A stretch of 64,000 bases of DNA from an uncultured delta proteobacterium (GTDB lineage: Bacteria > Myxococcota_A > Polyangia > Fen-1088). Position numbers and translations under genes: made by a program. Shown piece after piece: positions 1-64,000 of the stretch (its first letter is position 1; the number at the start of each line of letters is the position of its first letter). The notes under the pieces are model-generated. The model ran no database searches. It saw nothing but the letters and a program-made list of their open reading frames with translations, and had not been told where the DNA came from. The stretch is from assembly GCA_963737265.1 (NCBI GenBank), contig CAVTRY010000011.1:640001-704000 (forward strand). Direction: 5' to 3'.

Positions 1-1179
1 GGCCACGTACTTCTCGTTCAGCCAAATCAGAATCGGGCTGGCGATGAAGATCGACGAGTAGGTGCCGACGATCACGCCGACGTTCATGGCAAAGGCGAAG
101 TCGCGAATGACGCCGGTTCCGAAGATGTTCATGGCTAAGGTCACGAAAAACACCGTGGCGCTGGTCAGAATGGTGCGCGAAAGCGTCTCATTGATGGCGT
201 GGTTGACCACGCGATCGAACTTGCGGTCGCGATACTTGGCCGCGTTCTCGCGGATCCGGTCGAAGACGACGATGGTGTCGCTCATCGAGTAACCTATGAT
301 GGTCAAAAGCGCCGCCAGCGTGGTGAGCGAGAACTCTTTGTACGTCACCGCAAAGGCGCCCACGGTGATGACAGCGTCGTGAAGCAAGGCCACGATGGTG
401 CCGGGGCCGTAACGGAAGTCGAAGCGGAAGGCGACGTAGATGACGATGAGCAAAATGGCGCCCAAAAGCGCGCGCACACCGTCGACTTGTAGCTGCTTGC
501 CGGCCTTGGCGCCCACCGACGAGACCTGCGGAATGGCCTTGACGCTGCCCGCGCCCAGCTTGGCGTCGAGCGCCTTGCGAACCTCGCTGTCCATGCCGAT
601 CAGGGTCACTTCGTAGGTATTGTCCTGCGGTGGCCCGAAGGTCTGAACCTGCGCCGCCTCGGTGCCGGCGGATTTGAGCGCCGCCGCGATAGCGGTTGGC
701 TCGACATTCTTGTCAAAGCGGAGATAGACCTTGTCGCCGCCCTCCGAGGACTCGAACTTGTGCAGATTGGCGTCGCCCACGCGGGCGATGCCGGCCTCGA
801 CCTTCTTGGCCTGCTCGGCCGACAGGACGGAAACCGCGCCGAGCCGAATCATGTACGTGCTCGCGCTTTCCTCGCTGCCGACGCTGCCGTACTTCACCAC
901 ATCGGCGTTATGCAACCCGGCCGCCGACATGGCCTGCCGCACGTCGGAAGCATTCACGGCCTTGTTGAACTCGACCACGAGCTCGGTGCCGCCGCGAAAG
1001 TCGACGCCCCAGTTGAGCATGTGTCCCCGGTCCTTGAGGACGTAGGCGTTGATGGGAAGCATGAGGAAGGTGAGCAGCACGAGAACAATCGACGAGCCGA
1101 TCCAGTATCTCTGCCGGCCGATGAACTCGATATTGGTTCCCGACTTGATGACTTCGAAGAATTTCTGTTGCGCCGACAT
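1..1179 (-). CDS. secF: Protein translocase subunit SecF (3' end runs off the window)
   Basis: Minus-strand translation MSAQQKFFEVIKSGTNIEFIGRQRYW...NWGVDFRGGTELVVEF, and later GYSMSDTIVVFDRIREN. Lies directly downstream of secD. Confidence 0.95.
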   Translation of the reverse strand, partial: MSAQQKFFEVIKSGTNIEFIGRQRYWIGSSIVLVLLTFLMLPINAYVLKDRGHMLNWGVDFRGGTELVVEFNKAVNASDVRQAMSAAGLHNADVVKYGSVGSEESASTYMIRLGAVSVLSAEQAKKVEAGIARVGDANLHKFESSEGGDKVYLRFDKNVEPTAIAAALKSAGTEAAQVQTFGPPQDNTYEVTLIGMDSEVRKALDAKLGAGSVKAIPQVSSVGAKAGKQLQVDGVRALLGAILLIVIYVAFRFDFRYGPGTIVALLHDAVITVGAFAVTYKEFSLTTLAALLTIIGYSMSDTIVVFDRIRENAAKYRDRKFDRVVNHAINETLSRTILTSATVFFVTLAMNIFGTGVIRDFAFAMNVGVIVGTYSSIFIASPILIWLNEKYVA

Positions 1180-1197
1180 CGGTGAGTCTCCTGACTA

Positions 1198-2983
1198 CTA
1201 AATAGAAAGCGTAGCCTTGACCGTCCCGCGGCGGCTGACCAGCACGTCAAACATCCAGCGCGAGATCCACACCGACGTGAGCAAGTTGGTGACGATACCA
1301 ACCAGCAGCGTAACCGCGAATCCTCGAATGGGACCCGAACCGTAGGAATAGAGCACGATGCCGGCGACGAAGTTGGTGACGTGCGCGTCGAACACGGTCC
1401 AGAAGGCACGCTGAAAGCCAGCGTCCACCGCGGTGCGCGGCGACTTGCCGAGACGCAACTCTTCACGAATGCGTTCGTAGATGACGATGTTCGAGTCCAC
1501 CGCCATACCGATGGTCAGCACTAGCCCCGCGATCCCCGGCAAGGTTAGCGACGCTTCGAATGCCGCCAGGATGGCGATCATGAAAAGCATGTTGAGGGCC
1601 ATAGCGATGTTCGCGATGAACCCGGCCACGCGGTAGTAGATGATCATAAAGAGGATGACCGCCAGCGCGCCGATTCCCATCGAGGTTTTGGCCTTGTCGA
1701 TGGAATCCTGGCCCATGGTCGCGCCGACCTGGGTTTCGAACGACTTCTTGAGCGGCGCCGGCAAGGCACCGGAACGCAACACGCCGACGAGATCCTTGAC
1801 CTCTTGCTGAAGCTTGAACGGATCGCCGTAGCCGCCCATGGTGATGCGCCCGCGTTCGCCGATCTTGGACTCGATGACCGGCGCGCTGGTGATCTTCTCG
1901 TCAAGAACGACGGCCATTTTGCGGCCCACGTTCTCGCCGGTCAGCTTCTCCATCATGTTGGCGCCCTGGCGATTCATGGTGAACGCCACTTCCGGGCGGC
2001 CCATCTCGTCCCAGCTTTCGTCGGCGGCGGACAGGTATTCACCCGTGACGCCCGCGCGCTTCTTGAGCAGATACGTCCGGTAGTAACGGTCGGGCGTGCC
2101 CTCGCTGACTTCGCGCGGGCTCATCAGCTCAAGGCTAATCTCGCGATCGTTGGGAACCGCCAGATCGCCCGACAGCCCGGCGACGAACTTGTTGAGCTCT
2201 TCGCGATCTTTTTCCTTCACGCGCAGATAGACGTCCTCGTGCTGGGCGCCCGAGTGTTTCTCCGTCCACGATTCGGGAGCAACCGTGATCGCGCCGCCCT
2301 TAGGCACGGCGGCGGCAACCTTCTTCATGTAGTCCGAGCCGTCGTCCACGATCTTGAACTCGAGCTGGGCGGTGCGGCCGATGATGTTCTTGATGCGCTC
2401 GAAGTCCGCCGCCTTGAGGCCGGGCAGCTCGACCACGATATCTGTGCCCTTCTTGATGATGGTGGGCTCCGACACGCCGAACTTGTCGACGCGGCCGCGG
2501 ATGGTCTCGATGGCCTGGCGCAACGCCAGCTCCTCGACCTCGGCGACTCGGTCGGCGTCGTAGCGCAGCTTCACGATGCCGGTGCTCACGTCGCGGCTAA
2601 CCAGGTCCAGGTCGCGACGGAAAGGCTTCATGAGCTCGTCGTTCGAGCTTGGCGGCTTCGCCGGGAACCTTGAAGGTAAGGGTGATGTCGTCACGCCCAG
2701 ATCGAACCAGTGAGAAATCGGCGCCCTTCTTCTTCAGTGCATCGTCCACGTCGTTGGCCAGCCGGTCGACCTTGCTCGACACCGCCTTCTCGATGTTGAC
2801 CTCGTAAACGAGATGCAGCCCGCCCTGCAAATCCAGGCCGAGCTGAATGCGCTTCTTGAAGTACTTTTGAAAGAAGGCCGGCAGATTCTTGTCCTCGGTG
2901 ACCACGGTGGGTACCAAGTAAAGAGCGGCCAGGACGATTGCGGCCCCATAGAGGGCAGCCTTCCACCACCACGATCGTTCCAT
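1198..2983 (-). CDS. secD: Protein translocase subunit SecD, split by one frameshift near 2640
   Basis: N-terminal part (ORF 2597..3034) has LGLDLQGGLHLVYEV. C-terminal part (1198..2694) has GRVDKFGVSEPTI, LRSGALPAPL and GMAVDSNIVIYERIREEL. Confidence 0.93.
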
Positions 2984-3002
2984 CGAGTGTTCCTTGCTTC
3001 GG

Positions 3003-3380
3003 CTACGAGGCCTTGGCCTCAGTCTTGGGCCCATCCGACGTCGGCGTCTTCAGTCGCCCGGTGACAGCACTGCGCTGAACCCGTATGCGCACACCTTCTT
3101 GTACCTGCAGCGTGATCTCGTCGTCTTTGATTCCGGAGATGCGTCCGATCATGCCGCCGGTGGTGACCACCTCGTCCCCTTTTTTGAGATCGGAGAGCAT
3201 GCGCTGCGTTTCCTTCGCGCGTTTGGACTGCGGCCGGATGACCAGCAAATACATCACGCCGAAAATGAGCAGCATGGGGACGAGCATGCCCGTGAGGCCA
3301 CTGCCTCCACCGGACGACTGCCCCTGAGACGTGTTAGCTGCCTGAGCCAAGGAGAATAGAATTTGAGTCACGAGGGCCAA
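3003..3380 (-). CDS. yajC: Preprotein translocase subunit YajC
   Basis: MYLLVIRPQSKR...LKKGDEVVTTGGMIGRI motif; upstream of secD. Confidence 0.95.
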   Translation of the reverse strand: MALVTQILFSLAQAANTSQGQSSGGGSGLTGMLVPMLLIFGVMYLLVIRPQSKRAKETQRMLSDLKKGDEVVTTGGMIGRISGIKDDEITLQVQEGVRIRVQRSAVTGRLKTPTSDGPKTEAKAS

Positions 3381-3421
3381 CGATTAGCAGAGGGGCGATC
3401 CGGGGTCAAGCAAGGAACCTG

Positions 3422-4435
3422 CTACGCCTCGTCATAAGCGAAGGCCAAGACCTCGCGAATATGTGACGCACCGATGACCAACATGACCAAACGATCGAAG
3501 CCCAAAGCGATGCCGCAGGTGTCCGGCATGTGCGAAAGGGCCTCGATCAGCTTCTCGTCGATTGGGTAGACCGCACCGCCGCGCTGGCGCCGTACGGCCA
3601 CCTCGTGCTCGAAACGGGTGCGCTGCTCGACCGGATCCGTCAGCTCGCCGAACGCGTTCGCTAGCTCCAGCCCGGCCGCGTAAAGCTCGAATCGTTCCGC
3701 GGTCAAGGGATCGTCCGCCTTGCGCCGGGCCAGGGCCGCCATGGGCAACGGCCAGTCGAGAACGACCGTGGGACGCTCGACGCCAAGATGCGACTCGATG
3801 CGGTCGAGAAACACCTGATAAAAGATATCGTCCCAGCCCGCATCCGGTCCGACTCGGCAGCCCGCGCCTTCGGCAAGGTTTCGCAGCTCATCCCTGCCCT
3901 CGTCGCCGCGTAAGGTGAAGCCTGCGTGGCCACGAAACAATTCGCGCACAGTCGTGCGCGCGAAAGGCGAATCCAGAACGAGACGACTGTCCCCGTTCGG
4001 TCCGTGACGATTGGCAGGCACCGGAACCCATGGCCAATGGCCGACGGCACGCGCGGCGACCTCGACGATGGCCTCACAGTCGCGAATCAAGTCGTCGAGC
4101 GAGCCGCCCGCGCGGTACCACTCGACCATGGTGAATTCGGGCTGGTGGTTCGGGCCGGCTTCCTCGGCGCGAAAACAGCGGCAGAACTGCACGACGCGTG
4201 GCAGTCCCGCGGCCAACAGTCGCTTCATGTGATATTCGGGCGAAGTAATCAGATAGCGACCGTCGCTGGCTGGAATTGCATCGATGTGCACCTCCTGCCC
4301 GGGGGAAAAAACGCGTGTGGGCGTTTCGACCTCGAGAAAATCCTGCGCCTGAAAATAGCCGCGCACGGCTCGCATGGTGGCCGCGCGGGCCACCAGTGTC
4401 TCTTTTCGCATTGCGATCCGCGATCGCTCGTCCAC
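3422..4435 (-). CDS. epmA: EF-P lysine aminoacylase EpmA/GenX (start approximate)
   Basis: LysRS catalytic-domain-like motifs FLEVETP, YLITSPEYHMKRLL, HQPEFTMVEWY, ELANAFGEL, GIALGFDRL; no anticodon domain; adjacent to efp. Confidence 0.9.
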   Translation of the reverse strand: MDERSRIAMRKETLVARAATMRAVRGYFQAQDFLEVETPTRVFSPGQEVHIDAIPASDGRYLITSPEYHMKRLLAAGLPRVVQFCRCFRAEEAGPNHQPEFTMVEWYRAGGSLDDLIRDCEAIVEVAARAVGHWPWVPVPANRHGPNGDSRLVLDSPFARTTVRELFRGHAGFTLRGDEGRDELRNLAEGAGCRVGPDAGWDDIFYQVFLDRIESHLGVERPTVVLDWPLPMAALARRKADDPLTAERFELYAAGLELANAFGELTDPVEQRTRFEHEVAVRRQRGGAVYPIDEKLIEALSHMPDTCGIALGFDRLVMLVIGASHIREVLAFAYDEA

Positions 4436-4448
4436 GATCCTCGCGGGG

Positions 4449-5021
4449 TTACGCGCGGCCGACGCGCTCGAGGTACTCACCCGAGCGGGTGTCGATCTTG
4501 ATGATGTCGCCCTCGTTGATGAACAAGGGAACATTGACCGAGGCGCCGGTGCTGATCTTGGCGGGCTTGGTGACGCCGGTGGCGGTATCGCCGCGAAAGC
4601 CGGGCTCGGTGGCTTGAACCTTTTGCTCGATGAAATTGGGCAAGGTCACGCCGACGGCGCGGTCGTTGAAAAACAGGACTTCGACCACGATTTGCTCGGG
4701 CATGAAGCGCGAGTCGTCGCCGATGGTTTCCTCGGGAATATGGACCTGATCGTAGGTGCTCGTGTCCATGAAGACGAAGGTGTCGCCTTCCTTGTACAGA
4801 TACTGCATCTGCTTGGTCTCGACGTTGGCCGGTTCAAGTTTTTCACCCGAGCGCAAGTTGCGGTCGATGACCCCGCCGGTAAGCAAGTTCTTCAACTTGG
4901 TGCGCGTGAACGCCGCGCCCTTGCCGGGCTTGACGAACTGGAACTCGACCACCGTGAAAGGTGATCCGTCCAACATGACCTTGAGTCCCTTGCGAATATC
5001 GGAAGTGTCGTACGACGCCAT
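4449..5021 (-). CDS. efp: Elongation factor P
   Basis: FVKPGKGAAF loop, PGFRGDT, VPLFINEGDIIKIDTRSGEYLER. Confidence 0.97.
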   Translation of the reverse strand: MASYDTSDIRKGLKVMLDGSPFTVVEFQFVKPGKGAAFTRTKLKNLLTGGVIDRNLRSGEKLEPANVETKQMQYLYKEGDTFVFMDTSTYDQVHIPEETIGDDSRFMPEQIVVEVLFFNDRAVGVTLPNFIEQKVQATEPGFRGDTATGVTKPAKISTGASVNVPLFINEGDIIKIDTRSGEYLERVGRA

Positions 5022-5062
5022 GGATGGGCGGATTTAGCCTGCCCAGCCCGTAAGGTCAACAG

Positions 5063-6985
5063 TTACATCTCGGGCAAGGCGCACTTCGCGTTATGCGCGC
5101 GTATCCCGCGAAGCCCAGATTTGTTCGGCTGCGCGCCGCGGCCGACGCGTCTGACAGCCTCAAGATAGAGCGCCGCGGTCAGACACGTGTCGCCGTGAAG
5201 TGAAAATGCCTTTTCGAGTCGGTGCGCCGCCAGCTTGAAGTCCCTATCTCTGGTCGCCAGAACGCCAAGCACGTAGGACTCCACCGGGCCACCCTTTTCT
5301 CCACGTTGCTCGAGCGTCAAAAGGTCCGGCTTGGGTGGACCATCGGCTCGTGCCAAGGCGGCAAAGGCGCGGATGTCCCAGTCGATATCCTGGATCCCTG
5401 GGGGCAGTTCCTTAAGCGCGTTGGCCAGAGCCTCCATTCCTCCCCGGGCGTAGGCCAGGCGCAAAAACACGAGATCCCGCTCCGGTCCCGCCGGATGTTC
5501 CGTGAAGGGTGACGGCTGAACCGGCTCGCCGCGACCCAAGCGGACGGCGAGATCCGCCCACTGCAAAGCCATGGCTGACGGATCCGCGAGCTTGCGCGCG
5601 GCCACGAGCGTGTCTTCGGCCACGTCTATCTCGCCGAGCAGAGCCAGCAGCAACGAAGCTTGGCCAAGCAACTGCGGGTCTTCCGATGTCTGCGCCGCTG
5701 CTTTGGCCTTGCGCAAGGCCCCGACGCGGTCGCCTTCGAGGCGCGACTGGAGAGCGGATTCCACCGCGCACGTGGTGCGAATGTTGCGCGAGATCTTGGC
5801 GTCGCCTCGGCACGCGAGCTCGAGATTCTTGACCCAGTCGGTTTCGCCCAAGGCCCGCTCGGCGTCCGCCAGCAGAAGCCGAAGCCGAGAGTTGTCGCTG
5901 TTCTTTTCGAGCGCCGCCGCGAGCGCGCGCCGGGCAGCCACCGGGTCGCCTCCGTCAAGACGAGAAGCCGCCCAATCCGCGACGACAGGAGCGACGTCGG
6001 GTGCCATGCCGAGCGCCCGATCCAGGTCGCGCGCGGCCCCCGCGGCGTCGCCGGACAAGCTGCGCACACGAGCGGACGCAAGAAGGGCCCAGACGGGCGG
6101 GTCCGCTGCGACGGCGGACAGCGCCGCCTCCGCATGCCGTTTGGCGCCCGTCCGATCCCCGTCGGCCAGTGCGAGCAGGGCCCGCGTGGCGGCCGCCAAC
6201 GACGCGCGATCCTTGCTGACCTGTGCCTCCCCGCGCTCGTTCTCGGCCAACTTGAGCGCATCTTCGGCGTCCTTCTTCCCGGCCTCGACGCCGTAGTCCT
6301 GAATCAGGAACGCGTTGACCAGGGCCAGACGCGAGAACGAGTCCGAGTCTGGGGCGCCAGTGGCTAGGGCCATCCGCGCCACGTCGCGCGCGCGCATGAG
6401 CACTTCAAGCGTTCCCGAGGCTAGGGCCTTGTCCAGCTCTTCGCGCGGAGTCTCGCGCGGAGGCTTTGCGCTACCGTGCTGACTGAAAGCCGCGACGGCA
6501 GCCACGGCCGCCACCGCGCACGCAGCGACCGCCAGCACCGCCAGGTCGCGGCGCCGGTTGGGACGGCGAGAAAGGGCCGGACTCGACGGCGCGCGAACCG
6601 GAAATGGCGACTTGGGCAACGGCGTGGGCTCGGGCGCGACGCCGCTCTCGACCACCGACGGTGGCACGACCGACGGCGGAACAGCCCGCAATCCCAATCG
6701 GTGCTGATGGGTTTCCTCATCGGACGGGACGTCGGGAAGGGGCGCGGCTGGCCCGCCAGTCGACGTTCCGTCAAGCTCGTCGGCGTACTCCGCGAGGAAA
6801 TGGGCGCGTCCGCCATCGCCTCGCCGAAGCAGCACTTCGGCAAGCGCGCGGAAAGCCGCGGCGCACTCCGGTTGGCCTTGGCAAACCCTCAGCAGCACCC
6901 GCTGGGCAGTATCAATATGCCCCTGTCCGAGCAGGGTTCGCCCCAACTCGACTTCCTCTGCCATGTCGGTGGTGACTGCGATCAA
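5063..6985 (-). CDS. TPR-like, membrane-anchored hypothetical protein
   Basis: 640 aa Ala/Leu-rich helical repeats, Pro-rich linker, one TM segment. Confidence 0.65.
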   Translation of the reverse strand: MIAVTTDMAEEVELGRTLLGQGHIDTAQRVLLRVCQGQPECAAAFRALAEVLLRRGDGGRAHFLAEYADELDGTSTGGPAAPLPDVPSDEETHQHRLGLRAVPPSVVPPSVVESGVAPEPTPLPKSPFPVRAPSSPALSRRPNRRRDLAVLAVAACAVAAVAAVAAFSQHGSAKPPRETPREELDKALASGTLEVLMRARDVARMALATGAPDSDSFSRLALVNAFLIQDYGVEAGKKDAEDALKLAENERGEAQVSKDRASLAAATRALLALADGDRTGAKRHAEAALSAVAADPPVWALLASARVRSLSGDAAGAARDLDRALGMAPDVAPVVADWAASRLDGGDPVAARRALAAALEKNSDNSRLRLLLADAERALGETDWVKNLELACRGDAKISRNIRTTCAVESALQSRLEGDRVGALRKAKAAAQTSEDPQLLGQASLLLALLGEIDVAEDTLVAARKLADPSAMALQWADLAVRLGRGEPVQPSPFTEHPAGPERDLVFLRLAYARGGMEALANALKELPPGIQDIDWDIRAFAALARADGPPKPDLLTLEQRGEKGGPVESYVLGVLATRDRDFKLAAHRLEKAFSLHGDTCLTAALYLEAVRRVGRGAQPNKSGLRGIRAHNAKCALPEM

Positions 6986-7110
6986 GCGCGACCATAGTAC
7001 CTGCTCGACTATCGGCCGTCGACCGCCAACCGTCGGGTCGTCGGGTCAAGGGTAGAAGATGCGCGAAAATGAATGGCTGCGGCACGAGGTCGCCGAGGGC
7101 TCGCGCCGGG

Positions 7111-8282
7111 TCAGTTGCATTTCGGGAACTGCCTGCCCGAGTCCACGTCTTGTCCCTGGGTGTTGCCGACGGTGACGGTGATGATCCTTCCGGCGATGTC
7201 GGTCACCGTGCACGTGCCGCCGTTGATGTTCGGGCCAAAGTGCCAGGCGCCATAGCTCGTGCGCGAGCCCGTCTGACCGGCGCAGGTCACCGACGCAATC
7301 GGGAGGATCTCGTTCTCGATGTACATTTCGTTGTTGTTGCCGTTCTTGAGACGAACCATCACGTTGCCGTTGATTGGACAGGGAATGAACTTCCACTGGT
7401 TCTGATTTCTAAGCGACGGATCGCCCTTGACGCCGCCATTGTTCGCTGCCGACGTGCTGAGATCCAGGTGACCGGTCGGATTGTTCTGGCATGGCGTGTT
7501 TCCGGGAAACGGGCATTCGTCGACGATGGTCACGACGGCGCCGCCGATCTGCACACACGCGCCACAGCGATCGCTGGTGTTGAAGTCGCTCGAGCTGTTC
7601 CCCGGAATGGCCGCGTAGTACGCCGCATTGGCAATGTTGCGGATATTGTTGTCGCTCCCCATGTAGCCACACGCGGTCTGCGGGTTCGGCAAGGTGTATG
7701 TCGTGTAAGTCGCGCCTCCGGGTGTCCAATTGGACGGGAAGGTGCGCACGCCGTCGCTGCCGGGTTTCCGCCGGTTCCCGGCGCGCCACCTGTCGATGTG
7801 GCGCCGCCCAAGCCCGACCTTCCACCGCTGCCGTTGCCACCCGAGACGAAGCTTCCGCCAGAGGCGATTCCTCCCGAGGTGGAGCTTCCGCCGCCGCCCC
7901 TGCCGCCATTTTGCGACGTGCCCCCTCCCCCTCCCAATCCGCCGCCGGTTGCACTGTTGCCGCCTGAGCTACTCCCGGAGCTTCCGCCAGAACCGCCTTG
8001 TGATCCCATTTGGTCGACGGCCGCATCGCCTCGACCACCGCCGTTGCTGTTGGCGCCTCCACCACCCGATCCGACGGCACCGCCCGAGCTGTTCGATGCG
8101 CCACTGCCCCCCGATGCGCCGCTGGTGCGCGCCCCGCCCGCTCCACCGCTCCCGCTCTGCCCCCCGCTTGAAGTCGATTGCCCGCCCGTCGCCGAAACGC
8201 CGGAATCGCTCGCTGGATTGGTGGGCAGCAGGCATCCGGCGGCGACAGTGAGTGTCAAGAAGAGAATCGGAACTTTACGCAT
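7111..8282 (-). CDS. Expansin-like (EXLX1-type) lipoprotein with Gly/Ser linker; frameshift near 7750
   Basis: Lipobox VAAGC and Gly-rich linker (ORF 7530..8282), then TACGY...YYAAI...CGACV...VTIVDECP...HLDLS of the DPBB/expansin fold (ORF 7111..7749). Confidence 0.8.
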
Positions 8283-8438
8283 GAAACCCCTCGTCTAATT
8301 CAACAAACGATTAGTGCTTTGCGGGAAGGGATTCCGTCAAGCGGCATTCGGTGTCACCACGAAGAAACGCTTCGCCGAGGAGATCTCCCGCGAAAGCGGA
8401 GTTGACCGGGGCGCGACTTGCAAGGTAGGTCATTTGTC

Positions 8439-8816
8439 ATGAGGAGCTTCGGCCGGGCTTGGTCCCGTCTCTTCCCGCCCCGAAACGAGCGGCCTCGCGT
8501 GGTGGTCGTGCTGGTGTTGGTGGCCCTTTTGTCGTTGAGCTCGGCTCGTTTGGCCGTCGCGGATGTTCCGTCCGCCGCCGCGCCGACGCAGGGGGGCACG
8601 CCAGCGACCTTACAAGTCGCCACGGAGCCGGCCAACCCAGCGCTCGACCTGCGCGCTTCGGCGCCGCGCCAGCCGCAGCCTTCGGTGTTTACTAGATGGT
8701 GGTTTTGGACCGCGGTCGGTGCCGCGGCCGCCGCGACAGTCGCGGTGATCGTGGTTTCAAGTCGAGGCCACGCTCCGCCCGCGACCGACCTCGGCAACCA
8801 GGAGTTCCAGCCGTGA
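8439..8816 (+). CDS. Small membrane protein, myxobacterial type
   Basis: Signal-like N-terminus and a C-terminal PSVFTRWWFWTAVGAAAA TM motif; stop overlaps the next start (GTGA). Confidence 0.6.
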   Translation: MRSFGRAWSRLFPPRNERPRVVVVLVLVALLSLSSARLAVADVPSAAAPTQGGTPATLQVATEPANPALDLRASAPRQPQPSVFTRWWFWTAVGAAAAATVAVIVVSSRGHAPPATDLGNQEFQP

Positions 8817-9874
8817 ACCTACGCCGAACGCTAGTCTGCTTGCTTCCGCTTCTTGGAGCCTGCACGGACGATTCGTACGCCGTGGTGTCCGTGCTGGCCT
8901 CACCGGACCCCATCGATCGAGTGGCGCAGTTTCGCGTTCACGTCGGCGACGGTTCGGCGCAAGACACGCTCTACTATCCCAATCGACCCACGGCGAGGCT
9001 TCAGCTCGACGACACCAATCCGGTCACATTCTCGGTCGAGTTCAGCTCATCGCGTTCCGGCGACGCTTCCTTTGAAGTCGAGGCCCTCGACGCGAGCGGA
9101 AACACGCTTGGCTACGGCGAGACCACCGGAACCATCGTCAAAAACACTGTGGTCAGCGTGACGGTGTCGCTCGTCAAGGGCGCGCTTCGTCCGCAGTACG
9201 AGCCGGACGCTGGCGCGGCCGGAGATGGCGGTGTGCTTTCGTGCGATCCGTATGATCCCGCGCTCGCATGCGGCGTGGGCACAACCTGCGGTCTTTTGTG
9301 CAGCCCGGACCAACCAGCAGTGGGCATGTGCTATGCCGCCGGGGCAGAGAACCCAGGTGTCGCCTGCACGAGCAACAACGATTGCGTCCCGGGCTCGCAG
9401 TGCTTCACCTTCCCGGGCTGTTCGGTCAGAACCTGTCTCAAGTTTTGCGACCACGACGACACAAGCTGCGGCGAGCAGGGGTCGTACTGCAACATTCCCA
9501 TCCCATGCGGCACCACCGCGCAGGTTTTTGCCTGTTCGCGGCCCTGCGATCCCACCGGCAGCGGCACCACTGGATGCGCACCAGGACTGTCTTGTTTCGT
9601 CTACGCCGGCGAAACAACCGACTGCGCTTGCGCCGGACTAGGCACGCTAGGAACAGCGTGTACCCAAAATTCGGGCTGCAACGGCGACGGCAACTGCGCC
9701 GGCTGTCAAGCGGGATTGAGCTGCGTGGTTCCGACGGGGACGACGCCCGACGCTGGCGCTGCGGGCGGCGTTTGCCGAGCGATTTGTAACCTTGGCTCTC
9801 CGGTTTGCCCAGCCGGCACGACCTGCCACGCCTTCGACCAGTCTGTCGGCCGAGTCTTCGGCTTCTGCGAGTAA
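8813..9874 (+). CDS. Cys-rich lipoprotein
   Basis: GTG start, lipobox LLGAC, many Cys-rich repeats. Confidence 0.7.
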   Translation: MNLRRTLVCLLPLLGACTDDSYAVVSVLASPDPIDRVAQFRVHVGDGSAQDTLYYPNRPTARLQLDDTNPVTFSVEFSSSRSGDASFEVEALDASGNTLGYGETTGTIVKNTVVSVTVSLVKGALRPQYEPDAGAAGDGGVLSCDPYDPALACGVGTTCGLLCSPDQPAVGMCYAAGAENPGVACTSNNDCVPGSQCFTFPGCSVRTCLKFCDHDDTSCGEQGSYCNIPIPCGTTAQVFACSRPCDPTGSGTTGCAPGLSCFVYAGETTDCACAGLGTLGTACTQNSGCNGDGNCAGCQAGLSCVVPTGTTPDAGAAGGVCRAICNLGSPVCPAGTTCHAFDQSVGRVFGFCE

Positions 9875-9881
9875 GCGCTAA

Positions 9882-12294
9882 CTACTTGTCGTTCGCGCCG
9901 TAGAACGCCTCGCTGGGGCTGGCAGGCGAGCCCCACGTGCGCTTCTTCCACAGATTCTCGAAGCCCACCTGGAGCGCGAAGATATCGCGCATCTGGCGCA
10001 AGGCAATGGGGCGCTTGTTTACGAGCTCGGTGTGCTCGCGCGGATCTTCGATTTCGTCGAAGAGCTCGATGCGCCCGGCCCCGGAATGAATCATGCGATA
10101 GCGCCCGGACTTCATTCCGCGCGCCATGGTACCGTTTTGGGTCAAGCTGCTCGAACGGAGCGTGGGCGATTTCGTCGAGCGCGGTGGCCAGCAACGATTG
10201 CCCCTGCATCGAATCGGGCACCGCGACCCCGGCCAGATCGAGCACGGTCGGCGCCAAATCCATCGCTTCGACTTCGGTCTCGACGACCCGACCGCCCGGC
10301 AAGAGCCCGGGCGCGTGGATCATGAACGGTACGTGCACCAGCTCTTGGTGCGGCCCCTGCGCGTGTCCGACGTCGCCGTGATCCCAAAACTCGTCGCCGT
10401 GATCGGAAATCACGATGACAACGGAGCTGTCGTAGAGCCCGGCGGCCTTGAGATCGGCCACGAAGACGCCGAACGCGGTATCGCTTTGGGTGATCTCGGC
10501 GTTGTGCAAGGCTTCGAGATAAGCCTTGTCGGTGTCGTTGACCTTGAGCGTGCCCTGCTTGATCTTTCCCAGCTGAATTCCTGTCAGCACGGGCTTGATC
10601 GGTCCGCCATACGGCTTGTTCCAGTACTTGAGCAAAAATTCCTTCTTCGGGTTGTAGATGACGTGCGGTTCGATCACGGCGAGGTACACGAATTGCGCGT
10701 GGGCCTTTCCGGGCAGGATCCACTTCTTCGCGGTCGCCCAGAGGTACTCCGCGCCGTTGGGAAGATTTTCACGCACGAAATTGCGGTTCTCGTCGAAGCC
10801 GCGCCCGAATCCCCACTTCGATGAAACGTAGCCGTTCGAAGAAAAGAGCGCGGTTCGGAATCCGGCCTTCTTGAGCAGCTCGGGCGCAAACGCCACTTGC
10901 AGGGAGATCTTCGATTCGTGTTCGGTGGCCTTGTGTACATTGGGGTAGACGCCGGTGAGCATAGAGGCTTGCGACGGCAGGGACCAAGTGCCGGGCACCT
11001 GCGCCCAAGCGAAACGGGTGGCGTCGGCCGCGAAGGCATCGTAATTCGGCGTCAGCACATTCGTCTTGGGGTTGTAGACGTGCACCTTGTCGGCGCGAAG
11101 GGTGTCGCACATCCACACGTAAATGTGGTCGAACTTGGGCCGCTGGGATGCTGGTGGCGGCGTGCCAGGAACGAGCAAGCGCGGCTCGGCCCACGAAATC
11201 CCCCCACCGCGCGAAACCAGATCGACGCGCACGGCTTGGCCCACGAAGCCTGCCAGATCCCAGGCGCCGTCGGAGAAATGCTGGGCCGCCGGTCCTTCGA
11301 AAAGAACGACGGGCGCGGCGCCGTCGCGCGCCACGCGCACGAGGGCCGTCACGCCGGGTTGGGTCGACGCATAGGAAAGCGCCAGCGTCGCCTTGGCAGG
11401 TACCTGAAGATAGTAAGAGAGACGAGATGCCTCGGACATCGACAGCGCCCTCTTCTTGATACCCGAGAGCTCGACCTCGGCGGGTTCCGCGAGGCTGCGG
11501 ATGGCCGCGAGCGCGCCACCACCCGCGCCTGCCGGCTTAGGCGCACCGATCTCGATGCTTTCGATGGCTGCCGACGCCCGCTTACCGCCGGTGATAGCGG
11601 CGGCATTGCGGAAGGTCAGGCGAACCCGATTCTCGCCCAGCGTCAACGTGGCAGCGGGCAAGGTGACGTCGTAGGCCGCACGCTCCTTCGTAACATCGAG
11701 AGTCGCGACTGGTTTCTCGTTGGCAAAAATGGACAGCCGCTGATTCGCCGCCACCGATCGCATGACAATCGTCATCTGCAAGTCCGCCAGCGTACGCCCA
11801 GCCGCGCCATCGCCATCGCTGTCCAGAGGAAACCCAAACGACGCGGACACACCGGAAACATAGGCGACGCGGATAGCGCCGTCTTTCTGGCCGAGAATCC
11901 ACGATCCCTTCCAACCTCCGTCGACGAATTTGTAAAAATCGACGCCGCCAGCGGAGAGAATCATTCGCCCGCTCCGGTGCAAGATCGCGTGCACGCGATC
12001 GGCTAGCAAGTCGACGGCCAGCCGCCGGCCTGTCAGGTCGACCTTGCTTGCTGCGGCAGGAGCTGCCTGCGCCGACGAGAAGACGCCGCTCGCGGGGGGT
12101 GCTGTGCCAGCGCCCGACGACTTTCCGCAGGCGGACAGGGCGCCAAGCACAAGCAGAACGGCACATTCGGCGCGAGGAGAAATTGTTTCACAAAATTTGG
12201 TCGACAACACGAACCGGAGGTTGCGCAATCGGTCCGCGCCGGTCAAGGGTTGCGTGCAGCCAAAAATGGATCCCTTTTCCGGCGTGCCCTTCAC
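9882..12294 (-). CDS. Sulfatase/alkaline-phosphatase superfamily lipoprotein; frameshift near 10150; start uncertain
   Basis: DTLRAD, WSLPSQASMLTG, ISDHGDEF, HVPF, DLAPTVLDLAG; C-terminus continues in ORF 9882..10145 (LFDEIEDPRE). Confidence 0.8.
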
Positions 12295-12599
12295 AGCGCG
12301 GGCTTCGCCAGCAAATCAAGGCCGCAGACAGCTGCTTCGTCGACAGCAGCGATCAGCAAAGAGCCAGAGCCCGGAAAGGAACCATTTCGGATCTTAGATC
12401 CAACCCCCTTGTTTCTCCGAAACCTCTGGGTGCTCCGTGACTCTGTGGTGAAACCAGACTGGTGGAATTCCTGGAGCCCATGCGCTTAAGGCCTATGCTG
12501 GAGCCTGGAGCCTCACGACACGACGGAAAAAAATCGCCGCGCCAGCGAAGAATCTCGGAAGTAGTAGATCGGCGCGGGTTACTCTCCAACTCAAAATCG

Positions 12600-14837
12600 A
12601 TGACCGAGAATCATCCTCCGCGTTTTCTTTCCGCCGTTGCATTTTCCACCTTCGCTGGCCTGCTTGGCGCCGGAATCGTCGACGCCGTCGCCGTGACGGT
12701 GCGCGGCCAGAACGCGCGGCTTATCGAAGTGCTGGTGTTGGCCGTCGGCCTCTACGGAACAGCCGGTCTCCTGCTCGGAACCTTGCTGGGTTGGGCGGCC
12801 GCGACGCTGTCGGGGGCTGTGCCCGGCGGCTGGCCCGCGCTGCTCGACGATGAGGCGCTCGATGCACGCGTGTGTGGTCTCTTGCTCGGCACCGTCGCCG
12901 CCAGCGTGGTCCTGGCAATCGGCGCGGGAGCTGGCTACGGATCGTTCGTATCGGCGATGAACAGTCACACACTGGCAACCATTGCCAGCGCCGGGCTCGC
13001 CGCCGCCTTCGTGCTGCCCGCGGCGCTGGCGCTGCTCGCCACTTGGCGGACAGCGGCTCGCCTCGCCAAGCGTTTCTTGCCTCGGCCGGCAAAGGCTGGC
13101 CGTACCGGCATCCTCGTCATCGGGCTCGCCTTGCTCGCTGTTCTGGCCTTCGTCGCCGCGCTTTCCCGCGCCGACTGGCGCGTTCTCGACCTTGGTCCGT
13201 TCTATTCCGCGGGCATCGCCGTCGTCCTGGGGACCGCGCACGGTCTTTTTTGGTACGTGTCGGCGGCTGGGAAGCGCGTGCTGCGCAGACTGCCCACGCG
13301 AATGACCCGACCCGTGATCGCCACGGCAGTCTTTCTGTCGTTGCTGGCGGGCAGCCGGGTTCGTGAGACGTCACCGACGTACGCCGCTATCAGCGACGGT
13401 GGGCTTGGACTCAAGTTTGCCTTGAAAGTCGCACGCAGGGCCACGGATCGCGATGGCGATGGGTACTCGGCGCTCTTCGGCGGCGGCGACTGCGACGACA
13501 CGCGCGCCGATGTTTATCCCGGTGCCGAGGACATTCCCGGCGATGGCGTCGACCAGGATTGCGAAGGTGGCGACGCTCCATTGGTCGCGGCGCCGGCTGA
13601 AGCCGCCGAACCGGGCCTGCCGACCGCAAAAGCCATATTGGGCAAGCCGGGCGCGTTTTCCGGCAACGTGCTCATCATCGCCATCGACGCTACTCGCGCC
13701 GACCGTCTCGGCGTCGCGGGCTACGGGCGCCCGCCCGGGCACTCGCTCACGCCCAACCTGGACGCGCTCGCGAACCGTGGCGCCTATTTCCGCCGCGTGT
13801 GGGCGCAGGCGCCCAATACGCCGCGTTCTTTCCCGTCGTTCGTAACGTCGCTCTACCCTTCCGAGATCGCGTGGCAAAAACGGACGCTCAACTACTCGCC
13901 TCTGCTTCCGTCGAACCACACGATCTTCGAGCCCATCGCGGCGGCGGGGTGGCGGCCCATCGGGATCTTTTCTCATTTCTACTTCACCGCCGATCGCGGG
14001 ATTTCCAAGGGTTTCGCCGAATGGTCGGACGTTGGTGCCAAGAGCATTGCCGATTCGAACCAAGACATAGCGGCCCCTCGCATCGTCCCACGCGTCATCG
14101 AGCGACTGAAAAAGGCGGCCGGCAAGGGTGAGCGTTTTGTCCTGTGGACCCACCTCTTCGAGCCGCATTCAAGTTACATGTCCCATCCGGAGTTCCCCAC
14201 CACGCTTTCGGGCGTGCAGGGTCTGGAGGAAAAGTACGACTACGAGATCGCGTTTGCCGACCTGTGGATCGGCAAGATCCTGAAAACGCTCGACGAGACC
14301 AAGCTAGCCGCCAACACCGCGGTCGTCGTGTTCGGCGATCACGGCGAGGCGTGGGGTGAACACAAAATCTACTTCCACGGCCAGAACCTCACCGAAGAAC
14401 AACTCCGCGTCCCGCTCATCGTCGCCGTACCGGGACGCAAGCCGATCGTGTCCGACGACGAAGCTGGCCTCATCGACGTGGGGCCGACCTTGCTCGACCT
14501 GCTCGGCCTGGCACCGCCCGCCACCATGCACGGCACAAGCTTGCTGCCGGCCATCGACGGCGAACCGCTACCGCCTCATCCCATTTTTTCCGAGCTCCTC
14601 CCGTCTACGGCGACGCCCGATCACGAGGTCTCCGTCGTGGATCGCGGGCAGAAGCTGGTTCACAAGATCTCCCTACGCCGTTTCGAGCTATTCGACCTTC
14701 ACGTCGATCCAAAACAACTAAAGAATCTCGCCGAGGATCCCCTCCACAAGCCGTTGCTGGATGAGCTAAGAGCCAAGCTTGCGGCCTTCGAAGAGCACCG
14801 CCAGGTGCAACCCGCCAGGCAGACTTCAAGCCGCTGA
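12600..14837 (+). CDS. Membrane sulfatase-like hydrolase/transferase with a putative Ca-binding repeat
   Basis: Multi-TM N-terminus, DRDGDGYS...GGGDCDD...DGVDQDC, then IDATRAD, PNTPRS, HLFEPH, GDHGE. Confidence 0.8.
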   Translation: MTENHPPRFLSAVAFSTFAGLLGAGIVDAVAVTVRGQNARLIEVLVLAVGLYGTAGLLLGTLLGWAAATLSGAVPGGWPALLDDEALDARVCGLLLGTVAASVVLAIGAGAGYGSFVSAMNSHTLATIASAGLAAAFVLPAALALLATWRTAARLAKRFLPRPAKAGRTGILVIGLALLAVLAFVAALSRADWRVLDLGPFYSAGIAVVLGTAHGLFWYVSAAGKRVLRRLPTRMTRPVIATAVFLSLLAGSRVRETSPTYAAISDGGLGLKFALKVARRATDRDGDGYSALFGGGDCDDTRADVYPGAEDIPGDGVDQDCEGGDAPLVAAPAEAAEPGLPTAKAILGKPGAFSGNVLIIAIDATRADRLGVAGYGRPPGHSLTPNLDALANRGAYFRRVWAQAPNTPRSFPSFVTSLYPSEIAWQKRTLNYSPLLPSNHTIFEPIAAAGWRPIGIFSHFYFTADRGISKGFAEWSDVGAKSIADSNQDIAAPRIVPRVIERLKKAAGKGERFVLWTHLFEPHSSYMSHPEFPTTLSGVQGLEEKYDYEIAFADLWIGKILKTLDETKLAANTAVVVFGDHGEAWGEHKIYFHGQNLTEEQLRVPLIVAVPGRKPIVSDDEAGLIDVGPTLLDLLGLAPPATMHGTSLLPAIDGEPLPPHPIFSELLPSTATPDHEVSVVDRGQKLVHKISLRRFELFDLHVDPKQLKNLAEDPLHKPLLDELRAKLAAFEEHRQVQPARQTSSR

Positions 14838-15164
14838 CGAATTTCCACGGACGAGAGTGCGGTTGATGAGGCCCTTGAGCTCCTGCCCGGGGGTGAATAC
14901 CACCGTGCACTGCGACGGTATCGGGATGAGGTTCCCGGTCTGAGGATTGCGAACGACGCGCGAGTTGCGCCGGCGCTTGGTGAAGGTACCAAACCCTGGG
15001 TAGTTCAGCCGCGGGGGATTGGCGGCGTTCGGCCGCGCGCGAATGAAATAGTCGCCGACCTCTGTGAACACGGCGTCGACGATGCGGGCATAGGCTTTCT
15101 TTGTCAGTGTGCGGGGAAGATCCTTGCGGGACGCGACCCTTGCAATGAGTTCGGCCTTGGTCAT
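14826..15164 (-). CDS. HU/IHF-family DNA-binding protein
   Basis: MTKAELIARVA...GFGTF...RNPQTG...VVFTPGQELK. Confidence 0.9.
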   Translation of the reverse strand: MTKAELIARVASRKDLPRTLTKKAYARIVDAVFTEVGDYFIRARPNAANPPRLNYPGFGTFTKRRRNSRVVRNPQTGNLIPIPSQCTVVFTPGQELKGLINRTLVRGNSSAA

Positions 15165-15426
15165 CGTTGTGCCTTTGCCAGAGCTAAGAAACAGCGGCCC
15201 AGACTAGGGGTCTCGCCCCGAACCTGTCAATCGACAACCAACGAGCCAGGCCGGTGTGGTGTACTATCGCGATATCCACAAGTCACTTATGCGTTATTGG
15301 GTCCGCCGCACTTATCCGCGTGATCGCGAGCGGTTGTCGCACCATGACCCACACAGACACATGGCTGCGTAAAAGTAGTAGAGATCGGGTTATGTCAGGC
15401 CGTATAGTGCGACGACCTACTTTGAG

Positions 15427-17682
15427 GTGCACGTGCGCAACCCAAGCTTCTTGCTGGTCGCAGCCATAGCTACTGTCGGGACAAGCTCCAGCGCAAGGGG
15501 CGACGCTGACACCACTTCGAAGGCCCCCAGCGCACTGCGTGAACTGTTCCGTTCGCCCCCAGTGGACTGCCGCCCGCTCGTGCGCTGGCGGTGGTTTGGC
15601 GACGCGGTGACGAGCGACGAAATCGCGCGCGAGCTGGTGCAGATGCGCGACGCGGGTTTCGGCGGCGTGGAAATTCAGCCGGTGTATCCGCTCGATGGCG
15701 AGTACGAGGCCGTCCCTGCGCTGCCCTACCTGTCGCGAGGGTTCCTAAGCTCGCTCGCTTTTGCCGCGAGCAAGGCAAGGGATCTCGGCCTCACCGTGGA
15801 CATCGCCCTCGGCAGCGGCTGGCCCATCGGCGATCCGCACGTCACGGCCGACCACGGAGCTCGCACGCAAGAGCGGTTCTTCGCCCAACTACAGGACTGG
15901 AGTCATGTCCACCAGGTAGCGATTCGCGGCCAGCCTTTTGGCACCTCGCCGGCCACGCTGTCGAGCGCGCGATTCGTCGACGTTCCCGAGGGCGAAGGCT
16001 TGCCATGGAATGCTCTAACCGCGAGTCGGTGGGCGTCCTCGGCAGCGCACCTTTTTGCCAAGCCGCTCGCCTCCGCCGCGCTGTGGGCCTCCGCTCCCCT
16101 TCTCGCCTTCCGCGCCTCGCCGCTCGACCTCAAGACCGAGGCCGATCAGTACTTTCTTTCCAGCGTAACGCAAGTTGTCGGCCAAGGCTGGCCCTACTTC
16201 CCCGAACAAACCGGCAACCCGGGCCGGGCGTTGAGCTCGGCCGCGGCCATCAGCCCGCACAACCCGTGGTGGCCGGTCATGCCAGAGCTGACCATGTACT
16301 TACGGCGTACGGCCTTCGCCGTTCGGCAAGGCGATGCGGTCAACGATGTCGCCATCTACCTCCCCACCCATGACGCTTTCGCCGCACTTAAACCGGACGA
16401 CGTCAATCTCAGCCGAGCAGTTGCGGATCGAATCGGCCCGGATCTTGTTCCAACCGTGCTCCGTGCTGGCTATGGTTTTGATTTGGTCGACGACAACGTC
16501 CTGGTCGATCTAGCCAAGGTTTCCGCAGCGAACCTCACGATAGGCCGGCAAGACTACGCCGTGGTCATCCTGGCCAATGTCGAACGCATCCCACTCGCCA
16601 CGATGGAGAAACTGGAAGCCTTCGTGGCGGCCGGTGGCAAGGTGATCGCCACACGCCGTCTGCCGACCCTCTTGCCCGACCGGGCGGAACAGCAAGACCA
16701 GGGCGCCGTCTTGCACGCGAAGGTGGCCAAGCTGTTCGGTGGCAGCAATGCCCCGGCCAAGCTCGTGGGCGACGAAATCGGCGAGCTAGGCGGCCTTTTG
16801 CGCGCGCTTCTGCAACCCGATATGCGGACCGCGACGGTCGCGCCGCAGATCGGCTTCGTCCACCGACGTGCGGTGGATGTCGATTTGTACTTCATCGCGA
16901 ACACCTGGAACGAGCCCTACGCCAGCACCATCGAGCTGCGTGTTCGACCAAGGCCAGCCGAATGGTGGGATGCCATGACTGGGGAGCTCGCGCCGGCGTC
17001 CATAGTGACCTCCTCGCCGACCAGCACGACCGTCCAGCTCTCACTTCCTGCTTATGGCACGCGGATTCTGGTATTTGGTCTACCCGCGCGCGGCCGACCG
17101 GCGAGGACCGCAGCCAGAAAGACGGATGCCGACGAGCCGCCGGTTAGCATGGACATTAGCAACGGCTGGGAGATCACGTTCGAAGGGACCACGATCAAAC
17201 GCCAGAGCGATTGGCTCACGTCGTGGACGGAATCGGCCGACACGCGCACGTTTTCGGGAGAAGGCGTGTATCGCAAGACTGTGACGCTGCTGCAACCCAA
17301 GCTGCTGGCCGCGCGCAAGATCGTTCTCTCCCTGGGCGATGCGAAGCCGCTCCCGCCGGCACCAGGTACGAATGGGAGCGTTGCGGGCGGCCAGGCGAGG
17401 CTCATTCCACCGGTGCGCGAGGCGGCTATCGTGTTCGTCAACGGACGGCGGGTTGGGTCGGTTTGGCAACCGCCTTACAAGCTCGACCTGGGCAAGAGCC
17501 TGGGCGCAGGCAAGAACCACATCGAAATTCACGTTTTCAATCTGGCAGTGAATCAGATGGCGGGCAAACCCCTGGTCGACTACGCGGCGCTGACCGCTAA
17601 GTTCGGCACTCAGTCTCGGGAGGCCTTCCTGCCCGTGCCCGCCGGCCTGTTCGGGCCGATTACCATCACCGGTATGGATTGA
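15427..17682 (+). CDS. Glycoside hydrolase, GH106/alpha-L-rhamnosidase-like
   Basis: RPLVRWRWFG, GFGGVEIQP, LGSGWP, GYGFDLVDD, EWWDAMTG, C-terminal AGLFGPITI. Confidence 0.7.
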   Translation: MHVRNPSFLLVAAIATVGTSSSARGDADTTSKAPSALRELFRSPPVDCRPLVRWRWFGDAVTSDEIARELVQMRDAGFGGVEIQPVYPLDGEYEAVPALPYLSRGFLSSLAFAASKARDLGLTVDIALGSGWPIGDPHVTADHGARTQERFFAQLQDWSHVHQVAIRGQPFGTSPATLSSARFVDVPEGEGLPWNALTASRWASSAAHLFAKPLASAALWASAPLLAFRASPLDLKTEADQYFLSSVTQVVGQGWPYFPEQTGNPGRALSSAAAISPHNPWWPVMPELTMYLRRTAFAVRQGDAVNDVAIYLPTHDAFAALKPDDVNLSRAVADRIGPDLVPTVLRAGYGFDLVDDNVLVDLAKVSAANLTIGRQDYAVVILANVERIPLATMEKLEAFVAAGGKVIATRRLPTLLPDRAEQQDQGAVLHAKVAKLFGGSNAPAKLVGDEIGELGGLLRALLQPDMRTATVAPQIGFVHRRAVDVDLYFIANTWNEPYASTIELRVRPRPAEWWDAMTGELAPASIVTSSPTSTTVQLSLPAYGTRILVFGLPARGRPARTAARKTDADEPPVSMDISNGWEITFEGTTIKRQSDWLTSWTESADTRTFSGEGVYRKTVTLLQPKLLAARKIVLSLGDAKPLPPAPGTNGSVAGGQARLIPPVREAAIVFVNGRRVGSVWQPPYKLDLGKSLGAGKNHIEIHVFNLAVNQMAGKPLVDYAALTAKFGTQSREAFLPVPAGLFGPITITGMD

Positions 17683-17684
17683 GG

Positions 17685-18746
17685 CTAGATCGCCAGCCGC
17701 AGACCCGCAGCCACGCTGGTGAGCAAGGGCGTATCGCCGGTCACGTTCATCTGCACAAAAATGCGCACCAGCATGGCGTTGATCTGAACCCCGAAAATCT
17801 CGCGCAGCCTGGCAGCGCTGGGATTGACGTGGCTTTGAGCTTTGATGGTCGCGGTTCCAAGAGCCACATTGCCAACCCCAGCCAACTGGGCCGTCATGTT
17901 CAGGTTCATGTCGCTGCCACCGCCAAGCTGCCAATCCATGCCGAGCCCGCCATAGACCGTGACGAGAGAAAGGAGGCGAAGGCTGGTGGTAATCTCCAAG
18001 GGAATGCTCCACGTGGTTTGATCGACGGTGAAGGTCAAGGGCTGACCGGCGAGGCTGGCCACCGTGACCGGCATGCCGGGCGCGATGTTGATCGTTGACC
18101 TGACTTGCGTCTGCGTGCTCAAGGTCAAATGCGAGTAGTCCGCGCCGCTGGTGATGGCGATGCCGCCCCAACGAATCAGCATCTGGGTCGCGGAGCCGCT
18201 GCGCGATGGACCGAGCAGGCGAAACTGGCCGTGCATCCCCCAGTTCTGATAGCTGCCATCAAGTTGTCCTAAACTGGCGCTGCCCTTGAACCAGTTGCCA
18301 AAAACCATCAGCGGATCGAATCCGATCAATCCCAGACCCACGCCGCCCATGAGCGAGAAATTCGCGCCGCCACCGCTGATGGGAGGATCGGCGTAGGAGC
18401 CCGAAGGCTTGTAGGCCTTGTCCACGTTGCTGGCGAAGCTCACCGTCGCGCCTGCTTCGACGAGCGTTGCCTCCGAGGCGTAGTCGACCCCGAGGCCCTT
18501 GGTCGAGAAGCTCTGAGCGTTTTGAAAGCCCCTGAGAAACGACGTTACGTTCGTCACCTGGAACAGGCTGTCCACCTGATTTTGGACCTGACTTACCAGT
18601 TGAGCTGTCGACATTCCCAATCCCGCGGCGTAGGCGTCCGCACCGGCACTCGGCGTAAAAACAACCTGGCCGTACGCCGAACTCGCGCCAGCAGCCAGGG
18701 TCGCGAATACCAAGACCGAGACCAAATTGCTTCGCTTCATGGCCAA
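17685..18746 (-). CDS. Secreted or outer-membrane beta-rich hypothetical protein
   Basis: Signal peptide followed by amphipathic beta strands. Confidence 0.6.
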   Translation of the reverse strand: MAMKRSNLVSVLVFATLAAGASSAYGQVVFTPSAGADAYAAGLGMSTAQLVSQVQNQVDSLFQVTNVTSFLRGFQNAQSFSTKGLGVDYASEATLVEAGATVSFASNVDKAYKPSGSYADPPISGGGANFSLMGGVGLGLIGFDPLMVFGNWFKGSASLGQLDGSYQNWGMHGQFRLLGPSRSGSATQMLIRWGGIAITSGADYSHLTLSTQTQVRSTINIAPGMPVTVASLAGQPLTFTVDQTTWSIPLEITTSLRLLSLVTVYGGLGMDWQLGGGSDMNLNMTAQLAGVGNVALGTATIKAQSHVNPSAARLREIFGVQINAMLVRIFVQMNVTGDTPLLTSVAAGLRLAI

Positions 18747-18843
18747 ACAAGCCTAGCACCAAAGCCACGCATAGTCTCACCGGCCAAAATCACTACAAAT
18801 CACCACTGGGGTTGCCGTGCCCATCCAGCGGTCGCGACGATAG

Positions 18844-19860
18844 CTACTCCAGCCCGACCTGCGCCAGATCTTCCTCCGACATCCCGAAGAAATGGCCGGT
18901 TTCGTGGAGCAAGGTTATGCGGATCTGGTCACGCAAATCCTCGGCATCGAGCGCCATGCGTTCGAGGTTCTTGCGGAACAGCAAAATTTGCGTCACTTGC
19001 GGCGCGCCTCCGAGCGCGGCTGAATCGGAATACGCGACGCCGGCGAACAGCCCGAGCAGGCGTGGATCCAGTCCCTGCTCGACCTCGTCCTGGGCAGGCA
19101 GGTCGACGACCAAGATTGGCACGTTTTCGATGAGCTTGCGCGCACGCTCTGGCAATTCCCTGAGCGCCTGTTCGGCCACCTCGGCCATTTCGGCCTCGCT
19201 CAGGTGCGCCGATTCAAGAGCGGTCGCGGCGTCGGTGGCAAGAACGCGCAGCCAGGCTTGCCGCTTGGCCGGTTCGTCGCCGCGCTCCTCGGCGCAAAGC
19301 CCGAGCCCGTACCATGCCTCTGCCTCCTCGACCTGCGCGTCCGCAAGCGCCCGGAACCTACTCTCGGCCTCCTTGCCGTCGCCCGCTTCGAGAAACAGAT
19401 AGGCCAGGTCGAGCGCAAGCGTGGCGGGCAAATCGACTTCAGTCGCCGACGGCAGCTCAGAGAGTGTCGTCTGCGCGGCCTTGAGCTTGCCAAGCTTTAT
19501 CTCGAGCCCCGCCTTGAGCATCAGAGCATCGAGGAATTCGTCTTCCTCCTCGGCACGGTCGAGTGCGAGTGCGGCGTGCCGGACGGCTTCGGCCGGTCGG
19601 TCCAGATCCTCGGCCAGGATTTCGGCAATCCAAAGTTCGGGGGCGCTCCAGTCGGCGGCGATCGCGGATGCCTTTTCGAGCAGGCTCATCGCCTTGTCAG
19701 GCTCGTCCTCGCCTCGACAGCACGCCGCCAGCAGCAACAGGATCTCGGGACTTTCGGGGTCGCGGCGGTGCTCGCTCTCGGCGATACGCCGCGCGCCGGC
19801 GACGTCGCCTTCGTGCAACGACTCCCAGGCTCGTTCGATGGCCGAATTGGGCTGGCTCAA
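18844..19860 (-). CDS. TPR plus zincin-like metallopeptidase family protein
   Basis: C-terminal LLGLF...LFRKNL...TLLHETGHFFG; TTG start overlaps the KamA stop. Confidence 0.8.
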   Translation of the reverse strand: MSQPNSAIERAWESLHEGDVAGARRIAESEHRRDPESPEILLLLAACCRGEDEPDKAMSLLEKASAIAADWSAPELWIAEILAEDLDRPAEAVRHAALALDRAEEEDEFLDALMLKAGLEIKLGKLKAAQTTLSELPSATEVDLPATLALDLAYLFLEAGDGKEAESRFRALADAQVEEAEAWYGLGLCAEERGDEPAKRQAWLRVLATDAATALESAHLSEAEMAEVAEQALRELPERARKLIENVPILVVDLPAQDEVEQGLDPRLLGLFAGVAYSDSAALGGAPQVTQILLFRKNLERMALDAEDLRDQIRITLLHETGHFFGMSEEDLAQVGLE

Positions 19861-21254
19861 GTCCTGCTCCGGGCGACTTCCATGGCCTCGGCGATCATCT
19901 TGTCTTGCTCGGCGGGCTTGGCCCAGCGCGCTTGACCTTCCGCGGGCAGCAGATGGATGGGATCGAAGTAGCAGAAGTAATCGCCCGGATGGACCACGGG
20001 CGAGACAAACACGGTAATTCCCGTGACCCGGTCGTAGTGTTCGAACGAATGAACATTGCGCTTGCCGCCGCCCGGTGTGTCCACCACCACCATCGGCATA
20101 TTGAAGCCGGCGACCAACCCACGCAGCTGCTTCTCGATATGCGCGCCAGTCGAAACCGTCGTGCGCAAGTCTTCCACGCCCTTCACCATATCGTGCACGT
20201 AGACGTAATACGGATGGATGTTGATATAGGAAAGCCGCTTGATGAGCATTCCCATGGTGGCGACCGAGTCGTTCACGCCGCGCATGAGCACGGTCTGATT
20301 GCGCACGGTGATGCCGCGTTCGCACAGCTTGTTCGCCGCCGCCTGGGTGATGGCCGTGATCTCGCTCGGGTGGTTGAAGTGGGTGTGAATCATCACGTCC
20401 TTGTGGACCTTGCGCCCTTTTTCCACGATCGCGGTGACCGCATCGATCCACGCGTGGTCGGTCAAAATCTTCTGCGGCATGACCGCCGGGCCCTTGGTGG
20501 CGAAGCGAATGCGACGAACGTGCGGGACGGCCAGAAAAGACTCACCCAGAAAGGTAATCTGGTCCGCGCGCAGGTGCGAAGCGTCGCCGCCCGAAATCAG
20601 CACGTCCTCGACCTCGGGCCGGGATGTCACGTAAGCGATGGCCTGGTGCCAGCGTTCGATGTCGACGCCGAACTGAAGCTTGTGAACCTCCTCGGTGTCG
20701 AGGCCGACGGCATAGCTGCGCGTGCAGAAGCGGCAGTACACGGGACAGGTCGCGATGGGCAAGAACAGGACCTTGTCCGGGTAGCGGTGAGACAGGCCTG
20801 GAACGGGCATGTCCTGCCGCTCGTGCAACGGATCGAGGTCGACCTTGGGATGGTCAGGCAGCCGGCGCGAGAGCAGCGGGATGAACTGGATACGAATGGG
20901 ATCTTCGTAGGGGTTCGACCAGTCGACGAGCGAGAGCAGATAGGGCGACACACGCACCGGCATGGGCGCGTGATGGAAGCCCTCCTCGGCATCACGGACG
21001 AAGGCGGGCGAAACCAGCCCTTCCAGTGTCGCGAGAAGTTTGGGCATATTGGTGATGGAATTCTTGGCCTGCCAATGATGGTCGAGGAACTCGGCCTCGG
21101 ACACGTGGGCGTAGGCGTGGATGCGCTGCCAGAACGGCCCGTCGCGCAGGTCGCGATGGGCGAGGGCTTCCGGCGGTACGGGGCAGCGGTGCGCGGGTGG
21201 AAGGATTGGCGCGTGGGATTGGGTTGCCGCACCGTCGTTGAGGTCAGCTCTCAT
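19857..21254 (-). CDS. KamA-family radical SAM protein (lysine 2,3-aminomutase/EpmB-like)
   Basis: HRYPDKVL, CPVYCRFCTR, THFNHPSEI, NQTVLMRGVND, DTPGGGK. Confidence 0.9.
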   Translation of the reverse strand: MRADLNDGAATQSHAPILPPAHRCPVPPEALAHRDLRDGPFWQRIHAYAHVSEAEFLDHHWQAKNSITNMPKLLATLEGLVSPAFVRDAEEGFHHAPMPVRVSPYLLSLVDWSNPYEDPIRIQFIPLLSRRLPDHPKVDLDPLHERQDMPVPGLSHRYPDKVLFLPIATCPVYCRFCTRSYAVGLDTEEVHKLQFGVDIERWHQAIAYVTSRPEVEDVLISGGDASHLRADQITFLGESFLAVPHVRRIRFATKGPAVMPQKILTDHAWIDAVTAIVEKGRKVHKDVMIHTHFNHPSEITAITQAAANKLCERGITVRNQTVLMRGVNDSVATMGMLIKRLSYINIHPYYVYVHDMVKGVEDLRTTVSTGAHIEKQLRGLVAGFNMPMVVVDTPGGGKRNVHSFEHYDRVTGITVFVSPVVHPGDYFCYFDPIHLLPAEGQARWAKPAEQDKMIAEAMEVARSRT

Positions 21255-21410
21255 AGATTCCTCGTGGTTGGGTTGCCCAGTTCTGGCATAAGAACGAAAC
21301 AGAGTCGCCCATTTTCGCACCCCGTGGACCAACCCGGCCGGTATTCCCAATTGGCGGGCGAGTCGGGTTAGTGTCTTGGTGATTTCGTGTTTATTCGAGA
21401 GGATGTCATC

Positions 21411-23774
21411 ATGACCGATCAGCAGACGCTTTCACGGATCGGGACGGTCTATTTTCTCGCGACGATTCTTGTCGCCTGCGCGGGGGCCAAGGTGGGCAGC
21501 GGCGACCAAGGAGGTACGAGCCCGGGTGGAAATGGTGTTGTTGTTGGCGGCGGCGGCACCACTGGAATCTCCATCAACCTCGACGGCGGGCCCTCTATCG
21601 GGGGAGTCGGTACGGGCGGGACAGGCGGCTACCAGCACCCCGCCACCAAGAATTTTCCTGAAGAAGCTACCTGCCAGGGCGCCTCGGGTCAGTGGGGCGA
21701 AGCCCTGCAGAAGGCGCTGTGGTTTCTCAATGTGAACAAGTCCGGGCCGGGTGTGCTGTCGACCTACGTTCAGTGGCGAGGCGATGCGCACCTGATGGAC
21801 CAGCACATCAAGTTGAGTCCAACCGATCCGACTGGCGTGAATATGTCGCAGGCATTCATCGACCAGAATCGCGCCGTGCTCGATCCCAAGGGTACCGGCG
21901 AGGTCGACCTGTCGGGCGGATTCCACGACGCCGGCGACTACATCAAGTTCGGCCTGACGACGGGTTTCACCGCGTCCACCGTGGCGTGGAGCCTCTACGA
22001 ATTTCCCGATTCCTTCCGTATCACGGGACTCGAGGACGAAACGCTCAACCTTCTACGCTGGGCCGACGACTACTTCATGAAGTCGACCTTCCTGGACAAC
22101 AACGGCAATTTCGTGGCCTTTGCCCATCAGGTTGGCGACGCCTCGGATCACACCTGCGGTTGGATGCCGCCCGAGCTGCGACGCGTCGACTTCTGCCCAC
22201 GCAAGGGCTACTTCGCCACCGCCGAGACGCCCGCGGCCGACGTTACGGCGAGCGCGGCCGCGGCGCTGGCGCTGACGTCGCTCGTGATCAAAGCCAAGGA
22301 CGCGGACTACGCGCAAGCCTGTCTCAAGTACGCCACCGCTCTTTACAAATTCGCCGCCCAGCACCCAGACACCGTCGGGAACACAACCGGAGGACTCTAC
22401 ACGTCCGAGTACGCGGCCGACGATCTGGCCTGGGCCGCCATCTGGCTGTATGAGGCGACGGGGACGCAATCCTATCTCGACGACGTCCTCGGCGTTGGCG
22501 GCGCTGGCGGCGGCTGGCTCGACCACTTCCCTGGCTTCAAGACCACCTGTCTGCAAAGCGCGGGAGCCAGCTGTTGGACCGAGTCGCAGACGCACGACTG
22601 GAACTCGGTCAGATCCGGCGTGTTCCTGAAACTCGCGCAGATTTTGCGCGATACCAACAGCCCTCTGGCCAAGGGGATGGCCATCATCGCGCGCGACGAC
22701 TCCATGAAGTGGCCGCAGGGCACTGTGGCCATGACACCGGCAGGGTTCTCCGTGCTCTACGCCTACGGCTCGGCCCGCTATAACTCGGCGGCGCAGTTCG
22801 TCGCCTTGCTCTATGCCAAGCTCTTCGGCGCGAAAGATCCGGACGCCGTTAACGCCATCACCCCCTGGGCCAAGAAGCAGATGGCCTACATCTTGGGCAG
22901 CAACCCGCTTGGTAAGTCGTACATGATGGGGTTCACCGACAACTACTGCAACCAGCCCCACCACGCCGCCGGCCACGCCTCGATCTGGGGCGAGCCCAAC
23001 AACCCGGTGGCCAACCGCCACATCATCTGGGGCGCTCTCATCAACGGTCCCGACGCCGCCGACGGTCACATCGACAACCGCGCCGACTTCGGCAGCAACG
23101 AGGTCACCATCGACTATAACGCCTCGCTCATCGCCGCCCTCGCCGCCCAGTATTCGCTGCAAGGAAATGGGCAGTGTCCCTTGGCGCAGTTCCCGCCGGT
23201 CGAACCCGAGATCGACGAATACTACACGCTTTCCAACCTCAACTCCGGGGGCTCCTGCCGTTCCCAGGTCACGGTCACGCTCATCAACGAGACCATCCAT
23301 CCGCCGCGCTACAACGAGAACCTGAGCGTGAAGTACTTCTTCGACATCAGCGAACTGCAGGCCCAGGGCAAGTCCATCAGCGACGTCACGGCCAGCCTGA
23401 TTTACGACCGCGGCGCCACCGAATTCGGCCAGCCATCCAGCATCGCCTCTCCCAAGCTTTGTCCCAAGAGCTCTTCGACCTACTACGTGGAAATGGGCTT
23501 CGCGGGCTACGACTTCTGGGGCCGCATCGTCCAGCTCAAGGCCCCGCGCACCTTCATGCTCGATATCGGCACCGCGAACGGCGCCGACTGCGTCTGGGAT
23601 CCATCCAACGACTGGAGCTACGCTTCCCTGCAGCCGGCGCCAACCGACGGTAGCGACCCGCCCAAGACGCCCCACATCACGGTGTATAGCAACGGCATCC
23701 TCGCCTGGGGCGAAGAGCCGCCCTGCTTCGACGAAACGGTCACGCCTCAGCCGCCGCCGATCTGGATCCCGTAG
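21411..23774 (+). CDS. GH9 endoglucanase lipoprotein with a C-terminal CBM3-like domain
   Basis: DLSGGFHDAGDYIKF, QPHHAA, WGALINGP, NEVTIDYNA; CBM3-like tail LSVKYFFDISE...WDPSNDWSY. Confidence 0.9.
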   Translation: MTDQQTLSRIGTVYFLATILVACAGAKVGSGDQGGTSPGGNGVVVGGGGTTGISINLDGGPSIGGVGTGGTGGYQHPATKNFPEEATCQGASGQWGEALQKALWFLNVNKSGPGVLSTYVQWRGDAHLMDQHIKLSPTDPTGVNMSQAFIDQNRAVLDPKGTGEVDLSGGFHDAGDYIKFGLTTGFTASTVAWSLYEFPDSFRITGLEDETLNLLRWADDYFMKSTFLDNNGNFVAFAHQVGDASDHTCGWMPPELRRVDFCPRKGYFATAETPAADVTASAAAALALTSLVIKAKDADYAQACLKYATALYKFAAQHPDTVGNTTGGLYTSEYAADDLAWAAIWLYEATGTQSYLDDVLGVGGAGGGWLDHFPGFKTTCLQSAGASCWTESQTHDWNSVRSGVFLKLAQILRDTNSPLAKGMAIIARDDSMKWPQGTVAMTPAGFSVLYAYGSARYNSAAQFVALLYAKLFGAKDPDAVNAITPWAKKQMAYILGSNPLGKSYMMGFTDNYCNQPHHAAGHASIWGEPNNPVANRHIIWGALINGPDAADGHIDNRADFGSNEVTIDYNASLIAALAAQYSLQGNGQCPLAQFPPVEPEIDEYYTLSNLNSGGSCRSQVTVTLINETIHPPRYNENLSVKYFFDISELQAQGKSISDVTASLIYDRGATEFGQPSSIASPKLCPKSSSTYYVEMGFAGYDFWGRIVQLKAPRTFMLDIGTANGADCVWDPSNDWSYASLQPAPTDGSDPPKTPHITVYSNGILAWGEEPPCFDETVTPQPPPIWIP

Positions 23775-23856
23775 GACAAGCCCGGGCTTCGCCCGCAGTA
23801 GATCAGCGTCGCGGCCGCGGAGCGGGCGGCGTTGCTGTTGCGCCATCCTCGGGCCA
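23325..23856 (+). repeat. Host junction repeat, copy 1 (GH9 3' end plus hrpB 3' end, 532 bp)
   Basis: Near-identical to 32454..32985. Its 3' part, extended to 24110, recurs at 28251..28893. Confidence 0.95.
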
Positions 23857-24110
23857 CCGCGCTGCACGCCCAAGCCCTGGCCCGCACGGCCGCCTGCCTC
23901 GCAACCTGGTGGCGAGCGCGGAGACTGGCTGAACTGACGACACCTCGACCAGGGCGGGATGGAGTAGACTGCCCTGCGTGCTCAACAGAGACCCCGTCAG
24001 GCCCCAGAAACCCGGTCAAGCGCGCTGCGCCAACGTGATCGGGGCCGACCTGATGCGGTCCGGCATGGTTCTCCGACGCTCAAAAAACCCATTCGAAATG
24101 CCTATGGTCA
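23857..24110 (+). mobile_element. IS91/ISCR-like right end: transposase C-terminal stub plus oriIS-like terminus
   Basis: Reads PRCTPKPWPARPPASQPGGERGDWLN* and ends CCCATTCGAAATGCCTATG, which resembles the recalled ISCR oriIS (GCGTTTGAACTTCCTATAC). Confidence 0.65.
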
Positions 24111-24318
24111 TGAGGCGCAGAGGTGTTTTGCAGCGAGGGCAGACGGTGTCGGCGACCTTCGCGGGACGCCATGGGGTACACTGCGCCCCGTGTTCGCGAC
24201 ACACCCTCAAACCTCCCCCGCGACAATCCCGCGTTTTGGCACCGGCCCACTCGCAAGCAACTCGGCCCGGCCTCGAAGGGTTCTCGCTCGTCGCAAAAAC
24301 CCTTTCGAAAGGACTAGG
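24111..24318 (+). mobile_element. Second, diverged tandem IS91-like end
   Basis: ATGGGGTACACTGC...AAAACCCTTTCGAAAGGACTAGG. The motif spacing is 129 nt, the same as ATGGAGTAGACTGC...AAAACCCATTCGAAATGCCTATGG in the preceding unit. Confidence 0.55.
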
Positions 24319-24408
24319 ATCCTCAGGCACCGCCTAGGCACCTGCGACTGCTCAGAGTTTCCGAGCTTGTGTTACCATGGCTGAGCGCCCTGAAATCAGG
24401 AGGTTCGG

Positions 24409-25726
24409 ATGCCCGGTCCTGCTCGCACCATTCTAGATAATCTAGGCAAGCAAACCCTGAGACGGCTGTGCGAAGAGCGTGGATTGCAAACCGCCAGAGA
24501 GCTCGATGAAATGCGCGCCCGCCTCGCACATTCCTTCAGGGGTGACACGAAAGAACTCGTAGACCGTCTTTCCCGGAGAGAAATGCAGCAGATTCTCGAT
24601 GTCTGGGAATTTGAAGTTGACGGACACTATGGGGGCTTGGTGGGTGTGTCATATGCGTCGAAGGATGACCTCGCGAAGGCTGTGCTGGTTATCTACGAGG
24701 ATGGCTGGGGCCCAACAAGTCGAAGCCTGAGCCCGGTGGGGAGTGGATCTCGGTTGCGTGTTTCGATCGATGACGAGACAGATTTGGAGGATTGCGCGCA
24801 TAAGCCCGAAGCTGAGGGTGGCCCCCAGACCGAGGAAGAGGCCGCCCAGCCGTTCGACGACGAAGGAGAAAGAAGCTTTCTCGCCGATCTCTGATTCGAA
24901 ACTCGCCGAGCGAGGTCGCACCACCACGTACATTCGCAGGCTGGTGAACGACCTTGGCAGACACCACGCCGAACATCGCCTTCGGTTGAGCGCCGTTCGA
25001 CACGTTGGCCACGTGCTTGTGAGCGCTGGAATGTCTACAGACCCCGATCTGTCGACAATGACCGCAGCACCTGGAATCGACGCCCGCGTTGTCGTCATCC
25101 GGCGCATGGCCTCACCTAGGAGGAGGCACGATTCGGCAATTACGCGCGACGTTATCTCGCGCTCAGATCCACCACCCGGAACGATGAGGATTCGGCCACC
25201 GACAGCACCATCACCGGTACCTTCCGCACAACCTTCCGGATTCGAGATGGCGAACGAGCAACTGAAATTCCTGGTTACTGTCGCCACTTCGATCAGCATT
25301 CTGAACCAAGAAGGGCGAGCGCAGGCCGTCGAGATGGCTTCGGAGGGAATCGAACTTAGCGCGGCGGATCGAATCCGGTTGAAGGCATTCTCCCATCAAT
25401 ATGCCGGTGGCAACTTCGAATTAGGGCGCACTTTGGCCTATCTCCGCGCCGGACTTCCGGAACGCAGGCGGCAGCAGTTGCTCGATTGTCTCCTCGTACT
25501 CGCGCCGACCTGTCAAGCACTAGACGAAGCGCGGGAGGCTCATGCAGTTGAACTAGGGGTACAAGCGCGTATCGAGTCCCCGCCCTCGGCCCCACCTGCG
25601 AATAGCCAACAGACGGTCACTCCCGCCCAATCCACGAAATCCGAGCCAATCGGACAAGGCCAAATCGAGGCTGGCGGGGTACGACAGAACGAAGGACTCG
25701 ACTCAGTCTTTGGAAAGGGGACGTAG
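24409..25726 (+). CDS. Hypothetical protein upstream of the BrxL-like gene; two overlapping ORFs, probably one frameshifted gene
   Basis: ORF 24409..24894 (helical N-terminus then acidic stretch) overlaps 24743..25726 (possible TerB-like helical C-terminus). Stop is 2 nt before the BrxL-like ATG. Confidence 0.55.
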
Positions 25727-25728
25727 TC

Positions 25729-27789
25729 ATGGGCAACCAAGGAACGATTGACTCCGACGCCACCCTTGCCCGGGCTGTCTATGGGACGCGTGTTGTTGAC
25801 AAGAGCCTTTCAGGAGAAGAGGCATTTGCACGCCTTCCTCGCTTTGTTACCGAGTATCTCTTCGCAAAATATGTGCGCCCAGGGCGCGAACAGGAAGACT
25901 TGCAGTCCTTGAAGGAGAAGATTCGCGGTCGCATTCCGGAGGCTGACCAGAAAGAAATAATCAAGAACCGGCTCATGCGGGACGGTGAATATGTCGTAAT
26001 CGATCAACTAGAAGCCGAGGTTGATCTCGTCGAGAACTGTCACCGCGCGCGCTTGAACTGCCTGGATTCCGAATCGATTCAAATCGATGCCGATCTCGTA
26101 GATCGTTTTGAGGGCGTCCTGAGTGGCGGACTATGGGGAACCGTGACCCTCAGATACGATTCCTCAGCACCCCCAAAACTGAAGATTGCTGTCAAAGCCT
26201 TCGTTCCATTTCAGCTTGACCGTCCCGACGTCGATGGGTTCAAGAAAGGGCGGAGCCGCTTTGCTCTTGATGAATGGATCCGCCTGCTTCTTCGAAGCGC
26301 GGGGTACGAGCCTGACACAATCCCGAGCGAGCGCCAGAGATGGTTGCTTCTTGCCCGGATGATCCCACTGGTCGAACGAAATTTGAATCTGATCGAGCTT
26401 GGGCCGAGGGGTACGGGCAAGACCTTTCTACTCAGAAATCTCTCTCCGACGGTGTTCACCATCTCGGGAGGTCGACCTTCGCCGGCAACCCTTTTCATTC
26501 ACAAAGTCTCGCAGCGACTCGGCATCATAGGCACGCGCAAGGTGGTTGTATTTGATGAGATTGCCGCAACCACTTTTCCAGACCGGGAAACTGTTGCTAC
26601 TCTCAAGGATTACATGGAGAGCGGGCAGTTCAGTCGGGGCAGGAAGGTTGTCGCGTCCGACGCAAGTCTGGTCCTGACCGGGAATCTTGAGGTTTCCGGC
26701 GATCAGCCCAGCGAGCAATACACCCATTTGTTCCAGGAGCTGCCAGCGCCGTTAGTCGATGCCGCATTCTTGGATCGAATTCATGGGTACTTGCCAGGCT
26801 GGGAGATACCGAAAGTGAGTGAAGCGTCTCTAGCCCAAGGCGTTGGGTTTGTGACTGACTATTTTGGAGAGGTATTGAAATCGCTCCGAGACGATGATGT
26901 CGCGCGGGCACTTGATCCTGTTGATCCTGGCGCCAGCGCAACAATTCGTGACGCAAGGGGCGCGCGCCGAATCGCCTCCGGAATGTTGAAGCTGCTTTTC
27001 CCAGACGGAAGCCATTCAGAAGAAGACGTAAAGCGATGCATGCGGTTTGGGATCGAGCTGCGACAACGCGTCCACAACCAGCTGACCCAGATTGCCCCAG
27101 GAGAGTTCGCGCGAAAAGTCCTCGCATTTCCGGGCATGGAACCACATGAGGCACGCGACCTGGTGGAGTCGAGAAAAGTTCAAGAACGCGACGTGCGCGC
27201 CAATCGTGAGCCGGTAGTTGGACAAGTGACAGGCTTGGTCGTGTTGCAGACGGGTGGTGTGATTACTGGTGGCGATGTCTTCTTCACGGAGGTTTCATTG
27301 TTGCGCGGACGGGGTGGCGCGGGCTTTAGCATCACCGGCTTGAGAGGACCGGTCCTAAATGATTCAGTTAAGACAGCTTTCCAAGTGCTCCAGCAACTAG
27401 GGGGTCAGTGGAAAGGCGTTCCCCCACGCCTCGCAGATTCGACGGTGGCGGTTCACCTGGTGAACATCGCAGATCCTAAGGAGGGACCTTCCGCCGGTGT
27501 CGCGTTCGTTACAGCGATGGTCTCGGCGGCGTTAGGAATCCCTGTGCGGCCAGCCTTGGCCATGACGGGGGAAGTAACTCTTCACGGTTTCATCGGTCAG
27601 GTTGGCGGCATCGTCCACAAACTCAAAGCAGCCGTCCAGCACCAGCGCAAGCTCGTGATTATTCCTGCGCAGAACGCCGGTGATCTTCGCGACGTCCCCG
27701 ACGACATACTAACTGCCGTCGAGATTCGCACGGTAAGTCGGATCGAGGAAGTCCTGGAACTGGCTCTGGAACGTCTGCCCAATGACTAG
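25729..27789 (+). CDS. brxL: BrxL-like AAA+/Lon-related protease
   Basis: LPRFVTEYL, GGLWG, LRSAGYEP, Walker A ELGPRGTGKT, VVVFDEI, LKDYMESG, AFLDRIHGYLPGWEIPK; Lon C-domain PKEGPSAG, AMTGEVTLHG, GGIVHK. Confidence 0.85.
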   Translation: MGNQGTIDSDATLARAVYGTRVVDKSLSGEEAFARLPRFVTEYLFAKYVRPGREQEDLQSLKEKIRGRIPEADQKEIIKNRLMRDGEYVVIDQLEAEVDLVENCHRARLNCLDSESIQIDADLVDRFEGVLSGGLWGTVTLRYDSSAPPKLKIAVKAFVPFQLDRPDVDGFKKGRSRFALDEWIRLLLRSAGYEPDTIPSERQRWLLLARMIPLVERNLNLIELGPRGTGKTFLLRNLSPTVFTISGGRPSPATLFIHKVSQRLGIIGTRKVVVFDEIAATTFPDRETVATLKDYMESGQFSRGRKVVASDASLVLTGNLEVSGDQPSEQYTHLFQELPAPLVDAAFLDRIHGYLPGWEIPKVSEASLAQGVGFVTDYFGEVLKSLRDDDVARALDPVDPGASATIRDARGARRIASGMLKLLFPDGSHSEEDVKRCMRFGIELRQRVHNQLTQIAPGEFARKVLAFPGMEPHEARDLVESRKVQERDVRANREPVVGQVTGLVVLQTGGVITGGDVFFTEVSLLRGRGGAGFSITGLRGPVLNDSVKTAFQVLQQLGGQWKGVPPRLADSTVAVHLVNIADPKEGPSAGVAFVTAMVSAALGIPVRPALAMTGEVTLHGFIGQVGGIVHKLKAAVQHQRKLVIIPAQNAGDLRDVPDDILTAVEIRTVSRIEEVLELALERLPND

Positions 27790-27812
27790 CTAGCGAGGCG
27801 CGATGCGATGCG

Positions 27813-28250
27813 CATAGGCGAATCGAATGGGGTACTCGGACCACCACACCCTCGCGCGCACCTGGACAGCATGGCGGAGCGGGTTTGGCCGGCGGGATTC
27901 GCGTGGCGAAAGGTCTGTCTTGACCACGAGCGCAGTCTACCCCATGGCGAGCCCGCCTAGGTCGCCTTGATCAGTTCAGCCAGGCGTCGCCGCTACCAGT
28001 CTTGCGGGGCGGCGGACGCGCGGGGCGTAGCTGAGCGACGGGCGCGGCGAAGCCGCGTGGGGGCCTTGCGCTTGTTTGCTGGGCCGGCTGGCGCTGCCCC
28101 AGTGGTAGCAGCCGCGAGCAACCTGGCCAGGAGCGGATCCTTCTCCGCCATGGTCTCGTCGCTGACGACGGTGACCTCGCTGTCGCCCGGCGCGGCGACT
28201 AGGGTGATGACGCTGCGGCGCTGGAGGAAGCGGAGAATGCGCTTGCTGGC
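27813..28250 (-). mobile_element. Inverted, internally deleted IS91-like remnant with oriIS-like end
   Basis: Minus strand reads ASKRILRFLQRRSVITLVAAPGDSEVTVVSDETMAEKDPLLARLLAAA, then ...RPARPPPRKTGSGDAWLN* in another frame, ATGGGGTAGACTGC and terminal CCCATTCGATTCGCCTATG. Confidence 0.65.
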
Positions 28251-28893
28251 GCTCTTCGACCTACTACGTGGAAATGGGCTTCGCGGGCTACGACTTCTGG
28301 GGCCGCATCGTCCAGCTCAAGGCCCCGCGCACCTTCATGCTCGATATCGGCACCGCGAACGGCGCCGACTGCGTCTGGGATCCATCCAACGACTGGAGCT
28401 ACGCTTCCCTGCAGCCGGCGCCAACCGACGGTAGCGACCCGCCCAAGACGCCCCACATCACGGTGTATAGCAACGGCATCCTCGCCTGGGGCGAAGAGCC
28501 GCCCTGCTTCGACGAAACGGTCACGCCTCAGCCGCCGCCGATCTGGATCCCGTAGGACAAGCCCGGGCTTCGCCCGCAGTAGATCAGCGTCGCGGCCGCG
28601 GAGCGGGCGGCGTTGCTGTTGCGCCATCCTCGGGCCACCGCGCTGCACGCCCAAGCCCTGGCCCGCACGGCCGCCTGCCTCGCAACCTGGTGGCGAGCGC
28701 GCGGAGACTGGCTGAACTGACGACACCTCGACCAGGGCGGGATGGAGTAGACTGCCCTGCGTGCTCGACAGAGACCCCGTCAGGCCCCAGAAACCCGGTC
28801 AAGCGCGCTGCGCCAACGTGATCGGGGCCGACCTGATGCGGTCCGGCATGGTTCTCCGACGCTCAAAAAACCCATTCGAAATGCCTATGGTCA
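28251..28893 (+). repeat. Junction repeat copy 2 (GH9 tail, hrpB tail and IS91-like end)
   Basis: Matches 23470..24110 apart from a 2-bp insertion and at least one substitution. Confidence 0.95.
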
Positions 28894-28894
28894 G

Positions 28895-29356
28895 ATGCGC
28901 TCTCCAGGCAAGAACCTAATCGCGAGGCTTCTGGCGACCAGTTCGCCGTCCGCCGTGGTGCTCATGCGACTGACCGTGGGGGCCGTATTCCTTTCCGAAG
29001 GCATTCAGAAATTCCTATTCCCGGCCGCGCTCGGGGCCGGTCGGTTTGCCAAGATAGGTATCCCTTGGCCGGAGTTCAGCGCGCCCTTCGACGGGGGTTT
29101 TGAGGTCGGTTGCGGTCTTCTGGTCCTTGTCGGCCTTGGAACTCGGCTCGCCACGCTCCCGCTCATCGTCGACATGTTGGTTGCCATCGCGACGACGAAG
29201 ATCCCGATGCTTTTCAAGAGCGGGTTCTGGAGCACGCTGCACGAGGCACGGACCGACTGGTCGATGCTCCTTGGCGCGCTTTTTCTCCTGATCGTTGGGG
29301 GCGGCGCCTGGTCGCTCGATGCGTGGCTCGCTCGACGAGACACCGCGCGTGACTGA
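28895..29356 (+). CDS. DoxX-family membrane protein
   Basis: MRLTVGAVFLSEGIQKF...FEVGCGLLVLVGLGTR...GGGAWSLD. Confidence 0.85.
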   Translation: MRSPGKNLIARLLATSSPSAVVLMRLTVGAVFLSEGIQKFLFPAALGAGRFAKIGIPWPEFSAPFDGGFEVGCGLLVLVGLGTRLATLPLIVDMLVAIATTKIPMLFKSGFWSTLHEARTDWSMLLGALFLLIVGGGAWSLDAWLARRDTARD

Positions 29357-29876
29357 CGGGGCTGCGAGCGAGCCCGACCGGCTGGCGCCAAACCGGCTAC
29401 GGAATATGGCATGGTTCTTTCTGCGCCTGGGATTCACGGCGTTCGGTGGGCCGGCGGCTCATGTTGCGATGATGGAAGAAGAGGTCGTCCGGCGGCGCGG
29501 CTGGCTCAAGCGAGATGAGTTCCTCGATCTCCTCGGCGCGACCAACCTCATCCCCGGCCCGAACTCAACGGAGATGGCGATCTTCATCGGGCACAAGCGA
29601 GCTGGTTGGCCCCGTCTGGTGCTTGGCGGTGCGTGCTTCGTCCTGCCCGCCGCGCTGATAACCCTTGCGTTTGCTTGGGCATACGTCCGATTTGGCTCCA
29701 TCCCACAGGTGGCGGCGCTGCTCTACGGAGTCAACCCGATCATCATCGCGATTGTGGTGCAGGCGCTTTGGGGGTTGGGGCGAACCGCGGTGAAGTCGCG
29801 GATGCTGGCGGCTCTTGCCGTGCTCGCGGCGGTCGCGAGCTTCGCAGGGCTCAACGCGCCCCTGGTTCTGCAATGA
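29349..29876 (+). pseudogene. chrA: Chromate transporter ChrA, N-terminal half only
   Basis: FLRLGFTAFGGPAAH, TNLIPGPNSTEMA; ends after one CHR domain with no partner half. Confidence 0.75.
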
Positions 29877-30227
29877 CTTCGCACCGATCGATTGCGGCGC
29901 TTGCCATCGGCATCCTGCTCTCGCCCGCGACCGGGTACGCGGGTCCGCCCTACGTGACGGATGACCCCCCAGCCCGTGGAATTCCGCCACTGGGAGTTCT
30001 ATCTGGCAACCCAGCATTCCGTTACCCATGAGGCCGCATCCGGAACCGCTCCGCACATCGAGGTGAACTACGGTGCCTTGCCTGGACTCCAGCTTCACGT
30101 AATCGCCCCGCTGGCGTACGCGCATTCGAGCGATGGTCTCACGTTCTACGGCCTGGGCAACATGTGTGCAGGTTTGCACCAAGTTCTACGCAAGAGGAAT
30201 CGTCTCGGCCTTGACGGCATCCAATAG
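29873..30227 (+). pseudogene. Truncated, frameshifted exported beta-barrel-like protein
   Basis: Signal peptide plus AGPPYVTDDP, continuing in another frame as PVEFRHWEFY...EVNYGALPGLQLH, then breaking off. Confidence 0.55.
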
Positions 30228-30257
30228 CGCGTCGATGCCGACCAAGGAAAAGCCGCG

Positions 30258-30875
30258 ATGTCGAAACTGACGGTCACGTCCTTTGTGAGCCTGGATGGCG
30301 TCATGCAAGCGCCCGGCGCGCCCAAGGAAGACCCGAGCGGTGGTTTCGCGCACGGCGGTTGGTTGGTGCCCTTCGCCGACGCCGACATGGGCGCCTTCAT
30401 GGTCGGAGTATTCGCGCGCGCCGATGCATTCCTGCTCGGCCGCGGAACGTACCAGATCTTCGCGTCGCACTGGCCACGGGTCTCCGACACGAACGATCCT
30501 ATCGCCCTGGCCTTGAACGGATTGCCCAAATACGTGGCCTCGAAGACCCTGGCCAAGGTCGACTGGAACAACGCCTCGCCGGTGCGGAACATCGTTGAGG
30601 ATCTCGGCGCCATCAAGAGCCGCCACGCCCGCGAGCTGCAAGTGCATGGCAGCCCTGGCCTCATTCAAACCTTGATCCGTCACGAGCTGGTCGACGAATT
30701 CAACCTGCTCACTTTTCCCGTCGTGCTGGGCACGGGAAAGCGCTTGTTTGGCCCAGGCTCCATTCCCGCCGCGCTCAAGCTCGCGAGTTCCCGCACGAGC
30801 AGTACAGGCGTCGTCATTTCCACCTACGCCCGCGCGGGGCGCCCCAGCTACGGCTCGTTCGCGCTCGACGCTTGA
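30258..30875 (+). CDS. Dihydrofolate reductase family protein (RibD C-terminal-like)
   Basis: FVSLDGVMQAPG, LLGRGTYQIF, PKYVASKTL, LVDEFNLLTFPVVLGTGKRLF. Confidence 0.9.
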   Translation: MSKLTVTSFVSLDGVMQAPGAPKEDPSGGFAHGGWLVPFADADMGAFMVGVFARADAFLLGRGTYQIFASHWPRVSDTNDPIALALNGLPKYVASKTLAKVDWNNASPVRNIVEDLGAIKSRHARELQVHGSPGLIQTLIRHELVDEFNLLTFPVVLGTGKRLFGPGSIPAALKLASSRTSSTGVVISTYARAGRPSYGSFALDA

Positions 30876-31115
30876 GGTGACCAAAGTCGTGCGAAGGAAT
30901 CGACAATCAGTTGTGAGATGAGGGCACCAGTAAACCCGTTTAGTTGGTAGGTTTCTCGGATACCTTCGCCGGTGCCGGGCAGCGGAAGTCGTTTTTGCGG
31001 TATACGTCTTTTCGGTCCCCGAGGGACCTGGCGAGGCTCGAAGGCGAGAAGTAAGGAGTCCCCGTCACGAGCTGGTCGATGCTCGCCGGCTGAGACATGG
31101 TCGTAATACTGGCCA

Positions 31116-31754
31116 TTAGTCCGCTTCGATGCCAACGCGCAATCCGAGGGTAAGAATCGCTTGCCGAAGAGTATCGTCGGCCGAAAGACGACCACTCCGC
31201 CGGGTGCCGCGAAGCGCTGAACCAGCGCGGTCACCGAACAGGACAAGCGCCTTATCCTGGTCGCGCTTGCAGGATATCCAGAGCAGACCGTCCACCTTAT
31301 GATACTGCCGATGCAGAGCTTGTGCCCACAGTGCGGTGTTTAAGTAGTCGGTGGGCGGACTCTCGATCAGCTCGTCCTTCGGGATCTTGAGAAGATGAAG
31401 ACGATCGGTCGTCAAGTCGATGAGCTTCAGGTCACGGTCTGGTATTACCACTCCATGGGACCGATCGCCGAATTCGTCCAAATCTACGAACTTGTCTGGC
31501 GCATCGATTGGTACGTTGTGGAAGATGGTCTCGAAGATAGCTCCCTCAAGCGACGAGCCACCGTAGAGATAGGGCACTGGCTTGCCGGAAGAGTCATGAA
31601 TCGGAGCGAAGCGGGTCGGCTTAGTCGGTGCAGCGGCGAGGTTGAAGCTTTGTGGCTCGAAGTCGGTATGGTGAATCGTGTGGATCTCGGTGCCGGCTGG
31701 CCAGCCATAGACATTGGCAACGAGCGACTTTCCCGGCGGGAGACGGCAGGTCAA
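31116..31754 (-). CDS. RES-domain toxin
   Basis: TRFAP, LYGGSSLEGAIFETIFH, DGLLWIS, ALVLFGDR; TTG start overlaps the upstream stop. Confidence 0.8.
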   Translation of the reverse strand: MTCRLPPGKSLVANVYGWPAGTEIHTIHHTDFEPQSFNLAAAPTKPTRFAPIHDSSGKPVPYLYGGSSLEGAIFETIFHNVPIDAPDKFVDLDEFGDRSHGVVIPDRDLKLIDLTTDRLHLLKIPKDELIESPPTDYLNTALWAQALHRQYHKVDGLLWISCKRDQDKALVLFGDRAGSALRGTRRSGRLSADDTLRQAILTLGLRVGIEAD

Positions 31755-32362
31755 GCCGCGCTCCCTCCGGCATCTCGGCGGGCCGCCTCGATCACGTCTT
31801 TGGGCGACGAGGTCAACAAATCCACGGGGCGTGCCTGGTTCGGAAGCCAACCGTTGTTCGACGTGAACCATAGCGCCAACTTCCACGGAGACTTCCGTTC
31901 GCCGAACGCTTCGATGATCTCCCGCACAGCCTTGATCGGGCGGTGGTCCTCGAACTGAAACAGGGGAAAGACCTCGTGTTGTCCCTTCTTGGCATCGCGA
32001 TGAGGAACCGAGAACACCAGACGTCGTTTTTTCCAGTTGTCGGCCAGTGCGTGGCGATTTGCTGCCTGCGATCCGTTAGCCGCTGCCAATTCTTCTGCCG
32101 TCGTCCAGCCGAATTCCTTGAGCAGACGTGCCCGGCGGGCTGCCAGTCGGTGCGCCATACTCACGTCGACATTGCTCGGCGCTACAAGATTGCCTGTGAT
32201 GATCTCGATCAACTCTTCGGTCTTCCGCGAGCGTACCTTCACGGTGTGTTCTTGGACCAAGCTAGCAAGCACGCTAGCAAGCACCATCTCCGCGGCCTGG
32301 TCGTGGATCTCAAACGAGGTCGTGCGATCAGGCGTCTGGTCAAAAGTCGTGTTGCCGGCCAT
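31751..32362 (-). CDS. Xre/MbcA/ParS-like antitoxin partner of the RES toxin
   Basis: C-terminal LALWFTSNNGWLPNQARPVDLL; translationally coupled to the RES gene. Confidence 0.75.
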   Translation of the reverse strand: MAGNTTFDQTPDRTTSFEIHDQAAEMVLASVLASLVQEHTVKVRSRKTEELIEIITGNLVAPSNVDVSMAHRLAARRARLLKEFGWTTAEELAAANGSQAANRHALADNWKKRRLVFSVPHRDAKKGQHEVFPLFQFEDHRPIKAVREIIEAFGERKSPWKLALWFTSNNGWLPNQARPVDLLTSSPKDVIEAARRDAGGSAA

Positions 32363-32453
32363 GGGAGCTACTCCTGATGAATATGACCATATTATTCACC
32401 AATCATCATTCCTGTCAACCAAAGGCCGCATTGCCGACACGGGCCTCTGAACC

Positions 32454-32985
32454 AGCGTGAAGTACTTCTTCGACATCAGCGAGCTGCAGGCCCAGGGCAA
32501 GTCCATCAGCGACGTCACGGCCAGCCTGATTTACGACCGCGGCGCCACCGAATTCGGCCAGCCATCCAGCATCGCCTCTCCCAAGCTTTGTCCCAAGAGC
32601 TCTTCGACCTACTACGTGGAAATGGGCTTCGCGGGCTACGACTTCTGGGGCCGCATCGTCCAGCTCAAGGCCCCGCGCACCTTCATGCTCGATATCGGCA
32701 CCGCGAACGGCGCCGACTGCGTCTGGGATCCATCCAACGACTGGAGCTACGCTTCCCTGCAGCCGGCGCCAACCGACGGTAGCGACCCGCCCAAGACGCC
32801 CCACATCACGGTGTATAGCAACGGCATCCTCGCCTGGGGCGAAGAGCCGCCCTGCTTCGACGAAACGGTCACGCCTCAGCCGCCGCCGATCTGGATCCCG
32901 TAGGACAAGCCCGGGCTTCGCCCGCAGTAGATCAGCGTCGCGGCCGCGGAGCGGGCGGCGTTGCTGTTGCGCCATCCTCGGGCCA
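32454..32985 (+). repeat. Junction repeat copy 3 (orphan GH9/CBM3 tail plus the functional hrpB 3' end)
   Basis: 532-bp match to 23325..23856 with one synonymous GAA/GAG difference seen. Confidence 0.95.
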
Positions 32986-35541
32986 GGCATGCCGGGGATA
33001 GCGCCGACAGAGCTCACGTCGGATTCCGGGATAGTGTTTTTGCCAGAATCCCGCAAGGTCGCTCGTCACCTGCACGGCGCGCTGGTTGGGCGCTAGCAGG
33101 TGCAGGGTCAGCGGCACACGTCCCCGGCAGAGCGTCGGGCCAGAGGCCATGCCAAAGAAGTCCTGCAACCGGGATTCGATCCACGGCCTCTGGCCGCGCT
33201 GGTAATGCACGAGCGCCTGGCGTCCGCCCGGCAACCGGACGTGGTCGGGGGTGTCGTTTCGCAGCAGCGCCGAGACGGTTGGCGAAAGCACTCCGCGGAT
33301 ACGTTCCTCCATCGGCACCGAACGCAATTCGGCCATGCTGGTCAAGCCGCCACAGGCAGCGACGACGATGGCGGAAACCTCCGCGTCCTCCAAGATCGGT
33401 ATTTCCTGCTCGGAGAACGCCTGCCGCAAAATCTCAAGTTTTACTTGAAGAACAGCGGTCGAACTTCCGTCCGGGTCGGGGCTGCCGGTCCCCGCCGCCA
33501 AGGCTGCTTCAGCCAGCATTCGGCTCGCTTCGGCGGACGACGGCGCGGCCCGCCGGGTCTCGTCGAGCACCACGGCCCCATAGCAAAGCCGGGCCACGAT
33601 CTCGACCCGCTCGGTGCTCGGGTTCCACACGGTTTCGTCCGTCTCGGACATTCCTTCCGGCACCAAATCGAGCAGCCACTCGGCTCGTACACCAACGGCC
33701 AGGCGGACTACGACCGACCGACCCGCGCGTTTCCCCGCCGCGGTCGCGCGCTCCTCCGCATCCACGGCAACCATGACGTCGTCAGGGGGCAAGGGACCAA
33801 CCTCCGCCACGCCCCCCGTGGCCAGCACGGCTTGGCTCGCTCCTGGCGAACGGCGACGCATGACCCGATCGGGGAAAGCCGTCAGGGTAGCCATGGAAAG
33901 CGCCTCGTCCACGGCCTCGGCGTTGGCCGGCCGCGGTAAGACGCTCTTGGCGGCGACCCCAGCCAGCACGCCAGCGAGCTGCCGCCGGGCTTTCTCGACC
34001 GATTCGGCGGCACGCGCGTCCACGCCCAGGGCGCGCAAGCGACCGCGGTCGAACCGCACCGCCCTGGCTTGGTTGAAGCGGTCGAGGCGTTCGAGCAGAT
34101 CCGAGCCTTCCGCCGCCGCACCCCGATTGGCAGCGTCCCCGAAGCGGGTTCGTGCGGCATCGCTGATATCGCCTTCCGCGAGCAGCCCCGCCACCGCAGC
34201 CGCCTCCTCGCCCACGCCACGGCGTTCTCCTTCCACCAGCAGGCGCGCCAGCCGGGGATGAGCGGGAAAACGCAGCATGCGCCGCCCGATTTCCGTCAAG
34301 GCGCCCTGCCCGCCTATCGCCCCAAGCTTGCGCAGAAGCGCGGTCCCTGATTCGATCGACGAAGCCCCTGGCATCTCGAACCACGCGAATCGGTTGGCGT
34401 CGCGCACGCCCAGCGCCGCGAGCAGGAGCAGGGCTTCGCAAAGGTCGAGCCGGCCTATTTCCGGAATCTCGAACGGCCGGCGCGATTCGAAATCGTGCCG
34501 GGGATAGAGGCGGATGGCCAGGCCGGGCCCGGTTCGTCCGGCCCGCCCTGCGCGCTGAATGGCCGAGGCTTGGCTGATCTTGGCAACCGCCAGTTTGGAC
34601 AGCCCGCTCCACGCGGAATGGGATGCGATGCGGGCCAGCCCCGAATCGATCACCGTGGAAACGCCTTCGATGGTCACGGACGTCTCGGCGACGTTGGTCG
34701 ACAAGATGATCTTAGGTCGAGCCGCGGGCGTCACCGCCCGACGTTGCTCCGCTGGCGATAAGTCGCCATGAAGGGGCAGCACCAGCAGATCTTTCGCCTT
34801 GGCAAAGGCTTCAAGCGCCGAGGCCGCTCGTCGGATCTCGCCCGCGCCGGGGACGAAAACGAGAATATCCCCGGCCATCCCCTCTTGATGAACGCGCCGA
34901 ACCGCCGATGTGATTCGGTCGGCCAAGGGACGCTCGTCGGCGTTGTCCGGATAGTCGATGGAAACGGGAAAGGCCCGGCCCAGGCTGCGCACGCCGGGAC
35001 AATCGCCGAGAAACGCACGCACCGGCTCACTTTCCAGCGTGGCGGACATGACGACCAGGCGCAGATCCGGTCGCGCGTTCAGTTGCAAGCGCCGAAGCAA
35101 TGCCAGGGCGAGATCCGCGGCGAGGTGCCGTTCGTGAAATTCGTCGAGAATGACCGCGGACACGCCCGGCAGCGTCGGCTCCGCCAGCAGACGCCGCAGC
35201 AGAATTCCCTCCGTCATGAAGCGGATGCGCGTACGCGGGCTCGATACGTCCTCGAAGCGAACCGTGTAGCCAACGGTTTGACCGACCTCCTCCCCCATTT
35301 CCTCCGCCACGCGCGAGGCCGCCAGGCGCGCTGGCAAGCGCCGCGGTTGCAACACGACGATCTCGCCGCCCGAACCATGCCCGAGCAGGGCCGGCGGCAC
35401 CCGCGTGGTCTTGCCCGCCCCTGGCGGCGCTTCGATGACCAGGCTTGCCTCGTGCAACAGGGTCGACCCTATCTCCGCCAGCAGCGCATCGATGGGTAGT
35501 TGGGTTCGTGCCAAGGATGACTGCGTCCGATGCGACGGCAT
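32932..35541 (-). CDS. hrpB: ATP-dependent helicase HrpB
   Basis: APPGAGKTT, DEFHER, MSAT, STNVAETS, QRAGRAGR, C-terminal LLAPNQRAVQVTSDL...RYPRHAWPED. Confidence 0.95.
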   Translation of the reverse strand: MPSHRTQSSLARTQLPIDALLAEIGSTLLHEASLVIEAPPGAGKTTRVPPALLGHGSGGEIVVLQPRRLPARLAASRVAEEMGEEVGQTVGYTVRFEDVSSPRTRIRFMTEGILLRRLLAEPTLPGVSAVILDEFHERHLAADLALALLRRLQLNARPDLRLVVMSATLESEPVRAFLGDCPGVRSLGRAFPVSIDYPDNADERPLADRITSAVRRVHQEGMAGDILVFVPGAGEIRRAASALEAFAKAKDLLVLPLHGDLSPAEQRRAVTPAARPKIILSTNVAETSVTIEGVSTVIDSGLARIASHSAWSGLSKLAVAKISQASAIQRAGRAGRTGPGLAIRLYPRHDFESRRPFEIPEIGRLDLCEALLLLAALGVRDANRFAWFEMPGASSIESGTALLRKLGAIGGQGALTEIGRRMLRFPAHPRLARLLVEGERRGVGEEAAAVAGLLAEGDISDAARTRFGDAANRGAAAEGSDLLERLDRFNQARAVRFDRGRLRALGVDARAAESVEKARRQLAGVLAGVAAKSVLPRPANAEAVDEALSMATLTAFPDRVMRRRSPGASQAVLATGGVAEVGPLPPDDVMVAVDAEERATAAGKRAGRSVVVRLAVGVRAEWLLDLVPEGMSETDETVWNPSTERVEIVARLCYGAVVLDETRRAAPSSAEASRMLAEAALAAGTGSPDPDGSSTAVLQVKLEILRQAFSEQEIPILEDAEVSAIVVAACGGLTSMAELRSVPMEERIRGVLSPTVSALLRNDTPDHVRLPGGRQALVHYQRGQRPWIESRLQDFFGMASGPTLCRGRVPLTLHLLAPNQRAVQVTSDLAGFWQKHYPGIRRELCRRYPRHAWPEDGATATPPAPRPRR

Positions 35542-35545
35542 CGGC

Positions 35546-36460
35546 CTAGGGGAAAAACTGCGCGCCCTGTCCACGTTCGAGATCGAAGTCGAACCTCCCC
35601 GTCGTCGCATCGCCGCCCAGGGTTCCGCCGATCTGTGGCGCCGGCTCGGGCAAGTCATTGAGAAACGCGTTCACGATATTCGAGTCGGTCAGCGTAAGGG
35701 AGAAGCTCGTGGCGTAAATCCTCTCGCCAAAATTCACATGGAACTTGACACCAACGGGGTCGCGAGCCTGGGGCGTTCGGTCAGTCTGTGCCGCGCTTCC
35801 GAAATCTTGAAACTCCACCCACGAGCTCCAACTGCCATCCAGCACCACCGGCGGCGGGGTGGTGGAAAATTCGGGCGGGATCGGGCCTGAAATCGCGCTC
35901 GCATCCAAGTTGGCCGAGCAGGTCATCTTGAGCGCCAAGTCACCATGAATGACGCTGTCGTACTGAACCCGCAGGCGCCCCGGCCCATTGTCCGAGGCGC
36001 GAAAACAAAGGGTAGGATCCCAGTCACCTTTCCCAGTCGCGGGGTCGACGCGCCCGCGCACGCAACGGGCCACATCATAGGAGGTCACCACGTCGAAGGT
36101 GAGGACATCATTCTGCTCGATTTGTCTTCCGGAACGTTGCAGGCGGATGATCAGTCTGTTGCTCATGATCTCCGACCCCGGATCGTATTCACGCAGATCG
36201 TCGATGGGCTCGCCGGCAAAGAAGGTCGGCTGCAAGTCGAAGGGAACCGGATTGTCAAAGGTCCCGGCAATCCCCGCTACGGCATAGTCGCCGTTCTTTG
36301 AACACCCGTACTCAAAGATCGCTCCGCTCGCGGCGCCAACCCCCTTGCCCACAGCGCACGCGCCAGCGCCCATCGTGGTCAGTCCAACTGCCATCAGGCT
36401 CGTCGCGCGTAGAATCGCGCGCGCCTTCGGAGATGATGTCGTCAAGGTCACCACGGGCAT
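35546..36460 (-). CDS. Hypothetical lipoprotein
   Basis: 304 aa ORF with lipobox-like AGAC; fills the gap upstream of hrpB. Confidence 0.6.
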   Translation of the reverse strand: MPVVTLTTSSPKARAILRATSLMAVGLTTMGAGACAVGKGVGAASGAIFEYGCSKNGDYAVAGIAGTFDNPVPFDLQPTFFAGEPIDDLREYDPGSEIMSNRLIIRLQRSGRQIEQNDVLTFDVVTSYDVARCVRGRVDPATGKGDWDPTLCFRASDNGPGRLRVQYDSVIHGDLALKMTCSANLDASAISGPIPPEFSTTPPPVVLDGSWSSWVEFQDFGSAAQTDRTPQARDPVGVKFHVNFGERIYATSFSLTLTDSNIVNAFLNDLPEPAPQIGGTLGGDATTGRFDFDLERGQGAQFFP

Positions 36461-36649
36461 GTTTCGCGGGAGTTTACCCTACCCCCTGAAAGCGACCGAG
36501 AAAGTCTGTCGCCGCACCAGATTGGGAGTGAAAACGCGAACAGTCAAGCTGGCCAAACCTTCCGCCGATAGAAAGGTCCGGACACGGTCGCGTCGGTCCA
36601 CATGCGTGCGCCAGCCGCGACCCTGCCCAGCATCAACGGGGTGGAGCGC

Positions 36650-37027
36650 ATGACAAAGTCTGAGCTAATCGAACATATCTCCGAAATGAGGAGCTTGCCG
36701 AGGGGACGCGCGGAGCTGGCCGTGAACATGATCCTTGAGTGCTTGGCCGAGGCTCTCCGGCGCGACGAACGGGTGGAGATCCGCGGACTCGGTAGTTTTG
36801 AAACCCGGAGCTACGGCGCCTACAAGGGGCGAAATCCGCGCACTGGGGATTCGGTCGCGGTCAAGCCGAAACGCCTTCCCTATTTCAAAGTCGGCAAGGA
36901 GCTCAAAGAGCTGATCAACTCGAAGCTGCGGCGTACCCAGGAAATGCCGACCCTTCGGGCTTCCGCCCCGCCCACCGCGTCCGATCCCGAGATCCAATCG
37001 GATGCTTCTTCTTCGCGCAGGCGCTGA
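36650..37027 (+). CDS. ihfB: Integration host factor beta-like protein
   Basis: MTKSELIE...RVEIRGLGSF...GRNPRTG...PYFKVGKELKE. Confidence 0.85.
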   Translation: MTKSELIEHISEMRSLPRGRAELAVNMILECLAEALRRDERVEIRGLGSFETRSYGAYKGRNPRTGDSVAVKPKRLPYFKVGKELKELINSKLRRTQEMPTLRASAPPTASDPEIQSDASSSRRR

Positions 37028-37066
37028 AGATGCGGAAGAGCGGGCCTCCGCTCAACGAAGCTGCCG

Positions 37067-38068
37067 TTAGGAAAGCCTGTCGCGTCCGCCAGATTCGACG
37101 AACACCCCCATGCCGCGGAATTTCTTGTAGCGTTCGTCCTTTAAGCGCTGCGGCGAGAGTTGCGACAGCTCATCCAAGTGGCGGCGAATCGCGGCCGCCA
37201 AGTTGCGGGCGGTCAGATCGAAATCGCGATGCGCGCCGCCCGGTGCCTCGGGCACGATTTCGTCGATCACGCCGAGACGCAGAATTTCCGGTGCGGTGAT
37301 CTTCATCGCCGCCGCCGCGTCGGCCTTGCGATCGTCGCTGCGAAAGAGAATCGACGCGCAGCCTTCGGGCGAAATCACCGAATAGACCGCGTTTTCCAGC
37401 ATCAGAATGCGATCGGCGACACCAATGGCCAGCGCCCCGCCCGAGCCGCCCTCGCCGATCACGACCGAAATGATCGGCACCGGCATGCCGGCCATGACCT
37501 CGAGGCTCTTGGCCACGGCCTCGGCCTGGCCGCGCTCTTCCGCGTCGATGCCGGGGAAGGCGCCGGGCGTATCGAGCAAGCACAGAACGGGCCGGCCGAA
37601 ACGCGCTGCCAGATCCATGAGACGCATCGATTTGCGATAGCCTTCGGGCTTCACCATGCCCATGTTGCGGGCTAGCTTCTCCTTGGTCTTGCGGCCCTTC
37701 TGCTGGCCCAAGCACACCACGGGCATGCCCTCGAAAAATCCGATGCCCCCGACCATGGCGGCGTCATCGGCGAAACGCCGGTCGCCGTGCAGCTCGCGGA
37801 AATCGGCGATGATGCGCGCAAAGTAATCGAGCGTGTACGGCCGCCCGGGATGGCGAGCGAGCTGCACCTTTTGCCACGGCGTGAGCTCCGAAAAAATCTG
37901 CTTCTGCAGCGCCACGGCGCGCTTTTCTAGCAGGAGAATCTCGCGCTCCAGATCGGGCGAGGTCCGCGAACGGATCTTCAGCGCGGCGATTTTGCGCTGG
38001 AGGTCGACTATCGGCCGCTCGAAGTCGAGGACGGGAGGTTCGGAAGCTTTCTCTTTCTTGGGTGACAT
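37067..38068 (-). CDS. accA: Acetyl-CoA carboxylase carboxyltransferase alpha subunit
   Basis: LDFERPI, ARHPGRP, ELHGDR, DTPGAFPG, GEGGSGGALA, SVISPEGCASIL. Confidence 0.97.
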   Translation of the reverse strand: MSPKKEKASEPPVLDFERPIVDLQRKIAALKIRSRTSPDLEREILLLEKRAVALQKQIFSELTPWQKVQLARHPGRPYTLDYFARIIADFRELHGDRRFADDAAMVGGIGFFEGMPVVCLGQQKGRKTKEKLARNMGMVKPEGYRKSMRLMDLAARFGRPVLCLLDTPGAFPGIDAEERGQAEAVAKSLEVMAGMPVPIISVVIGEGGSGGALAIGVADRILMLENAVYSVISPEGCASILFRSDDRKADAAAAMKITAPEILRLGVIDEIVPEAPGGAHRDFDLTARNLAAAIRRHLDELSQLSPQRLKDERYKKFRGMGVFVESGGRDRLS

Positions 38069-38168
38069 GCCGGGACCGTGCATCCTCTTTCGGCCGGGGC
38101 CGACAGTCAACAAGGCGTGTGACATTTGCAATCGGCAAGCGCCGTGTTTTCGGTCAAGGACGTTCGCG

Positions 38169-39119
38169 TCAGGCCAGCAGCCAGCCGCGAATCAAGTGCG
38201 CCAGCGCAGCGGGCACGAGCGGCTCGAAGGCACGCAGGTGAACGTCTTCGCGGCGAAACCACGTTCGCTGGCGCCGCGCATAGGCGGCGGTCGCAGACTT
38301 GATCTCGGCCACCGCCTCGTCCAAAGCCAGGGCGCCGTCGAGATGCCGCCCGAGTTGCTTGTAGCCAAGCGCCTGCATCGCCCGCGCGCCGCCGTGTCCG
38401 GCCGCGCGCAGGGCGCCAACTTCTTCAAGAAATCCCGCCGACATCATCGCGTCGACACGTGCAGCGATGCGCGGGCGCAAGGACGCCATGGCGAACTCGA
38501 GAACGATGGAAAACACACGCAGGGACGGCGGCGCGGCCGCGCTTTGCCGCCGCAGCTTGCTGATGGGCGTTGCGGTCTGCTCGAATACCTCCAGCGCGCG
38601 GCTGATGCGCAAAAGATCCCCAGGCAGGATCTTGGTCGCCGCCTCGGGATCGACCTGGCTCAACCTTTCGTACAAGGCGGGAATGCCCAGCTCGGCAGCC
38701 TCGGCCTGATGGCGCGCCCGAATCGCGGGATCCGGTCTCGGTGCCGCGAACAGTCCCTTCACCAGGGCGCGAAAATAGAGTCCCGTACCCCCAACGATGA
38801 TGGGAAGGCGTCCGCGCGCCCGGACCTCGGCGATGATCGCACGCGCGCCTTCGGCCCAGGCGGCGGCATGAAACTGCTCGCCGGGAGGAACCAGATCGAG
38901 CAGGTGATGCGGAATCGCGATGCGTTCTGCGGGCGTTGGCTTGGCCGTGCCGATGTCCAAGCCAAGATAGACCTGCATCGAATCGCAGCACAGAATTTCG
39001 CCATCGAGCTCCTCGGCAAGCGCCAACCCGAGCGCGCTTTTTCCGGAGGCCGTTGGGCCCAGAACGGCAACAACCGGCGGCGCGACGACGGCGTCGCCGA
39101 CCAGCGGGGCCGGCGCCAT
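38169..39119 (-). CDS. miaA: tRNA dimethylallyltransferase
   Basis: GPTASGKS, DSMQVY, DIGTAKP, VGGTGLY, YARRQRTWF; follows mutL. Confidence 0.96.
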   Translation of the reverse strand: MAPAPLVGDAVVAPPVVAVLGPTASGKSALGLALAEELDGEILCCDSMQVYLGLDIGTAKPTPAERIAIPHHLLDLVPPGEQFHAAAWAEGARAIIAEVRARGRLPIIVGGTGLYFRALVKGLFAAPRPDPAIRARHQAEAAELGIPALYERLSQVDPEAATKILPGDLLRISRALEVFEQTATPISKLRRQSAAAPPSLRVFSIVLEFAMASLRPRIAARVDAMMSAGFLEEVGALRAAGHGGARAMQALGYKQLGRHLDGALALDEAVAEIKSATAAYARRQRTWFRREDVHLRAFEPLVPAALAHLIRGWLLA

Positions 39120-41005
39120 CAGGTTCGCCCTAGGCGCTGTTCGATCTCGGACATGGGCATGCGCAACAGTACCGGCCGCCCATGCGGACAGTGCGACCGC
39201 AAATCCACACCGTCGAGCTGAACCAGCAGCGCGAGCGCCTGATCGCGGCTGACGATATCGCCAGCGCGCAGGGCACCGTGGCATGCCATGGTGGCGAAAA
39301 TCTTGTCGAAACCAGCTTCCGCCGGATTCGTTCCCTCATCGCTGGAGATGCCGTGAATGACATCCAGCAGCAGCGGCTTCGGATCGACCTTCCTGAGAAG
39401 ATCGGGCACGGCACGAACGAGCAGCGTCTTGGGACCGAAATCCTCGACCTCGAAGCCCAGGCCGGCGAGGGTTTCCAGCGCCGACGTCTCGCGGACCGCG
39501 GCGAGGGCCGGATCGTCGAGCTCGATGGGGATGGGAAAGAGCAGGCGCTGGCGCGCGACCTTGCGCTGGCGATGGGCTTGGCGCAGGCGTTCGAAGGTGA
39601 TGCGCTCGTGGGCCGCGTGCTGATCTACGATGACGAGCTCGCCCTGCCCTTCGCAGATTAAATAGGTGCGGCGCATTTGGCCGATGTATTCGAGGCCGCC
39701 GAAAAAGCCTTCCGAGCCCACGACCGAAGCGAGAGCCGGCGCCTCCTCGGCGGGAGCCGGATCCTTCGGCATCTCCAGCCCCTCGATGGTGTGGCTAAGT
39801 CCGCCCGCCAAACTGCGCTGCGCCGGTCGCAGCGGCTCCTGCCAAGCGCGGCCTGCACCACTGCCTGCACCACGGCCTGGCCTCTCGCTCTCGACCGACG
39901 ACAGCTCGGCCGGCTCGGCCGCGGCCTCGGCCACGGCGTCGAGATGTTCGGGCGGCAAGGTGTAGGCATGCAACGGTGCCGGCGGCAGCCACGGCGCGCG
40001 CGCCACCGCCGCGCCCACCACGTGGCGAACAGCGCCGTAAACCTCTTGCGCCCGCGCGAATCGCACTTCCAGCTTTTGTGGATGCACGTTCACGTCCAGC
40101 TCCTGCCCTGGCACCTCGACGAAAAGCGCAGCCATGGGGTAACGGCCCTTTTCCAGCAGCTCACCGTAGCCCATGCCGAGCGCGTGGAGCAGCGACCGAT
40201 CGCGCACGAAGCGCTTGCCCACGAACAGGAAGGTTGACCGCGGCGTGGCGGATGCCTCCTCGGGCGCGGCCAGAAACGCGCGCACGACCACGCCGGCTTC
40301 CTCGCCGCGCGCCTCGTGGAGCAGGCTTGCTCCGCGCCGAGCAAGCGCGGCCCTCACGCGTTCGCCCATGTCGCGATGGGGTGGTAAGTCCAGCACCACG
40401 CGACCGTTGCCGCGCAGGCGGAAGTGGATCTCGGGATAGGCGAGTGCGAGGCGCATCACCGCCTCGGCGACGTTGGCCGCTTCGGTGGCCTCTGACTTCA
40501 TGAATTTGAGGCGCGCCGGCGTATTCCAGAACAGGTCGCGCACCTCGACCTGCGTGCCGTCGGGCATTCCCACCTCGCCGCTGCTCGTCTCGATGCCTCC
40601 CTCGAACCCGAGGCTGAATCCTGCGGTCGTCCCCGGCCGTTTCGTGCGCATGGTCAGACGAGAAACCGCCGCGATGGACGGCAAGGCCTCGCCTCTAAAA
40701 CCAAAGGTCGTGAGCCCCCACAAATCGTCGGGGCTGGTGATCTTCGAGGTGGCGTGGCGGAGCAGCGACAGGCGCGTCTCCTCGGCGGTCATGCCACAGC
40801 CATCGTCGACAACGCGGATCAGCCGTCGCCCGCCCGCCTCGATCTCCACCTCGACCCGGTGGGCGCCAGCGTCGATGGAGTTTTCCGCCAGCTCCTTGAC
40901 CACCGAGGCCGGCCGTTCGACCACCTCGCCCGCCGCGATCTGGTCCGCCAGGGTCGGCGGCAACACGTGGATGCGTGGCGTTTCGGGCGGCGAAGGTGTG
41001 TCCAT
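39119..41005 (-). CDS. mutL: DNA mismatch repair endonuclease MutL
   Basis: IAAGEVVERPASVVKEL, GFRGEALPSI, DVNVHP, DQHAAHER, CPHGRP. Confidence 0.97.
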   Translation of the reverse strand: MDTPSPPETPRIHVLPPTLADQIAAGEVVERPASVVKELAENSIDAGAHRVEVEIEAGGRRLIRVVDDGCGMTAEETRLSLLRHATSKITSPDDLWGLTTFGFRGEALPSIAAVSRLTMRTKRPGTTAGFSLGFEGGIETSSGEVGMPDGTQVEVRDLFWNTPARLKFMKSEATEAANVAEAVMRLALAYPEIHFRLRGNGRVVLDLPPHRDMGERVRAALARRGASLLHEARGEEAGVVVRAFLAAPEEASATPRSTFLFVGKRFVRDRSLLHALGMGYGELLEKGRYPMAALFVEVPGQELDVNVHPQKLEVRFARAQEVYGAVRHVVGAAVARAPWLPPAPLHAYTLPPEHLDAVAEAAAEPAELSSVESERPGRGAGSGAGRAWQEPLRPAQRSLAGGLSHTIEGLEMPKDPAPAEEAPALASVVGSEGFFGGLEYIGQMRRTYLICEGQGELVIVDQHAAHERITFERLRQAHRQRKVARQRLLFPIPIELDDPALAAVRETSALETLAGLGFEVEDFGPKTLLVRAVPDLLRKVDPKPLLLDVIHGISSDEGTNPAEAGFDKIFATMACHGALRAGDIVSRDQALALLVQLDGVDLRSHCPHGRPVLLRMPMSEIEQRLGRT

Positions 41006-41229
41006 TGCGGGCTAGGATATTCCAAGTGGCCACGAATAGCCGCATCCGAGATTGCCACGCGCGCTTCCTACGATTCTTCACGTTGGCCAATGAGCTTCGT
41101 GTCGCCTACTCGCCGATCCCGTCATCGTCTGCCGATGGGTTGGCGTTGGGCGGCGGGCGCCGAAGGCGACCCTGCAACGGCTTGCCGTTCGGCCGGATCA
41201 AACGCCCACTTGTTCGCCGGCTCTTGAAA

Positions 41230-41248
41230 TGCTAGCATAATGCTAGCA
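41230..41248. promoter_or_regulatory. Putative antitoxin operator (TGCTAGCA-N3-TGCTAGCA)
   Basis: Two perfect 8-bp palindromes immediately upstream of the RHH antitoxin ATG. Confidence 0.6.
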
Positions 41249-41256
41249 GGTGCAAC

Positions 41257-41484
41257 ATGGCAACTCTCACGATTAGAAATGTCCCAGACAAGGTCACAAA
41301 GTCGCTGAAGACTCTAGCCCGAAAGAACCATCGCTCGATGGAGCAAGAGGTGCGCGAGCTCATCAACGAGCACGTCGGTGAGCGCCTCTCTGTCCTCGAC
41401 CAAATCGAAGCCGCATGGGTCAAGCAGACACGTCGCCCGACCGCGGCTGAAGTCCAGGGATGGATCGCCACGGGACGCGAATGA
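41257..41484 (+). CDS. FitA/Arc-like ribbon-helix-helix antitoxin
   Basis: MATLTIRNVPD...LARKNHRSMEQEVRELI. Confidence 0.88.
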   Translation: MATLTIRNVPDKVTKSLKTLARKNHRSMEQEVRELINEHVGERLSVLDQIEAAWVKQTRRPTAAEVQGWIATGRE

Positions 41485-41897
41485 AAGCGGTCGTCGACAC
41501 GAACGTCCTCGCGTATTTTCTTTTGGGCACGCGACCTTTCGTCGAGGAAGCGAGCCGCTTTTGGCACGCGATCGATGGTGCCTTGGCGCCGGCAGTGTGG
41601 GAAGCTGAACTAGCGAATGTCATTTGGATGGCCGTGCGGGCCGACGCCATCGAGGCCGAGGACGCCAGGAGACGCCTCAGCCTCGCGGCGAAGATGGGCA
41701 TTCAATCCGTCCCGAGCAAGACTATGTGGCACGGCGCTCTTGAACGGGCGATTCAGTCGGGGGTGGCGGTGTACGACACCCTGTTCGTTGAACTCGCCAA
41801 ACGCGAGAACCTTCCGCTTGCAACCTTCGATGCGAAGGTGCTCGCGGCGTTCCCTGACATTGCTGTCCGCCCGAAAATCCTCGTCCCACAACACTGA
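41481..41897 (+). CDS. vapC: VapC/PIN-domain toxin
   Basis: VVDTNVL, ELANV, VYDTLFVELA, LATFD; ATGA overlap with the antitoxin. Confidence 0.9.
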   Translation: MKAVVDTNVLAYFLLGTRPFVEEASRFWHAIDGALAPAVWEAELANVIWMAVRADAIEAEDARRRLSLAAKMGIQSVPSKTMWHGALERAIQSGVAVYDTLFVELAKRENLPLATFDAKVLAAFPDIAVRPKILVPQH

Positions 41898-41918
41898 ACC
41901 AGTCCGACTAACGCCTTG

Positions 41919-42051
41919 CCGGGATCCCCTCCGAGGGTACTTTCCGGGATCCCCTCCGGGATCCCCTCCGAGGGTACTTTCCGGGATCCCCTCTCCGGGA
42001 TCCCCTCCGAGGGTACTTTCCAGTGCCGGGATCCCCTCCGAGGGTACTTTC
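41919..42051 (+). repeat. REP-like short repeat array (CCGGGATCCCCTCCGAGGGTACTTT), left part
   Basis: 4 full units plus partial units. Confidence 0.9.
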
Positions 42052-42163
42052 TGCTGAGCGACAATTACATCTCCCCAAAGACGACAGCTACGTCGCCCCG
42101 CTTTGAGGCGCGACGGTGACCGTGAGGTAGACCTCCAAGCCCGCAAGCGGGCAGGAGGCACCT

Positions 42164-43663
42164 TTGAAGCCGGTCACCGACGCCCAAGTGAGGCGTTTGA
42201 TGGAAGAGATGAGCAAGATTGGAAAAGTAGGCCAGGCCGCCATGAAGGCGGGCATGGACCGGAAGACAGGGCGGCGATACATCGCCGCGGGCAAGCTACC
42301 GTCGGAGCTACGGCAGCCGCGGTGGTGGCGGACGCGCCCTGACGCGTTCGCCGAGGACTGGCCAGCCGTGGCCAAGTTGCTGGAGGAAACGCCTGGGCTG
42401 GAGGCTCAGACGGTGCTGGAGCTGCTGGAGGCGAAGCAGCCAGGGCGGTACAACGAGAGCCATCTTCGGACAATGCAGCGGCGAATCCGTCGCTGGCGGG
42501 CCGAGCATGGTCCTGCGCGTGAGATTTGGTTCACGCAGGCGCATCGGCCCGGTGAAGCCGCGCAAACCGACTTCACGTCGACGGCGGAGCTTGGTGTGAC
42601 GATCGTGGGCCAGCTATTTGTGCACCTTTTGTGCGTGACGGTGCTGCCGTACTCGAACTGGCAATGGGCGACCGCGTGTCTGTCGGAGTCTCTGGCAGCG
42701 CTTCGGCGAGGGATCCAGTCGGCGCTGTTCCAGCTTGGGCGGGTGCCGCGATACCACCAAACCGACCACTCGACGGCGGCGACACATCAGATCGCTCGCG
42801 ATGCGGAAGATCGCACTTTCAACGATGAATACAAGGCGGTCATGCGGCACCTCGGAATGGAGCCACGAACTACAGCCGTCGGGGCCAAGGAACAAAACGG
42901 CGATGTGGAGGCCAGCAACGGCGCGCTCAAGCGTCGGCTTGAACAAGCGCTGCTGGTGCGTGGCAGCCGCGACTTCGCGGACCAAGACGACTACGAACGC
43001 TTCGTAGCCAAGGTGGTCCGCAAAGCCAACGCTTCGCGAGGCCCGCGCGTCGCCGAGGAGATCGAAGCCATGCGGCCGCTGGTGGTGGAGCGTTTGCCGG
43101 AGTACGCAGAAATGACGGCACCTGTGGCGTCGACGAGCACCATCCGGGTCAAGTCGTGCGCCTACTCGGTGCCGTCGAGGCTGATCGGCGCACGGGTGAG
43201 AGTCCGCGTGTTCGAGCACCGAATCGAGGTGTACTACGCCGACAACTTGGAATTGGCCTGCGACAGGCTGCGAGGCAAGACCGCGCGCATCGACTACCGG
43301 CACGTCATCTGGTCTTTGGTGCGCAAGCCGGGCGCGTTTTCTCGCTACGTCTACCGAGAAGAGCTGTTTCCAAGCGTGACTTTCAGGCGGGCATACGACG
43401 CGATCCAGGCGACCAAGCCTGGAATCAAAGGCGACGTTGAATACCTGCGCATTCTTCACCTGGCCGCCAGCACGATGGAAGCCGATGTTGAGCAAGCGCT
43501 CACGACTCTGCTTGCCGATGGGACCATCTTGACGGCGGATGCAACCAAGAAGAGATGCACACAGGCGACGGACAGTACCTATCCACCGAGCGTCCCCGCG
43601 CTCGAAGCACCGCTGGTCGATCTCGCGTCCTACGACCTGCTCCTCGAACAGGTGGCATCATGA
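42164..43663 (+). CDS. istA: IS21 transposase IstA
   Basis: MDRKTGRRY, PGEAAQTDF, NGDVEASNG, YSVPSRLIG. Confidence 0.93.
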   Translation: MKPVTDAQVRRLMEEMSKIGKVGQAAMKAGMDRKTGRRYIAAGKLPSELRQPRWWRTRPDAFAEDWPAVAKLLEETPGLEAQTVLELLEAKQPGRYNESHLRTMQRRIRRWRAEHGPAREIWFTQAHRPGEAAQTDFTSTAELGVTIVGQLFVHLLCVTVLPYSNWQWATACLSESLAALRRGIQSALFQLGRVPRYHQTDHSTAATHQIARDAEDRTFNDEYKAVMRHLGMEPRTTAVGAKEQNGDVEASNGALKRRLEQALLVRGSRDFADQDDYERFVAKVVRKANASRGPRVAEEIEAMRPLVVERLPEYAEMTAPVASTSTIRVKSCAYSVPSRLIGARVRVRVFEHRIEVYYADNLELACDRLRGKTARIDYRHVIWSLVRKPGAFSRYVYREELFPSVTFRRAYDAIQATKPGIKGDVEYLRILHLAASTMEADVEQALTTLLADGTILTADATKKRCTQATDSTYPPSVPALEAPLVDLASYDLLLEQVAS

Positions 43664-44508
43664 CCAACGTCTCCGTAGACACGGTCAAGCCGAGCGCGCT
43701 CGACGCTCTGCTGGTGCTTCTGCGCGCGCTCAAGCTGCCTGCCTTCACCCGGCACGCCGAGGAGATCGCGATCAAGGCCAGCCGCGAGGGGTGGACCTTC
43801 AGCCAATACCTCCAGCACCTGGCCGAACTGGAAATCGAAGAGCGCCGAACCCGTCGCATCGATCGCGCGCTTCGCGATTCGGACCTTCCCACGGAGAAAA
43901 CCCTGGCCACCCTGGAACGTGGTCGGCTGTCACCCAAGGTGATGAAGCAGATGGCGAGCCTGTGTGAGGGTGGCTTTGTCGAACGTGGGGAGAACCTGCT
44001 CGTCTTCGGACTGCCCGGCCGAGGCAAAAGTCACGTTGTGGCTGCCATCGGCCACGAACTCATCCGGCGCGGCTACCGGGTCCTCTTCACGCCGACCTTC
44101 GCGCTTGTCCAGAGGCTGCTGGCCGCCAAGCGCGACCTTCGCCTGGAACGAGAACTGGCCGCGCTCGACATCTATCACGCCGTGATCCTCGACGACATCG
44201 GCTACGTCCAGCAGAGCCGCGATGAAATGGAGGTCCTTTTCACCTTCCTGGCCGAGCGGTACGAACGCAAGAGCGTCCTCATCACCAGCAACCTGGTCTT
44301 CAGCGATTGGATCCGCATTTTCAAGGATCCCATGACCACCGCCGCCGCCATCGACCGACTGGTCCACCACGCGGTCATCCTTGAGATGACCGGCCCCAGC
44401 TACCGCAGCGAAGAAGCACGAAAGAGAGGCGTCACCACCCCAGCGACAACTACGACAACTACCGATCAACCAACGACAACTACCCCCGACAACAATGGGG
44501 CGATGTAA
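43660..44508 (+). CDS. istB: IS21 helper ATPase IstB
   Basis: GLPGRGKSH, ILDDIGY, ITSNL, AAIDRLVHH. Confidence 0.95.
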   Translation: MTNVSVDTVKPSALDALLVLLRALKLPAFTRHAEEIAIKASREGWTFSQYLQHLAELEIEERRTRRIDRALRDSDLPTEKTLATLERGRLSPKVMKQMASLCEGGFVERGENLLVFGLPGRGKSHVVAAIGHELIRRGYRVLFTPTFALVQRLLAAKRDLRLERELAALDIYHAVILDDIGYVQQSRDEMEVLFTFLAERYERKSVLITSNLVFSDWIRIFKDPMTTAAAIDRLVHHAVILEMTGPSYRSEEARKRGVTTPATTTTTTDQPTTTTPDNNGAM

Positions 44509-44550
44509 TTGACGTCACCGGGTGAATGTAGTTGACGTCCAGCAACTTTC

Positions 44551-44800
44551 GGCGCCCGGGATCCCCTCCCAGTGTACCCGGGATCCCCTCCTCCGGGATC
44601 CCCTCCGAGGGTACTTTCCAGTGCCGGGATCCCCTCCGAGGGTACTTTCGGCGCCCGGGATCCCCTCCCAGTGTACCCGGGATCCCCTCCGAGGGTACTT
44701 GAGCCGTGGCAGCGCGGGCCCGGATCTCCCGGATCCCCTCCGAGGGTACTCCTCCCCGGGATCCCCTCCCCAGCCGGGAAAACCCGTCCGAGGGTACTTT
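44551..44800 (+). repeat. REP-like repeat array, continuation to the right of IS21
   Basis: 5 TCCGAGGGTACT cores plus partial GGGATCCCCTCC units. Confidence 0.9.
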
Positions 44801-44839
44801 TCCTCGCAACTTTCTGCTGCCGTTTCCGAGAACCCATGC

Positions 44840-45793
44840 ATGACCCTCCCTCGCCAGGTCGTGCCCGGCCGTGACTACATGATTACTCGTCGCTGTTCCG
44901 AGCGGCGCTTTTTCCTGCGCCCCGACGAAGACACAAACAACGCCTTCATCTATTATTGCCTGGCCCTGGCCGCCAGACGGGCCAAGGTGGAGGTCACGTT
45001 CTCGGTGGCTCTCTCGAACCACCACCACACCGGCATCCACGACCCCGACGGCAACTTCCCCATCTTCATCGAACACTTTCACGGCCTGCTCGCTCGCTGC
45101 CAAAACGCCTATCTCGGCCGCTTCGAAGGCTTCTGGTCATCCGAGCCAACCTCCGTGGTTCATCTGGTCGAGCCCAACGATATCCTCGACAAGATGACCT
45201 ATGCCTTCACCAATCCAACCGCCGCAAATCTGGTCGACACCGTCGAAGAATGGCCTGGCGTCGCCACGTTCCATGCGACCATTTCAGGCGGCCACCTCAC
45301 GGCGACGCGGCCGAAGCACTTCTTTCGCGACGATGGCGACTTGCCTGAAATCGCCAGCCTACCCATCGCGCGGCCGCAGGGCTATCAGCACCTCGATCAG
45401 CGCGAATGGGCCAGCCTCGTTACCGAACGCGTTCGCGCCGAGGAAGCAGACCAGCGCCAACGGCGGGTCGCCAAGGGCATCACCGTGCTCGGACGATACC
45501 GAATCTTGGAGCAGAATCCTTTTCAATGTCCACAGAGCCAGGCCCCGCGATTCCAGATGAGCCCGCGCGTGGCCGCGAAGAACAAGTGGGCGCGTATCGA
45601 GGCGCTCCTGCGCAACCGGGGCTTCATCGAGAAGTACCGGGATGCCTTCCTGGGTCACATGGCCGGGTTGGCGAACATCGTATTTCCCTTTGGCACCTAC
45701 TGGATGCGTAAGTTCGGCAAAGTCGCCTGCGAGGCCGCCGACGCCGTCGAGCAAGCGATCCTCTGCCCGCCCTTGGATCCCGCCGCCGCGTAG
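44840..45793 (+). CDS. RAYT-like HUH (Y1) transposase, copy 1 (full length, 317 aa)
   Basis: YMITRRC, LSNHHH (HUH-like), RFEGFW, catalytic-type YAFTNP, EEWPG. Confidence 0.8.
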   Translation: MTLPRQVVPGRDYMITRRCSERRFFLRPDEDTNNAFIYYCLALAARRAKVEVTFSVALSNHHHTGIHDPDGNFPIFIEHFHGLLARCQNAYLGRFEGFWSSEPTSVVHLVEPNDILDKMTYAFTNPTAANLVDTVEEWPGVATFHATISGGHLTATRPKHFFRDDGDLPEIASLPIARPQGYQHLDQREWASLVTERVRAEEADQRQRRVAKGITVLGRYRILEQNPFQCPQSQAPRFQMSPRVAAKNKWARIEALLRNRGFIEKYRDAFLGHMAGLANIVFPFGTYWMRKFGKVACEAADAVEQAILCPPLDPAAA

Positions 45794-45885
45794 CTGGTGC
45801 CTTCCCATCAAATGAAAATCGCGGTCCCCGCCCGCGCGCTTGCAACATCGCAAGGCCCCTCCCTCTCTCTTCAGATCCTGCCGTG

Positions 45886-46340
45886 AGCTCGCTGCTTGTC
45901 GATTCTGGAGGAATCGCCGCGCAGCACTGGAATGTTGCTCCGGGCCCGCTGCTCGTGCGACTGCCCGATCCGTTGTTCCTTTCCCGCGAACGACCCTCGG
46001 ACCGGAACCACGGGGAACCACGAACGACCCTCGGACCGGAACCACGCAGCTCGCTGCTTGTCGATTCTGGAGGGATCGCCGCGCAGCACTGGAATGTTGC
46101 TCCGGGCCCGCTGCTCGTGCGACTGCCCGATCCGTTGTTCCTTTCCCGCGAACGACCCTCGGACCGGAACCACGCGAACGCGAACGACCCGACCGGAACC
46201 ACGGGGAACCACGAACGACCCTCGGACCGGAACCACGCGGACCGGAACCACGGGGAACCACGAACGACCCTCGGACCGGAACCACGCGGACCGGAACCAC
46301 GCGAACGACCCTCGGACCGGAACCACGGAACCACGGACCG
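45886..46340 (-). repeat. Inverted-orientation repeat array (CGTGGTTCCGGTCCGAGGGTCGTTCG on minus strand) including a 127-bp duplication
   Basis: 6 full ACCCTCGGACCGGAACCACG units; 45886..46012 repeats at 46048..46174. Confidence 0.9.
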
Positions 46341-46433
46341 AGAATACTCTTCGACATCAACGAATGAATGATTGAGCGCTCACTGCGCACAGGACCTCCG
46401 CCCGGGCACGCGCAAGGCTGACGCCTTTCGCGC

Positions 46434-47566
46434 CTATTTCTGTCCGTTTCCGCCGAATTCGCGCGGCTCGACAACCAGAGGGGGAGTTCCTTTCCCGGAC
46501 GCGGTAACATGAATCACGTCGATATCCACCGCGTCGAGATCTGCAATGTGCGGTGGCCCGAGCCGGATGGTGTTCTTTCCCGCCGCAAGGGTCAGCGAAG
46601 TCGTGGCTGCGTGGATGACATCCCAAGAGCCGCCGAAACAAGGGAACTGCCAGAAGGGCGTGGTGTGGTTGGCACCATCGATCTGCGTCCCGTTCACCGC
46701 GATAAGGTGCGGCCGACACCCAGGCTGTGGATTCGCCTTGGGATTGAAGTAGGTCATCCAGGTCGGGGCCGGGACGCCGCCGCAATCGGCGTCAGTCCAG
46801 TTGTCGTTATTCCCGCAGTGGTACCACCAGGTGATGTCGTAGGCCCCAGCGGCGGGCACGGTGACGGCGGTGAAGGTCACGCCACTGCCGTTGGTTCCGC
46901 CACGGCCAAGAAGTTGCGTAAGCTTGCCACCCCCGCTGCAGCAAACCGCGCCTTCCGCCACTGTCTTGCAGGTCGGCCCGCACGGCGTCACCTCTACTGT
47001 CCCCCCCAATTTCGAAGTTTCCGGGATATTTTCCGGCGCCTCGGCCTCGTACCAGAGGTCGACGTCCCCCCCGCGATCGTGCCGCCCGCACCGCCGGTGC
47101 CGCTCGTGCCGCCCGCGGCACTCGTGCCACCCGCAGCACTCGTGCCGCCCGCGGCGCTCGTGCCGCCCTTCGACGTTGCGCCGCCAGTTCCGGGAATGGC
47201 GCCCGCAGCACCGCCAGCCGAAGTTGAACCTCCCAACCCTCCTGAACTCGCAACGCCACCAGTCGACGCCCCGCCCGCTGCACTCGCTCCGCCCGCGGTC
47301 GTTGCGCCCCCAGCGGCAGTCACGCCCCCGGCAGTTGATGCCCCACCGCCACCGCTACCTCCTGCGCTCGCGACTGTTCCGCCAGCGGAAGTCGCTCCGC
47401 CGGAGCCTGGAAGCGCGCCGCCAAAGCCACCGCTCTTTCCCCCTGATACGGTCGCGCCACCCGTACCAGTGGCGGTGCCGGTGTTCGACGTGCAGCTAGC
47501 CGCCAGCAAGGCGACCAACGCAGCGCCGGCCCAAAGACTGAAACGACAGCAGAATGAACGCGTCAT
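46434..47566 (-). CDS. Gly-linker lipoprotein with a CBM6/35-like domain; frameshift near 47050
   Basis: LLAASC lipobox, Gly/Thr linker, (W)YEAE in an alternate frame, VTVPAAGAYDITWWY, LAAGKNTIRL. Confidence 0.65.
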
Positions 47567-47676
47567 GGGAACCTCGTCGATGAAAAAGGGTGGAGTGGCG
47601 GACAAGAGGATCGAAAGCGTGTGGGAGTCAATGGATCTTGTCAGCGCGTGGGTCGACCGCGCGCAGTAGCGATCGG

Positions 47677-48828
47677 TCAGGAACCAGACACGACCGGCGT
47701 AACCAGCTTCGGCCAGAGGGGGTCTGGGGCGACTCCCTTCCCATTCGGCTGTACATCCAGCGCATCAATGTCCGCGGCGTCCAGCGTGGTCGCGCCGGGC
47801 GCGTGGATGAGAATGGTGTTCGCTCCGGCTTTCAACGGAAGGGACGTCGTCGCGCCGTGAAGAGTGGACCAAGGCGCTGTGTAACAAGGGAACTGGTAGT
47901 AGAGCGCCGTCTGGCCGCCTACGGTCGATGACATCGGAACGCCGTTCACATCGATGAGATGTGGCCGGCACCCTGTGCCCGCCCCGGTGTTGTAGTTGAG
48001 TCCACCGCACTTGGTGTCTCCAAAGACGTCAGCGTGCCCGGGTGTGTCCGGCCCGCAATGGTACCACCACGTGACGTCGTAGTTGCCTGCAGCTGGGACG
48101 GTGACCGCATTGAATTGGACTCCCCCACCCTTGTTTTGGCAATTTGTGTAGCTTGACGTTGAAGTGGGCGGATCGCACGGGCTTCGTCCGAGAATTTGAT
48201 TAACAACCTTCCCACCTGAGGCGCAATTGGCACCCTCCTTCACCCCGTCCACTGCGCAGGGGGCGCCCTCTCCAGCGGTCACGCCTTCGACTGGATAGGT
48301 CAGCGTGTTCAGTGGGGACTCGGCCTCGTATCTCATGAAGAAGTTGGCCGGCACATCCGAGCCACCGCCCACACCGCTCGATCCTCCTGCGGAGGATCCT
48401 CCTGCACCACCTGCGTTGACGCCGCCGGTCCCAGCTAAACTGCCGCCGGCTTGCCCCGCATCTGGAACCGTGTTTCCGCCGGTGAAACTGTTGCCGCCAG
48501 TGCCAGTCGTCACGCCACCGGTACCTGGCTGGCCCCCGGTCTGCGCCGCTCCGCCGTTCTGGCTCCCTCCGCCGCCGGTGCCACTCGACACCACAGTTGA
48601 CGCTCCACCGCCACTGCTACCTCCCGTGCTCGCGACTGTTCCGCCAACGGAAGGCGCTCCACCGAAGCCTGGAAGCGCGCCGCCAACGCTGTCGCTCGCT
48701 CCCCCTGATGCGGTCGCGCCACCGGTAGCAGTGGTACTGCTGGTCTTCGACGTGCAGCTAGCCGCGAGCAAGGCGACCAATGCACCGCCGGCCCAAAGAC
48801 TGGAACGACAGCAGAATAGACACGTCAT
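47677..48828 (-). CDS. Gly-linker lipoprotein with a CBM6/35-like domain (paralog of the adjacent gene)
   Basis: Same signal peptide, RYEAE, VTVPAAGNYDVTWWYHCG, LKAGANTI. Confidence 0.7.
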   Translation of the reverse strand: MTCLFCCRSSLWAGGALVALLAASCTSKTSSTTATGGATASGGASDSVGGALPGFGGAPSVGGTVASTGGSSGGGASTVVSSGTGGGGSQNGGAAQTGGQPGTGGVTTGTGGNSFTGGNTVPDAGQAGGSLAGTGGVNAGGAGGSSAGGSSGVGGGSDVPANFFMRYEAESPLNTLTYPVEGVTAGEGAPCAVDGVKEGANCASGGKVVNQILGRSPCDPPTSTSSYTNCQNKGGGVQFNAVTVPAAGNYDVTWWYHCGPDTPGHADVFGDTKCGGLNYNTGAGTGCRPHLIDVNGVPMSSTVGGQTALYYQFPCYTAPWSTLHGATTSLPLKAGANTILIHAPGATTLDAADIDALDVQPNGKGVAPDPLWPKLVTPVVSGS

Positions 48829-49042
48829 GAGGACCTCATCAATGAAACGGTGGATTGGGAAAATGGAGGATCGAAAGGATCGGAGTCAATGGCTCATGCG
48901 GGCGGTGTCCTGCCAGCGGTGCCCACACCGGTTGTGGGACGTAGACAGACCTCCCAAAGCTTCTATCGGCTCAGGCGCAGGTTGCCGTTCTTTGGTGTTT
49001 TTCTGTTGCGCTATGAATGGTCCCGTGCTACGCGTCTGGTCT

Positions 49043-49855
49043 ATGGCTTTTCCCGTACGCTCATCCCTAGTTCTTGGCTTGGTGACGCTCGCATTCGCGG
49101 GTTCCGCCTCCGCCGCCGATAGGGCGAAGTCGAGGGGAGCGCGGGAGAAAGCCGCCAAGAAGGCGTGTTCTGTGGGGGACTTCCAAAAGGGCGTGGATAT
49201 CCTGGGAGATCTCTTCGTCGAAACCAACGATTTCAACTACGTCTACAACCAGGGCAGATGTCTCCAGCAAAACAGCCGCTGGGAGCAAGCCGTCAATCGA
49301 TTTCGCGAATTCCTGCGTAAAGCAAAGGATCTTTCTGAGAGTGACAGAGTCGAGGTCGATCGTCAAGTCAGCGAATGCGAAAATTCGCTCGCCAAGGCGG
49401 CCCAGGTGGCGCCACCACCGGTCACCGCGGCGCCGCCGACGGTCGCGCGCGTCGAAACGCCGGACCCTGCGCCTGAACCGACGACACCCGAGGTCGCGAC
49501 CAAGCCGACTCCACCGCCGTCGGACGGCAGTCAAGGCAAGGGCCTTCGTACCGCCGGAATCATCTGCGCGGTCGTCGGACTTGCCGCGGTCGGCACCGGC
49601 GTCGGCTTGGCCTTGAAAACCCAAAGTATCACTTCCGATGAGAAGACGGCGGGAGGAGCCACCAAGTCCCAGGAGGATGAGCGCAAGTCCCTGATAACCT
49701 TGGGCTGGGTCAGCTACGGCGTCGGCGCGGCAGCTATCGCAACCGGCGCGATTCTCTATATCGTGGGTTGGCCGAGCGCCCAGTCGACCAGCGTTGCGCT
49801 GTCGCCTGTCCTCGGCCCCGACGGGGCTTCCGTGATGCTGAAAGGGAAATTCTAA
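49043..49855 (+). CDS. Secreted TPR-like membrane protein
   Basis: Signal peptide, YVYNQGRC...AVNRFREFL, Pro linker, C-terminal TM helices. Confidence 0.65.
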   Translation: MAFPVRSSLVLGLVTLAFAGSASAADRAKSRGAREKAAKKACSVGDFQKGVDILGDLFVETNDFNYVYNQGRCLQQNSRWEQAVNRFREFLRKAKDLSESDRVEVDRQVSECENSLAKAAQVAPPPVTAAPPTVARVETPDPAPEPTTPEVATKPTPPPSDGSQGKGLRTAGIICAVVGLAAVGTGVGLALKTQSITSDEKTAGGATKSQEDERKSLITLGWVSYGVGAAAIATGAILYIVGWPSAQSTSVALSPVLGPDGASVMLKGKF

Positions 49856-52290
49856 TGCGAACTTATCGCGCGGTGCTCTCCAGGGTTGTTTTTTCCATGT
49901 CGGTCGTCGGCTTCGCTGGCCTGCAAGGCTGTTTTGGCCAAGGCACCGGCCTCAAAGCCAGCGACGGCGCGGTTGCCGGGAGACAAATCGAGGGTGGCGG
50001 AGCGGGCGGAAGCGTAGGGAAGGATGGCTCGTCGGGAGACGGCCCAATTTCGTCGGGTGGCAAGATCGCGACCGATGGACCGGCGCCGACAGGCGGCAGC
50101 GCCGGCGGTGCGGGTGGTGGCGGTGGTGGCGGCGCCGGCGGCACCTCAGTCGGAGATGCACCTCTCGCGGGCTCGGGTGGTGCGGGAAGTGGAGGCGCCA
50201 CCGGCGGCGCGGGCGGAACTACCGTTGGGGCTAGCGGCGCGGGCGGAATCGTCGTCGCCGCTGGCGGCGCCGGAGGTACTTCCGTGGTGGATGCTCCGCT
50301 CGCAGCCTCGGGTGGTGCGGGAAGCGGGGGGGCCACTGGCGGCACGGGCGGCAATGGCACGGGCGGCAGCGGCACGGGCGGCAGCGGCGGCGGCGCGGGG
50401 GGCACGACGACCTTTTCCACCGGTGCCACTTGCCTGACCGATGCCCAGTGCACGCTCGGATTCTGCGTCGACGGCGTTTGCTGCAACAGCAGGTGCGCCG
50501 GACAATGCCAGGCCTGCGCCGAGACTGGTAGTGTTGGGACATGCGCGACGGTCACTTCTGGAAGCCCCCGGGGCTCTCGCACGGCCTGCAGCGGCACTGA
50601 CAAGTGCAAGGGCACCTGTGATGGTTCCAGCGCCGCGTCATGCAAGATGCCCAACAATGAGACCATCTGCAAGAACGAAATCTGCTCGGCCGATCAACAT
50701 ACGCCCCCCTCGTATTGTAATGGCAGCGGTACTTGTCCCACCCAAAATGCGTCGCCATGCGGGAGTGGCGCGTGCGCAACCGACGGAAGTGGCACATGCC
50801 TCGGCTCCTGCACGGCAACCTCCTGCCCCACCGGCCAATACTGTACCTCTACCGGCAGTTGTGCGCCGAAGAAGGGTGCCGGAGCCGGAAACACGTGCGC
50901 GACAGGGACCGAGTGTGGTTCTGGCTTCTGCGCACCAGATGGTGTTTGCTGCCAGTCGGCGTGCACCGGTCAATGCCAGACCTGCAACAACAGCACCGGG
51001 CTCTGTAGCCGAGTCGCCTCGGGCCAGCCCGTGGGAGGCCGGGGCGCGTGCAGCAACGCCGGCACGACTTGCGGGGGAACCTGCGATGGGAGCTCAGATA
51101 CCTGCCACTATCCAGGTACAGAAATAACCTGTGGAAGCCCGGCGTGCTCTTCAGACAACACTTCGACAGTTACGCCGGCCTGCGGTGGATCCGGCACATG
51201 TACCTCTTCCACGGTCGGCCCTTGCGGATCTAGCGCCTACTGCAGCGGCGGTAGCTGTGTGCCGAAAGGTAGCGGCAACTGCTCCAGCAACATCCAATGC
51301 ACGAGCGGCAATTGCTCCGCGGGCCTTTGCTGCGCAAGTGGACTTACCAATTCCAACGGAGTCTGTTGCACTTCCGGCCAGACCGGTTGCAGTGGTACCT
51401 GCTGTATGGCTCCGAACACGTGCGGCGGTGGCGGAACCGCCGGTGTGTGCGGGTGCATGCCCGATTGCGGCACTCGCGTCTGTGGTTCCGTACCCAACGG
51501 GTGTGGCTCGACTTGCGGCTCCTGCAACAATCCCCCAACGTGCTTCACCGGAACGGGCACGTGCAACACGAGCGGTCAATGCACATACACGCCGGTGACC
51601 TGCACTGCGACGCCCTGCCACAATGCCGGGTCATGTTCGGGGGGAAGCTGTCAACCAGGCAGCGCAAAGAACGCGATGCAGGACTTGAGCTGCCAATCGA
51701 CGCCGGGGAATTGGTGTTCTAATGGAACCTGCGTGCAGTGCTTGCAGAATTCGAACTGCCCGTCCACTTCCCCGACATGCACCAACCACACTTGTGGTTG
51801 TCCCGTTAAGACCGCGAGCAATGTCATAAACAATCCTGGGTTCGACGATGCGTTCTCTTGGAGCTACACGGGTAGCGCATATTGGGACAGCAACGTTGAC
51901 GCTGATGGCTGCTCCGGCTCAGGATCGGCCGGGCTGCCTGCTGCGTTGTCGGCGGGTGATGCCCCTTACCCTTATGCCGAGCAATGCATTTTTCCGGTGG
52001 AATCGAACGTGCTCTACCAGTTCGGCTACTCTCTTTACGTCAATGACCCTGCCATCCATGTTTCTTGCCTGATAGATTACTATACGGGCGCTTACTGTGC
52101 GCTCGGCACTGAAGACGGCTACTCGTACGCCGACCAGCCTTTCATGCCAGCGGTTGGATGGACACCTCACGTGTTCTGGGCGCAGTCGGGGCCTAGTTCC
52201 CGAAGCGCCAGTGTTTATTGCACTTGCACTAGCGGGTGTGGGGGTGCTCACGTGGACAAACTCTTTCTCAATCCGAATGGAACATTCTGA
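49855..52290 (+). CDS. Large Gly- and Cys-rich surface lipoprotein
   Basis: LQGC lipobox, Gly linker, repeated CVDGVCC-type motifs, C-terminal NNPGFD domain. Confidence 0.75.
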   Translation: MRTYRAVLSRVVFSMSVVGFAGLQGCFGQGTGLKASDGAVAGRQIEGGGAGGSVGKDGSSGDGPISSGGKIATDGPAPTGGSAGGAGGGGGGGAGGTSVGDAPLAGSGGAGSGGATGGAGGTTVGASGAGGIVVAAGGAGGTSVVDAPLAASGGAGSGGATGGTGGNGTGGSGTGGSGGGAGGTTTFSTGATCLTDAQCTLGFCVDGVCCNSRCAGQCQACAETGSVGTCATVTSGSPRGSRTACSGTDKCKGTCDGSSAASCKMPNNETICKNEICSADQHTPPSYCNGSGTCPTQNASPCGSGACATDGSGTCLGSCTATSCPTGQYCTSTGSCAPKKGAGAGNTCATGTECGSGFCAPDGVCCQSACTGQCQTCNNSTGLCSRVASGQPVGGRGACSNAGTTCGGTCDGSSDTCHYPGTEITCGSPACSSDNTSTVTPACGGSGTCTSSTVGPCGSSAYCSGGSCVPKGSGNCSSNIQCTSGNCSAGLCCASGLTNSNGVCCTSGQTGCSGTCCMAPNTCGGGGTAGVCGCMPDCGTRVCGSVPNGCGSTCGSCNNPPTCFTGTGTCNTSGQCTYTPVTCTATPCHNAGSCSGGSCQPGSAKNAMQDLSCQSTPGNWCSNGTCVQCLQNSNCPSTSPTCTNHTCGCPVKTASNVINNPGFDDAFSWSYTGSAYWDSNVDADGCSGSGSAGLPAALSAGDAPYPYAEQCIFPVESNVLYQFGYSLYVNDPAIHVSCLIDYYTGAYCALGTEDGYSYADQPFMPAVGWTPHVFWAQSGPSSRSASVYCTCTSGCGGAHVDKLFLNPNGTF

Positions 52291-52336
52291 GGAGCTCTCA
52301 CCTTTCGGTGCCTCTCCAATATCCCCAATATCCTGT

Positions 52337-52405
52337 CCGAGGGTCATTCTTAAGCGCAACTTTCTGCTGCCGTTTCCGAGAATCCATGCATGCCAGGTCG
52401 TGCCC
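52337..52405 (+). mobile_element. RAYT-element left-end stub
   Basis: TCCGAGGGT, then leader GCAACTTTCTGCTGCCGTTTCCGAGAATCCATGCATG, then CCAGGTCGTGCCC. Confidence 0.75.
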
Positions 52406-52554
52406 CCGAGGCTACGCGAAATCGAGATTTCCGAGCGTATCCTGTTGTCGTCAATCGGGAGATTCTCGCGTACAGAGGACATCGAACCCAGGAAATCCCC
52501 CTCCGAGGGTACTTTTCCGCGCAACTTTCTGCTGCCGTTTCCGAGAATCCATAC

Positions 52555-53127
52555 ATGACCCTCCCCCGCCAGGTCGTGCCCGGCCGTGACTACATGATTA
52601 CCCGCCGCTGTTCCGAGCGGCGCTTCTTCCTCCGTCCTGACGAAGACACCAACAACGCCTTCATCTACTGCCTGGCCTTGGCCGCCAGGCGGGCCAAGGT
52701 GGAGGTCACGTTCTCGGTGGCTCTCTCGAATCACCACCACACCGGCATCCACGACCCCGACGGCAACTTCCCAGTCTTCATCGAATACTTTCACGGTCTG
52801 CTCGCTCGCTGCCAGAACGCCCATCTTGGCCGCTTCGAAGGCTTCTGGTCATCCGAGCCGACCTCCGTCGTTCATCTGGTCGAGGCCAACGACATCCTGG
52901 AGAAGATGACTTACGCCTTCACCAATCCGACCGCCGCAGATTTGGTCGACACCGTCGAGGAATGGCCTGGCGTCACCACGTTCCAGGCCAGCATTTCGGG
53001 CGGCCACCTCACCGCGACCCGGCCGAAGCACTTCTTTCGCGACGACGGCGACTTGCCTGAAATCGCTAGTCTACCCATCGCGCGGCCTCAGCAAATCCAA
53101 TCCCCCTCCGAGGGTACTTTCAGCTGA
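52555..53127 (+). pseudogene. RAYT-like transposase, C-terminally truncated at a repeat array
   Basis: Near-identical to copy 1 up to LPIARPQ, then runs into AAATCC...CCCCTCCGAGGGTACTTT. Confidence 0.85.
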
Positions 53128-53360
53128 AAATCCCCCTCCGAGGGTACTTTCAAATCCCCCTCCCCAAATCCCCCACAAATCCCCCTCCCGAAAATCCCCA
53201 AAATCCCAAAATCCCCGTCCGAGGGTACTCTTTTCCCCAAATCCCCCTCCAAATCCCCAAATCCCCCTCCGAGGGTACTTTCAAACCTTTAGAAAATCCC
53301 CCTCTAAATCCCCGTGCGAGTAGAAAATCCCCCTCTAGATCCCCGTACGAGGATACCTTT
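53092..53360 (+). repeat. C-rich repeat array of AAATCCCC units with TCCGAGGGTACT cores
   Basis: Directly visible; a similar block occurs at 53606..53725. Confidence 0.9.
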
Positions 53361-53398
53361 TCGCGCAACTTTCTCGTGTCGTTTCCGAGAACCCATTC

Positions 53399-53605
53399 AT
53401 GACCCTCCCTCGCCAGGTCGTGCCCGGCCGTGACTAAATGATGACTCGCCGCTGTTCCGAGCGGCGCTTCTTCCTGCGCCCCGATGAAGACACCAACAAC
53501 GCCTTCATCTACTGCCTGGCCTTGGCCGCCAGGCGGGCCAAGGTGGAGGTCACGTTCTCGGTGGCTCTCTCGAACCACCACCACACCGGCATCCACGACC
53601 CCGAC
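53399..53605 (+). pseudogene. RAYT-like transposase 5' fragment with a premature TAA
   Basis: GACTAA replaces GACTAC; truncated after GIHDPD by repeats. Confidence 0.85.
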
Positions 53606-53765
53606 AAATCCCCCTCCGAGGGTACTTTCAAATCAAATCCCCCTCCGAGGGTACTTTAGAAAATCCCCCTCTAAATCCCCGTGCGAGTAGAAAATCCCCC
53701 TCTAAATCCCCGTGCGAGGATACCTTTTCGCGCAACTTTCTCGTGTCGTTTCCGAGAACCCATTC

Positions 53766-54716
53766 ATGACCCTCCCTCGCCAGGTCGTGCCCGGCCGTGA
53801 CTACATGATGACTCGCCGCTGTTCCGAGCGGCGCTTCTTCCTGCGCCCCGATGAAGACACCAACAACGCCTTCATCTACTGCCTGGCCTTGGCCGCCAGG
53901 CGGGCCAAGGTGGAGGTCACGTTCTCGGTGGCTCTCTCGAACCACCACCACACCGGCATCCACGATCCCGATGGCAACTTCCCCATCTTCATTGAACACT
54001 TTCACGGCCTGCTCGCTCGCTGCCAAAACGCCTATCTCGGCCACTTCGAAGGCTTCTGGTCATCCGAGCCAACCTCCGTGGTTCATCTGGTCGAGGCAAA
54101 CGATATCCTCGAAAAGATGACCTATGCCTTCACCAATCCGACCGCCGCGGATCTGGTCGACACCGTCGAGGAATGGCCTGGCGTGACCACGTTCCAGGCC
54201 ACCATTTCGGGCGGCCACCTCACCGCGACGCGGCCGAAGCACTTCTTTCGTGACGACGGCGATTTGCCTGAAATGGCCAGCCTACCCATCGCGCGGCCGC
54301 AGGGCTATCAGGACCTCGAGCAGGGCGAATGGGCCAGTCTCGTTACCGAACGCGTTCGCGCCGAGGAAGCAGACCACCGCCAACGGCGGGTCGCCAAGGG
54401 CATCGCCGTGCTTGGACGAGACCGAATCCTGCGGCAGAATCCTTTTCACTGTCCGCAGAGCCAGGCCCCGCGATTCCAGATGAGCCCGCGCGTGGCCGCG
54501 AAGAACAAGTGGGCGCGTATCGAGGCGCTCCGGCGCAACCGAGGCTTCATCGAGAAGTACCGGGATGCGTTCCTGGGTCACGTGGCTGGTTTGGCGAACA
54601 TCGTGTTTCCCTTCGGCACCTACTGGATGCGCAAGTTCGGCAAGGTCGCCTGCGAGGCCGCCGAAGCTGTCGAGCAAGCGATCCTGAGCCCGCCTTTGGA
54701 TCCCGCCGCCGCGTAG
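53766..54716 (+). CDS. RAYT-like HUH (Y1) transposase, second full-length copy (316 aa)
   Basis: Same motifs as 44840..45793; highly similar but not identical. Confidence 0.8.
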   Translation: MTLPRQVVPGRDYMMTRRCSERRFFLRPDEDTNNAFIYCLALAARRAKVEVTFSVALSNHHHTGIHDPDGNFPIFIEHFHGLLARCQNAYLGHFEGFWSSEPTSVVHLVEANDILEKMTYAFTNPTAADLVDTVEEWPGVTTFQATISGGHLTATRPKHFFRDDGDLPEMASLPIARPQGYQDLEQGEWASLVTERVRAEEADHRQRRVAKGIAVLGRDRILRQNPFHCPQSQAPRFQMSPRVAAKNKWARIEALRRNRGFIEKYRDAFLGHVAGLANIVFPFGTYWMRKFGKVACEAAEAVEQAILSPPLDPAAA

Positions 54717-54862
54717 CTGGTGCCTTTCGATCATGGTGCCTTTCGATCGAGGTGAAAATTGTGGCTCCACTCTCCGGCGCGATGGGAGACGCCCGCCTGC
54801 GCTCGCGCTTGCGACGTCGCAAGGCCCCTCTCTGTCTTCGGATCTTGCCGTGGGATCGCGCA

Positions 54863-55112
54863 AATCCCGGTCCGAGGGTACTTTTTTCCAAAATCCCCCT
54901 CTGGAACATTCTGAGGTGCGTGGAATCCGGTCAGGAGTTCTCGGATCCCCTCCGAGGGTACTTTTCGGATCCTCAGATCCCCTCCGAGGGGAGTTGACCC
55001 GATTTGATGGAACGGTTTCGTTACACTGCTTTCTTCACAGAGTGTCAGCTCGAATTCGATCGGGCCGTGGTAATTGAGCGCCGCGGGCCGAAAACCCCGT
55101 CCGAGGGGACTT
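54863..55112 (+). repeat. Further TCCGAGGG motif cluster
   Basis: Cores near 54871, 54951, 54983 and 55100. Confidence 0.8.
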
Positions 55113-55151
55113 TTCCTCACAACTTTCTGCTGCGTTTCCGAGAACCCATGC

Positions 55152-55345
55152 ATGACCCTCCCTCGCCAGGTCGTGCAACTACATGATTTACCCGCCGCTG
55201 TTCCGAGCGGCGCGTCTTCTTGCGTCCTGATGACGACACCAACAACGCCTTCATCTACTGCCTGGCCTTTGAGAGGGCACGGTCGTCTGGATGCGCACGT
55301 TCGGCAGAGTCGCCTGCGAGACTGCCGAGGCCGTCGAGCAAGCCA
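55152..55345 (+). pseudogene. Internally deleted RAYT-like element (MITE-like)
   Basis: 5' part (MTLPRQVV...DTNNAFIYCLA) joined to the 3' part (WMRTFGRVACETAEAVEQA). Confidence 0.8.
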
Positions 55346-55425
55346 ATCGCTGTGAGCTGCGGGTCTTCTTTGAGGGCGCGACCTCGGTGGTGGATCGAGA
55401 TAACATTTATGGTATATTGGTTACC

Positions 55426-55613
55426 GTGACTTCGACCGAAGTCATTCGACTGCTCAAGCGAGACGGTTGGGGCGAGGTGCGAGTACGAGGCTCGCATCAT
55501 CATTTCGCGCATTCAACGAAGCCGGGAATCGTTACTGTCCCCCATCCCAAGAAAGATATTCCAAGAGGTACCCTTGCAGCATTCGACGTCAGGCTGGCAT
55601 CAAGCTGAGGTGA
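55426..55613 (+). CDS. hicA: HicA-family toxin; probable frameshift near the 3' end
   Basis: EVIRLLKRDGW...RGSHHHF...VTVPHPKKDIPRGTL; tail SIRRQAGIKLR is in another frame. Confidence 0.85.
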
Positions 55614-56119
55614 TGACGATGCACTACACGGCGATTATCACAAAAGAAGGCAGGCAGACGCTGGCCGAGTTCCCCGGGTGTCCGGGCTGCCAGACATTCG
55701 CCGACGCGGGCGACGACATTGGCAAGCGGGCATCCGAGGCATTGCTCGGATGGCTGGAAGCGCATCTCGTGTCGGGCCAGGCACCACCCGAGCCCAAATC
55801 GATCAGGTCAAATGGGCGGGCTCGGACGCTGCAGGTGCCCGTTCCGGCCAAGCTCGCCGTGAAGCTGGCGCTTCGCTGGGCACGCAAGCGTGCTGGCCTG
55901 ACACAGGCCGAACTGGCCCGTCGAGCAGGTCTAAGCCAGCCCGCCGTGGCCCGCCTGGAAGACCCCGACCACAACCCCACGCTCGATTTGCTCGAACGTG
56001 TGGCCAAGGCCTTGGGCACGCGCCTTGAGGTCGGCCTTCGGGCCGCGCAAATGAGGGAATCCTGCAGTTGTCAATCGGGAGATTATCGTGGACGGAGGAG
56101 ACGAGAAGAGTCTTGCTGA
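55613..56119 (+). CDS. hicB: HicB-family antitoxin with an XRE HTH
   Basis: AEFPGCPGCQTF...ASEALLGWL; ARKRAGLTQAELARRAGLSQPAVARLE...NPTL. Confidence 0.85.
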   Translation: MTMHYTAIITKEGRQTLAEFPGCPGCQTFADAGDDIGKRASEALLGWLEAHLVSGQAPPEPKSIRSNGRARTLQVPVPAKLAVKLALRWARKRAGLTQAELARRAGLSQPAVARLEDPDHNPTLDLLERVAKALGTRLEVGLRAAQMRESCSCQSGDYRGRRRREESC

Positions 56120-56317
56120 AACTCGTGCCGGCGGCGCCACGATTTCACACGAAGACTTGATGAAGCGATACGGCCTCAAGACGGCAAATGAGCAGGCGTC
56201 GGATCCGTCAACGTTCTCCGTCTATCCGGCACCTAGCGATTTCAAAATCTTGATCGCCGGTCTCTACGACGCCTGTGCGGGGATTCGTCCACAGGGAATG
56301 CGAACCGCCTTCACGTT

Positions 56318-56536
56318 TCATCCGATGGCAACCACGGACTGGATCGCGTCAGCGGGCAAGCCTCGTTTGATGTCTTCTAAGCGGTCCTGAAAGATGAGTT
56401 GGATCGAATCGCGCAGGCTCGTCTTCGCGTCCTCGACGGTTTCGCCTTGGCCGTTGGCACCGGGGATTTCGGGGCAGGTGGACCAGTAGCCGCCCTCGGG
56501 GGCAGACTCGATGATGGCGGTGAACTCGCCTCGCAT
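56318..56536 (-). CDS. Short orphan HicB-family protein
   Basis: FTAIIE...GGYW...CPEIPGANGQGETVEDAK. Confidence 0.85.
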   Translation of the reverse strand: MRGEFTAIIESAPEGGYWSTCPEIPGANGQGETVEDAKTSLRDSIQLIFQDRLEDIKRGLPADAIQSVVAIG

Positions 56537-56720
56537 TCCTTAGATCTGCGCCACGTTGTCTCGACAGTCAACCTGGGGTGGGTTGCACGTGGGTTGCACG
56601 TGCCCGGGATTCATGAGGGGGCACACCTGGGCTTGGGTGTATGTGCCGAGTGGAAACACAACATTTGCCAGGCCAGCAAAGGTGGCGCGAAAGGCGCCAC
56701 CGACGCGCCCGACAATGCGG

Positions 56721-58559
56721 CTAGAAGAAGTCGTAGAAGTTTAAGCGGTACCGCACGTTCTGCACGACTTCATTGGCTGGCCAGCTCGCCTGCACGGGGA
56801 TGTTCGCGGCGTTCGGCGTCCCGGTCGTGACCAAGTCGGGCGGGCCGCGATCGGCATAGGTCTGTTTTAGCAGCGATCCGGTGATGCCGATGCGAACCGA
56901 CGGTGTGATGTCGACGAATAGGTTCGCGTCGTAGTAGTTCGAGTCCTTGATCACGGATTTCGCGTACGGGTTCGCGATGACGATGCCGTTCGACTGCGCG
57001 ATCGCGGAGCCGCCAACCGCGTCGACGATGTTGTTGGAATCGGCGTGGGTGTAGTTGCCTGCAAGCCAAACGCGGCCGCCGGGCAGGTAATACTGGAGCC
57101 CGACCATCCACGTGCGCAGATTGATGGTGTGCGCGAGCCCGTTGCCGCTGTAGTCGAAAAGAATCAAACCCGGGTCGATGTTGGCTGGCGGAAAGCTCGT
57201 CTGCGGCAGCGCCACCGCCGCGACGCCGAGTGTGGGATCCGGCGGCGAGACCGCGTTCGTGCCGGGCACGGGCGGGTAACGGACGGCGCCGAGCCCCATC
57301 GTCATGCCGCCCATGAGATCCTGATACGCTGTACCAGTGGTAAACGATCCGGTCACCGTCAGCTTGTTGCCGCGATCGTAGGAGCTCCTCGCAGGGATGA
57401 TCGGAATGAACGCGTCGACCGAAACGGCCCATCCGTTCTCTTGGTCGTACTGGACGGGAACCGCTTGGGTGTAGTCGACTTTGAAATGGCGGAGCGTGCC
57501 CGAGACACCGATGGCCAGCGGGTCGGCGGCGGTGCCCAGACTGCCAGGCGTGTGCAGGCCCTTCCATGAGTTGAGCTTCAGCATGACCCCCCCCTCGATG
57601 GACGGGATCTCGGCGTCCCGCTGCGGGGGCCGCACCGCCGCAAGGACGATGTCGAGACCGAGCGGCCCCACCTCCAGGTTCTCGTACAGCCGCACTTGTG
57701 GATTGCGGGTGAACGCCTGGTTCGGCATCGGGAACAGCTCGCTGGTCGCCGGGAAGAAGTAGTTCTGAAACCCGAACACGTCGTACGTCTGACCGGCGAG
57801 CAGGTTGACGTACGGCGTTTCGAGCTTGAAGTACGCATGCCGCATGTGCAGCGTCCCGGACGCGAGCAGGTTGTTCTCGCTCAGCGGGGCCGGCAGCTGC
57901 GTGGACGAGTACGTGCCATTGGGCGGTTGATTTCCGAAGAAATCGAACTCGATCAAGGCGCTCGATTTCATTCGGTCGACGGGCGGCGCGCTGACTTTCA
58001 GGCCGAAGCGGCTGTTGCGCGCGCTTTCCGTCGTACGTCCGTTGACGCCCGCGGGATTCGGAGCGGTGAGCTGGCGTACCCCGGTGGGGTCGGTCGGGTC
58101 CGCGTAGGTCTGTGGCAGCTGCGCCGCGCCCGGCGAAAGCAGCTCCTTGCGTGGGATGACGCCGTTGCCGAGCCCTTCGTTAAACCCGCGTGTCGAATCG
58201 TGAATGACGTCGAGCTCGACGAAACCGTAGAATTGCAGCGTCCAGCGCGTCTTGCCGCTGCCGAGCCCGAGCTCGAGGGGCGGAACGTAGAACCACGACG
58301 GCTCGCCCGGTGGCAGCGGCGCTCGCCACGCGCCCCGGGGTAGCAGAACAGTCTCTGCGTCGGGATCGGGCAGCGCGGGCTCAGCGCCGGAGGGATTCAA
58401 AGCCGGCGTGGTCGCGGACGATTTGGGCTCCACGCTTGGAGCTGAGCTCGCCGTCGGTGTGCCGCTTGGATCGTCCGCTTCTTTCGCGTGTGCGGACGAC
58501 GCGGCAAGTGCGCCGCAGAGCAAAATGGTCATGGCGTACATCTGCATCGGTCTCGGCAT
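56721..58559 (-). CDS. Outer-membrane porin-like protein
   Basis: Signal peptide, FYGFVELD, NSRFGLK, IEFDFFG, MRHAY, C-terminal YDFF. Confidence 0.7.
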   Translation of the reverse strand: MPRPMQMYAMTILLCGALAASSAHAKEADDPSGTPTASSAPSVEPKSSATTPALNPSGAEPALPDPDAETVLLPRGAWRAPLPPGEPSWFYVPPLELGLGSGKTRWTLQFYGFVELDVIHDSTRGFNEGLGNGVIPRKELLSPGAAQLPQTYADPTDPTGVRQLTAPNPAGVNGRTTESARNSRFGLKVSAPPVDRMKSSALIEFDFFGNQPPNGTYSSTQLPAPLSENNLLASGTLHMRHAYFKLETPYVNLLAGQTYDVFGFQNYFFPATSELFPMPNQAFTRNPQVRLYENLEVGPLGLDIVLAAVRPPQRDAEIPSIEGGVMLKLNSWKGLHTPGSLGTAADPLAIGVSGTLRHFKVDYTQAVPVQYDQENGWAVSVDAFIPIIPARSSYDRGNKLTVTGSFTTGTAYQDLMGGMTMGLGAVRYPPVPGTNAVSPPDPTLGVAAVALPQTSFPPANIDPGLILFDYSGNGLAHTINLRTWMVGLQYYLPGGRVWLAGNYTHADSNNIVDAVGGSAIAQSNGIVIANPYAKSVIKDSNYYDANLFVDITPSVRIGITGSLLKQTYADRGPPDLVTTGTPNAANIPVQASWPANEVVQNVRYRLNFYDFF

Positions 58560-58586
58560 ATTCCTCCGGATTTCTTCTGGTCTGGG

Positions 58587-60932
58587 CTATTGAATCGAAA
58601 CGGCCGTGGATGAGCTCGTTGCGACGGGGCCGAACCGCACCCACAACACCTTGTTCGCCGCATCGTAGAACCAACCCTCTGTTGTTGGGAAGGCCGTCGA
58701 CATCGCGATGGCCTTGCCGTCGCGGGTCACCGTCGTCGGCGCCGTCGCCCATCCGGGGAATTCGAGCACGTACGCCCTCTGGCAAAGCTGGCCGGCAAAC
58801 GAGGTCTGCGCCTGCTGCGCGCCGATCGTAACGACCTCGGCGCCGGAGGTGTTGTCGCTGGTGAACAGGGTCGTGGAGAACGCGCCGTTCTGATATCCCT
58901 CGCTGATCCCGTCGTCTTCGTAGAACAGGTTCGTCGTCTTGCCGGACGGGTAGATCCGAAGCGTCAGCGGGTTGTTCGGGACGTCGTCGGTCCAGTGAAC
59001 CTTGGGTGCGCCGGGATATTCGGCGATCATCGGGATGATCGACCCCGCGCGCGCGAAGATCGGTTCCTGATCGATGGCTGCTCCGATGTTGGGGGCGGAA
59101 CCCGTATACGGCTTGTTCGTCCACCAATGGATCCAGGAACCCGCCGGCAGCGCGACGCTTGCCGTCGTCGCGCCCATCGTCGACATGATGTGGACGAGCA
59201 GCGTGTTGGAGCCGTCACCGACCAGCATATCCGCGTTTCCGTTCGTGAACGAGACGGGATAGGTGAACTTGCCCGCGGCCGCGTGATAGGCGGCCTGCCC
59301 GTTGTTGTAACGGAACGGCAGCAGCCGATAACGAAGCTGGTTGTACGTCTCAATGAGCTGCTGCGCCTGCGCCGAGAAGTGCCACGGGAAGCGGTTGCCG
59401 CTGTTAGGAAGGGGGTTGGTCTTGGCGGCGAAGTACTCCTGTAGCGGGGTGAACGAGGAATATTCGGCCCACCGGATGTAGAGTTCGTCGGTCGGTGTCC
59501 CGTTATAAGCGCCGGTGTCGCCGCCCCAATACGCCGCCGAGTTCGTCGTGTTGAGCCTCGCGGCCGCGCTGATTTCGCTCAGCCAGCCCCCCGGCGAGGC
59601 GGTCTGGTCATCCGTCCACCACCCGGGGTACTGGTCGCTGCCGGGCGATGTCGCCTTGCCCATTACGAAACCGCGTGCGCTGCCGACCGTCTTCGCGACC
59701 GGGCTCAGCCCCATCGCCGCCTTTTGCGACATCTGGTACGCGGACTTGCGATACTGCAGCGTGTAGTTTTCGCCCGGGTTGGACGGCGTGCCGCCGGCGT
59801 TGATCGGCGAATTCTGCTGTGTGCTGGTCGTGTCCAGCTTGAAGAACTCGACCCCCATGTCGGAGATGTCTTTGTTGAGACCAGGCCCCTGCCACCAGGT
59901 GACCGTCGCCGGGTTGGTGAAGTCGAACGCCGCCGGATTCGTGTCGCCGTGCCAGCCGCCGCTGGTCGGTGCGGGCAGGCTGCCCTTCATCACGAAGTAC
60001 TTTTGGGTGACGCCGGTGCTGTAGAGGTTGCAACCGTGTCCCATCCACGGCCACTCCCAGACGCCGAAGTGGAAATTCATTTGGTTGAGCTGCGAGATCA
60101 TCGTTGCCGGACTCGTAAAGGCCTGGGGATCGAACTTGAAGCAAATATATTGCGAGCCGTCGGAGGCGTATACGTGCCAAAGCCAGCTCGAGTCGATCCA
60201 GAGCAGATCGCCCTCGTAGTCTGTGCGAAGCCGGGTGGCGTCGTCAACGACGTTGCCGTAGCCGGCGTAGTTCACCTGGTCGCCGTACGTGCCCCACAGC
60301 GTTCCGAATGCCCAGCGCGGCGGCAATACCGGATTTCCGGTGGGCGTTCCCGCCGCCACCGGGACTGCGGGGCCGCAGGTGCCCGCGCCGCTGCCACCTG
60401 CGCCGCTGCCACCCGTGCCGGGGACGCCACTGCCACCCGCGGGGGTGGCGCCGCTGCCTCCCGCCGGGGTGGCGCCGCTTCCACCTGCCGGGGTGGCGCC
60501 GCTGCCACCTGCCGGGGTGGCGCCGCTGCCTCCCGCCCCGCCGACGACGCTTCCACCTGCGGGGGTGGCGCCTTTGCCACCTGCCCCGGCGACGCCGCCG
60601 CCACCCGCGGGGCTGGCGCCGTTGCCACCCGAACCGACGATTCCGCCCCCTCCCGCGCCGGCGATGCCGCGACCACCCGTGCCGGTGGCAACGCCCGTAC
60701 CGCCAGTGTCGCCCGTGGAGCTCGACCCACCCGCTCCGGTCGTGTCTCCGCCCGCGCCGACGGCTCCTGTGCCGCCGCCGGTCCCGGCTCCAGCGCCGCC
60801 GATGGCGCCGGGGTTGGTCGTCTGATAAGCGCTGCAGGCGCCTGGGCCCGCCCCGAGGCTGGCAACCAGCAGCAGCCGCGCCATTCGTGTCCAGTTCGTG
60901 CTGTCTCGCATGAGGGGCTCCTTCATCGACAT
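58587..60932 (-). CDS. GH31 glycoside hydrolase lipoprotein with Gly-rich linker
   Basis: LPPRWAFG, WIDSSW, DFTNP, FFKLD, WGGDTG, ELYIRW, LRYRLLPF, IFARAGSIIP, YEDDGIS. Confidence 0.85.
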   Translation of the reverse strand: MSMKEPLMRDSTNWTRMARLLLVASLGAGPGACSAYQTTNPGAIGGAGAGTGGGTGAVGAGGDTTGAGGSSSTGDTGGTGVATGTGGRGIAGAGGGGIVGSGGNGASPAGGGGVAGAGGKGATPAGGSVVGGAGGSGATPAGGSGATPAGGSGATPAGGSGATPAGGSGVPGTGGSGAGGSGAGTCGPAVPVAAGTPTGNPVLPPRWAFGTLWGTYGDQVNYAGYGNVVDDATRLRTDYEGDLLWIDSSWLWHVYASDGSQYICFKFDPQAFTSPATMISQLNQMNFHFGVWEWPWMGHGCNLYSTGVTQKYFVMKGSLPAPTSGGWHGDTNPAAFDFTNPATVTWWQGPGLNKDISDMGVEFFKLDTTSTQQNSPINAGGTPSNPGENYTLQYRKSAYQMSQKAAMGLSPVAKTVGSARGFVMGKATSPGSDQYPGWWTDDQTASPGGWLSEISAAARLNTTNSAAYWGGDTGAYNGTPTDELYIRWAEYSSFTPLQEYFAAKTNPLPNSGNRFPWHFSAQAQQLIETYNQLRYRLLPFRYNNGQAAYHAAAGKFTYPVSFTNGNADMLVGDGSNTLLVHIMSTMGATTASVALPAGSWIHWWTNKPYTGSAPNIGAAIDQEPIFARAGSIIPMIAEYPGAPKVHWTDDVPNNPLTLRIYPSGKTTNLFYEDDGISEGYQNGAFSTTLFTSDNTSGAEVVTIGAQQAQTSFAGQLCQRAYVLEFPGWATAPTTVTRDGKAIAMSTAFPTTEGWFYDAANKVLWVRFGPVATSSSTAVSIQ

Positions 60933-61373
60933 GTCAAATCCTGGTCAGGTTGAGATCCGCCAGGCCAGCGCTGTCAAGTATTACGGGCTCGTCCATCGCC
61001 TCACTAGACGCGAAGGAGCCGAATGTGATCAAGGGAACGCCGGCCAACAGCCTCGAACAAGAATGCACTCGCCACGACAATCCTCCCAGATGGGGGGACC
61101 AATCCAGTGAATGGCGGGACTAAACTAGCCATTGCACGGAGGAATGTGGGGAAACAGCCCATAGCTTCAATCCGCAATCCGGTCAATCGAGACATCTTGA
61201 AAGCACCCATACGGCGCACTGTGCCTCACTGTCGAGCCTGGCGACTGAACATTGCTCACAGGCTGCATCGGTTACGCCCCTACACGCCACCACGCCGATC
61301 CCTGACATGGCGGCGCGTAGCTGGGCTCAACTCGCGAGCGCGGTACTCCGATACTCATAGATCGTACTGACCC

Positions 61374-62696
61374 ATGTGCAAACGGAGACGACCAATGACG
61401 CCGGCATCAACCGCCCCGCGGGCCTTTTCGCCCATTTTCGCCGTGCTGGCGGGCTTGTTTTGTGTCCTGGGGGCGTGCAATTTTGGATCCCTCGACTACC
61501 TGAAGGATGGTCACCGGCAAGATGGTGCCACGACTCCGAGCCCACCAAGCCAAGACACCGCGGTTTTCGATGCCATCCAATCGGACAGCTTGGCGAGCAG
61601 CGGGGTCGATGGCGCCGACAGCGGTGGTGGGGACTCGCCGGTGAAAACGCCGGATGCCGCGCCTCAAGAGGACGGAAGCGCGGGCGGAGTTCGGGACGTG
61701 GGCGCGAGCGTCGACGGCAAGGTGAACGATAGCGGCGCTTTCGACACTAGCGGAGACCAGCGTTTTACCGACGCTGCTGGTGGTACAACGGGATCCGGTG
61801 GCGGGGTTGGTATGGGCGGCACGGTCGGAACCGGCGGCAGCGCGGGCGTGGGCGGAAGCCTCGGTACGGGTGGGATCGTCGGCACCAGCGGCTCTATCGG
61901 CACCGGTGGCGGCGTGGGCTCGGGCGGAAGCCTCGGCACGGGTGGGATTGTCGGCACCAGCGGCTCTATCGGCACCGGCGGCGGCGTGGGCTCGGGCGGA
62001 AGCCCCGGCGCGGGTGGGACCGTCGGCACCGGCGGCGCGGTCGGCACCGGCGGCAGCATAGGCTCGGGCGGAAGCCTGGGCACAGGCGGGCTCACCGGCA
62101 CTGGCGGTGCCGGTGGAACGAGCGCGGCAGGCTGCGATACCACTGCTTCGACATTCTCGCAAACGACGACCTTCGCCGACCTGCCCGCGGTCACAGCCTA
62201 CTTTGGCACCGACCCGGGAGTTGGGTTTTCGACGACGGGACCAGCAGCAAACCCCACGCTCTGCGCAGCCGGCTGCGCAACCTATACCCTGGCATTCGTC
62301 GCGGGCACAGGCGCCTGGACAGCAGGCTCCGGCGTGGTTCACTGGTTTTCTCCGCTGACCAATCTGGTTGGTTCGACTCTCACCTATTCCATGGCCGTCG
62401 ACAATCCAGGCGTGCCCCTTCAGGTCCAGTCCTTCGCAATTGGCGATGCGAGCACGAGCTCGGCCTGGAGCCAACCGGCGCAGCTACTGGGTACGGATTT
62501 GGTGCCCTACGGCGGCGCGAATGGGCTTAAGGACTTCAGTCTGGAAATTGCCGATCACGCTATTCCCGGCCAGGGCACCTTCTGCGCGTCGGCCGCCGCG
62601 GGTATTGGCATGTATTTGCAGAGCGCGGACGCCATCACCACCTCGAACGCAGGAACCGTGACGGTGTACATCGGCAAAGTCTCGATTGGGCCGTAG
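61374..62696 (+). CDS. Gly/Thr-repeat lipoprotein of unknown function
   Basis: LGAC lipobox, GTGG repeats, beta-rich C-terminal domain. Confidence 0.65.
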   Translation: MCKRRRPMTPASTAPRAFSPIFAVLAGLFCVLGACNFGSLDYLKDGHRQDGATTPSPPSQDTAVFDAIQSDSLASSGVDGADSGGGDSPVKTPDAAPQEDGSAGGVRDVGASVDGKVNDSGAFDTSGDQRFTDAAGGTTGSGGGVGMGGTVGTGGSAGVGGSLGTGGIVGTSGSIGTGGGVGSGGSLGTGGIVGTSGSIGTGGGVGSGGSPGAGGTVGTGGAVGTGGSIGSGGSLGTGGLTGTGGAGGTSAAGCDTTASTFSQTTTFADLPAVTAYFGTDPGVGFSTTGPAANPTLCAAGCATYTLAFVAGTGAWTAGSGVVHWFSPLTNLVGSTLTYSMAVDNPGVPLQVQSFAIGDASTSSAWSQPAQLLGTDLVPYGGANGLKDFSLEIADHAIPGQGTFCASAAAGIGMYLQSADAITTSNAGTVTVYIGKVSIGP

Positions 62697-62868
62697 TCTT
62701 CGGGCAGCTTTTGCCCGTTTCGTTTCATCCGGGACCCGGTGAGTCTCCTTTGATCCCGGGCAGACGACGAATTTCCGTGCGGCGCGGTCAACGGATGGTA
62801 AGGTTGGGGCACAATCGGCGGCACGTGATCCGCAGGTCAGAATGAACTGTCAAAAGGAGGCGCCAACT

Positions 62869-63027
62869 ATGAAGTGGGAACAGCCGGTGCTCATCGAGAT
62901 CGCAATGAACGCAGAAATCGGAGGATATCAGTCTGATTCGGGCGACGAGGTTCCGCCGGGTCCGCGTGGCCCGGTGCTGGAAGCCGGGTCGGCCGACACC
63001 AAAGACGGCGCGACGAACGTCTCCTGA
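62869..63027 (+). CDS. pqqA: PqqA-like precursor peptide (52 aa)
   Basis: RBS AAGGAGG; MKWEQP leader and ExxxY core (EIGGY); directly upstream of pqqB. Confidence 0.75.
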   Translation: MKWEQPVLIEIAMNAEIGGYQSDSGDEVPPGPRGPVLEAGSADTKDGATNVS

Positions 63028-63046
63028 CCCCCAAGGCGATTGGCCG

Positions 63047-63958
63047 TTGCGCATTCGAGTCCTCGGCTCCGCAGCCGGCGGCGGTTTCCCGCAGTGGAAC
63101 TGCGGTTGTTCCAACTGTCAGGGGCTGCGCTCGGGATCCTTGCTAAGTGTGGCCCGCCGGCAGGAGTCGGTCGCGGTCAGCGCGGACGGCGATGCCTGGT
63201 ATTTATTAAACGCCTCGCCCGAGATCCGCGAGCAGATAGGGAGTCTTCCGCCCTTGTGGCCGCGGCAAGCGCGGCATTCCCCTATCGCCGGCATCGTGCT
63301 GACGAACGGCGATCTGGACCACTGCCTGGGACTTCTGTCGTTGCGCGAGTCGCACCCGATTATCATTTACGCGACAGACGCGGTTCGGACGGGCTTTACC
63401 GATGGCAACGTGCTGTACCGAACACTTGAGCGCTTCGATGGTCAGGCCACCTGGCGTGTCTTGTCTCTCGGCGTTTCGCGTGTCCTGGGAGGGGACGACA
63501 GTTCGCTTTCCATCACGGCGTTCGCAGTGCCGGGCAAGCGGCCGATTCACCTGGAAGGGCGCGGCCAGCCCAGCGACGAAGACAATGTGGGGCTTTTGCT
63601 TCGGGATCGCACGACTAAGCGTACTTTCGCATACGTCCCCGCGGCGGCGACCTGGACCGCCGCGCTTGACCGGATGCTGGCCGAGGTTGACGTCGTGTTC
63701 TTCGATGGCACGTTCTGGTCCAGCGACGAGCTGCTCTCGGCCGGAGTCGGCGAGAAGCGCGCCGAGGACATGGCCCACTTGCCGGTGGGTGGTGAGGCGG
63801 GCAGTCTTTCCCAGCTGCGCCGACTGTCCGCCGCACGACGGGTTTTGATTCACATCAACAACACCAACCCGCTTTTGCGAGAGGACTCGCCCGAGCGCGC
63901 CGAGGCCACCGCGGCGGGGATCGAGATCGCGTTCGACGGCATGGAGATCGCGCTTTGA
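63047..63958 (+). CDS. pqqB: PQQ biosynthesis protein PqqB
   Basis: RVLGSAAGGGFPQWNCGC, LLNASPEI, DLDHCLGL, FDGTFW, LIHINNTNP. Confidence 0.95.
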   Translation: MRIRVLGSAAGGGFPQWNCGCSNCQGLRSGSLLSVARRQESVAVSADGDAWYLLNASPEIREQIGSLPPLWPRQARHSPIAGIVLTNGDLDHCLGLLSLRESHPIIIYATDAVRTGFTDGNVLYRTLERFDGQATWRVLSLGVSRVLGGDDSSLSITAFAVPGKRPIHLEGRGQPSDEDNVGLLLRDRTTKRTFAYVPAAATWTAALDRMLAEVDVVFFDGTFWSSDELLSAGVGEKRAEDMAHLPVGGEAGSLSQLRRLSAARRVLIHINNTNPLLREDSPERAEATAAGIEIAFDGMEIAL

Positions 63959-64000
63959 CCGGCGCTGCTAGGGCAAGCGTGGGCGATCGCGGCTCGCTGC

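Follow-up and report, generated by a model that had tools for sequence, protein, structure and literature searches.

The convergent ends of a GH9 cellulase gene and hrpB, in the chromosome of an uncultured soil myxobacterium, are repeated around two different blocks of cargo together with the right end of an IS91/ISCR-family element. In the window (the whole stretch of 64,000 nucleotides that we analysed), the order is H–E–cargo 1–H'–E–cargo 2–H, in which H is the host repeat and E is the element end; the [H–E] module thus occurs twice and is closed by a third H. We infer, at slightly better than an even bet, that this two-unit array was built around its transposase-less right end by rolling-circle copying and homologous re-entry.

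Host gene ends in three copies

Self-comparison of the window placed the tail-to-tail gene ends of GH9 and hrpB in three copies in direct orientation. Their 387-bp core (23470–23856, 28251–28637 and 32599–32985) showed 0 differences in both pairwise comparisons, and exact repeats of this length make a chance origin impossible. In copy A (H; 23318–23856), 457 bp from the 3' end of GH9, stop codon included, are separated by a 28-bp spacer from the terminal 54 bp of hrpB, and the copy runs on unbroken into GH9 at its left. Copy C (32449–32985) runs on unbroken into the rest of hrpB at its right, and copy B (H'; 28251–28637) is truncated at the left relative to both. Pairwise sequence comparison gave A and C an extra 152 bp in common at the left, with one mismatch and one 2-nt indel at the extreme edge; because the indel lies at the very edge of the similarity, the starts at 23325 and 32454 given in a preliminary description are equally defensible. 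A and B have an extra 254/256 bp in common at the right (23857–24110 and 28638–28893; one 2-nt indel and one mismatch), and beyond 24110/28893 they are wholly unlike and lead into different cargo.

Both host genes are intact. GH9, with a CBM3 (21387–23774, plus strand; Pfam Glyco_hydro_9 7e-107, CBM_3 1.2e-6), and the DEAH helicase gene hrpB (32932–35658, minus strand; HrpB_C 6.7e-39, 908 aa) are full-length open reading frames (ORFs) that align without a break over the repeat edges to the locus of a relative (L012; GH9 residues 383–795, hrpB residues 77–899). Pfam searches of the ORFs tested between 23.9 and 32.5 kb detected neither an integrase nor a recombinase. The preliminary description therefore holds on the three direct copies, the intact host genes, the same ~250 bp leading to different cargo after the first two copies, the order of the parts and, for these ORFs, the absence of an integrase.

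Two different inserts in a triple direct repeat are what tandem accretion at one attachment site classically leaves, and the array, with its host genes whole, has that look. Two integrase-less integrative elements (CIME-like), each bringing host gene ends with it, could have accreted by means of a recombinase encoded elsewhere and an attachment site within H. We regard this as highly improbable: besides the lack of a recombinase domain in the ORFs tested, the H that such elements would have carried matches the host copy at all 387 bp, which is unexpected for elements from other hosts; the left edges of the repeat copies are unequal and their common right edge is a host|IS fusion; and the shared 'element end' is a truncated IS91-family end rather than the arm of an integrative element.

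Upstream of GH9 lies a conserved 602-aa gene (19563–21371, plus strand) that is not assigned to a family and had no match in Pfam or NCBIfam. Of the 10 hrpB loci of genus mates (L012–L021), all but L012 and L017, and thus 8, have its homologue tail-to-tail with hrpB, and the same neighbourhood recurs in four of the five closest loci in a wider contig set (L028, L040, L045 and L047). By this gene order, the 602-aa gene is the ancestral tail-to-tail neighbour of hrpB. GH9 was found between the two only in this genome and in one species-level relative, G011; in L012 its end is ~20 bp from that of hrpB. A search of relatives for an empty site had been proposed, and G011 provides one, a GH9/hrpB junction without the array.

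The repeated IS91/ISCR right end

The segment of ~250 bp that follows copies A and B is the oriIS-proximal (right) end of a multicopy IS91/ISCR-family element. After copy A (23857–24110, plus strand), it consists of a junction filler (23857–23866), the right-end remnant E(A) (23867–24106; IS reference positions 1532–1774) and the target tetranucleotide GTCA (24107–24110). After copy B (28638–28893, plus strand), sequence comparison gave the same filler followed by E(B) (28648–28889) and GTCA (28890–28893). E begins at position 1532 of an IS reference of about 1775, and E(A) holds the last 23 tnpA codons, a stop codon (23935–23937) and then a 169-bp oriIS tail ending in CCTATG. The H|E junction, including the 10-nt filler, is identical in A and B. 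E is 84–95% identical to the last ~245 bp of 21 other long copies in the genome, in which the upstream DNA codes for the transposase C terminus; similarity to IS91-family ends elsewhere was a decisive point on which the earlier reading could have failed, and it passed.

The genome also holds three intact 501-aa transposase genes. Their protein matched Pfam Y2_Tnp (1.4e-22) and Zn_Tnp_IS91 (5.7e-15), both above the Pfam cut-offs, and matched NCBIfam ISCR_clade_Ia (8.3e-87; 292 bits, below the cut-off of 925) and transpos_IS91 (1.7e-24; 86.5 bits, below the cut-off of 125), so that it is a member of the IS91/ISCR family that matches no curated subgroup. The transposase of the full-length copies is of the Y2/HUH type with an N-terminal zinc-binding domain, and shares only 36.9% identity with the closest relative borne on a plasmid. 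No transposase gene lies inside the array: each E has only the last 23 codons, and what else of tnpA lies in the window is fragmentary (residues 444–459, 228–292 and 481–501). The end subtype of E (terminal ...TTCGAAATGCCTATG) occurs in this genome only on defective copies. The three intact genes have two other end subtypes, about 84–91% identical to E over its 245 bp, and the assembly contains no intact transposase of E's exact subtype; the suggested search for an intact IS91 transposase with these ends thus succeeded for the family and not for the subtype.

Copies elsewhere in the genome record how the family moves. Leftwards from a constant oriIS end, four of them are 99.7–99.9% alike over the IS and a flank of 199, 991 or at least 1496 bp; the right flanks, assembled in three of the four, all differ. 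A constant right end with nested left flanks is the signature that one-ended rolling-circle transposition of the family has left in this genome. GTCC or GTCA follows 17 of 22 IS-like right ends, with different downstream flanks each time, and it is GTCA in both copies of the array. These tetranucleotides agree with the 5'-GTCC target of IS1294b (PMC13181058); according to the same paper, 82 bp of the IS91 right end plus the tetranucleotide are enough once transposase is supplied in trans. None of the 25 listed inverted pairs (31 found) links the left end (L023 ~5305–5340) to the right end (~6990–7025) as a terminal inverted repeat would, and the copies shown have no duplicated bases common to their left and right flanks, as a target-site duplication would leave. 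An imperfect GGTT...AACC palindrome ~20–40 nt from the end is conserved in the aligned copies; the fold of the last 126 nt (oriIS) was no better than that of shuffles (z = 0.00).

Cargo, joints and proposed assembly path

The core of cargo 1 (24341–27789, plus strand) is a two-gene module, defined by Pfam/NCBIfam matches and by the matching loci L051 and L052. Gene 1 (24409–25726, plus strand), whose product has no known family, is an intact 437-aa ORF in L051 and is split in the window by a 1-nt frameshift near 24891. Gene 2 (25729–27789, plus strand) encodes a BrxL-type Lon-like ATPase/protease (BrxL 1.2e-144; TIGR02688 above its cut-off). Cargo 1 is independently mobile: its core has 92% nucleotide identity to L051/L052, whose flanks differ, and in another organism's contig it again lies beside an IS91-like oriIS remnant.

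Debris of two other IS91-like elements in cargo 1 had been missed by the earlier reading. The left edge is formed by an inverted IS91-family tnpA fragment (24111–24150, minus strand; residues 444–459, tblastn 24150->24103) and by E2 (24151–24322, plus strand), which an alignment of termini supports as the right-end remnant of a second, diverged IS91-like element; E2 is 77% identical to C15:169282–169452 and 83% to L051, and its oriIS end points at the cargo-1 genes. At the right, IS' (27793–28250, minus strand) is an inverted, internally deleted IS91-like copy (28247->28050, residues 228–292 at 80%; 28033->27974, residues 481–501) that is truncated at tnpA residue 228, with its oriIS end pointing at the BrxL stop codon.

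Cargo 2 (28894–32448) encodes, by Pfam/NCBIfam domain matches, DoxX (28895–29356, plus strand), a half-size ChrA chromate transporter (29295–29876, plus), a RibD_C reductase (30258–30875, plus), a RES toxin (31116–31886, minus) and an Xre/MbcA-like antitoxin (31751–32362, minus). No second copy of cargo 2 was found in the genome; both cargo cores are single-copy in the assembly, which has H at the three array places and nowhere else.

An assembler could have chained two strain alleles, each with one cargo between two host copies, in series. The contamination score of the genome (7.6%) is compatible with such an artefact, as is the base at 24891, which is missing in three sequencing runs relative to the window and suggests an error-prone read type; furthermore, public runs hold at most 0.20 of the words of the stretch, with no junction-bridging contig among those listed. 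We nevertheless think it very improbable. The contig is 1.4 Mb long, and copy B with its IS end spans only 643 bp with unique cargo on each side, so that one read would bridge it. Depths in run X1 were 5.3 and 2.3 for pieces identical to cargo 1, 3.3 and 2.1 for pieces identical to cargo 2 and 2.2–3.1 for the flanking genes, and thus not halved over the cargo, with 5.8 for the H piece, although depths this low carry little weight. Even as an artefact, each allele would keep the host duplication and the IS end.

On the path of copying and re-entry that we favour, a transposase acting in trans would nick oriIS, and a strand would be peeled leftwards through E into the DNA at its left, giving units or circles of [cargo–H'–E], or of [H'–E] alone. 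Copy B would be a one-ended copy of A that kept the right end, co-copied 387 bp of left flank and acquired a new right flank after GTCA. A single homologous crossover of the Campbell type would then return H-bearing circles to the native GH9/hrpB junction, which would duplicate H and keep GH9 and hrpB whole. The same reasoning has been put forward for ISCR1 and for the repeated 3'-CS in complex class 1 integrons. The H–E fusion and at least one cargo|H joint would go back to illegitimate (microhomology) joining, the origin also assumed for the ISCR1/3'-CS fusion. The path assumes cross-subtype action in trans, as the intact transposases belong to other end subtypes, and requires donor sites with [H'–E] beside cargo and a recipient with unbroken hrpB, neither of which is in the assembly.

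The joints bear on this path in both directions. Cargo begins directly after GTCA in both units, and the likeness of A and B ends within 1 nt of the IS-plus-tetranucleotide boundary, as it should be with oriIS as the active edge. An inverted tnpA would not carry GTCA at the place where it follows E(A), so the E(A)|cargo 1 joint is no plain canonical insertion. Microhomology at the host|IS joint (GGGCC), at the cargo 1|H' joint (GC..TTCGAC, common with the inverted tnpA) and at the IS|cargo 1 joint (ATGG..ATGAGG) points to illegitimate joining; the cargo 2|H(C) joint has only GAACC in common. None of these four joints has a recognisable termination motif. The left edges are unequal, H' starting at the equivalent of 23470 and H(C) at that of 23318, and no tetranucleotide is common to the left edges of the one-ended copies, H' and H(C).

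The microhomologies and the left edges without a consistent cleavage motif would also be expected had the IS end been a passive passenger while two template-switching or other microhomology-mediated illegitimate events joined foreign DNA. The fork would have moved to a foreign template and come back behind its point of departure, by 539 bp in event 1 and by 641 bp in event 2, each event duplicating the host stretch around the insert with no rolling-circle transfer or circle; a transposase nick at oriIS may have triggered event 2. The position of both cargo-1 ends within the debris of other IS91-like copies also favours this account, as do the scattered internal truncations of many IS copies in the genome, which show that illegitimate joining around the family is frequent. 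We give it serious weight but consider it unlikely, as a random breakpoint would fall this close to the functional boundary at ~3 of roughly 640 positions, copy B is built exactly like the four copies outside the array for which one-ended transposition is demonstrable, and two rare events of the same type at one site need a local cause.

Rolling-circle copying with homologous re-entry admits a bolder version, which we put forward tentatively and rather doubt: the host homology arm plus oriIS may be a working, self-propagating landing device through which any DNA captured by one-ended rolling-circle copying from the orphan oriIS is returned by homologous recombination to a harmless site on the chromosome, flanked by two intact genes. 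The locus would then turn over defence, toxin–antitoxin and metal-resistance cargo in the population, in the manner of an integron but with no integrase or transposase of its own.

Comparison with known capture systems

To our knowledge, nearly all known cases of ISCR-type capture come from the resistance plasmids and integrons of clinical Proteobacteria, and even there the mechanism has been deduced from sequence; a model of circles and homologous recombination for ISCR1 arrays was reportedly proposed by Toleman et al. in 2006. Here, an ISCR-like architecture lies in the chromosome of a soil myxobacterium, with ordinary host genes as its anchor and cargo other than antibiotic resistance, and the one-ended transposition of the family can be read directly from nested copies in the same genome. 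If active, the locus would offer a gene-sparing route to the build-up of accessory genes and a clean natural substrate for the circle-plus-recombination model. For annotators, orphan oriIS ends of 200–250 bp are marks of captured DNA. The preliminary description had drawn an analogy with ISCR1, which holds for the IS91/ISCR identity and the architecture and gains from one-ended transposition in the genome and the empty site in a relative; the assembly path, by contrast, is a reconstruction, and three of the joints carry microhomology in place of canonical cleavage motifs. Its 'platform' has only two units to rest on. In ISCR1 arrays the left edges of 3'-CS2 vary, as do those of H' and H(C).

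ISCR1-linked class 1 integrons, in the portions of PMC3575428 and PMC13393415 that describe them, have an IS91-like element without its terIS side, fused at a fixed junction to an anchor, with cargo right after oriIS and then a partial second anchor copy; two-unit arrays exist. The array shares the fixed anchor/IS junction, the lost terIS side, cargo after oriIS and a further anchor copy whose left edge varies. It differs in that its anchor is a pair of chromosomal gene ends (GH9/hrpB) and not the 3'-CS, there is no class 1 integron (none of the ORFs tested has an integrase domain), only 240 bp of the IS are left and they include no intact rcr/transposase gene, the host is an uncultured myxobacterium, and in place of antibiotic resistance genes the cargo has a defence-related gene of the BrxL type, a RES/Xre toxin–antitoxin pair and a gene for a chromate transporter.

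With IS91, IS1294 and IS1294b, as far as the cited sections of PMC13181058 describe them, the family has in common a Y2/HUH transposase, dissimilar ends without inverted repeats, a tetranucleotide beside oriIS (GTCC/GTCA here, GTCC for IS1294b) and the habit of carrying along DNA of variable length from beyond the left end. Classical one-ended products hold the whole IS, whereas the array has the right end only, so that any activity must come in trans, and its left edges lack a ter-like tetranucleotide. The ISCR28 'sandwich', in the part of PMC12772301 that cites Yuan et al. 2024, places the captured gene between an upstream remnant that has its own oriIS and a second, downstream oriIS, and is said to permit capture of what lies between them. 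E(A)–cargo 1–H'–E(B) has the same form, but both of its oriIS copies are remnants and host DNA lies within the repeated unit.

An environmental parallel is Sphingobium herbicidovorans MH, for which the relevant sections of PMC5737581 describe one-ended capture of catabolic genes, tandem duplications seeded on conserved IS91 ends and a circle, cIS91sdpA, detected by mobilome sequencing. That system resides on a megaplasmid with intact IS91 copies, and its repeats are IS sequence, not host gene ends; its IS91-like oriIS lies about 167 bp after the gene, close to the 169 bp that we find here.

Host DNA repeated at the GH9/hrpB junction

Repeat search, self-BLAST and base-by-base comparison each revealed one host stretch (H) in three direct copies, as the preliminary description had claimed: copy A at 23318-23856, copy B (H') at 28251-28637 and copy C (H(C)) at 32449-32985. 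Base by base, a core of 387 bp shows no differences among the three. Leftwards, A and C have 152 more bases in common, with one mismatch and a 2-nt indel at the extreme edge. Rightwards, A and B have another 254 (A) or 256 (B) bases in common (23857-24110 and 28638-28893; one mismatch and one 2-nt indel) and are wholly unlike beyond 24110 and 28893, which bears out the earlier reading that the first two copies are followed by the same segment of ~250 bp and then by different cargo. No further copy of H was found in the genome assembly. In the repeat, 457 bp from the 3' end of a GH9/CBM3 cellulase gene (21387-23774) are separated by a 28-bp spacer from the final 54 bp of hrpB (32932-35658, minus strand). 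Because A continues leftwards into the cellulase gene and C rightwards into hrpB, both genes are whole, as had been proposed, and their proteins align to those of a relative without a break over the repeat edges.

Public relatives have a DNA identity of only about 70%, and the MAGs that encode the closest HrpB proteins, at up to 75% identity, are labelled Myxococcales or delta proteobacterium. The tail-to-tail neighbour of hrpB is a homologue of a 602-aa gene (19563-21371 in the window) in 8 of 10 genus-mate loci, and the same pairing is present in 4 of the 5 closest genome_contigs loci. Among the loci compared, GH9 lies beside hrpB only in the window's genome and in one relative, G011 (locus L012). 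There the two gene ends are ~20 bp apart with nothing in between, and this arrangement is the empty site that the preliminary description had suggested looking for. In these two genomes the GH9/CBM3 gene has itself been inserted between hrpB and the conserved 602-aa gene; in other relatives the 602-aa gene homologue adjoins hrpB. Two loci, L028 and L047, have a gap of ~1.15 kb between that homologue and hrpB, and the 3' side of hrpB therefore looks like a recurrent insertion site.

Further along the window, an IS21-family pair occupies 42164-44508 (IstA-like, with rve and Mu-transposase C-terminal domains, and IstB, 4.2e-56). An ORF cluster without Pfam families follows at 44774-55343 and includes paralogous segments of ~0.3-1 kb at 84-99% identity (for example, 44783-45810 versus 53709-54733, 93%). 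Short tandem repeats lie near 41.9, 44.6 and 46.0-46.3 kb.

An IS91/ISCR-family end and its relatives in the genome

The segment that follows copies A and B, termed E, was searched for in the genome that the window comes from (25 contigs, 6.55 Mb), where the stretch 23867-24110 matches 21 further places, each over at least 218 bp and at 84-95% identity, and at most of these the upstream DNA runs into a reading frame. Three copies keep an intact ORF of 501 aa (contigs C8:26176-27696, C23:543331-544851 and C23:168-1688). The 501-aa protein carries the Pfam domains Y2_Tnp and Zn_Tnp_IS91; its best NCBIfam match is 'ISCR element clade Ia transposase' (8.3e-87) and its second 'IS91 family transposase', both below the curated cut-off. 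Its nearest plasmid-borne relative (36.9% identity over 94% of the length) carries the annotation 'IS91 family transposase' and adjoins sul2 on an IncC plasmid. The expected similarity to IS91-family ends is thus present, and the suggested search for an intact transposase gene with these ends yielded related genes at three places, the end subtype of E itself occurring in this genome on defective copies only.

The full element is ~1.72 kb, its right end terminates in CCTATG, and a search of it for terminal inverted repeats found none. GTCC or GTCA, then unrelated DNA, follows 17 of 22 IS-like right ends in the genome; a target tetranucleotide beside oriIS is a hallmark of the family, GTCC in IS1294b (PMC13181058, in the text available). 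E starts 23 codons ahead of the transposase stop codon and extends 169 bp beyond it to CCTATG, and GTCA stands directly after it in both array copies. By this anatomy, E is the oriIS end of an IS91/ISCR-family element and lacks both the transposase gene and the terIS end. Rfam returned only two sub-threshold matches at chance level, a promoter scan of E gave 0 sites, and folding of the oriIS end gave z = 0.00. At the DNA level, 5 of 41 genomes from the taxonomic family carry the IS family. The window's genome is one of them, and in it copy number and identity are far higher than in the other carriers.

Four IS copies (G000, the window's genome, C14:444505-451105, C23:541800-545024 and C23:1-3200) are 99.7-99.9% alike and have a constant right end. 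Their identity ends at oriIS; the DNA past it is unlike among three of them and the fourth is cut by a contig end. To the left of the IS the copies form a nested series, their identity reaching 199, 991 or at least 1496 bp into the flank. Rolling-circle copying from oriIS that overruns terIS gives such a signature (PMC13181058 and PMC5737581, in the parts accessible), and the series is a clean natural record of one-ended transposition, by which the family is, or recently was, active. Numerous further copies retain the right end but are broken at various internal positions. No common tetranucleotide was found at natural left ends, one-ended left edges, H' and H(C); three one-ended left edges begin ATGC, TGGT/TGGC and TGGC, and the left ends of the IS subfamilies have 9 further bases in common. 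The initial idea of a termination motif, with H' opening on the GCTC of the IS itself, did not stand up.

At IS reference position ~1334, the copy closest to E (C20:55061-55453, 95%) joins what looks, by eye alone, like a fragment of a tyrosine-recombinase gene. At C14:364200-368000, an IS variant has an insertion of ~560 bp inside the transposase gene (IS reference positions ~1191 to 1323) with a small ORF starting MEQRGTEKQRQDDF..., and occurs twice in tandem at a spacing of 2.8 kb, the second copy breaking off at position 1295. Considered as a second duplicated locus of flank plus IS end, this region proved to be two internally inserted variant copies, with no host DNA.

Two unlike cargos

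Unit 1 (24111-28250) is a patchwork of an inverted 40-bp tnpA piece, E2 (24151-24322, a right end from another, diverged IS91-like element), a two-gene core (24341-27789) and an IS91-like copy in inverted orientation that has an internal deletion and is cut at residue 228. The core consists of a gene for a 437-aa protein of no known family (24409-25726) and, downstream, one for a BrxL-type Lon-like protein. The 437-aa gene is split in the window by a 1-nt frameshift near 24891; one base is missing at 24891 from the contigs of three public runs, and the metagenome contig L051 (3930-5243) has the homologous gene as an intact ORF of 437 aa. Either the assembly carries an indel here or the gene has recently become a pseudogene. 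Two metagenome contigs (L051 3862-7312; L052) also carry the core, at 92% nucleotide identity and in another chromosomal setting, where an E2-like oriIS remnant again abuts the BrxL stop codon and the insertion point is ~25 nt off that of the window. The two-gene module moves between genomes with a leader of only ~70 bp and without other BREX genes. For the 437-aa partner of BrxL, Pfam, PADLOC and NCBIfam offer no family and Atlas gave no match; of 80 loci of BrxL relatives, L051 and L052 alone have it, apart from one weak match to the N-terminus. Together the two genes could be a stand-alone defence pair.

Unit 2 (28894-32448) encodes DoxX, one half-size ChrA, a RibD_C reductase and a RES/Xre pair; it holds no IS debris and has no other copy in the genome. 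Its native context was not found in 400 other genomes of the phylum, which gave only single-gene matches of ~65-79%. The single recognizable half-size ChrA gene is at 29295-29876; two ORFs tested in the ~380 bp after it (29877-30257), where the partner half would be expected, had no Pfam match. G+C is 0.57 in the cargo-1 core and 0.61 in cargo 2, versus 0.63 in the window. The cargo cores have no other copies in the genome assembly. No integrase or recombinase domain was detected in any ORF tested in either unit, in agreement with the original view of an integrase-free locus; tandem accretion by an unseen recombinase is highly improbable.

Origin of the array

The host/E junction is identical in A and B, at a GGGCC common to hrpB and the transposase gene, and identity between A and B stops at most 1 nt from the boundary of IS plus tetranucleotide. 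The joint of E-GTCA with cargo is not alike between units: in unit 2 the DoxX start codon lies one base past GTCA, and in unit 1 the inverted tnpA piece comes next after GTCA, although other copies imply that this piece had no GTCA of its own there. Cargo 1 meets H' where inverted tnpA and host have GC..TTCGAC in common, and cargo 2 meets H(C) at GAACC. Transposase cleavage explains these microhomologies no better than illegitimate joining or template switching does, and the main rival explanation, a purely recombinational origin with E as a passenger, is rather unlikely. Also counting against a transposition path are the restriction of E's subtype to defective copies and the lack of any further copy of H or of the cargo cores in the assembly. 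On the other side, copy B has exactly the anatomy of the four one-ended copies, with an unchanged right end, 387 bp of left flank copied along with it, and different DNA to the right past GTCA.

Copy C lacks E and restores hrpB, so transposition alone does not suffice and homologous recombination is needed. Two inserts flanked by direct host copies, with whole host genes, are most likely the product expected of a single homologous crossover between an H-bearing circle and the native site. One-ended copying by the IS family would supply a route to H-bearing molecules: a strand displaced from an orphan oriIS would run leftwards through E into H and beyond, and an H-bearing circle would enter the native GH9/hrpB site by a single crossover. 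This scheme posits a transposase acting in trans on E's end subtype, circles, donor sites and an order of events. A local hop of H'-E 4.1 kb downstream into contiguous cargo predicts that the tnpA cut at residue 228 continues after the second E; tblastn found no such continuation, and this model was therefore not adopted.

An assembly chimera of two alleles is improbable. The best public run contains only 0.20 of the window's words, no contig among those listed bridges a junction, and stretches that the runs leave uncovered are uninformative; both cargos and their flanks, however, have similar low depths in that run, which is a weak argument against a chimera. An exact search of metagenome contigs for the host/IS junction gave 0 matches.

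The proposal of an ISCR-like, integrase-free, non-autonomous array thus has support in identity (E as an oriIS end) and in its layout of host repeat, E and cargo, while IS91/ISCR-type capture is an unproven account of its assembly. The limited collection of literature searched, in the portions available, holds no report of such an array in Myxococcota. The model paper for the ISCR1 scheme with duplicated 3'-CS is reportedly that of Toleman et al. 2006. The scheme of crossover with a circle matches that proposed for ISCR1 and its duplicated 3'-CS (PMC3575428 and PMC13393415, in the passages available). For ISCR28, two successive oriIS around a captured gene have been described (PMC12772301, in the available text, citing the original), and here too two successive oriIS, the E of copy A and that of copy B, lie around captured cargo.

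Follow-up and report, generated by a model that had tools for sequence, protein, structure and literature searches.

Stacked copies and repeat arrays of a RAYT-like Y1 HUH transposase gene in a Myxococcota genome

Gene copies, repeat arrays and neighbouring genes

The window, a 64-kb stretch of DNA, carries six 5' ends of one gene, all on the + strand, at 44.8, 52.39, 52.56, 53.40, 53.77 and 55.15 kb. They lie among arrays of a short repeat, an IS21-family element and four genes that belong to neither:

41919-42051, +: distal part of the array upstream of copy A, 4 full cores
42052-44544, +: IS21-family element in the array of A (istA 42164-43663, istB 43555-44508)
44545-44773, +: proximal part of the array upstream of A, 4 full cores
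44774-45892, +: unit A, with left-end repeat (core at 44788), conserved leader, intact ORF (44840-45793) and a 3' tail common to D
45886-46340, −: inverted array downstream of A, six cores at 45993-46308
46434-47605, −: lipoprotein paralogue, frameshifted
47677-48828, −: lipoprotein
49013-49855, +: signal-peptide/TM protein
49855-52290, +: Cys-rich protein, about 811 aa
52332-52415, +: stub, with diverged left-end repeat, leader and about 30-75 nt of ORF, 76% identical to A
52488-53091, +: copy B, the first 600 nt of the unit, with left-end repeat, leader and ORF nt 1-537
53092-53341, +: array after B, 4 full cores and numerous prefix-only partial units of the form CAAATCCCC
53342-53604, +: copy C, left end and first 206 nt of the ORF, in-frame stop at 53435
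53605-53708, +: array between C and D, 2 full cores
53709-54859, +: unit D, with left-end repeat (degenerate core), leader, intact ORF (53766-54716, 316 aa) and 3' tail
54861-54990, +: two repeat units following D, cores at 54872 and 54952
55092-55267 and 55287-55343, +: copy E, with left end, about 120 nt of ORF and 57 nt of the ORF 3' end

A first-pass annotation had described six + strand left ends, each with a core and a conserved leader about 50 nt before its ATG, and had sorted the copies into two full genes, two truncated copies, one stub and one internally deleted copy, a description that holds throughout. Read directly, the ATGs lie at 44840, 52386/52390, 52555, 53399, 53766 and 55152. 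A 44-nt leader-plus-start block (family D7) recurs at 44821, 52371 (the stub, at 64% identity), 52536, 53380, 53747 and 55133, and the core CCGAGGGT, which has the longer form TCCGAGGGTAC, stands about 53 nt (52-54 nt) 5' of the ATG in 6/6 copies. Two copies are intact (A and D) and four are broken (stub, B, C and E); E, which hicA directly adjoins, is frameshifted and has lost about 734 nt internally in addition to an 8-nt deletion.

Identity between A and D is 93% for DNA (44783-45810 versus 53709-54733) and 94% for protein, and A is equally similar (94%) to the protein of P0001 on another contig. Mutual identity among the window copies is 85-96%, that is, they differ by 4-15% and are not near-identical. 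The differences between A and D are mainly synonymous, with a dN/dS of 0.17 that points to purifying selection. Judged by dS (0.18 for A versus D, 0.29 for B versus D), the copies in the window are old, so that there is no sign of present activity here.

The site that marks each left end can be written as 17 nt, CC-N2-T-CCGAGGGT-ACTT, with the gene start about 53 nt after it. Among 78 distinct locus-prefix pairs, C occupies position -5 in 66 and position -4 in 75, and T occupies position -1 in 53. At up to one mismatch the window contains 20 occurrences of the 11-mer TCCGAGGGTAC, where 0.82 would be expected, and 0/100 shuffles attain 20; 19 of the 20 lie within 41930-55110, all on the + strand. 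Outside the island, a single 8-mer match is found in the window, at 31144 on the + strand. The repeat unit of the distal array of A consists of GGGATCCCCT + CCGAGGGTAC + TTTCC, and prefix-only partial units are interspersed in that array. Across the arrays, prefix-only occurrences number 114 and full units 102, and a symmetric parse gives, overall, 190 units truncated at the 3' side versus 115 at the 5' side. In the arrays of locus L007 this ratio is reversed, and the fixed-start asymmetry is not uniform.

Copy A has 9 + strand cores on its 5' side and 6 − strand cores on its 3' side, the inverted flanking repeats of a REPtron-like arrangement, while no inverted array was found 3' of D. The first-pass annotation had overlooked the six − strand cores, part of whose array falls within a 162-nt tandem duplication. 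Within 1.5 kb upstream of the gene, relatives L001-L016 have 48 cores on the + strand and 0 on the −; downstream of the gene they have 39 on the − strand and one on the +. Gene-strand arrays upstream and inverted arrays downstream are a strict rule in these relatives, and by analogy the layout resembles that of a REPtron or TIRtron.

Fold z-scores of the repeats (-2.1 to +0.8) reveal no hairpin that is convincing against shuffles, and 16 left ends folded together (-1.17 kcal/mol) yield no supported consensus structure. The site contains GTAC, and palindromic hairpins with a 5' GT[AG]G tetranucleotide were not found. Since the repeats lack convincing hairpins, the recognition model of IS200 and REP systems may not transfer to them. 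Within the ORF of A there is a 7-bp hairpin (44888-44907).

The encoded protein and its relatives

The products of A (317 aa) and D (316 aa) are predicted to be Y1 HUH enzymes of the RAYT/TnpA_REP type, in agreement with the first-pass annotation. In copy A, HHH occupies residues 61-63 and Tyr121 lies within YAFTNP, at a HUH-to-Y spacing of about 58 aa. HHH aligns with the HMH of 4ER8/RayT and was counted as a His-hydrophobic-His motif, the single downstream and putatively catalytic tyrosine (Tyr120/121) aligns with that of YIYINP in RayT, and YAFTNP conforms to the Y-x3-NP motif of RAYT/TnpA_REP class 2. Across a family alignment of 102 sequences H60, D67, Y120 and N124 are invariant and H62 and P125 are each conserved in at least 90%; the u position of HuH is variable and is His in the window copies. 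The NCBIfam model REP_Tyr_transpos matches residues 5-139 (E 1e-7), the family profile finds TnpA_REP (4ER8, E 7.7e-4) as its best solved structure and ISDra2 TnpA as the next, and hhalign pairs it with E. coli RayT at 87.6% probability (E 3.5e-6) with both motifs aligned. NF047646 scores 29.3 and 31.3 bits, below its equivalog cut-off of 80 bits. The Y1_Tnp profile, put forward in the first-pass annotation as a check, gave a divided answer: none of the three window proteins has a Pfam match at E<=0.01 or attains the gathering cut-off of PF01797 (23 bits), and among 44 sampled relatives Y1_Tnp matches 26 at E<=1 and 4 at 23 bits or more. The C-terminal half, about 170 aa, is conserved and unexplained by the family models.

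The gene family is large, and in the records searched its matches were confined to Myxococcota-type ones; 72,556 plasmid records and 50,697 phage records gave none. With 79 loci kept, 18 of 38 assemblies hold 2-7 loci each. Near-identical dispersed pairs lie on separate contigs and share sharp ends exactly at the motif: L051 and L053 are 99.7% identical from motif to stop codon, and L003/L004 and L005/L006 match at 97%, likewise with sharp ends. Past the ORF, the sole conserved block is the stop-codon context TAGC(T/C)GG. In the tree, clades fall within single genomes (for example, seven copies in one Anaeromyxobacter genome), and A, D and P0001 of the window's genome form one such clade; genome labels change 40 times on the tree versus 53.4 times when shuffled, and 0/200 shuffles were as low. 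The unit, extending from site to stop codon plus a lineage-specific tail, is multi-copy and has been amplified separately in different genomes, which sustains the earlier suggestion that the gene itself, unlike textbook RAYTs, is multi-copy. However, the clustering within genomes could instead reflect gene conversion, not copying.

Comparison with known systems

E. coli RayT (TnpA_REP; PDB 4ER8) and the protein described here have in common a Y1 HUH core with Y-x3-NP, and in the E. coli REPtron, as here, cognate repeats bracket the gene in opposite orientations, repeats are amplified locally and toxin-antitoxin modules adjoin. However, the window protein is about twice as long as RayT, with a conserved extra C-terminal half, and its repeats, unlike E. 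coli REPs, lack a palindromic form with a 5' GT[AG]G foot and within the 64-kb window are seen only beside the genes. Moreover, the gene here is multi-copy with sharp unit ends, whereas REPtrons, according to passages of two reports, do not transpose as a unit, with no evidence of tnpA_REP mobility (PMC3333891, PMC8266576). TIRtrons (TIRYT) are, in the searched text of PMC3733652, Y1 genes set between inverted repeats of a non-REP kind, which can cluster and form small repeat families, all of which applies here. Their published shared motif, GGGGWSAS, differs from the site here, no Myxococcota example appears in that text, and constant-core tandem arrays and stacked gene fragments, both present here, are not described in its passages.

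In the sections of Quentin et al. (2018, PMC6006769) drawn upon here, Y-x3-NP is the signature of TnpA_Y1 class 2 and is thus common to the protein here, although the u position of HuH is not conserved in its family. Subclass 2.3 (median 325 aa, mean 3.9 copies, moderate identity between copies) likewise combines a long protein with several moderately similar copies, and in subclass 2.4 repeats disrupt or enter the gene, as they do here; the present element differs in its spacing of about 58 aa between HUH and Y and in having arrays. The IS200/IS605 signature given in the same source is Y-x3-Q (subclass 1.1) rather than Y-x3-NP (PMC6006769). Otherwise, IS200/IS605 elements (IS608, ISDra2) also encode a Y1 HUH transposase, ISDra2 TnpA being the second-best solved match, and they are multi-copy, single-gene units with defined ends, about 1-1.2 kb long and of strand-specific organisation, as here, but the present element is without tnpB, is flanked by arrays of its end-site and may lack clear subterminal hairpins. 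The multi-copy assemblies, dispersed pairs and clades do not describe a single-copy, non-mobile (domesticated) gene; they agree with the multiple copies and defined ends of IS200/IS605. IS91/ISCR rolling-circle elements rely on HUH enzymes from a different family, with two tyrosines; the fixed start and variable 3' ends seen here resemble their one-ended, origin-primed copying, and the window's three proteins match no IS91/ISCR-type Pfam family at E<=0.01.

Origin of the stack

Of 79 other loci, 6 likewise have full and partial copies stacked on one strand, and none has an opposite-strand stack. Copies C and D form a 367-nt tandem repeat (98%) that takes in array sequence preceding the fixed left end. 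Copy B breaks off inside the gene, at 53091/53092, where a repeat unit begins directly; the 3' end of C is joined likewise, and a fragment at L060 also stops within the gene, with microhomology at the joint, and resumes at the first base(s) of a unit. Tandem partial duplications are present at L010, L021, L050, L060 and L073, that of L021 bringing along roughly 1 kb of flanking sequence; L010, L017, L050, L073 and P0273 have 3'-only fragments. Since flank and 3'-only fragments are involved, the left-end site does not anchor every event. Local tandem duplications, with new joints at the starts of repeat units, give the best account of the stack.

The first-pass annotation had instead envisaged an active element that inserts repeatedly at its own motif, either as a whole or abortively, and so builds an expanding island in which intervening genes are captured or shuffled. 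Indeed, the six copies share one strand and each starts at the motif, the stacks elsewhere obey the same strand restriction, the gene unit does spread, as its near-identical dispersed copies show, and A is no closer to D than to P0001. IS200/IS605 elements insert in one orientation beside a short target, which then abuts the left end of the element, and re-insertion would fit this behaviour. Yet C has been duplicated along with array sequence upstream of its left end, the stacks elsewhere are tandem segmental duplications with 3' parts and flank included, no split-copy remainder was found 3' of any inserted copy in the window, and the dS values argue against recent build-up of an island. Re-insertion is thus less likely as the origin of the stack, and nothing supports cargo or gene capture. 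The four intervening genes do have signal-peptide-like or lipoprotein-like N-termini, as had been noted, with one of them frameshifted, but they sit (46434-52290) outside both units, between the inverted array of A and the stub, have no homologue in any of the 79 related loci and lie in an interval where no compositional break was seen. They are bystanders for which no link to the element was found, and a gene-capture system is not demonstrated. Hence a RAYT-like, multi-copy unit with recurring stacks survives from the earlier interpretation, while its scheme of re-insertion and gene acquisition, taken whole, we judge very improbable.

It is also conceivable, if unlikely, that the host alone is responsible, the copies being old vertical RAYT-type paralogues of an immobile gene beside slippage-prone, microsatellite-like arrays, with the enzyme uninvolved and truncated copies coming from replication slippage or unequal recombination. 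The orthologous L005 and L007 have the same neighbouring gene in two assemblies, the window copies are long diverged yet still under purifying selection, and the microhomology at L060, the many partial units that resemble slippage products and the empty plasmid and phage searches point the same way. Against this stand dispersed pairs, 97-99.7% identical, with motif-exact sharp ends on different contigs, the recurrence of lineage-specific amplification, and a strand rule of the arrays (48/0 and 39/1) that is hard to obtain by slippage alone. That mis-assembly has multiplied a single gene is scarcely credible: the region is repetitive, and a 556-nt tandem repeat at L010, 100% identical, may itself be artefactual, but the window copies differ by 4-15%, mostly at synonymous sites for A and D, each has a unique junction and flank, and the same layouts recur in independent assemblies.

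The reading we favour, and consider probable, is a Myxococcota-specific RAYT-like Y1 HUH element, similar to a REPtron or TIRtron, whose local tandem duplications have built the stack. The enzyme would bind its site on single-stranded DNA and nick each repeat unit at its 5' edge or close to it; local tandem duplications, seeded by these nicks or by forks that stall in the arrays, would link a variable 3' end, within a unit or the gene, to a repeat-unit start, leaving prefix-only partial units and the truncated copies B and C. Truncated copies arising from such duplications would lie on the same strand, hence the same-strand stack. The gene, a little-studied single-strand-DNA transposase gene, is a multi-copy cousin of those of the known REP-associated transposases. 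On this reading the stub, B, C, D and E are an old stack in decay that surrounds a single working gene, and copy A is a complete element, into whose array the IS21 element inserted later; the latter has imperfect terminal inverted repeats beginning TGCTG and is flanked by a 6-bp direct repeat, ACTTTC.

The protein family and its distribution

RAYTs are treated, in the available text of papers including PMC3333891 and PMC8266576, as single-copy, immobile and domesticated genes that move only palindromic REPs. The family described here appears to break several of these rules: its gene unit (left-end repeat, leader, ORF and 3' tail) multiplies, its repeats are short, non-palindromic sites in arrays of strict orientation, and its protein carries a conserved extra C-terminal half. 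An exhaustive profile search retrieved 4143 representatives of 50%-identity clusters at E<=1e-3 (787 at E<=1e-30), mostly of about 300 aa and aligned over their full length; this large family was found in Myxococcota-type records. If the enzyme cuts at its sites, this family would be a tractable system for the origin of REPtrons from insertion sequences, and also for the way HUH nicks generate local repeat amplification. The practical message for the window itself is more modest: the stack that forms its island is old and has decayed in part, and it is no machine that actively captures genes.

The first-pass annotation had assigned the protein to RAYT-like HUH enzymes and suggested a profile check, and the profile and motif comparisons agree with it; scores stay below the cut-offs of the family models. 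NCBIfam REP_Tyr_transpos matches residues 5-139 (E ~1e-7) at 29-31 bits, under its cut-off of 80. Pfam gives no match at E<=0.01 for the proteins of copies A, B or D, and Y1_Tnp is found at E<=1 in 26 of 44 sampled relatives, reaching its 23-bit cut-off in four. A single-protein search of solved structures returned no meaningful relative; matches came with the family profile, which ranks E. coli TnpA_REP (4ER8, E 7.7e-4) first and ISDra2 TnpA second. Aligned by hhalign to E. coli RayT (87.6% probability, E 3.5e-6, 129 columns), the family has both its HUH and its Tyr motif in register. H60, D67, Y120 and N124 are invariant in a 102-member alignment (consensus SNHxH ... YxLxNP), and the available text of Quentin et al. 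(PMC6006769) gives Y-x3-NP as the hallmark of class 2 (TnpA_REP-like). On its sequence, the family fits with TnpA_Y1 class 2 and fits none of the tabulated subclasses cleanly: as far as the available part of that paper describes them, subclass 2.3 is long and multi-copy like the family but has a 55-aa insert and is without repeats, and subclass 2.4 has its repeats within the gene. Conservation extends through the C-terminal half (about 170 aa), for which Pfam and PDB sequences give no match.

A word-indexed search matched 1643 proteins at E<=1e-3, the best 120 of which are 71-94% identical and mostly 316 aa long. In their source records the members are annotated as 'REP-associated tyrosine transposase', 'transposase' or 'hypothetical protein', and for one homologue the Atlas gives 'transposase family' clusters alone, most frequent in Myxococcota. 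In a scan of species-representative genomes 170 stretches encode a relative, and the best 80 of these were kept, yielding 79 loci (numbered with the prefix L). Titles of these best 80 of 170 name Myxococcales, Polyangia, Polyangiaceae, Kofleriaceae, Anaeromyxobacter, Myxococcota or an unspecific (delta)proteobacterium, with Pseudomonadota named in one; 18 of the 38 assemblies contribute two to seven of the 79 loci each. Protein-mode searches of plasmid (72,556) and phage (50,697) records gave no match. The neighbour genes of the window are absent from all 79 loci drawn from the best 80 of 170, the sole match being a weak hicB-like one in L007. Full-text literature searches gave nothing relevant on a RAYT/Y1 family in Myxococcota, myxobacteria or Anaeromyxobacter, and the text supplements of PMC6006769 and PMC5581495 contain no Anaeromyxobacter, Myxococc* or Sorangium, Haliangium being absent from one and Deltaproteobacteria from the other.

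Six copies and their oriented repeat arrays

Copies of the RAYT-like gene unit in the window
52332-52415, +, stub: older remnant, 76% identical; damaged
44840-45793, +, copy A: intact ORF, 317 aa
52488-53091, +, copy B: first 600 nt of the unit retained; damaged
53342-53604, +, copy C: 206 nt of the ORF retained, stop at 53435; damaged
53766-54716, +, copy D: intact ORF, 316 aa
55092-55343, +, copy E: about 734 nt lost internally, frameshifted; damaged

All six 5' ends that had been claimed are present on the + strand. They share a 44-nt block spanning the leader end and first codons (repeat family D7; 44821, 52371, 52536, 53380, 53747 and 55133), and when the six regions are aligned, the common sequence starts at a short repeat. 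The core of this repeat, TCCGAGGGTAC, precedes each ATG by 52-54 nt, and the copies diverge upstream of the repeat. DNA identity between A and D is 93% over 44783/53709 to 45810/54733, and an additional 84%-identical stretch of the tail reaches 45892/54859. With a dN/dS of 0.17 (dS 0.18), A and D are under purifying selection. The dS values, 0.29 between B and D, indicate that the window copies are old, and at 94% amino-acid identity A is as close to P0001, a homologous protein, as to D, which is no closer. The ORF itself contains a 7-bp GC-rich hairpin (44888-44907, with equivalents in B, C, D and E), which spans the invariant TRRCSERRF codons. Each unit has three occurrences of TCCGAG, near positions -53, -17 and +55 counted from the ATG.

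The 11-mer core upstream of each ATG occurs 20 times in the window at <=1 mismatch, against 0.82 expected from shuffling, and 19 of these occurrences fall within 41930-55110, all on the + strand. Six further cores, overlooked in the first-pass annotation, are inverted on the - strand at 45993-46308, directly downstream of copy A. With nine + cores upstream and six - cores downstream, copy A obeys the strand rule of its relatives. In the 153 kb that make up the 16 closest loci, the 1.5 kb upstream of the gene contain the core CCGAGGGT 48 times in the orientation of the gene and not once in the opposite one; in the 1.5 kb downstream, 39 cores run opposite to the gene and a single one runs with it. 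Cores are missing from two of the 16 loci. Related cores, for example ACCGAGAGTA and CCCGACCGAG, occur in the same layout in remoter clades. This layout matches the REPtron concept of a gene between inverted cognate repeats, as given in the available text of PMC3333891 and PMC8266576, and likewise the TIRtron (PMC3733652, in its available text), the corresponding concept for non-REP repeats.

The conserved site extends to CC-N2-T-CCGAGGGT-ACTT (78 distinct locus-prefix pairs, 160 cores), and the 5-6 nt upstream of it differ between arrays, that is, between the runs of repeated left-end sites. Partial, prefix-only units number 114 in the arrays and full units 102. A symmetric dynamic-programming parse, meant to show whether the units keep a constant start and vary at the end, is noisy and non-uniform: it counts 35 3'-truncated and 9 5'-truncated units in the + arrays of the window and 190 and 115 overall, the ratio being reversed in L007. 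A hairpin or palindrome model of the repeats was rejected: nine folds have z-scores of -2.1 to +0.8, no better than shuffles, and the consensus fold of 16 left ends reaches a negligible -1.17 kcal/mol. Rfam at gathering thresholds has no match over 41-57 kb, a tRNA scan of the window none, and PHROGs and PADLOC none. An approximately 18-nt tandem duplication is seen in four of 16 aligned left ends (L002, L005, L007 and L013, about 70-20 nt before the ATG); its joint reads GCGCAA|GGGTAC, starts within the core, and may hint at the position of a strand cut. GC skew falls to a strongly negative -0.33 at 53001-54000 and to about -0.15 in the intervals 44-46 kb and 52-53 kb, all of which coincide with the C-rich strand of the arrays.

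Multiplication of the unit and origin of the stack

Within genomes, the copies have a common fixed left boundary, at about -50 to -60 nt in the clade of the window and at -117 to -135 nt in Anaeromyxobacter-type clades. Three near-identical pairs of loci have sharp ends. L051/L053, on separate contigs, match at 99.7% between the motif and one base beyond the stop codon; identity is 97% in the other two pairs, L003/L004 (about -50 to +181) and L005/L006 (-54 to about +150). Past the ORF, the sole block conserved across the clade is the stop-codon context TAGC(T/C)GG. Since L005 and L007, from two assemblies, share the same upstream lipoprotein gene, they are orthologous; L006 is a younger paralogue of L005.

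In a tree of 63 proteins, from which 19 of the 79 loci were omitted for in-frame stops or short matches, the seven Anaeromyxobacter oryzisoli copies form one clade (88% support), and A and D of the window group at 99% with P0001, a cluster-mate on another contig and not necessarily of the same genome. Other pairs and triples also group by genome, and genome labels require 40 changes against 53.4 when shuffled, none of 200 shuffles being as low. Gene conversion between old paralogues is an alternative source of this within-genome clustering. The near-identical pairs with sharp ends, taken together with the genome-wise clades, argue for multiplication of the unit, and the contrast with mostly single-copy RAYTs drawn in the first-pass annotation is supported. 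The available text of PMC3333891 and PMC8266576 states, in contrast, that REPtrons do not transpose as a unit and that tnpA_REP mobility lacks evidence.

The further claim, that the unit re-inserts at its own motif to build the island, is not supported. The segment 53287-53971 consists of 1.9 copies of a 367-nt tandem unit at 98% identity (tandem-repeat finder; also family D1), and since the segment duplicated between C and D takes in array sequence from upstream of the supposedly fixed left end, C is not an independent insertion. In both B and C, the 3' break fuses the gene to the opening base or bases of a CAAATCC-type repeat unit, and a joint of this kind recurs in L060, in a clade with a protein identity of only about 41%. 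Extra fragments accompany a full copy in six of the 79 other loci drawn from the best 80 of 170 (L010, L017, L021, L050, L060 and L073), all nine on the same strand as the gene; L077 is a single copy split by about 1.3 kb. When five fragment-bearing loci are compared with themselves, 5' or 3' parts prove to be duplicated in tandem as segments, one of which measures 2.1 kb and includes about 1 kb of flank. These joints, the 367-nt repeat and the segmental duplications elsewhere lead us to interpret the stack as having arisen by local tandem duplications, which, anchored at the arrays, would yield copies on one strand; nicks made by the encoded enzyme could plausibly have triggered them. Placing the B and C breakpoints on in-gene pseudo-copies of the core was considered as well and dropped, as the likeness in intact sequence needs two gaps and is unconvincing.

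A broader scenario, which we regard as rather unlikely, is that the family represents a living intermediate between IS200/IS605 elements and domesticated REPtrons. The enzyme of an autonomous Y1 HUH element would nick the start of each short, non-palindromic repeat unit, and the freed 5' end could join any nearby 3' end. One chemistry would then write prefix-only mini-units, truncated gene copies on the kb scale and whole copies, all in a single orientation, and the arrays could subsequently act as landing pads, also for unrelated DDE insertion sequences.

Genes between the copies and neighbouring elements

The four genes at 46.4-52.3 kb, whose products have N-termini resembling those of lipoproteins or signal peptides, had been taken as cargo of a possible gene acquisition or shuffling system. 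This proposal is not supported. The genes lie between the inverted array of A and the stub, and thus outside both units, homologues are absent at E<=1e-5 from the 79 related loci (best 80 of 170), and their composition is like that of the rest of the window. Two of them (46434-47605 and 47677-48828, both -) are tandem paralogous lipoprotein genes with Gly/Ala/Thr-rich linkers, which share a 254-nt block at 87% identity (family D6); the first is frameshifted into two ORFs, 46434-47009 and 46994-47605. At 49855-52290 (+) lies a Cys-rich secreted protein of about 811 aa with an internal 135-nt tandem repeat (50127-50396), for which Pfam, NCBIfam and PADLOC give no match. The available text of a preprint places TnpA_REP beside prochlorosin genes and proposes transposase-driven diversification, a causal claim that a post-submission note withdraws.

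An IS21-family element (istA and istB, 42052-44544) lies within the upstream array of copy A between 6-bp direct repeats ACTTTC, and an intact counterpart of its target unit-plus-spacer is found at 44638. Arrays elsewhere hold an ISAzo13-type element (L005:6402-7625, -; Pfam DDE_Tnp_ISAZ013, E 4e-140) and an rve-type element (L016:3120-4625, +). Given these three independent DDE insertions, the arrays may be insertion hot spots.

Toxin-antitoxin modules flank the island, FitA-like RHH plus PIN on the left (41257-41897) and HicA/HicB on the right (55426-56119), an observation alongside which locus L080 is also listed. E. coli rayT likewise sits between toxin-antitoxin modules, dinJ-yafQ and yafNO, and in some E. 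coli strains the REPtron is replaced by hicAB, according to the available text of PMC3333891. A 47-nt sequence just past the stub (52433-52479) recurs with 81% identity at 56053-56099, 3'-terminally in the hicB ORF (family D15), and may be left over from an earlier junction that joined an element copy to a hicAB-like module. Beyond hicB lies a second small HicB-like ORF (56318-56536, -; 72 aa) with a weak, sub-cut-off Pfam match (E 2e-4). In the final 4 kb of the window, long imperfect GC-rich tandem repeats with periods of 24, 48 and 72 nt (60382-62101) are probably coding low-complexity repeats.
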